A DNA stretch of 64,000 nucleotides, from contig NW_027590151.1 of the NCBI RefSeq assembly GCF_964213995.1, forward strand, positions 992,001-1,056,000, read 5' to 3'. Within the stretch, counting starts at the first letter, position 1. The number at the start of each line of letters is the position of its first letter. The DNA comes from Mustelus asterias. Its lineage: Eukaryota. Positions 1-64,000 of the stretch are shown here, in pieces. A model generated the notes under the pieces. The model had not been told where the DNA came from. It did not search any database and saw only the letters and a program-made list of their open reading frames with translations. Both the position numbers and the translations under genes were made by a program.

Positions 1-687
1 TGTTTTAATCTGAAAAAGCTTGTGCTTCTGCCTCTCTCCCTTCGACTCTCTCACAGCTTGCTCTTCGTCCCTTGGTCAAATCTTGCAAGGGCTTCACCAA
101 TGCAACATGTTGTGGGAAATTATTTTAAGTGGCCTGATTAATTTAAAGACCTTTTCATTCAACATTTCATTTCACAAAAGGCAAAAAAGAAGTTTATTCA
201 GTTCAATGAAATTTTTCAATTAAACTGGTTTTTATTAAAACATTGAAATGTTAGAATGAAAAACATTACCAATTAACATAATTCAGACAAACATACAATT
301 AGGACAAGACAAATATCATTTTTGCAAAAATAAGAGACCAATAGTTCCACCGACACAGCTAATGCGCTAACAGGCTTTCACAAAAGATCTCAGATTTCAT
401 GCCAAGAAAATGGAAGAGTAATGCTTCATTCTCAGATTAATCTGCCCAGCACATAATTAACAACAATTTTATTCATTAATTGATCCGTCAGTCTACTGAT
501 AAAATGTTTTTCAATCAATAACTTTCTGACATCTTCAAATACATCTCTGTTAATCAGTCTGTTTTCTGGAAGTTCCCTCCCTAAAAATGGCTTCTTATGG
601 TTCAGCATTTTCTTTAACCAATTTAAACCTTTTCCATTGAAGGCACCTTTATTTATTAGCTGAGAGCCAAGACAAAACATGTGGACA

Positions 688-3600
688 TCTCTGGTACGTT
701 ACCGGTGCCACATGATAGCGAGTTGAGGAACAGGGAGAGAGTGCAGTTAAACATGTGGTTGCAGGGATGGTGTAGGAGGGAGGGTTTCAGATACGTGGAT
801 AATTGGAACAAATTCTGGGGAAGGTGAGACCTGTACAAACAAGACGGGGTGCAACTGAACCAGAGGGGCACCAATATCCTGGGAGGGAAATTTGCTACGG
901 ATCTTCAGGGGGGTTTAAACTAATTTGTCAGGGGAGTGGGAAAAGGAGTTGTAGTCCAGAAGTCAGTGTTGAGGGTGCTGAGGTATTGGGGAAGGTATCA
1001 AGGTCAAGGGTGGGAACCGGTAGACAGGAGGTTGGGTTGAAGTGTGTCTACTTCAATGCAAGGAGCATCCGGAACAAAGTAGATGAACTTGGGGCGTGGA
1101 TTGGTACCTGGGACTACGATGTTGTGGCCATTACGGAGACGTGGGTAGAACAAGGACTGGAATGGTTGTTGGACGTTCCGGGGTATAGATGTTTCAGTAA
1201 GTGTAGGGAAGCTGGTAAAAGAGGTGGAGGAGTGGCATTGTGAATCAAGGATAGCCGAAAGGCTGCAGAAAGGCACTTCGAGGGCGATCTGCACATTGAG
1301 GTAATATGGGCTGAAGTTAGAAATAGGAAAGGAGCGGTCACGTTGTTAGGAGTTTACTATAGGCCCCCAAATAGTAATAGAGATGTGGAGGAAGAAATTG
1401 CTAAGCTGATTATGGATATGTGTGGGGGTCACAGGGTAGTTGTCATGGGGGACTTTAACTTTCCACAGATTGATTGGAACCTTTGTAGGTCAAATAGTTC
1501 GGATGGGGCAATATTTGTGCAGTGTGTGCAGGAGGGTTTCCTGACACAATATGTGTATCGGCTGACAAGAGGTGAGGCCACATTGGATTTGGTACTGGGA
1601 AATGAACCGGGCCAAGTGTTAGATTTGGTTGTGGGAGAGCACTTTGGAGATAGTGACCACAATTCGGTGTCTTTTGTTATTGCAATGGAGAGGGATAGGA
1701 CCGTACGGCAGGGCAAGGTTTATAATTGGGGGAGAGGTAATTATGATGCGATTAGGCAAGAATGAGGGGGCATAATATGGGAACAGAAACTGTCAGGGAA
1801 AGGCACTAATGAAAAGTGGAACTTTTTCAAGGAACAAATACTGGGTGTCCTTGATAGGTATGTCCCTGTCAGGCAGGGAGGAAATGGCCGAGTGAGGGAA
1901 CCATGGTTCACGAAAGAGGTGGAATTTCTTGTGAAAAGGAAGAGGGGAGCTTATGTAGGGATGAGGAAACAAGGTTCAGATGGCTCGATTGAGGGTTACA
2001 AGGTAGCAAGGAACGAGCTGAAAAAGGGGCTTAGGAGAGCTAGGAGGGGACTTAAGAAGTCCTTGGCGGGTCGGATCAATGAAAATCCCAAGGCTTTTTA
2101 CTCTTACTTGAGGATTAAAAGAATGACCAGGGTGAGGTTAGGGCTGGTCAAGGACAGTAGTGGGAACTTGTGTATGGAGTCAGTAGAGATAGGCGAGGTG
2201 GTGAATGAATACTTTTCTTCAGTGTTCACCAAGGAGAGGGGCCATGTTTTTGAGGAAGAGAAGGTGTTACAGTCTAATAGGCTGGAGGAAATGGTTGTTC
2301 GGAGGGAGGACGTACTGGCAGTTTTGAATAAACTGAAGGTCGATAAGTCCCCTGGGCCTGATGAAATATATCCTAGGATTATTTGGGAGGCAAGGGATGA
2401 GATTGCAGACCCTTTGGCTTTGATCTTTGGGTCCTCACTGTCCACGGGGATGGTGCCAGAGGACTGGAGAGTGGCGAATGTTGTTCCTCTGTTTAAGAAA
2501 GGGAATAGAAATGACCCTGGTAATTATAGACCGATTAGTCTTCCTTTGGTGGTTGGTAAATTGACGGAAAAGGTCCTTAGGGATAGGATTTACGACCATT
2601 TAGAAAGATGCGGATTAATCCGGGATAGTCTGCACGGATTCGTGAAGGGCAAGTCGTGCCTCACAAATTTGATTGAATTTTTTGAGGAGGTAACTAAGTG
2701 TGTTGATGAAGGTCGGGCAGTTGATGTCATATACATGGATTTTAGTAAGGCGTTTGATAAGGTCCCCCATGGTCGGCTTATGATGAAAGTAAGGAGGTGT
2801 GGGATAGAGGGAAAGTTGGCCGATTGGATAGGTAATTGGCTATCTGATCGAAGACAGAGGGTGGTGGTGGATGGAAACTTTTCGGACTGGAGGCAGGTTG
2901 CTAGCGGAGTGCCGCAGGGATCAGAGCTTGGTCCTCTGCTCTTTGTGATTTTAATTAATGACTTAGAGGAGGGGGCTGAAGGGTGGATCAGTAAATTTGC
3001 TGATGACACCAAGATTGGTGAAGTAGTGGATGAGGTGGAGGGCTGTTGTAGGCTGCAAAGAGAAATAGATAGGATGCAAAGCTGGGCTGAAAAATGGCAA
3101 ATGGAGTTTAACCCTGATAAATGTGAGGTGATTCATTTTGGTCGGACTAATTTAATTGTGGATTACAGGGTCAAAGGTAAGGATCTGAAGACTGTGGTGG
3201 AACAGGGAGATCTTGGGGTCCATATCCATAGATCTCAAAAGGTTGCCACTCAAGTGGATTGAGCTGTGAATAAGGCCTATAGTGTGTTAGCTTTCATTAA
3301 CAGGGCGTTGGAGTTTAACAGCCGTGGTGTTATGCTGCAACTGTACAGGACCTTGGTGAGACCACGTTTGGAATATTGTGTGCAGTTCTGGTCACCTCAC
3401 TATAAGAAGGATGTGGAAGCGCTGGAAAGAATGCAGAGGAGATTTACCAGGATGCTGCCTGGATTGGAGGGTAGGTCTTATGAGGAAAGATTGAGGGAGC
3501 TAGGGCTGTTCTCTCTGGAGCGGAGGAGGCTGAGGGGAGACTTAATAGAGGTTTATAAAATGATGAAGGGGATAGATAGAGTGAACGTTCAAAGACTATT

Positions 3601-3903
3601 TCCTCGGGTGGATGGAGCTACTACAAGGGGGCATAACTATAGGGTTCATGGTGGGAGATATAGGAAGGATATCAGTGGTAAGTTCTTTACGCAGAGAGTG
3701 GTTGGGGTGTGGAATGGACTACCTGCAGTGATAGTGGAGTCAGACACTTTCGGAACATTTAAGCGGTTATTGGATAGGCACATGGAGCACAGCAGGATGA
3801 TAGGGAGTGGGATAGCTTGATCCTGGTTTCAGATAAAGCTCGGCACAACATCGTGGGCCGAAGGGCCTGTTCTGTGCTGTACTGTTCTATGTTCTATGTT
3901 CTA
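688..3903 (+). mobile_element. CR1 (HER1-like) LINE, 5'-truncated in ORF1, ORF2 (APE endonuclease + RT) broken by stops
   Basis: ORF1 esterase-like end (LNMWLQGWCRREGF..DGVQLNQRGTNIL). APE motifs YFNARSIRNK, AITETW, MGDFN, SDHN. RT motifs NYRPISL, GVPQGS, KFADDTK. (TTCTATG)n tail at ~3884-3903. Confidence 0.95.
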
Positions 3904-5461
3904 ATTGAATTACTGTCCTTGTTTCTCTCATTAAACTGGAATGCATGGAAGGAATTTAAGTTGAAGCTCTATAATAGTACAGGTCTGCAATGCCTCTTCT
4001 CAACGGGAGTTCTGCTCTGGTGGAAGGACGCCCAGTTGGTCAAGTCCCTCCTGAACACTATGCTGTCTCATCCCCACACCATTTCACCTAGTCTCTCTTA
4101 CACACTGCCTCTGAGGTTAACACGAATCGAACAAAGAGTTACGAAACTGATCCAAGTGTTTGAACTATGTTCTCAACAATGATGTGAACAGCCTTACATG
4201 TGTGTCCTTGTTTTCTGAAATCTGCGTCCCCGGATTCTTTATCTGCTTAATGCCATTGGCAGCTTGTTCTTCATTTTCAACATCTGATCCCTCAGTTCTT
4301 TCTCCCCCTTAACCCAGGTTAATTATTTTAATTCGTAGTTTTTATTTTCTCATTTCGTCGAGGTTAATTTCTTTTTCTGCTATGAGATAAACAGACACAA
4401 CGTTTTTCTTGTAATTTAGACCATGAACTCAGGTTTATATCTGACAGTTACTGTACTGCATTTCACTCCTTCATCTGTGTGAACAAGCCCGCCACCTACT
4501 GGTGTAATCGGGTGCGTTTGATTTCTCACATTTATCAAACTCAATACTTAGTCCATCAAATGTCTTACTTTATTTATTTTACAGCAGTGTAGTGGGGGTA
4601 TGTGTGCTGGTGGTGGTGGGGCTCTTTCTACTGGGAAGGAAATACTTACGGAGGGGGAATGAGAGGCAATCCGAAATCATTTCACATGATGCTCACTGTG
4701 TCTGTAACTGCAGAAGAAAACTCCTCTTTTGGGGCAGAAATGCACATTCCCCCTCCCACTGCGCTGCAGATCCAAACCAGAGAACATCTCTAAGAACAGA
4801 GGCCAGTGAATGTGGATCAGAGGGACCGCAGTAAAGGGAACGGAACGGGATTGCAACTGGCAGTGTTATCCCCACTTAACTCTTTATAATTTCAATTTAG
4901 AGCAGCGAGGAGTTTGTAGCCAGTGCGCCTCTCTGGCGGAAGCTCTAAAACCTTCAATCTCAGGATAATGAGCGAAGTGCAAATGTATTGATAAGGCAGT
5001 TTCAACTGACCGTATTTTAAGACTTGTGTTTCAGAAAATTGAGCCGTTTAAATATCTATGAAATACGAGTAATGCTAAAGAAAAATGACATTCTGCTTTA
5101 TTGACGTTTCTCTTTTTTCATGGTAGCACCCGTTCTTTAATCTGCCTATCACACACGGTACTTTCCAATCTCTTCCATTTTTTCTTCAATATTTCCTCGT
5201 CTTGTGCCCATTTGAACTATGATTACAGAACTTTTCCACTTTTTGTTTCCCGCTCACCCCCATTCTGGTTTGTGTGTGCTCCCTTTCCTCTTCACCATCT
5301 CTGTTTTCAACTCTCTTTATTTCTGACGGGATTTGATTAATTAGATTCGGTATTTTATTTTGTGTTGTGCTCATTTCCTTTAGTTACATTTTTTTTTCAT
5401 AATCCCACCACTCACTTTGCCGATACTGCCGAGATAGCAGAGCGGCTCTCGCAGTTCTTGC

Positions 5462-5502
5462 GGTTTTTTAGTATGGGACCTCCCTATGTTTGTCACACTG
5501 TG
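5462..5502 (-). promoter_or_regulatory. Degenerate 23-RSS
   Basis: Perfect CACAGTG (5502-5496), 23 nt, then ACTAAAAAACC (nonamer ACAAAAACC with two extra bases). Confidence 0.6.
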
Positions 5503-5585
5503 GCTTCCGAAGCAGAGATAAGTTACAGTATCTGTAACTCCGGCGTCTCTCACAGTCAGGGGGCTGAATTGTAATATCTGCCGAT
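5503..5585 (-). pseudogene. TCR V-segment FR3 fragment
   Basis: Minus strand reads SPLTVRDAGVTDTVTYLCFGS (V-domain LTI..D.A.Y.C pattern), immediately followed by the heptamer CACAGTG. Confidence 0.65.
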
Positions 5586-5626
5586 TGAGGTTGTGATCCT
5601 CCCGCATTGATCGGTTTCTCTTGTGG

Positions 5627-6114
5627 CCATCACTAGATACGAGGGTGATCAGAGTGAAAAACAGCAAAGAAAATCTGTAAATACGGAGTATTGTTCAGAC
5701 CATATGAAATTTCCGCTGAAGCAATTCTCGAGGGAGTTCAGTTTAAACTATGATATGGATGTTATATTCACAAGAGATAACAAGGAGCCAAAAACCTGCT
5801 TCGGGTCCAACTGAGGCGTCTTTCTGTCGAGCTGATGAAAGAAGTTGAGGCTCAGGCTTTATCCGCCCACAATCATTGACATCGATTTGCCTGGAACCTG
5901 AGATGAAGGACTGAAGCCTGAATAAATAAACCCCACCAGCAACCCCGAACTTCCGGTTACAAATCTAGTCTCACGTGTCTATCTAAGACACCATTTCGTC
6001 CTATCTGAACACTGACTGATCTCAGCTCGGGGTGAATCCATTCACTGGCAGGCAGTTCACCTGCTACCTACACCACAGCGCCACCGCGGACACAGGGAAA
6101 CTCAGTGAGAGCAT
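5627..6114 (-). pseudogene. Heavily decayed TCR alpha-type V gene (leader 6114-6061, V exon ~5917-5627)
   Basis: Leader-like MLSLSFPVSAVALWC then donor GTGAAC at 6060; acceptor tttatttattcag at 5918. FR1-like SMIVGG*SLSLNF, FR2-like LSWTRSRFLAPCYLL, FR3-like YLQIFFAVFHSD. ~290 nt exon followed by a weak CACAAGA-23-CACAACCTC. Multiple stops and frameshifts. Confidence 0.5.
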
Positions 6115-6198
6115 CCTGAGACATGATAGCAAAATATACAGGGTGAAGTTTAAAACGGGTGTCTTCAAATATCCCACTCCCCTTTTACAGAAAAGACA

Positions 6199-6239
6199 AT
6201 GACAAGGCATTTGGGTTGTTTGTGGAATAGTCGTAATAG
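6199..6239 (+). other. Probable leader exon of the downstream V segment, apparently frameshifted
   Basis: ATG at 6199, donor GTAATT at 6240. The hydrophobic frame GIWVVCGIVVIG ends in phase 1 but is one base out of frame with the ATG (41 nt instead of 3n+1). Confidence 0.5.
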
Positions 6240-6353
6240 GTAATTGTGAACCAAACACATTTCATATTTATTTTAATTTTACAAACGTGGTTTAAAATTA
6301 AATTTTAAGCATTCAGTCGGTCTGATTTGTTTCTGCTTGAGCAGGTTTTTCAG

Positions 6354-6664
6354 ATCTGAGTCATGGAGATTCTGTCACTCAGTCGCTATCCTCAGAAGTA
6401 AAGACGGAAGAAAAAACGTTGAGTTTAAACTGTACCTATGATATTATAATGAGCAACTACGTTTTACCCTGGTCCCGGCAAAACACAAGCACGCAACCTG
6501 TGTTTCTATTGAGGAAAAACTCGATATTTGGTGAAGATATAGCAGATTTTGCGAAAAGCCGTTTCTCTGGAGAGCTTCAGACATCGAGTAAATTCACCGG
6601 TTTGACTATCTCGGGTCTGCAGCTGAATGACGCTGCCGTGTATTACTGCGCTCTCGCTGAGATG
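6354..6664 (+). CDS. T-cell receptor delta/alpha variable gene segment, germline V exon (open frame)
   Basis: Acceptor ttttcag at 6353 (an in-frame alternative at 6344). DLSHGDSVTQSLSSEVKTEEKTLSLNC..LPWSRQ..RFSGELQTSSKFTGLTISGLQLNDAAVYYCALAEM has both cysteines, the tryptophan and the YYCAL end typical of TRDV/TRAV. Confidence 0.92.
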
Positions 6665-6703
6665 CACAGTGATGGAAAGCAGTCTGACTGCTGGACCAAA
6701 ACT
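6665..6703 (+). promoter_or_regulatory. 23-RSS
   Basis: CACAGTG (6665-6671), exactly 23 nt spacer, ACCAAAACT (6695-6703; 7/9 match to ACAAAAACC). Confidence 0.93.
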
Positions 6704-6870
6704 GCCTTTAACTATAGATTGAAACCCTGTCTGCGTCGGGTTGCACAGAACCGCGGGCAGATGCAGCCACAATGTAACTGTCAGCCATGCAAGAATCTTC
6801 ATGAACCTGGGATCAGCCTTCATCCAAGTTTCCAGTATCCTGCCACTTCAGTCATTATGTCTCTACGAGA

Positions 6871-7209
6871 GCGGCACGGCAGCACAGTGATTAGTTCTGC
6901 TACTTCACAGCTCCAGGAACCTGGGTTCGAGTCCCGTCTTGGGTCACTGTCTAGTAGAGTTGCACGTTCTCCTCGTGTCTGCGTGGGATTTCTCCGGATG
7001 CTCCGGTTTCCTCCCACAGTCGAAAGATGTGCGCGTTGATTGGCTCTGCTAAAATTGTCCCTCAGTGTCCTGAGGTACGTAGGTTAGAGGTACTAGCGGG
7101 TAAAGATGTCGGGATATGGGGGTAGGGCCTGGGTGGGATTGTGGTCGGTGAAGACTCGATGGGCCAAATGGCCTCTTTCTGCACTGTAGGGTTTCTATGA
7201 TTTCTATGA
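6871..7209 (+). mobile_element. HE1-like V-SINE
   Basis: tRNA-derived head with GGTTCGAGTCC B box, V-domain (TGCTCCGGTTTCCTCCCACAGTC), CR1-type tail with TTCTATGA repeats. Confidence 0.88.
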
Positions 7210-7866
7210 GTCTGTAAGATCAGTCAGTGGTGGGTTGGCTGATATTGAAAGGAAACCCCTCGAGCTGGGTTGCTTTCAGCACCTCGATAGGGGAACGGAT
7301 ACACTCTTCCAGATGGGGTTGCGGGAATGAAATCCTGCTCTGTTAATTAGCAGCTGCAAATTCTGGGTGCTCATAGTAACAAAAACATTCCAGCATTAAG
7401 GAAGCATTCTGTAGTTCACTGGTCACCGGGGGAATTCTATTCTCAATGTTTATTTTAAAGATCACAGTCACTTCCTTCTGAAATCTCTTCATTGTTGATA
7501 TAGTTTCTCTGAGGCAGCGAAACTCTCATCGGATCATTTAAACCCAGAGAACAAGCCGCGGAAAAAAGGCTTCAAAACCTGATGGGGATTGAGTTGCTGA
7601 ATATTAGGCAGACACGGAAACTGAATCAAATGACAATTACGAAACTAAAGAGATCAAATAAATTTAAGAAGATCAGCAATGGTACAACTGCGAGTTGAAA
7701 TTAACAAATACAATTCCTCAAATATTCCTTACCCCTTGTTGAGGTTGTGTTTTGCTCTGATATTTTAGGAAGGCACCTGTGATTCTCTCGGTGGAGAGTG
7801 AATTATTCTTTCTATTTATCGGTGCGAGAGCACCCTCTGAAGGTACCTTACTGGAACCCCAGTGTG

Positions 7867-7905
7867 GGGTTTGTCCAGGAACCGCTCTAACTCTGCAGCA
7901 GTGTA
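7867..7905 (-). promoter_or_regulatory. Degenerate 23-RSS
   Basis: TACACTG, 23 nt, GACAAACCC directly after YFCAIE; the critical first C of the heptamer is mutated. Confidence 0.7.
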
Positions 7906-8311
7906 GGCTCAATGGCACAGAAATACCCAGCGCTGTCGGAGTGAAAAGCCCCGCCTTATTTAAAAGAGCAGTTTTGTTTCATTTGTGCAAACAGCAGAAA
8001 GTCTGGCAAATCTTGAGACGAATCTCCCGCACTGCATCATCACTTTTCTGGTAGACTGGATGTACCAGAGCAGAGTTGGTTCACGGTAGGTTGCTGACTA
8101 CCGACCGCCCGGTATTGTGCTCTGTCCTTCCTGAATTGTTGATTCAGAAGGAGCCTGTGACAATGAATCATCGCTATTGGTTCCGATAACACAAATACAG
8201 AGCGTTCCAAAAGTCAGAAATTAAACACAACTCCTGGATAATACACTGACTGAACAGAGACTCGCCAGACAGGAAGACCATTATTACCAGTAAGGAACAA
8301 GGGGGACACAT
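7906..8311 (-). pseudogene. TCR alpha-type V pseudogene (leader 8311-8266, V exon 8183-7906)
   Basis: 46-nt phase-1 leader MCPPCSLLVIMVFLSG with GCGAGT donor; acceptor mutated. V exon GTNSDDSLSQAPSESTIQEGQSTI..*SATYREPTLLWYIQ..SDSAGYFCAIE. First Cys lost, stops and frameshift present. Confidence 0.85.
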
Positions 8312-9603
8312 GGTAATTCCTTTGGAGTTCGACAGAAAAAGACAAGTTATTCTCGATGTGTTGATTCTTCTAATCTGATATAAAGTGTAACCCAGATCAG
8401 AATGTGGCTTCACTTACTCAGAAACTGCTGGTCGAAGTGGCGCACCAATAAATGAGAGTCGGAGAGAATTATTAAGGCTGATTGCTTCTCTTTCTCTTTC
8501 TGACATTGTCAGGGTTTCCGCCTCGCTTTTCTTGTCTCTGTCTCTGTCAGTTGTTCGTTCTGCCGTTCTTTTCGAAGTGCCATGAAAATGCGGAGTTTAG
8601 AAAATCTAACTTGTTGCAGAATTTCATTTTAAAAAATCCCCATAGGAAGTACTCTGTTAATAGTAGCAAAATATTTCTGTATTTCAGAGATAAGTTTGAA
8701 ATTACAGCGGTTAGGCAAAATGCTTAATTTAGGGGGAATCAGGGCAACATTAATTCCCTCTGCATGCGGCACAATAACAGTTGCAAGTGTGTACATTAAT
8801 CCCCAAATGCAATCTCCAGGCAAAATCTCCCATGGGCAATGGGGAACAAAGTTCGCAGAGAGTGGATGGTGACAAAAGGGCAAGTGCGCCACCCGACCTC
8901 CTGCTGCAAACTTTCATCCCTCATAATATTGTACAATATTCACACTTCAGCAACCGGGTCCCAGGTCCTGCCATCGAGTGACTGAACCTCTCCATGACTC
9001 ACAAAGGCCAGCGCTTGCAGTAAGTGAGGGCCGCCAGCAGATGGTGATATTGTATTATTTTAGTCACAAGACAGTGAAACTCCCGTTTCAACTCACAGTT
9101 AGATTTTCGGAATATCAGCTTGACTGGAATAGTACCGTTCCAACACTACCACCACCATCGCAAAGGAAACTGGCAAAGTGCAATAAATGCTTGACTCGGC
9201 ATCGAAGCCCACACTCGGTAACATCAATTTTTAAATGGTTTATTTTGGGGACATTTGTGGCGTCTCCTCCCCCAGTGGCCCAGAGTGAGGCGGAATTGCT
9301 ATTAGTTTCACCCTGTGTGAGCTGACAATTATTTCGAGAGGTTCATGATCAAAAATACCATTCCAATAAATCTCCTGTCCAAGACCAGTTGTATGCGGAG
9401 CAAGACAGGCTTGATGTAAAGATATAAAACGCACAGGTGTTTCAATTCTGATAAGTGAGTTATACATATTGGCCCAGAAACGTGGAGGAGGATTATCATT
9501 TTTCATTCTTGAAATGGCGACCATGGGATATTTTAACTTTGCATCAGAGAGCGCGATCTAGATGATGGTTAAGTATCACATCCAGGGAAGCAGCACCTCG
9601 GGT

Positions 9604-10622
9604 AGATTTGATTTGATATATTATTGTCACATATATTAGTTTGCGGTGAAAAGTATTGTTGCTTGCGGTTGTACAGACAAAGCGTACCGTACATGGACAA
9701 GGACAGGAGCGAGTGCAGAATATAATATTAGAGTCACAGCCTGGGTGTCGAGAAAGATCAACTTTGTGCGAGGTTGGTCCATTTAAAAGTCTGATGGCAG
9801 CAGCGAAGGAGCTGTTCTTTAAGTCGGTTCGTACGTGACCTCAGACTTTTGCATCATTTTCCCGACGGAAGAAGTTGGAAGAGAGAATGTCCGAGGTGCG
9901 TGGGGTCCTTAATTATTCTGGCTGCTTTGCTGAGGCAGCGGGAAGTGTAGACAGAGTCAATGGATGGGAGGCTAGTTTGTTTGATGGACTGGACTACATT
10001 CACGACCCTTTGTAGTTTCTTGGCAGAGCAGGAGCCATACCAAGCTGTGATACAACCAGATAGAATACTCTCTATGGTGTATCTGTAAAAGTTGGTGAGA
10101 GTCGTAGTTGACATGCCAAATGTCCTTAGACTTCTGAGACAGTAGGTGGGCTGTCTTAACTATAGTGTCAGAATCAGGGGATCAGGGCAGGTTATTGGTA
10201 ACCTGGACACCTAAAAACTTGGAGCTCTCGACCCTTTCTACTTCTCCCCCGTTGATGTAGACTGGGGCATGTTCTTCCCTACGCTCCTTGAAGTCGATGA
10301 CGATCTCCTTCGTTTTGTTGACATTAAGAGAGAGATTATTGTCACGGCACCGGATCACCAGATTCTCTATCTCATTCCTATACTCTGTCTCATAATTGTT
10401 TGAGATCAGATCCACTGCGGTGGTGTCGTCAGAAAATCGATTTGGAAGGGAATTTGGCGACGCAGTCATAGGTGTATAAGGAGTATCGTCGGGGGCTGAG
10501 AACGCAACTTTGTGGGGCACCGATGTTGAGGATGATCGTGGAGGAGGTGTTGTTGCCTATCCTTACTGATTATGTTCTGCGGGTCAGGAAGTTCAGGATC
10601 CAGTCGCAGAGGGAGGAGCGCA
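9604..10622 (-). mobile_element. Rex1/Babar-type LINE 3' fragment
   Basis: RT/C-terminal peptides FSDDTT..LNVNKTKEIVIDF and TIESILSGCITAWYG..IIKDPTH..FQLLPSGK; (TCAAA)n tail. Confidence 0.85.
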
Positions 10623-11240
10623 GGTGGATTATATCCCGCTCACTGAACCTTTGTGTAGTATTTAAACAACATCCGACTGAGTCACAAACAAAATTCACAC
10701 CAACTTTCCAAAACTTTTCAGTGATAAATTCCTCCATTTGATTAAAAAGCCGAGTGTTGTGAATCTGGAAATTAGCACCATGGGGTTTGTGTTACCCAGT
10801 GACTTGTTTCCCATTTTATTAGTCCTCAGATTTGCAATTCCATTTGTGTTGTACATTGAGGCGAATCTCATTTCAAAATGAGGGGAAAATATTACATCCA
10901 TGAACAAACCCTGAAGGAAATGGATCACAATATTTCGATGGAGGTGCAACTGTGAATGGTGTTATTGATGATTGATTGGAAAGGATTGGATTCAGGGGCC
11001 TCTGGTGGTCAGTTCCCTTCCCTCCCGTTGAATTCCTCTCTGTGATTAGAGACATGGGTTAATTTAACTTGCACGTCCGTAGGGGAAAGAGATTAACCGC
11101 TACACCACAGCAATACTACGGGACCAAAATAAGCAAATAGATTTGTGTAGAATTGTAAGCGATATTGTCATGCTGTCGTTCTGGAACAGGATTTGCAGAA
11201 ACAGAATAGTGGACATTGATACCTTAGTTCAGAATCTCTT

Positions 11241-11321
11241 GTGCCGTGGCAGTCTCAGGCAGTTGGTCAGCGCGTTCGGGAATTAGTTGAAAGGTTGGTG
11301 GTTCGAGACCACCCAGCGGCG
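11241..11321 (+). pseudogene. tRNA-Asn-derived pseudogene
   Basis: AGCGCGTTCGG...GAAAGGTTGGTGGTTCGAGACCACCCAG matches vertebrate tRNA-Asn; anticodon arm and 5' end are damaged. Confidence 0.75.
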
Positions 11322-11389
11322 GAGCTTTTACTTTTTTCTCCGCATCATCGTTCATCAGAGCTGCAGACAAATATATTTGGACGAGATTT

Positions 11390-11805
11390 ATACTGTAATG
11401 GTGAGGGATATGGGTGTGGGGTGTGTGACAAAGTTGTCACATGTAAATAAAGAAAAAGTGTATTTAAATGGTGGTGACAATGGCTAAGACGGTGGCTGTC
11501 TATTAAGACATCAGAATGTGTAAATGGCAGGACAAACGAGTGGGGTGGAGGGAGAGGAGGCAACAAGATGGGAAGTGAGTTTTTAAATAAAAAATGCAAA
11601 ACATGGAAATTAGAATATATATATATATAAGAAGATATAAAATAATAAAAATAAATAAATAAGATAAAATGAAATAAAACAAGATAAATGGAAATGCAGT
11701 AAAGATGGGAGCTGATGTGATTGAACTCAGTGTTAAGTCCGGAGCGCCGTTAGTGCCGAATCGGGAGATCGGGCGATGTTCCTGCAGTTTGCATTGGAGT
11801 GCCTC
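11390..11805 (-). mobile_element. Old Penelope-like element remnant
   Basis: Resembles the antisense GIY-YIG C-terminus and 3' region of shark Penelope-like elements (TTGAACTCAGTGTTAAGTCC..GATGTTCCTGCAGTTTGC). Confidence 0.4.
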
Positions 11806-12585
11806 CTGATACCATTGTTTATTGCCCCTTTTGTCACATTAATGATGATCAAGAGTAGACTGGTGGTAATTGGCGGCGTTGAATTTGACCTGTGCAAATT
11901 GTAGCAATAGCGGTTGCTGCGAGTGTTGTAGCTTAGGAACAGCTTAGCTAAGATTGCGGCAAGTTCTTCAGCACCGTTGCCAGAATACTTTTCAGAGCCA
12001 TCGCATTTGCTCTCTCCAATGTTTTCAAGTTTTTTTTCTTGAAATCAAATGGAATAGTGAAGTGTATCTGTTCCGTTCAGTATCTACCCCACTCTGGCTC
12101 TATCTTTCTTTCTCTTTATAGATCTGACTAAATCCTTCCCTCTCTCGGTCTAATTATCCATTTCCCTCATTTGATTTTGTTCCTTCTATTCTCTCCCAGA
12201 CTGGGTGGAACCAAGTATCTTTGAATTGATTCCTGAAAGGAGGCGGTTGTTGAGTTGGGGGGTGATTTTAGGTGGCGGAGGAGACTCAATGGTACATGTG
12301 ATCTAATCTAACTCCGTTGATTCTGTTCATTGCCAATGCAAGCTCTGATAGCAATGACTTCTGCTGTTGTCGTTGATGGGAAGTCTGAGACACTAAATTT
12401 AGGATTAGCGATATTTGCAGAGGGGTGGCATCAAATCGAACCACTGTCCGATTTTCACTTAAATTGCTACAAACACATGATTAGCTTCGGTCAAACATGT
12501 GATTCATAAAATTCAATGCAGCAGAATGCATCATCATTATTTTTGATTAGACGAACCAGCAGAGAGAATGTGAAGTGAGCAACTG

Positions 12586-12820
12586 GACAAAAGCAAATTA
12601 CTGCGGATGCTGGAATCAAAAACCAAAAGAAATAATGCTGGAAAATCTCAGCAGATCTGGCAGCATCTGCAGGGAGAGAAACGAGCTGACGTTTCGAGTC
12701 CAGATGACCCTTTGTCAAAGTTTTGACAAAGCGTCATCTGAACTCGAAACGTCAGCTCTTTTCTCTCCGGACAGATGCTGCCAGACCCAATGAAGTTTCC
12801 AGCATTTTCTCTTTTTGTTA
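12586..12820. mobile_element. Palindromic Penelope-pLTR-derived insertion with 13-bp TSD
   Basis: Inverted arms centred at 12720/12721; flanked by AAGTGAGCAACTG at 12573-12585 and 12821-12833. Confidence 0.85.
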
Positions 12821-12903
12821 AAGTGAGCAACTGACGGGCTTGTCGGACGAGTGAAGTTGCTCTACCAGTAAACGGGAACTGCTTCAACTGCATGCATCGC
12901 TAT

Positions 12904-12977
12904 GTTTCTGTAGTGCAGTGGTTATCATGTTCGTCTCACACGCGGAAAATTCGCCGCTTGGAGACGGGGCAGAAACG
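12904..12977 (+). pseudogene. tRNA-Val(CAC) pseudogene
   Basis: GTTTCTGTAGTGCAGTGGTTATCATGTTCGTCT-CAC-ACGCG..GGGCAGAAAC; B box damaged. Confidence 0.85.
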
Positions 12978-13675
12978 TTTCTGAATCGCTTTATTTAAAA
13001 ACGAATCAGATTTCAGAATTGTTCTCGTTTCTCACGAAACATGAATTGAGCTGTTGATATTTTTACGGCATTTAAGACGGGAATCACTCAGTAAATAATA
13101 TAAAAGGAAAGGTCTGCGATAGTGAGCAAGACAGGGTGAATTAACTGACACAAGGAATAACGGACAAGGGCAACATTGGTTGGTTCCCATTATTTTTACA
13201 CTTTGCTGCTTGTCTGGGTGAACTCCTGTTCTCCATTCCTCCGGCAGTATCACCGCTCAAACTGAGTCTCCATCCTGCTGTGTTAATCTCTCAGTTACTG
13301 CTATCTGAATGAAAACTGCTTGCAATCAGTCGAAGTCAAATAGTTTAGTGTTTCAATCAGTGGGAAGTTTTCTTGTCATTTAGCCGAGATTTTTATCCAG
13401 AAATTAGTGATATTTCTCTCAATGCAAACGGTTACATCTGACAATTACCACCCAGATTTGCCTTGTGGCACCATCTCCATCGTCAGCACTTTGCATCCTA
13501 TCACTGCCCTTCACTATCTGTGTTTGTTCTTGACCTGTTGTCCACGTAACATTTCCAACTCGGAAGCAAACTGCAAATCTCACTCCACTGATTTTAGCAG
13601 AGCTGCTTTGGACCAGGGAGTATTGCTGATTTGTTTATAAAAATCACTAAATCTTAATATATCGATGGCAGTATG

Positions 13676-13722
13676 TAACCCGGAAAGCGCCGAACCCCTA
13701 ACCACGAGACCACTACGATCTC
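13676..13722 (-). pseudogene. tRNA-Glu fragment
   Basis: Reverse complement TGGTCTCGTGGTTAGGGGTTCGGCGCTTTC matches the 5' half of tRNA-Glu; internally deleted. Confidence 0.6.
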
Positions 13723-14117
13723 ATCTGCCTGATTCTCCCAGAAACTGATTACAGGAATGTGCAACGCCACAATTATCCACAGTCACACTGTCCTTCCCGT
13801 CTGTTCAGATATGAAATTGTTCATATTTTCATATTGGTGTGACGAAGGCAGAGCTGTGATAAGCTGATGTTGTTCAGCATTTCTCCCACAATCATGTTTA
13901 TATCAGTTCAATGCTAACATTGCTCTTTGAATGTGGTGAGCTGCAATGAAATTTAATGCAGTTGCAGGTAGAGTACACATTTTGACAGGAGGAAAAAGCA
14001 AGGGCAATGTGAATATGAGTTCCTGAGGGTAATTGACGGGATTGTGGAATGGGACTGATATTTCTCCCTGATGTTCCAATTGGTACAGGTATTGAACTAT
14101 CATTTTCAGGGCGTTGT

Positions 14118-14189
14118 CGCCTGCTGGTGTAATGGTGAGCACTCTAGACTTTGAATGCAGCTATCCGAATTCAAATCTCGGCAGAACCT
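14118..14189 (+). pseudogene. tRNA-Gln(TTG), probably pseudogene
   Basis: TGGTGTAATGGTGAGCACTCTAGACT-TTG-AATGCAG..TTCAAATCTCGG; stem mismatches. Confidence 0.85.
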
Positions 14190-14501
14190 TGCTTTTCCTT
14201 TGCCAATGCCGATGATTGATTTGCTGAAGGACATTTCGTTTAATTTTCCCACAAAGTACGAATCGAGAGGACAATTTGTCAGCCAGTTCAACAGCTATTA
14301 CAACGTACATTGCTGAGCCTCTGGCGCCAGATGCCTGCCAAGTTTAGCGTTTTTTTTTTTCATTTCTTCGCGACTCTTTAACCCCTCTGTTGAAAGAAAG
14401 GAGCAGTTGGTTTCACACAAAAACAATTATTGGCAGTTATTGAGCGTGTGTGTGTATCTGATTTGAGAGAAAGGCCTAGTGCCTGAGGTCAGAGTGCTTT
14501 C

Positions 14502-14545
14502 GGTTGCATGGTGTAAGTGATAGCATACTGGACTCTCGCATCCAA
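14502..14545 (+). pseudogene. tRNA-Gln 5' fragment
   Basis: GGTTGCATGGTGTAAGTGATAGCATACTGGACTCT; homologous fragments at ~15522 (+) and ~28870-28913 (-). Confidence 0.6.
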
Positions 14546-14817
14546 ACTCTTTCTAAACTTGTGTCAGATAACTGAGTGAATGACACCTGTAGATGGACCC
14601 CCTGCCCACAATGGCTCCCCTGCCTCTCAACGCTTTTTATTCTTGACCAGTCGTCCTCTGGGGCTGAAGCAATGATGCCAAGAGAGTCATTCGGTGCAGG
14701 GGGCGCAAGTGTGTTGGAATGTGTTGAAGTTTCCTCAGTGTTTAGATTTGCACTTACTGAGAATTTTAAATAAAATGCCAGCAGCAAACTCATCAGCGGC
14801 TTCAGCAAAACAACGCA

Positions 14818-14889
14818 AGTCTCTGCCGCTATTTGAACTCGAATCGCTGGATTCAGAGCCCAGAGTACTCAACGTCACACCACAGATCC
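14818..14889 (-). pseudogene. tRNA-Gln(CTG) pseudogene
   Basis: Plus strand ATTTGAACTCGAATCGCTGGATTCAGAGCCCAGAGT is antisense tRNA-Gln(CTG). Confidence 0.85.
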
Positions 14890-15121
14890 CAGAACACACC
14901 GACCACCAAAATGGTCCCTCGAAGTATTTGACCTCTTTCATTCAACGTGGCAGCAACAGCAAGTGCGACAACAATGTGTCGTTATTCGCCACTGTTGATA
15001 GGGACGAAGCTCAGAAGACATAGTCCCCCAATCTACAGCCAATCATTTCCTTCACAAGCGCTATCGGAAGGTATCAGCAGAAATATTTTACATGATGTTT
15101 GCAGCTCATTGGTGCGTTCTC

Positions 15122-15193
15122 TGTTCCGTGGTGTAATGGTGCGCACTCTGGCCTTTGAATCTGGCAATGGGAATTCACGTCTCGGCTGAGCCT
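15122..15193 (+). pseudogene. tRNA-Gln(TTG) pseudogene
   Basis: TGTTCCGTGGTGTAATGGTGCGCACTCTGGCCT-TTG-AATCT; downstream flank is paralogous to that of the 14118 copy. Confidence 0.8.
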
Positions 15194-16310
15194 TACTTTT
15201 CTTTGCCAATCCTGAAGATAGTTTGCTGAAGGACATTCCGTTTAAGTGTTTCACAAAGTTCGGATCGAGAGGACAATTTGTCAGCCAGTTCAACTGCTTT
15301 TACAATGCACATTGCTGAGTCTCTGGCGCCAGATGCCTGCAACATCAGTGATCTTCTATTTCATGATGTGGATTGACCGGCGTTGGACTAGGGTGTTTTT
15401 ATTCACAAACACGACATATGTAGACAGAGACGCAATTGCAAGATAATGGTTGGAGAATTTTGGGAGAAGTGGTTGGAGACTTTTGGGAGGAAGGCCGAGT
15501 GTCCAAGGTCAGAGTGCTGTCGGTACCCGGGGGTCACGCATATCACGCATATCTGGACTCGCGCCGTCCCACGTCTTGTTTAAATTGGGACAGATGAGTG
15601 AGTGAATGTCCCCCGTAGATTCACACCCTGCAGAATATATATTGACTTAGTAACATAGTTTGAAATGATTAATCCTCATTTTGCTTCATTCCATGTCAAC
15701 CAGGGTGAAACATGCTTGGATCTTATTATTTAAAACGTCAAACCCTTAACTACTTAAACAGGTCAGGTTCAGTCGAAGAAGACTGATCCACATTGAACCG
15801 ACAAAATGTTACTGGAGTTGCTGCAAATCGCACCTCAAAATGGATCATGTCGGCAACACTCAGCAGGTCAAACAGCATCTATTGAGAGAGAAACAGAGTG
15901 CATGTTTCGGGTCGCTGACCTTTTATCCAAACTGGGAGAGTTTATAGATTTAATGGGTTACTAACAAATACAAAGTAAAGGGACATAGGGTGCGAAAGGA
16001 GGAACGGTCAAACATCCTTGTGATAGGATGTAAGGCTGGAGTGATTCAATGGCAATGGGGATTGTTGTTTCCACTGACACAATCTCCCAGATCTGTGTTC
16101 AAATTTCGCGCAAAATGAGAACAAACCTTTTTGCTGAATTAAGCACTAAACACTTCGACGTCCAGGGAAGCAAAGATAACTTTAACTCAGAAAGCAGTAA
16201 CTGTAAGATTAACAAAGCGGGCTGGAGAAAGACTCAGTTTGAGCGGTGGCACTGCCGGGGGAATGGAGAGCAGGAGTTTACTCAGGAATGGGGCAAGTTT
16301 AAAATAATAG

Positions 16311-16368
16311 CGCCCAACGTGGGGCTGAAATCGAGAGCGTCACGCCCTACCGACTCAGCTAGCTCACC
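16311..16368 (-). pseudogene. tRNA-Lys pseudogene with internal deletion
   Basis: Plus strand CGCCCAACGTGGGGCT..CTACCGACTCAGCTAGC matches antisense tRNA-Lys(CTT) ends. Confidence 0.75.
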
Positions 16369-17574
16369 ACATACAAACCTGCCAGTCCACATCCTAAAAT
16401 GTGTGGAGACCAATAAAGCGTTTCCATCTGGTGTCTCAGCTTGTTCTGATTACGAAGTATACAATCAATCAATCTACAGAATCCCTGAGGTTACAATGCA
16501 TTCCTCTCAATCATAAATATCTTCATTCACATCTTCCACTTCTTAGCTTCACCTACTTCCAAACATTGCTAACTCCTCTTACATCATTCACCTTAATAAT
16601 TTTGATCTAAATGCTCCAACCAGGTGGGGAAACAGCGTCTCAGTGTGTCCGAAGTCAGACTGTCTCGCGATTTTCAGACTTTTTAATCCGATCATCTCTC
16701 ATTATTCTAATCTAACGAGAAAACAGGCTCATCGCACTGAATCTCTCCTCCCAAGACAACCTCATCATCACGTGAATCAATCCAGTGAACCTTGATTGAA
16801 CATAGACAGCGAGGGAATAGAGGGACCACAGAGCAAAAGAGGGAACATTGATCGATGCACTGATAGAGAGACAGAGATTGAAAGAGTCTGAGACAGGTAA
16901 ACAACAACAAAAAGAGACAAAGAGGGACAGAGAGTGGGGCAGACAAGCAGAACGCCATATACACACAACAGCTGTCTGAATCCAGAAGAATGCAATCCTC
17001 TGAATTGGTGAATAATGATTTAGTGAATGTCCGAAATCATAGTCACCTTTTGAAAATGTCTTGATTCTTTGTGAGTCTGTTGTGCTGACAGAATCCTTGC
17101 AGTGTGTGTTCAGGTTCTCAAATCATACCCCATGTAAACCAATCCTGCCATGTGCACGGGAAGTCGACGAAGAAAATTCTCGTCTTGTCCAATGCGAAAC
17201 AACAGCTAAATGACGTCTTATCCAGGATGTGAACAGGGACCTCACGCAAGCTTGCATATTTTAGCACCCAAAGTGGGAAACATACCTTTGGACCAACAGG
17301 CAACCGTGAAAGATGCATGTCAATTAAATATGTTTTCGTTGACATCCCAAGCGGATCACACATCTGCACTGAAAGATGATAATGTTGGAAAAATCTCAGG
17401 AAGTAATACAGAGTGTGCACAGGGAAACAAAGCTCATCTTTCGCCTCCATGACTTTTCATGAACACTGGGACTGGTCAGAAAGGTAGGAAGTTGAAAACA
17501 AGTGAAATCCAGCAAGGAGCAAACATATCTGAACTGTTAGAATTCAGCCGAAAGACCAAAACTTAAATCGAGTC

Positions 17575-17651
17575 TGGCAGCGGTGGAATTCGAACTCTCC
17601 ATAGAAACTGGAGCCTTAATCCACGGCTTTAAACCGCTCGGCCACGCTATC
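17575..17651 (-). pseudogene. tRNA-Leu(AAG) pseudogene
   Basis: Reverse complement GATAGCGTGGCCGAGCGGTTTAAAGCCGTGGATT-AAG-GCTCCAGT..TTCGAATTCCACCGCTGCCA; variable arm shortened. Confidence 0.85.
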
Positions 17652-18839
17652 ACAATGACAGATGTGTTAATCATGCAATTTACTGATATTGTTACTGAAA
17701 TACATTGGAAGCAATGGAATTGGGAAAGCCTGTCAGGAACTTGCAACTTCACTGATTCAACTCATCCTGAACTGTTCGAAAAACAGAAATCATCTCCAGT
17801 CAGAAACACAATGAGCTGCAATAAAGGGCTGGCACGATTTAAACGTTACTTAACCTCGTCTGCTTCTCAAGCTCCGAACAGAAATGAAAATAAAACTTCA
17901 TGTTGAAGTGTTCAGGGCCTTCACTTCGGGACACATGGTGAGTTTGTGCGTTATATGTTCTACCAGGCAATAACTGACATCTGTTTTCACGGTTTAGATG
18001 CGAGCAATAAATCTTCATTTTCTGACCTGCAGTCAAAACATTAGTGAAAGTGTCAATCTCTAACCCCCAGGGCAGCAGCTTGCAACGTGTTTTAGAATTT
18101 GCTTTATCCACGCTGCGTTTGTTATTTTTATTTTCACGCAAGGCCACTTTCACCATAAACAAGTTTCTCCTGAAAAGTGGAACCTTCTGGTTCAATACAG
18201 TGATGTGTTCAGCCAATGACAGCACACAGCAATCACTCCACTGCAGTTAACGTTTTCGCATCCGACGGTGCGAAGCCGGACATAAACCTTTCCAAATGCT
18301 TTTCATTGCAGAGTGAGGGAAAAGTTTCATAATTCACTAACAGTGTAATCGGTAAAATCTCACCAATTATAATCCAGATTTTACCTATTCTTCGCGCTTG
18401 ACAAACCATCACTGTCCTTCTCTTTCTGTGTTTGTTCTTGAACTGTTGCACATGTGACATTTCCAGGTCTGATGTAAACTTTCAATCCTCAATCGGCTGA
18501 TTCCAGTAGATCTGCTTTCGATCAAAGCTTAAATCATCTTATTTTAATTGTTTGCTGAGAGCAATGAATCTTCTCTTCCTGAGCGAGAATTGAAACCAAA
18601 TATCACTGGGGGAGTGCTGAACACAAACCACAGGACTACCAGAGTAACTGGTGAACTCAGTTTTCCGAACTGTACTCCTTCGCTTATTATTTTCATCCCT
18701 GATCGTTTTCACTAGAGACAAGATTCTCCGTCAAAGTGTCCCGTTTGGATGGAGCATCGGTGCTTCCTTCAGCCAATGAGAACACCAATTGAGTTCGCTG
18801 GGACATGAAATCGACAGTGAGTGAAATCGTCCCACAAGA

Positions 18840-19340
18840 TGCTGAAGTGATCGAGGTATATAAAATTCTAAAAGCGATTGATAGAATAAACGTAGACCAA
18901 ATGTTCCTTCTTATTGGGCTACTGAGAACAAGAGATCGCATGTGCATAAAAGCAAAATACTGTGGATGCTGGAATCTGAAAAACAAATAGAAAAAGTTGG
19001 AAAATCTCAGCTGTTCTGTCACATCTGTGGGGAAAGGATAGAACGAAAGTTTCGAGTCTAGATGACATTTTGTCAGAGCTAGTGTCAAATGTACAGGTTG
19101 AGAGGCGGTAGACGTATTACTGAGTTGTTGAGGAACTACTTATCGCTGACGGTCGTGGATTTGTGGAACTTGCTACCCCATAGCATGGTGGAGTCTGAAT
19201 CATTAACAGGCTTCAAGAAAGAGTTCAGGTGGGTACGTGAATTTGAGACCAGGGAGAGATCAGCCATGAACTGATTGAATGCCAGAGCAAGCTCGAAGAA
19301 CTGAATTTGCATTTTTCAGATCTTATTTCCTCTCGTCTTA
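18840..19340 (+). mobile_element. Old CR1 3' fragment interrupted by a Penelope-derived half element (~18948-19082)
   Basis: IEVYKILKAIDRINVDQMF and VVDLWNLLP peptides either side of AAAAGCAAAATACTGTGGATGCTGGAATC..TTTCGAGTCTAGATGAC. Confidence 0.7.
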
Positions 19341-19667
19341 AGTGAAATTTTCAAGTTTCAAAACCCACAACCACATCAAAATGGCAGGTGTGCAATCTAT
19401 GTTCAGCACATCCACAGGTTCCCCTTTATCCACAGCACATGTGAGTCCAGTAAAGTACTTTGGACTGGCCTCAATCTCCCATTTAATCACTCCTGACGCC
19501 CATCTCATCAGCTGTTGTTATGTTTCCTCCCTCCCGGATATCACTTTTTAAAAACTTCCTACATTTCTAACCATTTCATGTTTGAATTAAACGTCATGGA
19601 GATGATAGTTGATCTTTGTTTCCCTGTGTGCACACACGGCCTGACTTCCTGCGTTTTTTCAGCCCTT

Positions 19668-21227
19668 TCATAAAGGGATAAAGGGGGAGGTGGCTAGATG
19701 GGTGGAGAACTGGCTTGGTCATAGAAGACAGAGGGTGGTAGTGGAAGGGTCTTTTTCTGGCTGGAGGCCTGTGACTAGTGGTGTACCGCAGGGCTCTGTA
19801 TTGGGACCTCTGCTGTTTGTGATTTATATAAATGATCTGGAAGAAGGAGTAACTGGGGTGATCAGTAAGTTTGCGGACGACACAAAACTGGCAGGACTTG
19901 CAGATAGTGAGGAACATTGTCAGAGGCTACAGAAGGATATAGATAGGCTGGAAATTTGGGCAAGGAAATGGCAGATGGAGTTCAATCCTGATAAATGCGA
20001 AGTGATGCATTTTGGTGGGAATAATGTAGGGAGGAGCTACACGATAAATGGAAGAACCATAAAGGGTGTAGAGACGCAGACGGACCTGGGTGTGCAAGTC
20101 CACAGATCTTTGAAGGTGACGTCACAGGTGGAGAAGGTGGTGAAGAAGGCATATGGCATGCTTGCCTTTATAGGACGGGGCATAGAGTATAAAAGTTGGG
20201 GTCTGATGTTGCAGATGTATAGAACGTTGGTTCGGCCGCATTTGGAATACTGCGTCCAGTTCTGGTCGCCACACTACCAGAAGGACGTGGAGGCTTTGGA
20301 GAGAGTACAGAGGAGGTTTACCAGGATGTTGCCTGGTATGGAGGGGCTTGGTTATGAGGAGAGATTGGGGAAACTGGGGTTGTTCTCCTTGGAAAGACGG
20401 AGGATGAGGGGAGACTTAATAGAGGTGTATAAAATTATGAAAGGCATAGATAGGGTGAACGGTGGGAAGCTTTTCCCCGGGTCGGTGGTGACGTTCACGA
20501 GGTTCAAGGTGAAGGGGGGGAGGTTTAACAAAGATATCAGAAGGACATATTTTACACAGAGGGTCGTGGGGGCCTGGAATGGGTTGCCGGGCAAGGTGGT
20601 GGAGGCGGACACACTGGGAACGTTTAAGACTTATCTGGACAGCTATATGAACGGAGTGGGAATGGAGGGATACAAAAGATTGGTCTAGTTGGACTAGGGA
20701 GCGGCGCGGGCTAATTGTTCTTTGTTTCTCGTTTCAAGGCTTCATTCTATGATCATCTTGCTGGTGCTAGTACAGAGCGAGACTGCGGATAGTTGGGAAC
20801 CTGTCTCGGGGGCAGGGAAATCATATGCTGTTCGTGGAAGTGGAAATGAATAGGGTTGGGAAGCATTTTCTGATCAGGGCCAGTGTGATCTCCTGGACTC
20901 GTTTCGATCGCCTCAGGGGGTCGGAGAGGAATTTCCCAGATTTTCTTTCCCCATATTGGCCCTGGGGTTTTCACTCTGGGTTTTCGCCTCTCCCTGGAGA
21001 TCACATGGTCTGGAATGGGGGGGGGGGGTGGGGGTGAGTTAATAGGTTGTGATGAACAAAGCATCGTAGCTGTGAGGGACAGCTCGGTGGATAGGATATT
21101 AGTATGTAGATAGGCTGGAAAATTGGGCGGGGATCCTGGATTCAGGATTCAATCCTGGACCGGGGAGCGGCGCGGGCTTGGAGGGCCGAAGGGCCTGTTC
21201 CTGTGCTGTATTGTTCTTTGTTCTTTG
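19668..21227 (+). mobile_element. CR1 LINE 3' part (332-aa open RT C-terminus) with extended 3' UTR
   Basis: GVPQGSVLGP, FADDTK, WQMEFN, VRPHLEYCVQFWSP; (TTCTTTG)n tail. Confidence 0.95.
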
Positions 21228-21649
21228 TCTTTGTTCACCTTGCACTGCAGATGTCTGATCAGTTTTGGATGGCAATGAGAATGTAATGTCTAACCTGTGT
21301 TCCTCTCGGTGGCTCGTAGGTCTTGGGGTTATAATTCTCTCTTTGAGTATTATAGATCCACAAAGTTGCAAGAGGTCTCGGGTTCATATCCGAATTATTC
21401 ATTTAGGTTCTGTGTCCAACAGGCCAAGCCATGGATTTGTTAGTTTATTGTCCGTGTGCACGGCAGGAGTGGGTTACATGGGGTTTTGTATGAGAACCTG
21501 AACACACGCTGAAGGGATTGTATCAACATAACATGCTCAAAACTAAATCACGACCCTCTCAAAAGACGCTTGTGGATATTCACTTTACATCTATTCGTCA
21601 ATTCAGAGGAACCCATGCTTGTGGGTTCAGAAAACTGTTGTGTGTATCA

Positions 21650-21783
21650 TCATGATGTGGAGATGCTGGCGATGAACTGGTGTGGGCGTAGTAAGAAGTC
21701 TCAGAACATCAGACTAAAGCCAAAAAGTTTTTATTAACCAAAAAACAAGTTTTCAGAGCGCTGCGCCTTCATCAGGTAAGTGG
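21650..21783 (-). mobile_element. Second Penelope-derived repeat family with a hammerhead-like core
   Basis: Reverse complement CCTGATGAAGGCGCAGCGCTCTGAAAACTTG..GACTTCTTACTACGCCCACACCAGTTCATCGCCAGCATCTCCACATCATG. Confidence 0.6.
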
Positions 21784-21790
21784 TATGTAT

Positions 21791-22112
21791 TGGGGTGTTA
21801 CGGTGGCAGAGTGGTTAGCATTGCTGCTTCAGAAACTAGAGACCCGCATTCGATTCCCAGCAAGGGTAACTGTCTGTTTGAAGTTTGCAAGTTCTCCCCA
21901 TGTTTGCGTGTGTTATTTCTGGCTGATCCAGTTCCCTTCCACGTCAAAAAAATTGCCTTTTAGGTGCATTGGCCACGCTAAATTGCACCTTAGAGACTTG
22001 CTCGTATAAATACATGGGGTTATGTGGATAGTGTCTCTGTGGGATTTTGGTCGATGCTGACTCGATTGGCCGAATGGCGTCCTTCTGCACTGCATTATAG
22101 TATTACTCATGG
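21791..22112 (+). mobile_element. HE1-like V-SINE (older copy)
   Basis: Homologous to 6871-7209 over head, V-domain and tail. Confidence 0.8.
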
Positions 22113-22557
22113 GTTCTTGATGTCTGCTCTGTCTTTCGTTGTCGCTCTATAACTGTATCGGTTTCTTTCAGTCTCTGTCTGTGCATCGATCACTGTTTTC
22201 TCTTTGCTCCTTCTATTCTGTCGCTGTCTGTGTGTAACCAAGGTCCTCTGGGTTGATTTCTATTGTGAGGCTGTTCTCCTGGGCGGAGGGATCCAGTTGG
22301 ATGAATATGGTCTCTCTGTAGTGTAGAATGAGAGGTGATCAAAATTAAATGTCTGAAATTGGGAGACAGTTTGACAGGGTACATGCTGCATGGCTTCACC
22401 TGCTGGCTGGAGTATTTGAACAAAAATACTAAGGTGAAAGATGTAAGACGAGTTTTTAATGTTTGGAAGGACATGAATCTAAGACGTAGAAGATGACAAT
22501 GATGTCAATGATTATTGAGAGGAATGCATTGTAACCTTCGGGAATCTCTAGGGCAAT

Positions 22558-23387
22558 CACAGAGTCATAGAGTCATAGAGGTTTACAGCATTGAAACAGG
22601 CTGTTCGGCCCTACTTGTCCATGCCACCCTTTCTTTTTAAACCCCTAAGCTAGTCCCAATTGTCCGCATTTTGCCCATGTCCCTCTGTACACATCTTACC
22701 TATGTACTTGTCCAAATGCTTTTTAAAAGACAAAATTGTACTCGCCTCTACTACTACTTCTGGCAGCTTGTTCCAGACACTCAACACCCTCTGTGTGAAA
22801 AAAATGCCCCGCTGGACACTTTTGTATCTTTCCTCTCTCACCTTAAACCTATGCCCTCTAATTTAAGATTCCCCTACCTTTGGGAAAATATATTGACTAT
22901 CTTGCTGATTTGTGCCCCTCATTATTTTATAGACCTCTATAAAATCATCCCTCAGCCTTCTACGCTCCAGGGGAAAAAAGTCTCAGTCTATCCAACCTCT
23001 CCTTATAACACAAACCATCAAGTCCCGGTAGCATCCTAGTAAATCTCTTCTGCACTCTTTCTCGTTTAATAATATCCTTTCTATAATAGGGTGACCAGAA
23101 CTGTACACAGCATTCCAAGTGTGGCCTTACTAATGTCTTGTACAACTTCAACAAGACGTCCCAACTCCTGTTTTCAATGTTCTGATCAATGAAACCAAGC
23201 ATCCTGAATACTTTCGTCACCATTCTCTCCACCTGTGACTCCACTTTCAAGGAGCTATGAACCTATACCCCCTAGATCTCTTTGTTCTGTAACTCACCCC
23301 AGCGCCCTACCCCTAACTGAATAAGTCCTGCCCAGCTTCAATCTAAAAAAAAATGCATCACCTCGCATTTATCTAAATTAAACTCCC
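22558..23387 (-). mobile_element. CR1 LINE 3' fragment
   Basis: (CTCTATGA)n tail; LVRPHLECCVQFWSPYY peptide. Confidence 0.9.
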
Positions 23388-23502
23388 TTGTTTGATTCAT
23401 TGTAAACTTTGTAATCAGATCAAGCTGACACACCTGATGGGGAAACAAAACACACATTTGCCTCCATAGATTTGGGGATTTGGAATACTAGCTAGTCAAC
23501 GT

Positions 23503-23577
23503 GCCTGGCTAGCTCAGTCGGCAGAGTATGAGACTCTTGATCGCAGTCATCGTGGGATCGAGCCCGACGTTATTCGC
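23503..23577 (+). pseudogene. tRNA-Lys(CTT) pseudogene
   Basis: GCCTGGCTAGCTCAGTCGGCAGAGTATGAGACT-CTT-GATC..TCGAGCCC; inverted paralog of 16311-16368. Confidence 0.85.
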
Positions 23578-23869
23578 AGCTGTTTTCAAACTTTGCCCCT
23601 TTCCTGGGTGAACTCCAATGCTTCCAATCCTCTCGAGGCGTCACCGCTCAAACTGAGTTTTTCTCCATCCCACTTTTTTAAGCTGAAAGTTAATGATTTA
23701 TGACTGAAAACTGCCTTCAAGTCATTGGAAGGCGAGGGGTTTTGTGCATAATTCATAACTGACATATGAATCCAGATCTGAGAGATTGCATCAGTGTAAA
23801 CATTAAACATCCCCATTGACATTCAGTCACCCCAGCCTTACATCCTATCACAAGACCGTTTGTTCTTTC

Positions 23870-25395
23870 ACAATTGATCAATATCCCGTTGCAATCCAAG
23901 AGAAACTTCTTTTCTGTTCAAGATGTCATCTATCTAGGTGTCATCTGCAACCTTACAAACTATGCCTCCTAAATTCTCATCCAAATCATTAATAAACATG
24001 ACAAATAACAGTGCATCCAACGGTGAGACACACCGCTGGTCACAGGCCTTCAGTTTGAAAAACAATCCTCTACAACGACCCTCTGTGTTCTGTCGTCAAG
24101 CCAATTTTGTATCAATTTGGCTACCTCACCCATAATACCGTGAGAATGAACGTTATGCAACAACCTACCATGTGATATCTTGTCAAAGGCCTTGCTAAAG
24201 TCCATGTAGTCAATATCAACTGCACTTCCCTCATGTACCTTCTTGGTTACCCCTTCAAAAAACCCCATCAAATTTGTGAGAAATGATTTTCCACTCACAA
24301 TGCCACACTGAGTTTCCCTAATCAGTCCGTGCCTCTCTAAATGCCTGCAGATCCCTGCCTCTCAGAATGCCTTCAAACAAGTAACCCACTACAGATATGA
24401 GGCTCACCGGCCTGTAATTCCCAGGCTTTTCCTTGTAGCCCATTTGAAACAAATGCACGACATTTGCCATCCTCCAATCTTCAGGCACCTCTGGCTGTCC
24501 ATGATTCAAATATCTCTGCTCGGGGACAGTCAATTTCGTCCTTGGCCTCCCACAACGTCCTGCAATGCACATCATCAGGTCCTTGGGATGTATCTACCTT
24601 GATGCGCTTTGAGACATCCAGCATCTCCTTCTCGTTACACGCCTCAATATATCACTATTTATATCGCTAATTTCCCTAACATCCATGCCTTTTTCAACAC
24701 TAAATACTGACAAATATTCATTTAGCAACTCATCCATCTCTTGTGGATCCGCACATAAATGACCTTGTTGATTCTGAAGAGGCGCTACTCTGTCCCCTAG
24801 TTACTCTTTTATCCTTTATATACTTGTAGAAACTCTTTGGATTCTCCTTTGCCTTATCTGCCGTGTGCCCTTTTTGTTCTCCTGACTCCTCTTATCTCTA
24901 CTCCTACACTCTCTATATTCTTCAAGGACCCACTTGATCCCAGCTGCATATGCATGTCATTTTCCTCCTTTTTATTCTTGACCAGGGCCTCAATATCCCC
25001 AGTCATCCAGGGTTCCCTCCTTCTACCAGCCTTGCCCTTCACTCTCAGAGGAATGTGCTTGCCCTGCAACCTGGTTCACAGACCTTTGAAAGCTTCCCAC
25101 TTACCAGACGCCCCTTTACCTGCCAACAAGCTCCCCCAATTAACTTTTGAAAGTTCCTGTCTGATACCATCAACATTGGCCTTGCCCCAATTTAGAATTC
25201 CAACTTTTGGGCCAGCCTTTCGTTCTCCATAATTATCTTAAAACTAATGGAATTATGGTCACTCGTCCCAAAGTGATCCCTCGCTCTACTTCTGTCACCT
25301 GCTCTTCCTTATTTCCCAAGAGGAGGTCAAGTTTCGCCCTCTCTCCATTCGGAACATTCACATACTGAATGAGAAGTTCCTCCTGAATACACACG
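23870..25395 (-). mobile_element. CR1 ORF2 middle fragment
   Basis: YMDFSKAFDK, PEDWRMANVV..NYRPVSL, REPWMT peptides. Confidence 0.9.
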
Positions 25396-26750
25396 ACATG
25401 TATACAAGGATAGAAGGCACTCCAGCCAAATTTGCAGAAGACTCACAAATAGGCAGGATAGTAAGTTGCAAAGAAGAAATAAGAACCTTACAAATGAATA
25501 TAGATAGGTTGGGAGAGTGGGCGAAAATGTGGCAGATGGAGTTTAACGTGGAAAATTGTGAGGTCATGCATTTTGTTCGGAAAAATGGGAAGACTTACTA
25601 TCTAAATGGGGAGAAACTTTGGGGTACTCCGGTGCAGAGGGATCTGGATGCCCTCGTTCATGAGTCACAGGAATCTACCATGCAGGTACAGCAGATAAAG
25701 AAAGTGAAAGGAATGTTGGCAGTTATAGCTAAAGGAATAGAATATAAAGGCAAGGAAGTAGTGCTGCAACTATAGAAGGTATTGGTGAGTGTGTGCGTAG
25801 TTCTGTTCTGCTTATTTGAGGAAAAATGTAGTGGCATTGGAGGCAGTTCAGAGGAAGTTTACAAGATTGCTTCCAGAGATGAAGGGTTTGTCGTATGAAG
25901 AGAAATTGAACAATTTAGGCCTATACACTCTATAATTGAGACGAATTAGGGGAGAACAAATTGAGGTATACAAGATGATAAAAGGCATGGATAAAGTAGA
26001 CGTGGAGCGAATGCTTCGTTTGGTGGGACCTTCTGGGACGGGAGGTCATGGCCTTAGGATAAGGGGTTGCAAATTTAAAACAGAGTTGAGGAGGAACTAC
26101 ATCTCCCAAAAGGGTTTTGACTCTGTGGAATTCGCTGCTCCAAAGTGCGCTGGAAGCTGGGGCAGTGCGTATATTTAAGGAGAAGTTAGACAGATTTTTA
26201 ATTGGCAATGGGTTGAAGGGTTATGGGGAGAAGGCAGGAAAATGCTGATGAAGAGCATATCATCCATGATCGAATGGCGGCGCGGACTCGATGGGCCGAA
26301 TGGCCTAATTCTGCTCCTATATCTTATGAACTCTTATGGCAGACAGCAGTCGGCGATGGTTGAGGGCAGGTTTTCAGACTGGACGACTATGTCTTCCGAG
26401 GGCCCGAAGGGGTCAGTGTTCTTGCTTCTTTGGTTTAAGTGAGTGATTTCGATTTGAATGGTCGAAGCTTGAGCAGTATGTTCGCGGATGATACAAACAT
26501 TGGCGAGATGATAGATAGGGCGAAGGATAGCCTTGGTACACAGGAGGATATAGACGAGCTGGTCAGATGGCCTGATCTGTTGCAAATGGAATCCGATCCG
26601 GATCAGTGTGAGGTGATGTGCTCAGGCAGGACAAACAAGGGAAGGGAATACATGATAAATGCAGGACTCTGGGAATCTCAGAGGGGCATTAGTGCGCATG
26701 TACAGCGGTCCCTGAATGTCGCACGACAGGTGGATAAAGCTGGTAATTGA
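25396..26750 (+). mobile_element. Two adjacent CR1 RT fragments (~25396-26337 with tail; ~26338-26750 older)
   Basis: KFAEDSQIG/WQMEFNV and MFADDTNIG peptides; tail TCTTATGAACTCTTATG. Confidence 0.85.
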
Positions 26751-26806
26751 ATAAAAGAGGTCAAACTATTTGTGTGTCCTCATTTGGAACTAGTGGTCCT
26801 GTACCT

Positions 26807-26878
26807 GGGTCTATGGTGCAATGGTGAGCACTCTGGACTCTGAATCCAATGAACCTAACTAAAATATCGGTAGAACCT
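26807..26878 (+). pseudogene. tRNA-Gln(CTG) pseudogene
   Basis: GGGTCTATGGTGCAATGGTGAGCACTCTGGACT-CTG-AATCCA; T arm destroyed. Confidence 0.8.
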
Positions 26879-26951
26879 TGCCTTCCTTTACTAAAGTCGG
26901 GAATGATTTTGCTGAAGCGACGTTTATTTAAAATTCTCAAAGTGGAAAACT

Positions 26952-28665
26952 AAACATAGAAACATAGAAATATAGAAAACTACAGCACAAAACAGGCCCT
27001 TCGGCCCCACAAGTTGTGCCAAACATATCCCTACCTTTTAGGACTACCTATAACCCTCCATCCTATTAAGTCCCATGTACTCATCCAGGAGTCTCTTTAA
27101 AGTCCCTATTGAGTTTGCCTCCACGAGTACTGACGGCAGCCAATTCCACTAGCCCAACACCCTCTGTGTGAAAAACTTCCCCCTAACATCTCCCCTGCAC
27201 CTACACTCCAGCACCTTAAACCTGTGTTTTCTCGTAGCAGCCATTTCCACCCTGGGAAAAAGCCTCTGAGTGTCCACCCGATCCATGCCTCTCAACATCT
27301 TATCCACCTCTATTAAGTCCCCCCTCATCCTACGTCTCTCCAAGGAGGAAAGACCGAGCTCCTTCAGCCTATCCTCATAAGGCATGCCACACAATCCAGG
27401 CAACATCCTTGTAAATCGCCTCTGCACCCTTTCAATCTTTTCCACATCCTTCATGTAATGAGGCGACCAGAACTGAGCACAGTACTCCAAGTGGGCTCTG
27501 ACGAGGGTCTTATATAGCTGCATCATTATCCCTGGACTCCTAAACTCAATCCCTCGATTGATAAAGGCCAGCACACCATACGCCTTCTTAACCACCTCCT
27601 CCACCTGCGGGGCCGATTTTAGAGTCCAATGGACCCGGACCCCAAGGTCCTTCTGATCCTCGACAGTATTAAGAGTCTTTCTCTTTAAATTGTACTCCTT
27701 CATCCCATTTGGCCTGCCAAAATGGACCACGACGCATTTATCTGGGTTGAAGTCCATCTGCCACTTCTCCGTCCAGTCTTGCATCCTATCTATGTCACGC
27801 TGTAATTTCTGACATCCCTCCAGACTATCCACAACCCCACCAACCATCGTGTCGTCGGCAAACTTACAAACCCATCCCTCCACTTCCTCATCCAGGTCAT
27901 TTATTAAAATGACAAACAGCAAGGGTCCCAGAACAGACCCCTGGGGCACACCACTGGTGACCGACCTCCATTTGGAAAAAGACCCATCTATACACACTCT
28001 CTGCCTCCTTTGGGGAAGCCAGTTCTGGATCCACAGGGCAGCAGCCCCATGAATCACATGCCCTCTCACTTTTTCTAGACGCCTTGCATGGGGGACCTTA
28101 TCGAACGCCTTGCTAAAGTCCATATAAACCACATCTGCCGCTTTCCCTTCGTCAATGTCTTTAGTCACATTTTCGAAGAAATCCACCAGGCTCGTAAGGC
28201 ACAATCTGCCTTTGACAAAGCCATGCTGAGCATTCTTGAGCATACTAAACCTCTCTAAATGCTCATAAATCTTGTCCCTCAGGATCTTCTCCATCAGCTT
28301 ACCAACCACTGAGGTTAGACTCACCGGTCAGTATTTCCGCAATCCTCCAATCCTCCGGCACCTCTCCCGTCTCCATCGACGACGCAAAGAGCATCGCCGG
28401 AGGCTCTGCAATCTCTTCCCTCGTGTCCCACAGTAACCTGGGGTACATCCCATCCGGACCCGGCGACTCATCTTTCTTGATGCCAGTCAAAGATTCCAGC
28501 ACAACCTCTTTGTTAAAGTCCACATACTCAATCTTTTCAGTCCACCGCAAGCCCACAGTACATCCAGCCATGTCCTTCTCCTCTGTGAAAACCGAGGCAA
28601 AACTCATTAAGCACCTCTGCCATTTCTACTGGTTCCGTACTGACTTTCCCGCCTTCACCTTTTAT
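26952..28665 (-). mobile_element. CR1 LINE 3' half (391-aa open RT)
   Basis: Full RT motif set; (TTCTATGT)n tail; small internal deletion near 28330. Confidence 0.95.
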
Positions 28666-29417
28666 AGACGTTGAGGAAATTTCAGCAAATTCCATCGCAA
28701 TCACTTTGCAGACGATGCAACGAATGGCGCCCCTGTCGTCATTGCATCAGACCCAGAGGACGGTTGTTCAAGAATACAAACCGCTGAGAGGCAGGAAAAC
28801 CACAGCGGACAGGGGGTCCACCTACGGGTGCCATTCACTCAGTCACCAGTCCCAATTTAAACAAGAGTTCGGATGGCGAGTGTCCAGAGTGTGAACCGTT
28901 ACACCATGGAACAGACAGCACTCTGACGTAAGACACTCCGATCTCCCAAAACGCACCTACGCACACACACACACAGAAACTCACACACCTGATCAATAAT
29001 TGCCGGACTCCATTCCAATGGGGTTGTTGTGTGACACCAACTGCCCGTTTCTTGCAACAGAGGAGTAAAAGAGTGGCGAAAAGATGGGGGAAAAAAACAC
29101 TGATGGTGCAGGCATTTATCGCCAGAGACTCAGCAATGTGCAATGTAAAAGCAGCTGAACTGGCTGCCAAAATTGTCATCCGCATTGCTGCTCTGTGAGA
29201 AATTTAAACGAAATGTCCATCAACGAATCAACCCTCAGCAATGTCAAAGAAAAGCAAGGATCCGTCTTGTTCAGAGTGCTCACCATTGGACCAGAGAACC
29301 TTGAACATTGCAGCCGACTGCAAATGGCCGCTCAAAGCATTTGACCTCCCTGCTGTTGCTGCCACATTGAATGAAAGGGCTCACGTGCTTTGAGTGAACA
29401 TTTGCAGCTGGCTTCTG

Positions 29418-29489
29418 GGTTCTGTGTTGCAATGGCCAGAACTCTGGACTCTGAATCCAGCGATGCAAGTTGAGATCTTGGTAGGATCT
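29418..29489 (+). pseudogene. tRNA-Gln(CTG) pseudogene (a deleted Gln copy lies at ~29256-29301 on the minus strand)
   Basis: ACTCTGGACT-CTG-AATCCAGCGATGCAAGTTGAGATCTTGG. Confidence 0.8.
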
Positions 29490-29687
29490 TGCTTTCTTTG
29501 CGAAAGCCGCTGATTGTTTTTGCTGAAGGCCATTTTAATCAAAATCCTCAGAACGTGGTACACTGAGAAAATTTCACCAAATTCTACCATAATCACATTG
29601 CAGATGGTGCAGCGAATGACTCTCCTGGCGTCATTGCATCAGCCCCAGAGGACGATTGCTCAGAATACCAAGAGCTCAGTGGCAGAA

Positions 29688-30000
29688 ATATAGAAAGCCT
29701 TGCAGTACAGAAGGTAGCCATTCGGCCCATTGAGTCTGCACCAACAACAATCCCACACAGGCCCTATCCCCGTAACTCCACATATGTGCCCTGTTTGCTC
29801 CCTGCCACTACGGGCAATGCAACATGGTCAATCACCTAACCCGCACATCTTTGCACTGTGCGCTGGGAGCTCGATTTCTTTCCACACACGCAGACACGGG
29901 GGGGGGGGGGTGTGCAAATTCCACACAGACAGTGACCAGAATTCAATTCTGGACGAATGCACTGTGAGCCAGCAGTGCTACCTAATGTACCACCGTGCCA
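29688..30000 (-). mobile_element. HE1-like V-SINE
   Basis: Antisense tail (TGCAGTACAGAAGG..TTCGGCCCAT) through to the head (CACCGTGCC). Confidence 0.8.
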
Positions 30001-30149
30001 GAAAAGCCACAGATGGCAGGGAGTCCCCCTCCTGATGTCATCCACTGAGTGAGCTTTCAGAATTTAAACAAATATTAGGACGATGAGAATAGTGGTTCCT
30101 GTGGATTGAAGGAACGCATTGGTTAGGTTTTTGGAGTCGGACAGAGAGA

Positions 30150-33090
30150 GGACATGTCCCCTTTTCTTTGTTTTCTGCCATTTTGCTTTCGGCCCACGTC
30201 CAACCCATGATGCTCCTTGTGATGTCTTGCCCTTATATTTTGGCTTATTGTCTTCTTGTCTCCTGGGCCTTTTGCTTTTTTAAAAAATAAATATGATTAC
30301 TCTTGTTAGCTTTTTCTTGTGCGGGATGGTGAATGGCGACGCAGTCAAAGTGTTTAAAATGACGCAGTCAAATGCAATTAAAATCTCGTGTGAGTGGAAT
30401 TAAGGTGGGGTTGTGGGGAGAGAGGAGGGAAACAGAGTGATGGTCGAGTTCTGCCGTATTTAGGTGGTTGCGGGGAGGTAGTTGTTGAGGTGGTGTGTGT
30501 TGGCAGAGGGGGTGGTGAGGTTGGGGTTTATGTGTTTCTGTGCATTTGGGGTGAATCTTAAGGTAATATGTGTGCTGGAGAGTTTTTTGTGGGTTTCCTG
30601 GCTGGATAGGTTTTGTGTCTGTTGCTGAGTCAGACTCTGTTTTTTTTCCGGGGGTGGAGGGGGGGGGGTGCAGTTGGGTTTCGTGGTAGCAGGTGGGCTA
30701 CTGAGGGGAGCTCAGAGGGTGGGGCGAAAAATTCCTGGGGCTTTCCTGATCGAGAAATTGGTGGTTATGTTGTGGTTTGAAGGGTGGTTTGTTGTCTTCC
30801 CATGTATTGACATTTTCGCCTCTCGTGTCTGTCCGCTAGGGTGGACGGGGTGAGAGGCTCCCGGACCAGTTGGGATGGAGTGACCTTTTATTTGTGAGTG
30901 TTTTATGTTGCGGTGGGCAGGAAGGTGTTGTGTGGATTTGCGTAGTGTGGGGGAATTGGTTGGCAGAGCGAGGGAGTCTAGGGACATCCTCGTTTATTTG
31001 GATGGTTTATGGGTTTCGCAGGAGGCAAGAACTTTCGGTAGTACAAAAATGGCTTACTTGACCAGTTAGTTATTTCTTAATTAGGATCCCAATAGGCTTA
31101 TATTAACGATGCAATTAAGTTACTGTGAACGGGTACAGCGAGGGGGAATTTATCACGGACAATCCAGATAAAATACGTATATTTGGAGTATGGGAGGAAA
31201 CCGGAGAACCTGGAGGAAACCCACGCAGACATGGGGAGAACGTGCGAACTCCGCACTGTGGTCCAAGTCAATAATTTAGCCCGGTCTTTGGCGCTGTGAG
31301 GCAGCAGTGCCTACCGCTGTGTCACCGCCCCGGCCCATAAATTAATGATTTCACATGTATTTTATTATTTTAAAGTGATCCAGTGGGTTAGTTTTTGCCC
31401 TTGTTAGGAGAATTCATTTTGTCAGTGACATTGTGTTACTCTGTGTACAGGGTTCGTTCCATTGTTCAAGGTGATTCAGGGAATATACGCATCCGCATGT
31501 TTAAGGGAGTGCCCTTTTCTTAGTTGGACGACTCATCCTTGTCCAGGTTTTTCCTATTGTTTCCGGTGGTCGAATACTTAATGATTTGCATTTTTCCGAG
31601 ACCTGCCCGTGTACCGTACAGAGGCGCCATGTGGCCAGTGTGCCCTCCATTTTATATCTTGCTTGAAAACATGCAGATTTATATTTTGGTTTAGTGGTTT
31701 ACACTTCTCCAAGTGGATTATTTCGACTCTTCTAATAGATCCCTATGTGTTTTGGATTACCCCACTGATTAAGGTGAATCTATATCAATCCGCGGACTGT
31801 GTCCAGGACACCGTCCAAGAATCATTATTTTTGTGTGGATGTAGAAGATTCACTCACCCTCGGGCTGCAGGGGTCGAGACCAGATTAAGCTGAGGTTCAT
31901 TTAGCTCCCGGTCGGCCCACTTCCCAGGCTGGCGATGAATAGCGTCTGGCCATTCTTACCTTTCCTCTCCAGTCCCAACTGGGGTTAAATCCTGCTTATT
32001 TAGTGCTCATCACGACCGGATTCGCTGCTTCCTTACGCTTCATCAAGGGAAGGGAGAGTTGTTCTCACTGTTCTGTCCTTTGTGTGCTTTTCGTTGCCAT
32101 TTTCCGACATTGTTTCGTCCAGCAGTTTTGGGGTGAGTGAGTGTTCTGTGTTCAGCCCGTGCTCCTTGCTAACTCTGCGGGTTAAAGACGTTTCCCCTCT
32201 CTAGGTGACCTGTATATGGGCTTAAATATTGCCCCTTCTTGTCCTCGAGTGACAGGAAGCTGTTGCATCTCATTGGTGCTCTGTGTGTTTGGAATTCGCC
32301 CCCTTCCAATCATTGACTGAGAGGGAAACGGTGTGCTGTGTTCTCAGTTTTATGTTCCCTCAATCTATGGTTTTGGGGTTAGGGTGGGTTGAGGATTTTT
32401 TAGCTGAGTGGGCGGGTGTTTGGTTTTTTTGGCTCTGCTTTCGAATCTCTGTTGTTCCCTTATGCACTGTGTAGTAACCCCTTTTAGTCTTTTGATTCCT
32501 GGGTCAGTCTTTGCATTCCATTCCTGGTGTTTGTGTGGGAGGGATACTTCCTTTTTCCCCTGTGATATTTTGTGCCGGTGGTGGGCTCTTGGTCTCTTTT
32601 TGAAGGTTTTGGCAGTGTCTGGCGGTGGATAAGTCTTCAGGTGTGGCTGCCTTTCGTCCTTGTATACTTTCTGGTCAGATGGTAAGGGAGAGCAGCTTCT
32701 TTCGGGTTTTTCTTATTGCTTCGTGAGGGGGGAAGTGGGAGGGTCGAGGTGGACTAGGTAGATGGTTGGTGGGACGTTTTTGGTAATGGTGTTGGGCTTG
32801 GGTAGAAGGGTTTTATTTATGGGGCAGGGCATCCTTTTGATGGTTTTGGGTACGTGTAGTGTTATGGGCGGGGGGGCGGGGCTTGTGGGAGCGCTTCGTA
32901 TCATCAGGGTGGTGTTGCGTTCTGGGGGATGCAAAGAATATTTTTGTCTGCAGGTTAGGGAGAGATTAGTCTCTGTCTACGAGGCTGTTTTCTTCTTACG
33001 TGATGTGATATTTTCTTTGTTTTGTTCTGATTCTTTCTTTTCCCCTATTCTAAGGTCCGTATTCTTGTTTTTTACTAGCTTTATGTCATC
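30150..33090 (-). other. Unidentified decayed A/C-rich (minus strand) element, interrupted by a SINE at ~31068-31335
   Basis: Strong G/T skew on the plus strand; ~240-codon K/P/T-rich minus frame (33096-32359) with two internal stops; no family recognised. Confidence 0.35.
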
Positions 33091-33182
33091 GAGGGTTAGC
33101 GTTAATGTTAGTGTTCGGGTTAGTTGGTTAGTTAGGGTTGGGGTTAGTTTTAGTTATAAGGTTAGAGTTAGGGTGAGGGTTA
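33091..33182 (+). repeat. Degenerate (GGGTTA)n telomere-like tract
   Basis: GGGTTAGCGTTAATGTTAGTGTTCGGGTTAG..GTTAGGGTTGGGGTTAG..GTTAGGGTGAGGGTTA. Confidence 0.75.
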
Positions 33183-33185
33183 AAA

Positions 33186-33282
33186 TGTGCAAACTCCGCG
33201 CAGACAGTGGCCCAAGGCCGGAATTGGACCCGAGTCCCTGGCGCTGTGAGGCAACAGTACTAACCACTGTGTCACCTTGCCG
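33186..33282 (-). mobile_element. V-SINE 5' fragment
   Basis: Antisense head CCCTGGCGCTGTGAGGCAACAGTACTAACCACTGTGTCACC. Confidence 0.75.
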
Positions 33283-33340
33283 TTGTTGCAATAATCTGTT
33301 TGTTCTCTGAAATTTAATTAATGCAAAAGATCAAGAAATC

Positions 33341-33376
33341 TAATTATATCCCTAGAGACTGACATCAGGTATAAAT
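33341..33376 (+). promoter_or_regulatory. Conserved proximal promoter of GPCR gene 1 (HD site, O/E-like site, TGACATCA, TATA)
   Basis: TAATTA-TA-TCCCTAGAGA-C-TGACATCA-GG-TATAAAT, 50 nt upstream of the ATG; same cassette and spacing at gene 2. Confidence 0.7.
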
Positions 33377-33426
33377 ATGACAATTTTTCAATGTAGTGCA
33401 GACCGCGATCAGCGCTTCTGGAAGAA

Positions 33427-36400
33427 ATGCACGGAATACCAAAAGGTCTGGTGTTTGCCATTTATTATCCAGTCATAGCAGCTATCGGAGTTTCAGGTAA
33501 AATATCTCATTTATTTAGTAGCTGCCAAAAAATTATTGATTGGCTGCATAAATTCCCCCAATTTATCACCACTTACCTCTACAGAACCAAGTTCCTCCTC
33601 TGATTGAAAGGGACATAAGTTTCCCCGTCGAAGTTCTATTTTCTGCCCTTTAACTTATTCCTCAAAAGTGTCCTGTTTCTACTTCTTCAGACAATTCCTT
33701 ATTTGACATTATAATTTATTCTATTCCCTGACATAATTTTTTGATGTTCAATCCATAAATTTAACGGTATAATTTTCCATCTTACCGTAGTTTCTTCACA
33801 TTAAATACATGATTGCACCGCGTTAACCTTGTACAACCGTGCTGTGACAGGTACCATTTCATCAGTTGGTAATATAAATTGTCCCATTCACCAGTAACAT
33901 CTGACAGTGGAAGTTTTATTGTGTTATTCATTCTGATTGATTTACCGTTCTGCTATAATGGTTAAAACAATTCAATGTTGTTATTTATACAGTTGTTGTG
34001 TGTTATTATGATAGTTGTGTTGGCGTTGACAATATTCCTCTGGGCGAATTCTCAAACTGAGCAGCAGAGGGGCACTGTGGTTCGCATTGCTGCCTCACAG
34101 CACAAGGAACAGGGGCTCAATTCCAGATTTGGGTTGTTGTCTGAGTGGAGTTTGCACATTCTTCGTGTGTGTGTGTGGGTTTCCACACACAGGAAGTGTG
34201 GATGTTCTGACAGAAGTAAGTAAATACTCCATTGGTTGGATGGCCTCTTACTGAACTGTCGGGATTCTAATCCATGGTTTTATGGGATCTCAGTACAAAT
34301 TGAGTCATTGTGTTTTATTTGAACAGTTGATGATGCTGAATTATGAAACTGCTGTCACTGTAATAACGCGAATCTATTGAGCTGCTGAAGTTGAAATTAG
34401 TGAAACAATCCCACAGATTATGTATTAGTTGAAAACACTGAACCATCGAAGAACACCAGAATTATTGTACTAAATTCATCCAAGAGATTTGTTAGGCAGG
34501 GATATGTAAAGAGCTTAGATAATGCGAACAGTTATCATTTGATGAATGTCTGTTATTTATCCGCAACTCACAACAACATGTGCCTGCTTCCATTGCTAAA
34601 CACTCATTGGCTCAGCACTGGATTCCTATTTCATATTTACTGCAGCTTCTGCTGTCTTAGAACCCAGCATCGTTTCAAATTGTTCTGTTTTCTGTAATGA
34701 GTCAAGCAACATAACTGGTCAAATTTCTCGTATTTAGAGTATTGTTTTATATATCACCGGATATTTCAGATGATTATCAGGGATAGAATTCAGTCTTCGC
34801 ACTGCTTCTTAAATCGCCTCCACAAGTTCAGACGAACTGCTCATAATCATCGGTTTATTAAAAAATTTATTCGAGAAAATTCACTGCAAAATTTTCCAAC
34901 AGTAAATAATTTTGCTGTCATTCATGGAGCCACATTTAATACCCATTGAAATATAATCCGTGGCTTTATTAGCTTCCACACTTAATGCTGGTATTTTCCA
35001 ATTTACCTTCTCCAATATTATTTAAATTATTTGTTTTCATGTCGTTGTATTGTGCATTCAATGCTTCAGTGCTGGTTTTGATATGCTTTCCATTATTCCT
35101 CTGTCAGGTCTCATTAAAGATACAGTCACTTTCGTTAACATTCCTTATTATTAACAAAAATATTATTATTAAGCAGAAACAATTGTCCCTGAAATCAGGT
35201 ATAAATTTTGCATCTATCACACAGCATGCAATATCATGAATTGTTTTGTGGCGATGAACTTTCTACAATTGACGAGGGAAGGGCCGTGGATGTCGTCTAT
35301 ATTGATTTTAGTAAAGCGTCTGACAAGGTCCCTCATGGCAGGGTGGTGCAAAAGGTTAAATCGCACGGGATAAAAGGTGAGCTAGCTGGATGGGTGGAGG
35401 ACTGGCTTAGCCATGGAAGACAGGGGGTAACAGTGGAGGGGTCTTTTTCCGGTTGGAGGTCTGTGACTAGTGGTGTTCCGCAGGGCTCTGTACTGGGACC
35501 TCTGCTGTTTGTGATGTATATATATAAATGATTTGGAGGAAGATGTAGCTGGTGTGATCAGTAAGTTTGCGGACGACACAGATTCTGGAGTTGCGGGTAG
35601 TGATGAACATTGTCAGAGAATACAGCAGGATAAAGATAGGCTGGAACATTGGGCGGAGAAATGGCAGATGGAATTTAATCCAGATAAATGCGAAGTGATG
35701 CATTTCGGTAGATCAAATGTTAGTGGGAGCTATACAATAAATGGCAGAACCATCAGGAGTATAGACACACAGAGGGACCTGGGTGCACAAGTCCACAGAT
35801 CCTTAAAGGTGGCAGCACAGCTGGAGAGGTTGGTCAAGAAGGCATATGGCATGCTTGCCTTTATTGGATGGGGCATAGAATATAAAAGTTGGCATATGAT
35901 GTTGCAGCTGTATAGAAAATTGCTTAGGCCACATTGGGAATATTGTGTCCAGTTCTAGTCGCCACACTACCAGAAGGACGTGGAGGCTTTGGTGAGAGTA
36001 CAGAAAAGGTTTAACAGGATGTTACCTGGTGTGGAGGGTCTTAGATATGAGGAGAGATTGGGTAAACTGGGGTTGTTCTCCCTGGAAAGACGGATGATGA
36101 GGGGCGACCTAATAGACGTGTATAAAATTATGAAGGGCATAGATAGGATGAACAGTGGGAAGCTTTTTCCCAGGTCTGAGGTGACGAACACAAGGGGTCA
36201 CGGGTTCAATGTGAGGGGGGCAAGGTTCAACACAGATGTCAGGGGAACGTATTTTACACAGAGAGTGGTGCGCGCCTGGAATGCACTGCCAAGCAAGGTG
36301 ATTGAGGCGACCACGCTGGGATCGTTGAAGACTTATCTAGATAGCCACATGAACAGACTGGGAATAGAGGGATACAAACGAATGGTCCAGTTGGGCACAT

Positions 36401-37430
36401 GAGTGGCGCAGGCGTGGAGGGCCGAAGGGCCTGTTCCTGTGCTGTATTGTTCTTTGTTCTTTGTTCTCACGCTATCTCATGCACAAATTCTCACAATCTC
36501 TTTCCCTCTATTGCAGCTAACACAGCAGTGATTATGATCCTCGCTAGAAGAAGTTGTGGTCTCTCCAGATGTATCACGTATTACCTGGTGTCGATGGGGG
36601 TGGCGGATCTCCTCCTCATAATATCTGCTGTAATATTGAACAGGATTGCTGGAATGTTTTTTCCATCCAGCTTCTTGTCTGTCACACCAGTTTGCAGTTT
36701 CCGTACAGCCCTAAATTGTGTCGCCATGGACAGCTCTGTCTGGTTAACCGTCGCTTTCACGTTTGATAGATTTGTGGCTATTTGCTGCCAGAAGCTCAAA
36801 GTTAAATATTGCAATGAAAATGTGGCGACGTGGGTCATTGGAATCGTGTCCACACTGAGCTGTGTAAAAAATGTCTTTGTGTACTTTATTTATGAGCCCA
36901 TGTACATAATTAGCAATGTACCCTGGCTCTGCAACGTAAAGTTAATATTTTACACATCCCCTTTCTGGGCTGCTTATGACTTGATGCGTTGTATTGTAAC
37001 CCCTATCCTTCCTTTCATTTTGATTTTGCTGCTGAATGCTCTTACGGTAAGACACATTCTAGTGGCCAATAGAGCCCGCAGGAGACTCCGGGCCCAGAAC
37101 AATGGAAAGAATCAGAGTGACCCAGAGGTGGACAAGCGGAAAAAGTCCATTGTTTTACTCTTCACCATTTCAGGAAATTTCATCCTGTTGTACTTGTTAT
37201 TTTTTATAACTATCATCTATGTCCGAATTGTCAAAGTTACTTATTTCTCAGGTTCTAGTTTCAGTGCTACATTTAATCTTGAGGAAAATGGATATATGCT
37301 TCTGTTTTTGTGTTCCTGCATTAACCCATTGACTTATGCTGGGACCCAGAGTAAAATCAGAGCCGAGTTAAAGAATTTGGTGACTTATCCACTAAAACAA
37401 TTTGTTAATTTTTTTAAACTTTGCACATAG
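33427..37430 (+). CDS. GPR139/GPR142-like class A GPCR, gene 1; exons 33427-33496 and 36517-37430, 327 aa
   Basis: Exon 1 MHGIPKGLVFAIYYPVIAAIGVS with GTAAAA donor (phase 1); acceptor ttgcag at 36516. Seven TM segments with SMGVADLL, FTFDRFVAICC, CINPLTY; frame open to TAG. Confidence 0.9.
34068..34275 (+). mobile_element. Degraded V-SINE in the gene 1 intron
   Basis: GGGGCACTGTGGTTCGCATTGCTGCCTCACAGCAC..GGAGTTTGCACATTCT. Confidence 0.65.
35266..36467 (+). mobile_element. CR1 3' fragment in the gene 1 intron
   Basis: RT motifs and (TTCTTTG)n tail ending ~50 nt before the exon 2 acceptor. Confidence 0.93.
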
Positions 37431-37562
37431 GTGAACTAATGATAATGCAATTTATTTTCAGTCTGTGAAATGCTCCTTACCGTCCGTTCATTCCTCCGTC
37501 CATCCTTCTCTCTCTCCCCATCCATCCATCCGGCCGTCCGTTGGTCGTCCATCTCCCCATCC

Positions 37563-37979
37563 NNNNNNNNNNNNNNNNNNNNNNNNNNNNNNNNNNNNNN
37601 NNNNNNNNNNNNNNNNNNNNNNNNNNNNNNNNNNNNNNNNNNNNNNNNNNNNNNNNNNNNNNNNNNNNNNNNNNNNNNNNNNNNNNNNNNNNNNNNNNNN
37701 NNNNNNNNNNNNNNNNNNNNNNNNNNNNNNNNNNNNNNNNNNNNNNNNNNNNNNNNNNNNNNNNNNNNNNNNNNNNNNNNNNNNNNNNNNNNNNNNNNNN
37801 NNNNNNNNNNNNNNNNNNNNNNNNNNNNNNNNNNNNNNNNNNNNNNNNNNNNNNNNNNNNNNNNNNNNNNNNNNNNNNNNNNNNNNNNNNNNNNNNNNNN
37901 NNNNNNNNNNNNNNNNNNNNNNNNNNNNNNNNNNNNNNNNNNNNNNNNNNNNNNNNNNNNNNNNNNNNNNNNNNNNNNN
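37563..37979. other. Assembly gap (417 N) flanked by (CCAT)n/(CT)n low-complexity repeats
   Basis: Run of N seen directly. Confidence 0.99.
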
Positions 37980-38559
37980 TCTATTCATCTCTCTCTCTCC
38001 AACCATTTATCTATTCATCTCTCTCTCTCCAACCATTTAGCTATTCATCTCTCTCTCTCTCTCTTCTCTCCACCTCTCTCTCGGCCTCTCTATGTGTCTA
38101 CCTATCTATCTATTTGTCTGTCACATTTCACCATTATCGAGTGAGGGTGTACAACCTTTTAAGAGGAGAGCTAGCCTTTGAAAGCAATGCAGTGTTTTGG
38201 GTAGTGGTGTGGCGTTCTTCTGGGTGTGGAACATTTGGGGTTAATTAAGACTTCCTGTTCTGTGCCTGCGAGGGAAGTATCACTTTGGCCAGAATGTACT
38301 GCAGTGATGGATGTTTTACACACCTTAATCCAATTTGGGAGTAGGTTCTGGTAGATTTGTGCTCTGATGATCCACTGGAGGGTTCAGCCGGGAGTAGGTT
38401 ATTCAAGTGCCCTTTATCCCGGTAGGAATTCATCAAGTTCTCATCTTTATCAGGAACCATGGTGTTCAGACAGACGAGAGGATAGCTGCCATTCGTTTGT
38501 CCCTAGTTTGATGTGAAAAAAATAGCTTTTTGACATTGGTGATTAGTCCTTCATGGGCA

Positions 38560-41550
38560 CCATATGGCCAAGTATGCTCTGCATACAATAAAGAGGACAA
38601 ATCCAATCCGGTCAATTATGGGACCATTTGACTACCCTCAAACATAATTGCAGTGAAGGAAGGTCGCTTCAACAGCGCTATCAAAGTGTAATTGTTCAGC
38701 AATAACCAGCTCAGTGACTGCCAATTTGGATTCAGACAGGTTCACTGAGCTCATTATAGTCTTGGTTCAAAGATGAAATTCAGAGTTGAGGTGGAAGTGT
38801 CTTCATAACCAGGCAGCATTTGACCGAGTGTGGAATCAAGAAGCGCTCTCAATATTGGTGTCAATGGGAATCAGGGGAAAACTCTCCGCTCGTTTGGGCC
38901 ACACTTAGCACCAAGTAAGATGATTGTTGTGTTTGAAGGTCAATCTTCCCAATTCAAGGAGATCACAGTATCAGTGTACTGTTACGAGAGAAGGAGAGTA
39001 TTGGGTCCATCGTGTTTGTACCGGCTCCCCAAATCAGTTCATAACTTATTGCCATTCTCCTGCCTTTTCCCCGCACCACTGACACAGTTTCATATAATCA
39101 TGCAATGGCATCTTGAATGCTTCGATTCAAACTACCTCCACCACACTTTCAGTCCCTGCATTCCAGACCAAAAACATTAATGTGTGTGAAAAATAACTCA
39201 CCTCTGATTTCCTTATTTTGCAAATCATTTTTGTCTGTGCCCTCGCGTTCTTGATAGTTTTACGCATGGGACCAGTATCTCCTGATCTACTCTTCCCAGG
39301 CCCCTCATGATTTTGTAAATCTCCGTCAACTACAAAAGTACTATTTTTTTTTTAAATTCTACAAGTCCTTGGGACGTTCTTTTTTATCTATCAGTATCAT
39401 TTCATGACCCATTTTCACTCTTCATTTAAGTTTTGTCTTGCACGTTCTCTTCTCCTTCGGGTCTTCTTTTGTTTTGTACCCTCAATGTCTACCACAAGCT
39501 TCCGCTTTACTCATAATTCAGTGTGGTATATTCCCCCATATGCAGGGTTCACTCGATTAAAATTTCCCATCGCTTTACTCTTTTGGAACATGTTAGTCCG
39601 ACAATCTCCCTGTTTCCAGTTTGAACGCTGTTCCGCCGCAGATTTACATAAAAGTGTCTGCTCCGTGTCTGTACTGGCCAACCCGTGTCTGACCTGAGTA
39701 AAATCACTTTGATTTCCGGCCAATACGTGTCCTTTCCCAAACCAATCTTGAATATGTCTGCGTTATGATCGCTGTCTGCCAAATATTTCCCCACCAATAT
39801 TTCAATCAAATGCCTGGGGTCCTTACCTACAACTAATTACAGGATCTTCTGTCTAAATGCTTCCTCGGGAAGCATTTTAAGGAGAGTTGTGCTCCCTCTA
39901 AAACTTTAACACCATAACTCTTCCCGTTAACGTTAGGGAAGCTGAAATCCCCCACTATTCCGATCATATTTCTTTCACACTTCTGGGACATTTGCCTACA
40001 AATCTGCGCTTGCGCTTTTCTCAGACTGACAGAATCATAGAATCCCTACAGTGCAGAAGGAAGTCATCAGTACATCAATTCTGCACCGACTCTTGGAAGG
40101 GATCTGCTACCTGCAGCGAATCCCCATAACATCGCATATTTATCATGGGTCATCCAACTGAACTACACATCTTTGGACACTGAGGGACAAGATAGCATGA
40201 TCAATCTGCACAACCTTGGACTCTGTGAGGAAACTGGAACATTGGGAGTAAGCACAGGAGGACATGATATCATCACGCAGTCACCTAAGGCCGGAATTTA
40301 ACCTGATTTCCTGGCTCTATGAGGCAGCAATGCTAATTACTGGGCCATCGTATCATCGTATCATCCTCTAAGATGGCTTCTTGAGCCTTGTAATATGTCA
40401 AATCTCCGTACAGCTGCAATCAATTCCCTCATCCCCCTCCACGTTCACCTTCTTCCCTGTCCTACCTGACCATCATACATCCTGAAATGTTGATCTTCCT
40501 ATCCTGTCCCTCTCTCAATCATGTCGCGGTGACATCAGTGACCTCACACCCCCATGATTCAATATGTGCCTCAATTCATCTACTCTGTTCGTGTTCGTCA
40601 GATTCCTTGAAATAAAATAAATACAATCCAATCTTGCCAAACTGCCTTCTGCCATAACGGGCCTAGAACCTCGATACCTTCTTGACGCACTCGCTACTTC
40701 CTCTAATTTAGTGGTTGCATTCCCCCCTGCTGAACAATCTCTTGCGATTCCACTCCCCTACCAAGTTAATTCAAACTCTCCCCAACAGCAGGAGCCAGTG
40801 CACGAGCAAACCTCCCTGCAAAGACATCGGTCCCATTTCGTTACAGCTCCTTCAGCCTTGTTCAGGTTGCACCGTCCCCAGAAGAGGTCTCAAAGTCCCA
40901 GAGATCTAAAATCCTCCCTTCTGCACCAACTCTATAGCCATGTGTTGGACAAAACTTTTTATTTCTAAACTCACTAGCATGTGGCACCGGAATTAATCCA
41001 GGAATTGCTACCGTAGATCCAAAAATTGTGCTTGCTGGACCTCACCACTTTTTCTACTGTTATCGCTGCTACCTTTATGTGCCATGATATCTGATTATTT
41101 GGCCTCCAGCTTCAGAATACCCTGCAGCCCTCAAGTGACAACGCTACCTCTGGCATCTGGGAGGAAACATACCATCCGGAAGCCTCTGATGTCACGGCAA
41201 TGCAGCTTGTCTTCCATCCTTACAATTGAATTCACTACAGCTATAGAGCTGTCCTACTTCTTCCTCTCGCATGTTGTGGACAAGACGCATCCTTGGTGCC
41301 ATGACATTGGCTGCCACCGATTGCCCCTACGCAGCCATTTCCCCAAACGGATCCAAAACGTTATATCTGTTAGAAAGGGGGCTAGCTTTAGGGGACTTCG
41401 GCGCTACTTGCTTTCCTTTAGTCTGCCTATTGGGCACGCATGTCTTTCATGTGTGTTCAATCTTCACCTGCGCTGTGCACACTTCATGAACGTGTTATCC
41501 ATGACTTGTTCATCATAAAGGATACTCCGCAGTGAATCCACCCTCAGCTC
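38560..41550. mobile_element. Nest of old LINE fragments (RT fragment + at ~38560-38970; CR1 pieces - at ~38975-41550) and a V-SINE (- at ~40030-40352)
   Basis: Decayed DKSNPVNY / QFGFRQ RT-like sequence and antisense CR1 3'/APE-like sequence. Confidence 0.6.
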
Positions 41551-42949
41551 CATATGCGAAATTTGGTTAGCCATTTAGATGCGCTTCGTGCCAAAACAAT
41601 TGTGGAAAGTTTGTTTTGTAGTCAAGACAAATAATTCTGAAAGCAATTGGTGCAAAATCATGCATTGGATTGCCTGTTAAAAGTGGAGTGGAAGCTTTGT
41701 TCAAAACTGTCATTTGGATAACCTTGTCTGGATATCGAAAAGCAAAGAGCTCAGGGAAGACATTATGATGAGAAAATATTTTGAAGCGGGTTTTTTGGGC
41801 AGAAGCTTGAAAGTTCTCATGTGACATTCAATTGTGGGTATTCAGAGGAGAAAAACTCAAGCTTTAACTTGCTCCCAGAGCGGAGAGTGTGTGTTTGACA
41901 ATAGTAGATCTCTGTAATTCGAAGGGACTTTGTGGTAGTGAGAAAATTGTAGCTTCAGATGAACAGTGCAAACCGTCTGACTCATGAAATCTGTGTGCAT
42001 TCATAAACTAAGGGGGGAATACATTAATATTCTCCATCAATCCAACTTCTCACGATTAATATAGTTTCCTTGTTAGAAATAATTCTTTGTACTGTAATAA
42101 TGGTCCTCCACGTTTTATGGACAAAAAGGGTAAAACTTACGATATTTTGATCAATGGTTCCTTTCTGGGATCTGGCCATCCAGTTTTGCTATCAACTCGG
42201 ATCATAACAAATCAAACAAAACAAACATTTTACATTTCTTTCAGTTGCAAAAAATTGCACGTGACATAAACTTGTTGCCACCAAAACTGCTCAGAAATCT
42301 TCACCTCGTTCCCTTCTCTGCGATGAGAATCTTTTTCTGGATTCACATGCCTTTTCATCTACCGTTTAAAGTTCCCCAACTCACCCCGACAGCTTTCTTT
42401 TCAAAAACTGCCTCAGTTTCATTATTTTAGGACCCTGCCTCAGTGCCTAATGATCATAGCTGATTGAACTGAGGGTGGCGTGGAAAAAGCTCTGTGAAAT
42501 ATTGCAAACTTGATGAAGATTCAGACATTAAGTACAGACCACAATTTGCTTCGACCACCAAATTGCTTCAATATCCTGCCCAGGACACCGAACACACGTA
42601 GAATAGTATCGTAAAGAGAAAATATTTCTTTTAATCCCCCAGGGCATGCATTCTCTGTGAGAAAAGATGTGCTTGAGACAACAGTCCCAAATCGGCTGTA
42701 ACCCATTGTTTTAATGCTTACTTATGTCGAATGATAACTCATCAACCCCTGCCCACTCCCTCCAAGCCTTCCCTCTGTGAGGAAGTGACATTGCACCATC
42801 TTGGCATTAGCCAAGGGCATCTAACCAAACAAGCTACGATCGTTATCGTCGGCTTCATCTCAGCTACATTAAGATATATATCAATGAGTATATTATTTGA
42901 AGAATAAATCACTTTTTGGTAGTATTGTGCAAATGCTACCAAATGCCAA

Positions 42950-43264
42950 TCACTGTGGCAGAGTGGATAGCACTGCTGCCTCACAGCACCAGGCACTATA
43001 TTCGATTACGGGCTGGGTCACTGTCTGCGTGGAGTTTCCACATTCTACTCGTGGCTGCGTAGGATTCCTTCAAAGCTCCGGTTTCCTCCCACAGTCCAAA
43101 GATGTTCTGATTACGTTGATTGGCCATGCTAAATTGACACTTAGTGTCAGGGGCATTGGCAGGGTAAATAGGAGGGATTACAGGGTTAGGGCTTGAGTGG
43201 GATTATTGTTGGTGCATGTTTGATGGACCGAATGGCTTTGTCCTTCGCTGTGTGATTCTATGTT
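42950..43264 (+). mobile_element. HE1-like V-SINE
   Basis: GTGGATAGCACTGCTGCCTCACAGCACCAGG..GCTCCGGTTTCCTCCCACAGTCCAAAGATG..GATTCTATG. Confidence 0.85.
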
Positions 43265-43749
43265 CAAACGGCGCAAAATATTTTCACAGTGTCCGAGAAT
43301 CATAGAGAGTACACTAGCCCAATTCGTTCATCCGAGTTTGGACGTGCTTGTGGCGTTTCCTCGTCGCAAGAGGTGAGGAGAATCGGGTTGGGGGGAAGCT
43401 AATTATTCTTATCAGCACAAAGCTCTTTAGTCAGACCGCAGTAGGGAGAGCGAGAATTCGGCTGAGTGCAAATCATCATTCAGTTGAGGAATTAGAGACC
43501 AATAAGAGGGTGTAAAGCATACTTTGTGCTGTGGAAAACCAGTCAGGGAGAGTATGCTGACCACTCTCTTGCGACAATAGGTGTTGAGTGTGGTTTGTCT
43601 CAACTTGAAGTAAATATACAATAGCTCAGATTGTTCTCCACACAACCAATAACGTAATACACTATGAAGACAAAGAAAAGATGAGGGGGCTCTTCATAAG
43701 CATGGAAAAGCATGATAGATAAACTATCACTTCTTAAACCGTTCAATTA

Positions 43750-44350
43750 GCAAGGGGCACCTTGTGTTTGAAAGGACGGCAGAAAGCTATTTTTGTACAG
43801 CGGATCAATCATGGCACAATGGTATTGAAGGATTGGTAACTCTCCTCTGTTAAATGAACAAGCACAATCCGATGAGGGGTGTATTTCCAACAACACACAA
43901 CAAGTTTGACATCAACAGGAAAAGTAATCCATCTATATACATCAGCATTCAGTTCCTCCACCTTGTATTCACAGTGGCAGCAGGGTGCAGCATCTGCAAT
44001 TTCCATTGCAGCAACATAAAAGTCACCATGGACAGCACCATTCAATTTTGTGCCTTCTATATTTTTGAAGGACAAGAGTAACAGATGCATGGGACCTTCA
44101 TCGCCTGCAGGTTACTGTCGACATCACAGAGCATCCTATATCAGAACAATATTGCTCTTAATCTATTGTTGCTGCGTGAACATCCTGTAATTTATTATGC
44201 TTTATATCCTCTTATTGGTCTCTAATTCCTCAACTGTGTGTGAAACTATAAAACATGGTCTGCAAACATTCAAGGAAATGGCTCACTGCCACAATCAAAA
44301 ATGGCAATTCGGCATAGACAATAAATTCTGTCCTGCTCAGCGAAACCCAC
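43750..44350 (+). mobile_element. Old LINE 3' remnant (similar remnant on - at ~63370-63960)
   Basis: Resembles decayed shark CR1-group ORF2 C-terminus and 3' UTR. Confidence 0.45.
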
Positions 44351-47308
44351 ATCACGTAAAATAATGTAAATTTCGGCACATACCTTGTTCAAAAATGATT
44401 ATCTTGCACTACGTGGAGCCCTCGATGTCTCTTTAAACATAGCAAGTTGTGTCTGGGGAGAATCATCAATTTCGAAATTTAAAAGTGCACGGAGTCGTTT
44501 CCCCATCAGAAATCCATGTTGGACCCCCTTCCCAAATTATTAGGTTTGCACATGGTATTGACTTTCTGCTTTGCAGCAGACCAGATATCCGTTCTCCTGG
44601 ATGCCCCCTGTAATCCATGTTCTGAAAGCTTTTGTCGGTGTATTATGTGACACTTGTTAGAAGGCATTTTGCAAATGTTGATAAAATGCACCTATATTAC
44701 CATTTACTTTAACGCATGTAAAGGCTACAAAATATCAATGAACTCGCTCAAAAAGCACTTTCCATTTCGATACTCGCGTTGTTTATTAAAAACAACATAT
44801 CTGTGTTTTCTATCTTGCCACATTTTCTCATTGATGAATGATTTCGCTAGTTTCTCCCCAGAGAATGATAAACTGATCCATCGACACTGACTATCTTGCA
44901 TGTGCTGTGTTTTTACATAGAGACATAACGTGTGCAAACAATATCTTCTCCGCACTACACTTGTTCATGCCGAATTATTAAATATATGCAGCACTGCCTC
45001 TTCTATCGCTTTGCTCGATGAGTATAAAATACACAGATGAAACTCGCCTGGATCAGATCTCTGATCACTTCAAGTTTCATTTCTATACTTATTGCATCTG
45101 TGCTTTAAGTTATTTTACTTGATATTTTCCTTCCACCTTTTCATGTCATGTCAACCTGGTTTGTTCCAATGACAAATACTCACACCACATACATGTTTCG
45201 TATTCCTGCAGTTCTGCTGTTGCTTCTTGTGTTTTTATCTGACCAAAGTCTTACAGAAAATCCCCATCAGTAACTTCGGTGTTACAATATACTTCTTGTT
45301 CATTTCAATACTCTATTTCTTCGTAATCCTCTTCATCCTGACTTGAATACTTGTCCTCGCTTCTCATTATCACCTCGGTTGTGCATAAATGTGTTAAGTT
45401 GAGTTCATTAGGAGCACTTTGTGCATTTAAGTCATGTATGCATGTGCAGCAGACGATCATTTACAGTCAGTCATATAACTGACTGGTGCCATTAATGACC
45501 TTGTGCTTTGAACAGCAACTATATCGTTCAAGAACGAATGCACGACATGCCGTTAGATAGCTGGAAGTCTGCAGTTAATTTAAATAATCGATTGCCAGGG
45601 CAACAATGACAATGAACTAAATGAATCACGTAACATCCGGAGACAATGGAAATGAATTAAATGCATTCAATACCAAAAGTCATGCAGTATGGTGCAGAAA
45701 TGGAGAGCTGCATATCTACGTATGCTGACACCACTCTTAGACGAATAAAGGTGATTTAATTAACATCATAAATACATGCCTATGGAAGGAGGAATTATTA
45801 TTTGCTTGCCACATGTTTCAAAAATATCTAGTCTTATAGAGAATAAAATGAATGCTCTATTAATGATCAGCAACTAGGTTCTTTCTGGGGGAAGATTGAG
45901 AAATTACAATTGTAAGTAAAACAAGAAAACCTATCGAGTGATAGATCGCAAAATTGAAAGCATAAAAACGAACGTGACAAAAAAACTAGTAAATCAGACA
46001 GACCAGGGATAGAATCTATTAAATGTAGTGAAGCGCACATCGTGACACATGAAGTCAATAAATTTGAAAGAATTCGTAGGAAGCACAGAAAAGATATTTT
46101 CCATGAAAATCAGGCATCAATTGTTTCTGATTGACAATATATCGTAACAATAAATATGGACATCTGACGTTGGGATGCAATCGAAGATCAACATTGAGAC
46201 GATAAAAATACATAATCATGCCACATTATGAGTTACTTCGCAATGGAACTGAAATTGACGTTTTCATTCTTTATATTACAGAACATTGCACCTGCTAATG
46301 GAAGACAGAAGAAAATACAGCACATAGTTAAGCGGATAGATTGACTGGCATCTGAAGGATTATAATACAAATCGCATATGTTCTCCTGGCAGAAGGGAAG
46401 GTGGTATAGTGTCCATTTTATAAAATCTAATTGGACTAGCTGAGGTAAAAATCTGCAAGTTTTTCCTAATAGGGGAGCTGGAGGACCACAAAGTGGGAAA
46501 TTCAGAAGTCATCTGGTGAAATCAATATTTAATTGAGCTCTCTATCCATTAGGGGTAAGACCTGGCGACAGAGAGGATCTCTTTAAAATTGATGCTGATC
46601 ATTCAAATTAAATATTATCTTTAAACCACAGACTTTTGGGAAACTGTGTGTGCGATTGGACACATGAAATGTGATACATGCAGCTTAGCTTGGGATGGGG
46701 GGGGGGGCGGGGGTGTTGGCATTTGACTTTGGCCCAATGGTTCCAACATTCTCCATCACTGGAGTGTCCCTTGCCTAATTTATCAGCCTGTTTCTGAATG
46801 CTTGGTTATCGGACAGGAGTCTAATGATACTCCGAAGATGCAATAAGACGAAGTGCCGGAGTGTACAGTCAATGGTGTATATAGTATTATCCTGGTATAA
46901 TTTTCATTTTTGGTAAAGTTCTGTTAATTGTTCTGCACCTTCACACAGAGAACTGTTCCGAAATTCAACATGATTATGCACACGTTTTCACAGAGTGAGT
47001 GTTTCAGGTCTGGAATGCACCTAATGTTCAAACTGTTACTAAGAAGGATCTAAGTGGAATTAATAAATATTTAAATGTGTCATCCACTGTCAGGACAGAG
47101 GTCAGGCTCTAAGCCCCTCACATGAATGAAAAATGTTCAGGCAAAACGAGACTGATAGGAAAGCACCAGACCAAAGTGATCACGAACAATTGAACTTGAA
47201 AATAACTGAGAATGGACAACGATATGGAATGGGCACGGCATTGTTAGACATTCATAAATTCACAGAGTTGGTCAGGATTACAGAGTGAATGAACATGTAC
47301 ATGGGAAG

Positions 47309-47654
47309 TGCGGGGAGAGAATAGAGCCAACATTGCGAGTCCAGATGACCCTTCATCAGAGCTGAGAACAAAGAGTATCAGCAGGCAGTAAAGAGAACAA
47401 ATGTTATGATGGTCTTCATTGCGAGAGGATTTCACAATAGGAATTGGGGTGTTTTACTGGAATCTTACATGGCGATGGTGAGGCAATAGCTGGAATATTA
47501 TGTGCAATTTTGGTGTCCTTATCAGACGAAGGATTTCCTTGTTAGAGAAGAGGAGTTTCACCAGGCTGATTCCTGGGATGGCAGGTTTGCCGCATGACGA
47601 GAGATTAAATCAGTTAGGATTGACTTCATTGAACTCATTGAAGTTAAGACGAGA
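47309..47654 (+). repeat. Direct duplicate of 48733-49069 (Penelope/CR1 composite)
   Basis: Clearly alignable by eye over ~340 nt, including the junction between the two element types. Confidence 0.9.
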
Positions 47655-47709
47655 CACAAATCAGATCAGGTGGACTGGAATGTTAAAATCATGTTTGATT
47701 TTAGTCTTT

Positions 47710-50700
47710 TCATCTCTTACATAATTTAACAATCAATAACAGTGGATATTTCACCCCATTCTTTAACTCCTCCCTGAATTTGCTCTGGGGCGCTGCGTAA
47801 ATGAAAGGGTTGATGCAGCAACTCAAAAGCTGAAGCATATATCCGTATTCCTCCAGAACAAATGTAGACTGGCTGACATTAGAACCTGAGAAATAAGTCA
47901 CTTTCGCTATTCGGACGTAAAGGACGGTTATAAAGAATATTAAATATAAGATGATGAAACTGCCTGAAATGGCAAAGAGTAAAACAATAGATTTTCGCCT
48001 TTTTTCCAGCTCTGGATCACTCTGATTCTCTCCATTTGTCCCGGTCCGCAGTCTCTTACGAGCTCTACTGGCCGCGATAATGTGTCTGACAGTCAGAACA
48101 TTGAGCAGTAAAATTAGAATGAATGGGAGACAAGGGGTTAAAATACACTGAATCCATTCAAATGCAGCCCATTCAGGTGCGGTATAATATGTTGATTTTA
48201 TGCCGCAGAACCAGGGTACATTGTTAATTACGTCCAAAGGTTCATATATAAAATATAAGAAAGAATTTTTGAAACAACTCAATATGGACACGATTGTTAT
48301 GACCCGTGCAGCTGTCTTCACAGTGCAATATTTGATTTTCAGCTTCTGGCAACAAATGGCTACAAATCGATCAAAGGTGAAAGCCACCGTTAACCAGGCG
48401 GAACTATCTATTCCAGCGTAATTTAGGGCACAACGAAAACTGCACACTGGCGTGATGGACAGTAAACTGAATGGGAAATAGATTCCAGCAATCCTGTTCA
48501 ATATCACCATGCTGACAAGGAGCAGTAGATCAGTCGCCGCCATAGAAACAAGATAGCAAGTGATGCATCTGGAGAGACCACATCTTCCTCTTGACAAGAT
48601 CACAATCACTACTAAGTTAGCTGTAACAAAGAAAGTCATAGAGATTGAGAAAGACTAAACAGAAATGCTGAAAGCAAAAAGCAAAATAGTGCGGCTGCTG
48701 GAATCTGTAACGAAAACAGGACTGACAGCATCTGCGGGGAGAGAATAGAGCCAGCGTTTCGAGTCCAGATGACCCTTCATCAGAGCTAAGAACAAAGAGT
48801 ATCAGAAGGCAGTAAAGAGAACAAATGGTATGATGGCCTTCATTGCGAGTGGATTTCACTATAGGGATTGGGGTGCTTTCCTGAAATTTTACATGGCGAT
48901 GGTGAGGCAACAGCTGGAATATTATGTGCAGTTTCGGTGCCTTTATCAGACGAAGGATATCCTTGTTTTAGAAGAGGAGTTTCACCAGGCTGATTTCTAT
49001 GATGGTAGGTTTGCCACAAGACGAGAGATTAAATCAGTTCGGATTGACTTCATTGAAATTGAGACGAGAGGAAGGGGATCTCATGGAGATTTACAAATTT
49101 CAAACAGAATTAGACAGTGTAGCTTCAGATAGAATGTTCTCCATGGTGAGGGAGTCCAGAACTAGGGGTCATAGTGTGAGGTTAAGGACTGAGGTGAGGA
49201 GAAATGTCTTCACCAGGAGAATGGTGAATGTGTTGAATTCACGAAAACAGTAAGCACTTGAGGCCAACACATCGTGTGAGTTCAGGAAGAAATTATGTAC
49301 AGCTCTTGGGGTTAAAGGGACCTGGGGATAGGGCAAAAAGGTGGGTTCACGATGTCGATTCTGATGATCAGCCATAATCAAAATGAATGGTGGAGCAGGC
49401 TCGCCGGGCAAATTGGTCTACTCCTGCTTCTACTTTCTATGTTACATTTCTATGTTGTAGAAACAACTTGATTATGCAGTCATCTGATATTGTGTAATGT
49501 GGCAGGACTGGTTCGTAGCATCATAGTAAATGCTTCTCCAACGGTCGCCATGTGATTGAACTACTCAGAAAATAAATCAACCTAAATGAAGCCGATAACA
49601 TTGTTATCAGGGAAAAAACTGGATAACTTGTGTTGGCTAATTAGATTAAAGCATAGTGCCAGAAATAACAGATGGAAACAATCAAGAAACAATCAAAAAA
49701 ATCAACAAGAATGAATGCCATTGAAAAACAAAAGCTCAGCGAGAAATATTCACCCGAATCTTGTTATTTAACTAAAGGAATACATTATGTCAAAAGAAGA
49801 GGCTTCAAATGTTGTAAAAAAATGTAGAAAGTCTGAGGATTGGTAGCGTTTAATAAATCAGCAATGTAACAATGTAAAATTTGTCTTTCTTGTAAGGAAT
49901 GCGCAGCAGATGGATTAAAGACATCTTTCGACAGTTGCGCAGAATTTGGCGTGACCATAACTGCATCTTTCTATTATGTCCCCAATTTAAGGAGGGAAAT
50001 ACTTAACTTTGTGGCAGAACAGTTAAGGATCACTATGCCTCTGCCTTTTATGAGAGTATTGTCTATGATGAGTAGCTGACTATATTTTGTTGATATTTTC
50101 CGGAGTTTAGATGAATAAGGTTTGATCACATTGAAACATCCAGTGTTCTGAAGGACATTGACAGGAAGTAAACTGACAGGCGTTTACAATGGCTGGAGAA
50201 TCTAAAGTATGGGGGCACAGATTACCATTAACAGGACGATCATTTACCTCTGCAGTGACAATAAATGTTTTCATTAAGGAGCAGTAAAGCATTGCAATGT
50301 TCTAATGGAGACTACAATGCCAGCAACGTCACTTCAATAAATAAATTCATGATATTCTTTTGGCATGATTTAATGGTTCAATAATCAGTACACAATCAAC
50401 TATTTGTGGAAAATGCTGTCACCATAACTGTCTAACGCATTTTCATATTGTGAGAACAGTGTGACAGTTAACTCACATGACAAGGGTAAGCTTCCAATAA
50501 TTCACACAGGGCAGCATTAACAACACAGTAAGTTAAAATTACCCCGGTTTCACAGGGCGACTATTTGTCAACAGAATGTTTTCAAATCACAATGGATGTA
50601 TTTTCACACCGAAATCATAGTTTGGTTATTCCCCTGGAGCTTGGATGTGAGTAACATATTGACATTTCATGTAAACTGGAATGATAATGTGACGATTACA

Positions 50701-51205
50701 TGACAGTAACATTGACACTAACATAATATAACTGCATGAACCTTGATGACAATGTACTATTCTAGCAAAGGTAATTGTTCCAATAGAGTGAATAAATAAG
50801 TAGGCTGGCTGTATACACTGCCTGTCATCCTTATGGTAATTCACTCACAATACCGCTAAGACACTGGAAAAAAAAGTCACACTGTGATAACACGGTTACA
50901 GTTCAAACATGCTTGCAGTGTATCTAACACAATATAACTACAATTACACCATGCAAACAGTCTGATAACTCACACAAAATAGCAGTTCAATGACAGAACA
51001 GAACCAGACATCCACCTTGAAAAAACGGCAGAGGAAGGTATGAAAATATAATGAAAGGGATACATCGTATAGAAGAGCAGTGACCCAGGCTAATCAATAC
51101 ATTCCCCAGAATAACGCCAGGCTAAAATACTTAACCTGGAACCCCGATAGCGGCAAGGAACGGATAGTAAATGGCAAACAGCAGTCCTTGTGGTATTCCG
51201 TGCAT
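47710..51205 (-). CDS. GPR139/GPR142-like class A GPCR, gene 2; exons 51205-51136 and 48620-47710, 326 aa
   Basis: Exon 1 MHGIPQGLLFAIYYPFLAAIGVP with GTTAAG donor; acceptor ttacag at 48621. SMAATDLL, FTFDRFVAICC, CINPFIY; open to TGA. Confidence 0.9.
48670..49456 (+). mobile_element. Penelope-derived half element (~48670-48787) joined to a CR1 3' fragment, in the gene 2 intron
   Basis: Hammerhead-like core on the minus strand; VRQQLEYYVQF peptide; TTCTATG tail. Confidence 0.8.
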
Positions 51206-51255
51206 TTCTAACAGAACCTCGCAAAGCTTTGTTTATTCCAGTCACTCGTTGTCAG

Positions 51256-51291
51256 ATTTATATGTGATGTCAGTCTCCAGGGGCATCATTA
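51256..51291 (-). promoter_or_regulatory. Conserved proximal promoter of GPCR gene 2
   Basis: Reverse complement TAATGA-TG-CCCCTGGAGA-C-TGACATCA-CA-TATAAAT, 50 nt upstream of the ATG. Confidence 0.7.
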
Positions 51292-51559
51292 ATTGGTTTG
51301 GATTTTTAAAACTTTATTGGACTAAATTTAATCAGGGGTTTAGTGCAGCTGCCGTCAGGCTTGTATTTGATGCTCAGATGGAAGGGAAGATCGATTCCAT
51401 GGAAGTAGCGGACTTGTTTCTATTTGAAAGTTTCAAAGTCCATTGTAGAATCGCGTTGACATCTCTAAAAATGTAATGAAAATTAAAGTAGACGATTGAG
51501 TCATGAAAATGAGAATGAAGCCTGCCGGATCCTCGTGTCTGAAACCTTAGTATTTGAGG

Positions 51560-51925
51560 CAATGCGGTGCCGTAGGGGTTATATTGATGAACTACTAATT
51601 CTGAGGATATCCTCCTCGATAGATGTGTTCTACTACCACTGGAAAGTGGTGACATTTTAATTCAGTTAATGGAATTTTGAAGTGAAAGCTATATTCAGTT
51701 CTGGCTGGCCATAAAACTACCATCTATTGTTGCAACATCCTACCTGGTGCACTGGACATTTCACTTTAGTGAAGGAAATAAGCCATCCAGAGCTAGTCTG
51801 GCCTACTTGTCACTGCAGACCGACAACATTAAATCTCCTATAGAATGCCTCAGTAAACTTAAAAATCGAGGGAAATTATGAATGGATAGCAAACGTGACA
51901 GCGAAATCGGCATCCAAAACAACAT
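51560..51925 (+). mobile_element. Old Deu-domain/SacSINE1-like SINE remnant (another piece on - at ~52965-53135)
   Basis: GAAGGAAAT..GTCTGGCCTACTTGTCACTGCAGACC pattern. Confidence 0.45.
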
Positions 51926-53289
51926 TGCAACGGAAATATACCTCAGTGCAAAATATAACTGATCAGTTATCTACTTCTGTAAGGAACAGACGGCCAAGAT
52001 CTTGTTCCTAATGATAACTCACCCTGTGTGATCAAGCCTCACATGCAACTTTGTTCACTACCTGCCTGAGACCCTAAACAAACTTCACCACAACTGTCCA
52101 TCTCTTTGATCGGGACAGGTCCAGTTCATTATTCTTACCTTCGATTTTAAAACACCAGATCATCATCATTTATTTGAATGTGAATATTCCCAGGTCATGA
52201 CAGATCTATTCAATGCGCACAGCCCTAATTCATTGTGAAAACGTCCATATCTTACATTTCAAGCAGGTCGGCAATGCTGCATTCATGTGAAAGATCTTGT
52301 TCGCGATGTTTAAAATCATGGGATTAGCATTGCTACATTCGGTGTTTACAGATTCTAATCTGTTCAGTTACATTCAAAAAATGGTCCATTCAAACAGAGT
52401 CTCATACAATCTGGAGCTGGTCCATTTTAGTCCGCTTAAAAACAGTCTGTGCATGCCCATGTATGTGCGGAAAATGTCTTAATCAGCATGGCTGCGTCTG
52501 GTACTTACTGATTCAGTGCAATGTACTTATATCCGGGGAGACAGGCACCACTGAGCGTGTTGAAATTTATTTTGGACTGGCGCAGGTGGCCTTGCAATGA
52601 AACATTCCTTTCAGGATGTACATTCATTGGAGAAAGGTAAATGCCAGTTACATTCAATACGCGTGTCAAGGGTGTGCAACATTTCGGTATGTGTGGTGAA
52701 GCCTTTTTGCAGTCTGCATAAACCCAGTTTTTTAGTGTGTACTTTATTCCACGTCTTGTGCTTCACCTTTCGTTTCAGTTACATTTACATTTGAATGCTC
52801 ATTTTTATATTATTATATAATATTAATACTATCTTATAATATAATATTAATGTGAGAAAATATTATTCCATATGACACTATACAAAGTACATTATGAAAA
52901 GTGACTGCAAACAATCTCAAACTTTTACAATTAGTTTCAGAATTTAGAAATGTACAGCTTTTTTTATTTATTGTGGGACACGGATGTTACTGGCTGGCCA
53001 GCATTTATTGCCCATCCCAACTTGCCCGAGGGCAGTTGAGAGTCAACCACATGGCTGTGGCTCTGGAGTCACATGTAGGCCAGACAGGGTAAAGACAGCA
53101 GATTTCCTTCCTGAAAGGACATCAGTGAATCAGATCGTAGATTGTTTGGTCCAATTGATTTTTAAATGAATCCTTTCTTCCGCCAAAACATTTCCATTCG
53201 ATGGATACAATGAAGGCATTTGAGAAGGCCTCTAATAGTTTTGATGATATTAGCTTGGAACACTGTTTGTCCATCCGTGTATGCTGAGT

Positions 53290-53592
53290 CCGAATTCACC
53301 CCGGACATACTGTCTTCCACCGTCTTCCGTCTGGAAACAGATACAAAAGTCAGAGGTCATGCACCAACCAACCCAAGCACAGTTTCTTCCCTGCTGCCAT
53401 CAGACGTTTTTATGGATCAACCTTATATTAAGCTGACGTTTCTCTAAATCCTAGCTGTGACCATATCATTACATTCAGCAACCTCTCCTTTCCTTCTCTG
53501 TGTACGGTATTCACTGACTGTATAGCGCCCAAGAAATAAAGTAACTGGAAAATATATGGAAACAACAATAAACTACTCAAATGAAATCAAAA
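53290..53592 (+). mobile_element. Rex1/Babar LINE 3' end
   Basis: Homologous to the antisense 9604-9910 region (CACCCCGGACATACT..GATACAAAAGTC). Confidence 0.7.
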
Positions 53593-55048
53593 TAGTATAT
53601 TCAGTTCTGCGCCATGACATTCTGCTTGGACTGATCCTGTTCCTCCTGGTTTTATGAAGCTTGGAAACACCCATTTTAGCATTGTTACTCGTGTTGTTAA
53701 AATGGTTAGGGCACCGCAGTTTTATTGACTATGTACATGCCGAGTACAGCACGGCATTGAGTTTGCGGAGGGACAACCGACACAATTACATATAGCGTGG
53801 ATTGGCCTGGCCGTAACTGCTTTGTCCTGGAAAACTCCAAGCATGCACGACTGAATTTATTGTGGAGCAGACCTGATCAGGATCTTCTGTATTGTATTGG
53901 GTGTGCAATCACTTGAGAGCAATGTGATTCCTGGACTAGAGGAGTGTGGATTAAAATTCGAGGCAGAACGCAGAGACCCCAATTAAGACTGTCTTTTCCG
54001 TGCAGATATCGAGAGTGCTGCGCTGTTGGATTTCTTTTTCTTCTGGAAGGCACCGTAAAAAGAGTCACTGAATGAAAACTCATTGTGTCGCCCTTGTGAA
54101 GAATGGCTTCACATCTATTTTACTGTATTGTCTAATATTCACTCTTCCATCAACGCCAAATGCATATTCACTCCTCAAGGCAATTTGTTGGGTTTGTTAA
54201 ACGGAAATTGGCGGCATATTAGCAATATATCAAAAATGCTTGTTTGGTTGTAAAACATTTGGTTCGCCCTAATGTCAAGAAATTCGCCGTGTCATACCTT
54301 AGTTTTTGCCCTGAATTCTGTCCCGTTCATCAAATCCCGTGGCTGCATAAATAAAGTGATCAGCTGATCCTCTCATTATTGGAGCAAAATGTCTTGGTTG
54401 ATAATTGTTTGTGACAGTGCAACATGTGCTTACAGAGATTGCTAACCTGCACAAAAATAAACACTTAACATCATCATATTCGGGCGATAGGACAGGCTGT
54501 TTCAAGGTCGAAATATTAAATATTAAATTTCAAGGTTGAATATTTATAAATTTCATTTAAAATGTATTCAGGAACGAATGAACCAGCAATAACCATTTAT
54601 GTCTGGATATTTTTTTGCCTACCTCTCTTGGTATGACACGGTATTGCAGCCAATGTGTCTCACGCAATTAACATTATGTTGGTCAGTGTGAATCAGGAAC
54701 AGAACTGTACTATTTTGCCTCATACATACAAGTGATTCTCTGCAATATGGCTCCACTTGGGTATCAGCGGATGGCCCTGTTTCGCTCCCTGCAGAAATTG
54801 TAACGTCTGTAGGCAGGTTTTTTATCAGAACAGTATACAAATTGATCCTTCGGAAAATTTGATGAGGATTCTGCGGAGGAATCAGAAGATGAGATGGGGA
54901 CCCAGATCAGTAAGCATCAGAACCAGGGATCCAATAGGCATTGGGTGTAACTTCCGGTCCGAATTGCCGGGGTACGTTTCGCAAACGCCGGACATGCGCG
55001 TGGGACATCACAGAAGTGCGCTGAAAGAGCGAGCGCCAATTTTAAACC

Positions 55049-55280
55049 AGAACAGAAAACGCAGGAAAATCTCAGTAGGTCTGGCAGCATCTGTGAGGAG
55101 GGAAAAGAGAGCTCATGTTTCGATTCCAGATGACCCTTTCACAAAACTTTGAAAAATTGTCATCTAGACTCGAAACGTCAGCTCTTTTCTCTCCTGACAG
55201 GTGTTGCCAGACCTGCTGAGATTTTCCAGCATTTTCTTTTTTTGGTTTCAGATTCCAGCATCCGCAGTTATTTGCTTATA
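55049..55280. mobile_element. Palindromic Penelope-pLTR-derived insertion with 14-bp TSD
   Basis: Inverted arms centred near 55147; GCCAATTTTAAACC at 55035-55048 and 55281-55294. Confidence 0.85.
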
Positions 55281-56924
55281 GCCAATTTTAAACCTCCTGT
55301 CGAGGTTCTAAAATCTGCCGGTCCTGAAGCGCTAAGTTGCAATTGTGCCAAAACCTCCGGCATTTGTGCTGTCGTTCGGTGAGTTTTTGCCCTTAGTTAT
55401 TGCACTTTTAATGTTTGGTCCAGCTGCAGCGCATAGAGGCAGTAGCCATTCTTGTTTTACAAAATTGTTTAACAAAGAAGTAAAGCACAGAACGTGAAAT
55501 AAATGATTTTAAAAATATTTTTCAACTTTGTCATGATAACCAATTGCACTAACATATTTGTTCACATATAACAAAGCTAATGTCAGTGTCTGGAGTATAT
55601 TTCAGCATTTGGATTTTGCAATATATTTTAAGCAGTTTTTAACCCTATTTTAAGACTTGATATTCTGTTGAGTTTAGAAGAATGGAAAACGATCTCAGTG
55701 AAGCCCACATAATGCTGAATGGGTTAATAGGATGGACGCAGTGAGACTGTTTCTTCTGGTCTGGGAAATGACCCACGTTTCACGGTCACAGGATAAGGGC
55801 TGAGTTGAGGATAAATTACGAAACTCAAAATGATTGTGAATTTTTGGTATTCTGTCGCCTCGAGGATTATAGATTCTCCACCATTGGACACATTTCAGTC
55901 TAGGATGGACAGAATCCTGGCCCGTCCGAGAATTAGGATCGTGGACTGAAAAAGGAACCTGTAACCCAAGGTCTGCCACTAGTTAAAGTTTCCAGGTCAA
56001 TCGTTACGTTCAATAGTATATTTGAAACATAGATGTCATCAAATATCAAATGTTGAGAAAAATATTCATTAACTTTGATTGTTTGCAACACCGGATGACA
56101 GCAGAGCAGGGAAAATTTATCAGATCTTTATTGTTGTTATGGAAGTACATCGAACTGTGACAATGAATACTGATGAAGGGAGAATACAAATTCACAGCTG
56201 AAAGCACTAGCCATTTGCGCCACCGAGATTGAGACGACTGACCAATCACATCACATCATAAATCAGAGTGTCAGGAAATTTTCTGATATTCCGATCGCAT
56301 TTTCATTTCTACAAAACCTGATCCAGAGCTACAGCGCTTGTATTTCAAAACAAGTCGCTTGACTGTTTTGCCCCCACACTGTTGTGGTTTACTCGTTGCC
56401 CCCTACTGCTAAGGTGGGAAAAGGGCAGTTGAATACAGCAAATACGGAAGAAACTTTTTCCACAAAGAAACGACCACCTGAATATTTCTAATAGGTTGGA
56501 TGTTCGATCTAATTCACTTCCGTTTATATTTCAGTTGATTTAAAATGCCTGTTTAGGAATCCATTTGTCTGGGAAAAAGCAGCAGGACTGCCAAAGTTGG
56601 GACGATATTTTCTTGTTGCTGAAGGATGCAAAACAGAACTATGTCGGGATATAAGTAGAATCAGGGACAGGTTCGTTAGCCCTCGCGAGTCGCAAACCTC
56701 CAGCATTTCGGTACCTTACTACATCGCTAAACACGTTTACTACAGAAGAGCTCATGTGGGTGGGATTAATTCCTTCAGCTGCCTGGGTACAATTCTCCAT
56801 CTCAATGTTGTGCTCATTGGCGTTACTCATAACGAGTTACTGGTTTGAAAAATAATCGTATTGGGTTCGGAACTTTAAATCTGTTTTTCGCTTCACATTT
56901 GCTGCTGGGCAGGCCTACTGCGAA

Positions 56925-57145
56925 AAAAAGACAAAGACAAGAACAGCACGGAAATAGGTCCTTCGGCCTCCAATCCCATGCTGATCATGACATCCTAACT
57001 GAACAAAAATAACTTCCATCCTTACTCGGTCCTTCTCCCTCTATTCCCTCCCTATTCATGTACCAATCCTGATGCCTCCAAATGTTGCTAATGTGCCTGC
57101 TTCCATCAACTCCTCTGGCAGTGCGTTCAGGGCACCCTCCACTCC
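56925..57145 (-). mobile_element. CR1 3' end
   Basis: Antisense tail AAAGACAAAGACAAGAACAGCAC..CCTTCGGCC. Confidence 0.75.
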
Positions 57146-57360
57146 CAACAGAAACAAAAACCCTGCACAACCCCGTTCGAGCATTTTCTGTTTTCATTAT
57201 AACATGAATTACTGGCTTTGTCAGACACATTAACACAAGAAATAGGAGCAGGAATAGGTCATGCAGCCCATCGAGCCAGCTCTGTTGCAGTCACTTTGCA
57301 TCTTTTGCATGGTTGAAATTACAATGTGTAACTTGCAATCATTAATGGAAGTTAAAAAAC

Positions 57361-57433
57361 AATCTCCACCGAGAATTCAACTCGCGACCCCTGTTTTACG
57401 AGGCCAATGTTCTGCCCACTGAATTATGGAGCC
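57361..57433 (-). pseudogene. tRNA-Thr(CGT) pseudogene
   Basis: Reverse complement GGCTCCATAATTCAGTGGGCAGAACATTGGCCT-CGT-AAAACAGGGGTCGCGAGTTGAATTCTCG. Confidence 0.8.
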
Positions 57434-57776
57434 AATCGCTGGCTACAAGGCTGCAACAAGTGTATAATAATCAGTAGACAGATTTCATTTTCAGCTGCAT
57501 GATATTTGAGAGAGATGGATATGTCCGTGCTGGAGTGCAGGGAGTTAAAAGATGTGACTTTAAATGGACACAATTTGTTAGGTGCCAGTTCCTTGAAATG
57601 ATCAGTGACTGCTGTGTGTCTGCCCTGTGATTCTTCTTCTGAGATTATTCTTGTTACATTTCAGAATCTTCCAGCTCTAATACGAATTCATCCAGCTGGA
57701 AGATTAACCTTGTTTCTCCCTCGTAGACGCTGTCGGTGTTGTTTCATTTAATGAATAATTAAATAAAAAGATATTC

Positions 57777-57841
57777 ACTCCGTGCTGGGAATCAAAACCG
57801 AGGCCACGGCGCCGAATCCAACCACTGTAACCGTCGAGGGA
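57777..57841 (-). pseudogene. tRNA-Glu-like pseudogene, anticodon deleted
   Basis: Plus strand GGGAATCAAAACCGAGGCCACGGCGCCGAATCCAACCACT. Confidence 0.6.
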
Positions 57842-58299
57842 AGCTGATATTAGGGATTAGCAACTAGTCGATAAGCTCCGCTTTTACCATTACTTAATTT
57901 CAGGTGATTGCCTCATACACATGCTCTAAAATAATATTAGGAGTCCAATGATGAAGGAGAAAATAAAGTGAAAAATGACAGCCCGTGAATTTAAGCTCAA
58001 TCGTGACTGAAGAATTTTCCCAGTTCCACGCTGTGGACTTCATCTGCCTTCTATATTTGTCGAGTTGTGGACAAATTAACGCCTCAGTGAGTGTCGCGAA
58101 TCTTCTAAAGATGTTAAATGGATCGGGGATGAAGTGCCTCTGTGGATTCCTCATGTAGATTTGTTGTTTTAAATGCCGGCGAATCAAAACTTTATTGCAA
58201 CAATGCAGTCGTTAATTTTCTAAAGGCGCTTCTCTATATTAACGTGGCCGTGTACAGCCATAAGGTAAATAAAATGTTTGGATGTTAGATGCAACAATG

Positions 58300-59830
58300 G
58301 GTAATCAAAATTGGCCATTAGCGTTGTCCCAAGGGAACAATTCGCAAAGCTCCTTCCAACTTTATCGACAGTGTAAACCTTTGTCCACACGGGGAAGCCT
58401 AGCATTGGGCAAGTACACCAGCATCTCTCCTCTGCCCAAAGACGATTTGAAAATTAATGTTAGCGCACCTACTTTGTCCTCGCTGGCCTCACTCAACAGC
58501 CTGACATACATTCCATCAGTCCTGGAGATAATTTTTTCTCATTTTAATGCCGTCAGAACACTTAGAACTACCTACCCGCTTTGTTAAGGCCTTCGGTTGA
58601 ATCGCAGTCCAATCTGATTTAGAAACCAACATCGTCTGTCACAGAAGTGGACACCAGCACAAAGTTTTCATGCAGAACCCTGCTCTACAGTCACCCAGCT
58701 CTACATAAAAAAGCTACTATGATGGTCCTTAGTGAGCCCGACTCTTTCCGAATTATATTTATAATCTTAATCTGCATGCAGAGGAAATTGCGATTTTCCT
58801 TTATTTGATCTATCAGGTTCTTTTCGGAGTCCTTTCCTGGTCTCCCATTTTCCCTTTTGAAGGTCCCTCTTGCCCATTCTATATAACTCTAGGGATTCTG
58901 CTGTTCTGATCCCTCGTTGGCTGCCATTAGCTACCCTTTCCCTCTTTATTCAATGTTGTATATCCCTCGATATCCAATGTTCAGTGGATTTGTTGGTCCC
59001 ACGCTTTTTCTTTATTGGAGAATTTTGACCCTGTCATCTCCTTATTTCCTTCTTCAATGCGTCCGACTGTTCTGTGACAATTTAATGTAAAAATGTCTGC
59101 TCACAGTCAAATCTGGCCAAATCATATCTGATCTTATTAAAATCAGTCTTCATAGAAATATGACGTCTGGGCCATCCTTGTCATTTCCCATAACAATCTT
59201 GTATCTAAATATGCTACGATTGTTATCTGCAAAATGCTCCCCCACTGCTACTGCAACACTTGTTCGGCTCTATTAACTAAAATTCTAAAGTTCTCCCCAT
59301 TCTCTGGTTTATTTCGTTTTCTTTCGAAGCTCCTATTTTTTTTTCTATATTACAATTCTAACTCCCTGTGTTCGCTATGTTTTGTTCACTTTTCATTTCA
59401 TTATTTTGCATCTTAATGAACATAATTCGTGAATGAATGTAATTGTTGGAAGTGGCATGTTTCTATCCAAATACGTGGCAAAGTATCGTTTTAACTTTTA
59501 CCTTTCTTTCCCATCCAGATGTCAATTTTCCCCCCTCATATCTTAATTGCTTCTGTTCTTTATATTTAAAAATCAACATTTCAGACTGAACAAAATCGTT
59601 TTCAAAATTATTGAACAATCTACATATGATGGACGCTGTTCCCTTGCTAACTAGACACTATTAATGCTTGATACTTGGTTTTACATAATTTGTGCCTTGG
59701 TTGGTTCCGCAACCTACTGCAGTAGAAATGCATCTGGTACCGACTGCAGAAATTCCTCACACACAGCATTGGTGCTCATCAGATTTATACAATTTATATA
59801 TAGATTGAATTCGTCCATGAGTATTGTATC
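58300..59830 (-). mobile_element. Very old CR1 ORF2 remnant
   Basis: Patchy similarity to the antisense APE/linker region of the younger CR1 copies. Confidence 0.5.
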
Positions 59831-60453
59831 ACAATTGCGAAGTGCGCCTCTAAATTTCTGACATTTTCAATGCATGTCTTTACGCTGGCTTTGTGTTGGT
59901 CTATGTACAATTGCTTCTGGTATCTGCTGCCCACTGATATATCTTAGATCCACCATAACCGACATGATATTTTGCTTCTCTGATCTAACATGCCTTCCCA
60001 CTAACGTACTGATCTTTTTTTTTACTATAAGCGCTAAACCTCATCATTTTCCTTATTGCCTGCAATTCCTAAATTTCGAAAATTATTTAATATATTATAC
60101 TTTTTTCCCCGAGAAACCGATATTATTCAAGCTATCTTGAACTGGCAGTGAGTTGTCTTAGCTCAGAGATTCGAACGATATTCGATGATGGCCTGAAATC
60201 TTATCAACTTGCAGTGAAAGGCAAGTATTTAATGGCCATGAAAAAAATGAAACTGTCAACCAAGTTTTTGTCTCAGTGGAATAAGCATCCATTTGGAAAG
60301 TGTGCATTTGGAGCACAAAGGAAGACTGCAATTGAGAGAAATACTTATTGAATATTCAAAAAAATGTCATTCCGCTTTATTGTATTTGGACGCAGAAGCA
60401 AGAATAATGCAACATTTCATGCAGTTACGCTCTCTCTTTAAGCCATTTCGTTA

Positions 60454-61326
60454 TTATACTGAGGCATATTTAATTGTGTCCTTCAATTCTCCCCTGAATT
60501 TAGCCTGAATTCCTGCATACATTCACGTATTGGTGCTGGAACTCAAGAGTTGCAGCATCTACTCACTTTCCTGAAGGAGAAATTTTGGGCAGTTAGCATT
60601 AGAACTTATGGAATAGTTATTGCCTGCGATTTGGACAAATAGGAAATTTACAACATAAATCAACCACAGGAGGAGCCATATTTCTGAGATGGCAAAAAGT
60701 AATATGATAGACATTCTGCGCCTCTCCATCTCTGGGTCACTCTGATTCTGCCCATTATTTTGGGTTCGGAGTCTCCTTCGGGCTCTACTGGCCGATGTAA
60801 TGTGTCTGACAGTCACTGCATTGAGCAGAAAAATGAAGATAACAGGGAGACATGGGGTGAGAATACGGTCCAGCAAGTCAAACACTCTCCAAGAAAAAGC
60901 AATATAACTGACTTTCGTGATGCTGCAGTACCATGGTGCGTTTTTTAGGAAAATACATACGTTCAAATATGAAGTAAAAGGGGATGTTTTTTCGACAGCA
61001 TAAGGCGCACACCATTCCGATAACCACAGTGCTGTTTTTTCAGTGAAGTATTTCGCCTTCAGCTGCTGATAACATATGGCAACGAAGCGATCGAATGTAA
61101 AAGCGACTGTTCACCAGACAGACCAATCTCTGGACAATAACCACACTAAGCCCGGTGTCGTGGACAGGAAACTGGCTGAGAAGTGAATAGCACGAATTCG
61201 ATTTAATAGCGCAGCAGTGACAATCACAAGGAGATCCGTGACCGCCATGGATACCAGGCCCTAAGTGATGCATCTGGACAGACCACAACGTCCGCGAGAC
61301 AGGATCACAATTGTCACCAAGTTATC
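60454..61326 (-). pseudogene. GPR139-like GPCR pseudogene (exon 2), gene 3
   Basis: NLVTIVILSRGRCGLSRCIT*, AFTFDRFVAIC, LTPCLP..LLNAVTVRHI, QSDPEMERRR. Several stops, deletions, no AG acceptor; exon 1 not confidently found in the window. Confidence 0.9.
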
Positions 61327-62059
61327 AGAATGAAAGTGAAAGCGAGAACGAAATTGAATTACTGATTTGCCTGATAGGTGCATGAATTTGATGGCAGTAT
61401 AATATAGATTCGTATTAATCAATGATACAACGGATCGATTTGCCAAAGCATTACAGCCTGCCCTTTAAAAGCAGTGTAACATTGTAATTTAATGAATAAA
61501 ATTAAATGCAATTTTGATTTTTAGACTCATACAATCATTACATATAATCGGAGTTGAAGAAACCAAATTGCATTATTGTAATAAAATCAACAAAATTGGG
61601 GACGTTAACACTGAATTAGCAAATAAAACACACTACACAAGTATTGCTTCCAGAAGGCAAATAATGAGAATAAGAGCTCGAAATCAATTGAATAATAGTA
61701 AAATCCAGCGAATGTAAGGCAGTGAGTAATGTCAGATAATAAACATCACAATGAAAAATGTTGAAGTAACAAAATCACCTTCAGTAATAATTTTGATGCA
61801 GTTCGCTTATCCTGCAGGAACTTCAGCAGTTTTTGGGTAGTGATTTCATTCATGAGCAATGTCATGGCAAGCGAGGTCGTGCTACCTTAGTGAGGGGGAT
61901 CATAGATTCATCTGAATGCAATTCTAATATTCCTTAATTTATATTCCAATATTCCTTTCGTTATAAACCAATACTGGTTAAAAGGAATATTGTTCATGGC
62001 AAACAGATTGAGATGCTTGTTGTCCTTCAAACAGTGACACGGGTTCTGTAAATCATGAA

Positions 62060-62488
62060 GCAGAACGTCTTTCATTCGAAAGACGGAGGAGGAGGGGAGA
62101 CCTCATAGATGTCTACAAAATTATGGGAGTCATAGACAGGGTGGTTAATCAGAGGCCTTTTCTCGAGGGTGGAAGTGTCTGTTACAAGGGGACATGGGTT
62201 CAAGGTGGTGGGGGAACTTTTTAAGGGAGATATGCGGGGACATTTTTCACGCAGAGAGTGGTGGGTACCTGGAACGCTCTGCCAGAGGAGGTGGTGGAAG
62301 CAGGCACATTATCAACATTTAAGAGTCATCTGGATGGGTTCAAGAATAGGGAGGGAATAGAGGCATACCGAACGAGTAAGAGTTGATTTTTTTCTTTAGC
62401 TTAGTTAAGGCGTCATGATCGGCACATGCTCGGAGGGCCAGGGGCCTGTTCCCGTGCCGCACTTCTCTCTTTATTTTGTTTCTTTATT
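62060..62488 (+). mobile_element. CR1 3' end
   Basis: RGDLIDVYKIM, GHGFKV peptides and CR1 tail. Confidence 0.8.
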
Positions 62489-64000
62489 CCAGACGCACAA
62501 CTAATGCTACTGCAGTTCTCTAGTTGCCCAGCTGCACTAGAAGCACTGGACGTTTCCGTCAACTGCAACTACTTGTGCCGGCACAATGAAGGAAACTGCC
62601 ACTGGAATTTCGTTAAAAGATGGGAGATCCATGAAGGGAGAAGCATTCTGCTTTCCTGTAAAATCTGTTAATAATATTCGCAATGAATAAAGCAGCATGG
62701 CGCACCCATTTATATTCAATATTCACCGTGAGAGGAACAATTAGATTAGATCACATACACATTATTATCAGTCATCAGAACGAATAAATTAACGCAGCCA
62801 TTTTCACACTTACGTAATGACTGGAATATAATGCAGTCGGTCAGAAATGACTAGATTCGATTTCAATATATGAATACATATGTATATATATGTACGTATG
62901 TACATATGTGTATTATATATATTATAAACATAGTGGAAAACACGCATTGCAGTTGCAGCAAAATGTGCCTATGTTCTGTAAAATGTTCTTACGTTACAAA
63001 GGAAATGAAAGTTTGAATGACTGATTCACAGCTGATGCGCGCCTTTCAACTTTCAACTGTCATTTGTTAAAGCGTCATTAACATGCCATGCCAGAAAATA
63101 TATAATTCATTAAATAAAGGGTATGAGTTAGTTCAGTGCACCACGATTAGGAAAGCTTAGAATAGGAATAACCGTTTTCTTTTTGTTTAAGGCTGGAGGA
63201 AGATGAACAATGGTCTTCTACTTGGGTTGGAATGAGGTCAACTGCGCTCCTTAATATTTCATGTGAATTATATTGCTGCTTCCCTTGTGACTCAGCGCTT
63301 CAATAGATTGTTTTCCATCTTAGATGGATGCAACATCACTTCTAAATTTTAAATGGATCAATGTTCAGGTTAAGGGTGTCGCTGGCTTGGCCACGATTCA
63401 TTGCCCATCCAGGAATTTTGTCGCAATTATGGTACTAAGCTGGCGTCTTGAACAGCTGCGGTCCATGTGATGCCGACATATCCACGGTAATTTTAGTGAC
63501 AGACTTCCAGGTTATTGACGTAACGATAGTGAAGGCAGGTCAATATGTTTCCGAGGAAGGATTGAGATTGACTGTGAGGCGAACGTGCATTTAGTGAAAT
63601 TCCCAGTTATCTGCTGCCCTTAGCCTTTTAGATTTTAATTGCTGTTGTTTTGCAAGGTGCTGTATCAGGACCTTTAGTGAAATCCTGCATCTTGCACATG
63701 GTATCTACGATATGGATATTCTGTTGTGCGTCGTTTGTGGAAGGCGTAAATGAATGCCATGCAAATGTGTTCTATTGCCTTGGGTATTATCAGACTTATT
63801 GACTCTTATTAGAGCTGCTCTCATCCAGGCAAGTTGACACAATTCCATTAACATCTGGATGTGTGCGTGTAATTTGTGGTCAGGCTTTCAATCATCAGGA
63901 CGTGAGTTATTCGCCACAAAGTTGCGATCCTCCTCTGTCGTGCTCTTGTCACCTCAGTATTTATATCACTCGTTGAGTCGAACCAAAGAACCATACAATC

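What the first reader, a model, noticed from the sequence alone, without database searches (positions are those of the whole stretch)
33341..51291. GPR139-like receptors carry an olfactory-receptor-type promoter cassette: candidate chemosensory family
Seen: both intact paralogs share a 36-nt cassette with identical spacing, ending 50 nt before the ATG, while flanks diverge. Gene 1 has TAATTA-nn-TCCCTAGAGA-C-TGACATCA-nn-TATAAAT (33341-33376) and gene 2 has TAATGA-nn-CCCCTGGAGA-C-TGACATCA-nn-TATAAAT (51291-51256). Known: adjacent homeodomain (Lhx2) and O/E (Olf1/EBF; TCCCnnGGGA, OR-type YYYCARRRR) sites are the hallmark of vertebrate odorant-receptor promoters and enhancers; mammalian GPR139 responds to L-Trp and L-Phe; sharks have few canonical ORs. 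Inference: these clustered, birth-and-death GPCRs may be expressed in olfactory neurons as amino-acid-type chemoreceptors outside the OR/TAAR/V1R/V2R families.
Basis: partly seen in the sequence, partly recalled or inferred. Interest (0 to 1): 0.85.

Follow-up and report, generated by a model that had tools for sequence, protein, structure and literature searches.

The report
Shared promoter block of shark GPCR paralogs
Two neighbouring shark receptor genes have kept the same short stretch of control DNA just ahead of their start sites while everything around it mutated away, so it is a working promoter, but whether it switches these genes on in the nose could not be tested here.

Summary
Both intact two-exon receptor genes carry the 36-nt cassette at the stated places, each ending 50 nt before the ATG. 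It is 30 of 36 identical, while the 100 nt upstream are 27 of 100 identical, introns are unalignable and 38 of 80 four-fold sites differ. It is therefore a selectively kept TATA-proximal promoter.

The olfactory reading is untested.
- No RNA run holds the gene, and the laid runs look like DNA.
- The O/E-like site is imperfect, matching 7 and 6 of 8 specified consensus letters.
- Tightly juxtaposed HD+O/E sites mark mouse OR enhancers, not promoters.
- "GPR139-like" is loose: a family profile scores GPR139 and the TRH receptor about equally, so the amino-acid ligand inference has no basis.

The family is large (2028 database proteins; the 120 listed are all sharks) and varies mainly on its outer face. 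Unchecked notes of this scan make the same promoter claim on other DNA of this genome. Two others read NF-kB instead.

The parts
33341..33383 (+). Gene 1 conserved promoter block (36-nt cassette plus A-TGACAA)
   Evidence: cassette 30 of 36 identical to gene 2 and the next 7 nt 6 of 7; the local alignment starts at 33341.
33341..33346 (+). TAATTA, homeodomain-type core
   Evidence: Reading by consensus only; binding not tested.
33349..33358 (+). TCCCTAGAGA, O/E (EBF)-like site, 7 of 8 specified letters of TCCCNNGGGA
   Evidence: The degenerate pattern is not enriched in the window (7 found, 6.5 expected).
33360..33367 (+). TGACATCA, CRE/TRE-type bZIP site, invariant between the paralogs
   Evidence: Identical to the Jun-TRE core (PMC2441799) and to the ATF2-bound PDII site of E-selectin (PMC4973847).
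33370..33376 (+). TATAAAT, TATA box; the start site is inferred about 25-30 nt downstream (not mapped)
   Evidence: invariant between the paralogs.
33427..33496 (+). Gene 1 exon 1 (MHGIPKGLVFAIYYPVIAAIGVS plus the first base of a split codon), GT donor at 33497
   Evidence: (profile of family N-termini, E 2.1e-16).
33497..36516 (+). Gene 1 intron (3020 nt), unalignable with the gene 2 intron
36517..37430 (+). Gene 1 exon 2 with stop; the model is 327 aa
   Evidence: (7tm_1, E 2.6e-18).
51249..51291 (-). Gene 2 conserved promoter block: TAATGA 51291-51286, CCCCTGGAGA 51283-51274, TGACATCA 51272-51265, TATAAAT 51262-51256, TGACAA 51254-51249
51136..51205 (-). Gene 2 exon 1
   Evidence: (E 2.1e-16).
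48621..51135 (-). Gene 2 intron (2515 nt)
47710..48620 (-). Gene 2 exon 2 with stop; the model is 326 aa
   Evidence: (7tm_1, E 5.5e-22).
60466..61335 (-). Third copy: exon-2 pseudogene with 4 premature in-frame stops and NPxxY lost; no exon 1 or cassette in the window
33200..33270 (.). Dispersed repeat about 70 nt upstream of the gene 1 cassette; it bounds the homologous promoter
   Evidence: 3 copies in the window at 3 or fewer mismatches of 23, 0 expected. No tRNA or Rfam call.
37563..37979 (.). Assembly gap, 132 nt after gene 1's stop, outside both genes' coding sequence, introns and promoters

Best explanation
The cassette is the core and proximal promoter of a subfamily of shark class-A GPCR genes, held by purifying selection since the two paralogs split.

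Inferred working: TBP binds TATAAAT and transcription starts about 25-30 nt downstream, which would leave a 5'UTR of roughly 20-30 nt. Three activator sites are packed within 29 nt directly upstream. They are a bZIP CRE/TRE-type site (TGACATCA) 2 nt from the TATA box, a 10-mer resembling an imperfect O/E (EBF) site 1 nt further up, and a TAAT homeodomain core 2 nt beyond that.

Shown here: the conservation, the fixed spacing, and the letter identity to published sites. Inferred: which proteins bind and in which cells. The sequence alone does not fix the tissue.

The genes belong to a very large, shark-wide, two-exon receptor family with an almost absent N-terminus and variability concentrated on its outer face. 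The family is only loosely GPR139-like.
For: - Cassette 30 of 36 identical, against 27 of 100 upstream, 14 of 33 in the mid 5'UTR and 35 of 100 in the intron, all in the same register.
- Neutral yardstick: 38 of 80 four-fold sites differ (JC 0.75). The chance of 30 or more of 36 identical at that level is 1.1e-4.
- Only two blocks align between the loci, and the first begins exactly at the TAAT.
- The mosaic of conserved cassette, diverged UTR middle and conserved Kozak plus exon 1 argues against a single gene-conversion tract.
- The promoter is AT-rich with no CpG island: GC is 0.34 and 0.36 in the -120 region against 0.43 for the window.
- TGACATCA is the Jun-TRE core and the E-selectin ATF2 site.
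- Exon 1 is conserved family-wide: 86 of 120 listed homologs start MH..., and 7 more carry the motif internally.
- Family size and range: 2028 proteins at E<=1e-10 among 3171 candidates, and the 120 listed come from 11 shark species by my reading of the list.
- Outer-facing positions are more variable: 0.99 against 0.65 bits, with 19 of the 30 most variable positions facing out. The topology was rough, and 76 of 120 sequences were used.
Against: Only two promoters could be compared, so the element boundaries rest on six differences. No start site, RNA or splice evidence was obtained. No poly(A) signal was found within 1000 nt after gene 2's stop or before the gap after gene 1, so the transcripts remain models. 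Two unchecked notes on other paralogs of this genome read an NF-kB site next to the TATA box, so this cassette may be specific to a subfamily.
Confidence: 0.8

Rival explanations
1. [quoted passage not shown] The genes would be expressed sparsely in olfactory sensory neurons as a new chemoreceptor family.
For: HD core and O/E-like site are 2 nt apart in both paralogs, and all 6 differences fall on positions this reading calls degenerate (6 of 6). OR promoters are AT-rich with O/E, HD and TBP motifs (review PMC12547500, passages). The family is large, clustered, has a pseudogene and is variable on its outer face. Sharks have few working ORs, and V2R is called their main olfactory family (PMC11979771, passages).
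Against: The O/E match is 7 and 6 of 8 letters, with a shared GAGA half-site. O/E patterns are not enriched in the window: 1 perfect against 0.85 expected, and 7 degenerate against 6.5 expected. Juxtaposed HD+O/E sites are a feature of OR enhancers and are not enriched in OR promoters. The 50 most specific 'brain & olfactory epithelium' genes of the catshark held no GPCR; this is weak evidence, since chemoreceptors are rare in bulk RNA. No RNA evidence was obtained here. The degenerate-position count is circular.
Confidence: 0.25
2. Immune-cell promoter. The bZIP CRE-type site, with or without EBF, drives expression in lymphocytes or other leukocytes. This would fit the family's position among TCR and Ig segments.
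For: TGACATCA is the one invariant 8-mer besides the TATA box. A CRE-containing conserved decamer sits in many TRBV promoters (PMC2685407, one passage). One TCR-type V segment with an RSS lies in this window at about 6641. Unchecked notes describe the family as interleaved with TCR V segments elsewhere in the genome.
Against: No CRE-like 8-mer lies near the one V segment found. TGACATCA is not clearly enriched in the window: 8 found, 4.3 expected, and 3 of 100 shuffles reached 8. Genomic neighbourhood does not imply co-expression. No RNA evidence was obtained.
Confidence: 0.15
3. Not selection: the 5' block is alike because of a recent gene conversion or because the duplication is young.
For: The conserved block is contiguous with the conserved exon 1.
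Against: Within the block, the 33-nt UTR middle is 14 of 33 identical, near random, while the segments on either side are 83-84% identical. Four-fold sites in exon 2 are 47.5% different, and the introns do not align.
Confidence: 0.04

Closest known systems
Mouse odorant-receptor promoters (HD and O/E motifs, TATA, AT-rich)
   Same: AT-rich, TATA-type, with a TAAT core and an O/E-like site close upstream of the presumed start (review passages).
   Different: Here the sites are packed 2 nt apart directly on the TATA box, and the O/E site is imperfect. In most mouse OR promoters the two motifs are not juxtaposed. An invariant bZIP site sits between the O/E-like site and the TATA box. Binding and expression are unknown.
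Greek-Island composite Lhx2/Ebf motif of OR enhancers (Monahan 2017, PMC5608512)
   Same: HD and O/E-like sites side by side with fixed spacing in both copies.
   Different: The composite is an intergenic enhancer feature, depleted in promoters. Its letters appear only in figures that the tool does not hold, so no letter-level comparison was made.
Jun-TRE / ATF2-type CRE sites (c-jun promoter, E-selectin PDII)
   Same: Exact 8-mer TGACATCA.
   Different: Those are stress- or cytokine-responsive promoters of unrelated genes. Nothing shows that Jun/ATF proteins bind here.
Human GPR139 (solved structures 7vug and 9m42)
   Same: Best solved match, class-A fold, similar length. The intron falls just before the conserved P-A-N of TM1. 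That human GPR139 has its intron at the same place is recalled, not checked.
   Different: Only 34 bits for a single protein and 54.2 bits for the family profile, tied with the TRH receptor at 53.5 bits. Sources name family members GPR139, GPR15-like, capa-, sex-peptide-, FMRFamide- or TRH-receptor-like. No basis for shared ligands.

Membership tests
Odorant-receptor-type promoter | Homeodomain (TAAT-core) site near the start site | tested here: met
   TAATTA at 33341-33346 and TAATGA at 51291-51286. This is a sequence match only.
   7 of 8 and 6 of 8 specified letters, with a shared GAGA half-site. No enrichment in the window.
Odorant-receptor-type promoter | AT-rich, TATA-containing, no CpG island | tested here: met
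   GC is 0.34 and 0.36 in the -120 region against 0.43 for the window; TATAAAT is present. The features themselves are from review passages.
Odorant-receptor-type promoter | Motifs enriched across the gene family's promoters | not testable with these tools
Odorant-receptor-type promoter | Lhx2/Ebf occupancy and sparse expression in olfactory sensory neurons | not testable with these tools
   No RNA run is on record, and the laid runs are DNA-like.
Greek-Island composite motif | HD and O/E sites juxtaposed at a fixed distance | tested here: inconclusive
   The sites are 2 nt apart in both copies. The published logo could not be read.
Greek-Island composite motif | Located in intergenic enhancers, not promoters | tested here: not met
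   The block sits on the TATA box, 50 nt before the ATG. The composite is not enriched in OR promoters.
GPR139 subfamily | Closer in sequence to GPR139 than to other class-A receptors | tested here: inconclusive
   The profile scores GPR139 at 54.2 bits, the TRH receptor at 53.5 and the PrRP receptor at 47.5. The single protein scores 34.2 against 33.5.
GPR139 subfamily | Activation by L-Trp and L-Phe | not testable with these tools
Rhodopsin-type (class A) GPCR, Pfam 7tm_1 | Match above the curated cut-off; DRY-type and NPxxY motifs | tested here: met
   E 5.5e-22 and 2.6e-18, cut-off 30.5 bits. FDRF and NPFIY appear in the family consensus.
Vertebrate chemoreceptor-type multigene family | Large lineage-specific expansion, clusters with pseudogenes, variable ligand-facing positions | tested here: met
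   2028 proteins at E<=1e-10. Three copies lie in 28 kb, one of them dead. Outer positions show 0.99 bits against 0.65 for inner ones (rough topology).
Vertebrate chemoreceptor-type multigene family | Expression in chemosensory cells | not testable with these tools
CRE/TRE bZIP site | 8-mer identical to a site with shown Jun/ATF2 binding | tested here: met
   TGACATCA matches the Jun-TRE core and E-selectin PDII. Binding at this locus was not tested.

The most novel reading that the evidence does not exclude
Sharks, whose canonical OR, TAAR and V1R genes have largely left the nose, may use this large, unstudied class-A family as odorant receptors. The family's compact HD + O/E-like + bZIP + TATA promoter would then show that Lhx2/Ebf-type receptor control is older than, or recruited independently of, the OR family itself.
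Probability: 0.2. Interest if true: 0.85.

Novelty: new variant of a known kind. Interest (0 to 1): 0.5.

Why it matters
Shark olfaction is a standing puzzle. Canonical OR, TAAR and V1R repertoires are tiny and mostly not expressed in the nose, and V2Rs are considered the main receptors (PMC11979771, passages).

A shark-wide receptor family with thousands of database members turned up in none of six full-text searches under its annotation name or by shark olfaction terms. It is an obvious candidate for some diversified recognition task.

The conserved promoter block gives a concrete handle: a 43-nt element to mutate, to use as bait, and to search upstream of every paralog.

Even if the olfactory idea fails, the block is a clean example of promoter elements surviving about 0.75 substitutions per neutral site. 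The tissue question can be settled quickly with shark multi-tissue RNA-seq that already exists. One example is the 20-tissue set, including olfactory epithelium, thymus and spleen, named in PMC12227049.

Tried and rejected
- **Other promoters of the family.** A protein scan and a cassette pattern scan of metagenome contigs both found nothing.
- **Expression.** The look-up of sequencing runs listed no run on record as RNA. Read laying on gene 2 showed contigs on the intron in X2, X3 and X5. The single exon1-to-exon2 joint, one X3 contig from 48626 to 51134, is not at the GT/AG borders (the true intron is 48621-51135) and has only 30 letters on its short side. I drew nothing from it.
- **Third copy's promoter.** No exon 1 was found in the window; the next best profile hit has E = 1.
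- **TCR V-promoter link.** One V segment with an RSS was found by a strict pattern, with no CRE-like 8-mer near it. This is kept only as a weak rival.
- **NF-kB reading.** Two other notes propose it. By eye I saw no GGGRNNYYCC-type site on either strand of this cassette. No call tested this.
- **MEIS/TALE, MARE and ARE readings of the TGACA parts.** Rejected by eye against recalled consensus sequences; no call was made.
- **Bacterial-type promoter scan.** Irrelevant to a eukaryotic gene; ignored.
- **tRNA and Rfam scans of the repeat upstream of gene 1.** Both blank. Its repeat nature rests.
- **Papers not held.** Michaloski 2006, Clowney 2011 and Anderson 1988. Their content is cited only through the review and the TRB paper.
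- **Composite-motif letters.** Not found in the text of PMC5608512 or PMC11643329.
- **Closed supplements.** Datasets S7 and S8 of PMC11979771 list tissue-specific catshark genes and may hold family members.
- **Uninformative searches.** and one search were too broad.

Full report
**What is in the sequence**

The two claimed cassettes are at the stated coordinates.
- Gene 1, + strand: TAATTA-TA-TCCCTAGAGA-C-TGACATCA-GG-TATAAAT at 33341-33376, ATG at 33427.
- Gene 2, - strand: TAATGA-TG-CCCCTGGAGA-C-TGACATCA-CA-TATAAAT at 51291-51256, ATG at 51205.

Fifty nucleotides separate cassette and ATG in both genes. The 19-nt core pattern has exactly these two matches in the window even with three mismatches allowed. 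The expected number is 0.04, and 0 of 100 shuffles gave two or more. The HD-plus-O/E part alone is less exceptional, since 2 of 100 shuffles reached two matches when two mismatches were allowed.

**Gene models**

Each gene has a 70-nt first coding exon (33427-33496 and 51205-51136) that encodes MHGIP(K/Q)GL... and ends in a GT donor. The introns are 3020 and 2515 nt. The second exons (36517-37430 and 48620-47710) follow a pyrimidine tract and an AG. The models are 327 and 326 aa. Exon 2 was searched alone, and exon 1 only through a profile built from database N-termini.

A third copy at 60466-61335 (-) has four premature in-frame stops and a destroyed NPxxY motif. Its exon 1 is not in the window: a profile of family N-termini finds only the two known exons at E 2.1e-16, and the next hit has E = 1.

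**The assembly gap**

The N run 37563-37979 starts 132 nt after gene 1's stop codon and is flanked by CCATCC/TCTC low-complexity sequence. It lies in no coding sequence, intron or promoter of either gene. It may cut gene 1's 3'UTR, because no AATAAA or ATTAAA lies between the stop and the gap. Continuity across it is unknown, and I did not try to fill it.

**Is the conservation more than chance or recency?**

A sensitive blastn of the gene 1 locus (31400-37560) against the gene 2 locus (53230-47300) returned 15 rows. Only two have E below 0.3. One is 33341-33505 against 51291-51127 (165 nt, 75%, E 6e-33), which begins exactly at the TAAT. The other is exon 2.

Identities in the ungapped register:

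| Segment | Identical |
|---|---|
| Upstream 100 nt | 27 of 100 |
| Cassette | 30 of 36 |
| Next 7 nt (N-TGACAA) | 6 of 7 |
| Middle of the 5'UTR | 14 of 33 |
| Last 10 nt before the ATG | 8 of 10 |
| Exon 1 | 58 of 69 |
| First 100 nt of intron | 35 of 100 |

The best 36-mer match in 40 shuffles of the gene 2 upstream region was 25, against 30 observed. As a neutral yardstick, 38 of 80 four-fold degenerate sites in exon 2 differ (JC distance 0.75), and the proteins are 205 of 300 identical. At that neutral level, 30 or more identities in 36 has probability 1.1e-4.

The mosaic pattern of conserved, diverged and conserved segments argues against a gene-conversion tract. Sequence about 70-140 nt upstream of the gene 1 cassette belongs to a dispersed repeat: three copies in the window at 3 or fewer mismatches of 23, with none expected. 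So the ancestral promoter cannot extend much further in gene 1. I conclude that the block 33341-33383 / 51291-51249 is a selectively maintained TATA-proximal promoter.

**Reading the elements**

All six differences between the cassettes lie at positions that the reading HD-N2-O/E-N-bZIP-N2-TATA calls degenerate. That is 6 of 6, with hypergeometric probability 4e-5. The count is circular, because the boundaries were drawn from these same two sequences.
- The TAAT cores are ordinary homeodomain sites. TAATGA ends the extended HD sequence quoted for the H and P elements (PMC7804114, passage).
- The 10-mer matches the O/E palindrome at 7 and 6 of its 8 specified letters. Both copies share GAGA where the consensus has GGGA.
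- O/E patterns are not enriched in the window: 1 perfect against 0.85 expected, and 7 degenerate against 6.5 expected.
It is also the ATF2-dependent PDII site of the E-selectin promoter in PMC4973847. It is thus a CRE/TRE-type bZIP site. Window-wide it occurs 8 times against 4.3 expected.
- The -120 regions are AT-rich (GC 0.34 and 0.36 against 0.43) with no CpG island.

**Comparison with odorant-receptor control DNA**

From passages of a 2025 review (PMC12547500): OR promoters are AT-rich, often carry an O/E motif within a few hundred bp of the start site, and also carry HD, MEF2A and TBP motifs. [quoted passage not shown]

The shark block therefore shares its ingredients with OR promoters and its adjacency with OR enhancers. 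It sits on a TATA box and includes a bZIP site. It resembles both and is a typical example of neither. The composite's letters appear only in figures, so I could not compare them.

**What the genes are**

Exon 2 matches Pfam 7tm_1 (E 5.5e-22 and 2.6e-18). Against solved structures, GPR139 is the top hit but only just:
- Single protein: 34.2 bits for GPR139 against 33.5 for the TRH receptor.
- Profile of 34 family members: 54.2 bits for GPR139, 53.5 for the TRH receptor and 47.5 for the PrRP receptor.

The database search found 2028 proteins at E<=1e-10 among 3171 candidates. The best 120 are all from sharks, 11 species by my reading of the list, with Heterodontus francisci most frequent. The best identity is 80% and none is identical. 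Source names range over GPR139, GPR15-like, capa-, sex-peptide-, FMRFamide- and TRH-receptor-like. That search sees only proteins of 0.55-1.75 times the query length. "GPR139-like" is therefore an annotation label, not a demonstrated subfamily, and the inference to amino-acid ligands has no support.

The N-terminus is nearly absent and highly conserved: 86 of 120 start MH..., and 7 more carry the motif internally. I aligned the 76 of 120 sequences that start MH and are 320-330 aa long, dropping 44. In that alignment, variability is higher at outward-facing positions than at inward-facing ones (0.99 against 0.65 bits, Mann-Whitney P 5e-5), and 19 of the 30 most variable positions face outward. 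The topology was assigned roughly by me. This fits a receptor repertoire diversifying in ligand recognition. It does not say which cells use it.

**Expression**

This could not be tested. The run search on gene 2's exon 2 listed six runs, none on record as RNA. I laid four of them on 47300-51500.
- X3 and X5 cover all 30 bins, intron included.
- X2 has contigs on intron sequence (50828-51080).
- No contig shows a joint at the GT/AG borders.

All four look like DNA of this species or a related one. The catshark study reports that the 50 most specific "brain & olfactory epithelium" genes held no GPCR (PMC11979771, passages). That is only weak evidence, because chemoreceptors are rare in bulk RNA.

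**Other promoters**

Earlier unchecked notes of this scan are divided. Two make the same HD+O/E claim on other DNA of this genome, and two read an NF-kB site next to the TATA box in other paralogs. Other notes place family members among TCR V segments. In this window I found one V segment with an RSS near 6641, with no CRE-like site beside it.

**In print**

Six full-text searches found no paper on this shark family or its expression: GPR139 with shark; GPR139 with olfactory epithelium and expansion; "coupled receptor 139" with elasmobranch and with shark; GPR139 with chemosensory; and catshark olfactory RNA-seq. The library lacks most subscription journals, and supplements were closed.

**Verdict**

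The block is a real, old, constrained promoter. Its assignment to Lhx2/Ebf and to olfactory neurons is one of several compatible readings. I put it at about one in four, an immune-cell reading at about one in seven, and leave the remainder open. The step that would decide it is mapping existing multi-tissue shark RNA-seq to the family and surveying all paralog promoters.

Noticed in passing
window 6419-6673 (+): A TCR-type V segment (…LQLNDAAVYYCA) with a heptamer 24 nt after the YYC codons. It was the only one found by a strict pattern. A tblastn with it found no second copy in the window (best other E 1.5).
   Followed up: partly
window 1892-3820, 19690-20688 (+), 27149-28324 (-): Long ORFs with reverse-transcriptase-like text (…YMDFSKAFDKVPH…FADDTK…), that is LINE fragments, on both sides of the receptor genes. 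Seen in the ORF list; not searched.
   Followed up: no
window 33200-33270, 31286-31308, 42972-42994: A dispersed repeat (core …GGCGCTGTGAGGCA…) present three times in the window. ARAGORN and Rfam call nothing there. One copy sits about 70 nt upstream of the gene 1 cassette.
   Followed up: partly
window 33536-33547 and 51097-51086: A 12-nt stretch (11 of 12 identical) about 40 nt into intron 1 is shared in register by both genes, while the rest of the intron start is near random. It could be a small intronic element or chance.
   Followed up: no
window 46700-47709 (-) and 37431-37562 (+): No AATAAA or ATTAAA within 1000 nt after gene 2's stop, or between gene 1's stop and the gap. The 3' ends of the transcripts are unknown.
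   Followed up: no
window 47441-47581, 48710-48850, 49133-49414: In the laid DNA-like runs these bins have depths hundreds to thousands of times those of neighbouring bins. They are high-copy repeats in gene 2's 3' flank and intron.
   Followed up: no
window 51164-51353: Run X3 holds a 191-nt contig about 90% identical (18 other letters, 1 gap) across exon 1's start, the 5'UTR, the cassette and 62 nt upstream. A 99% contig lies beside it. This hints at a recent second copy of this promoter in that organism.
   Followed up: no
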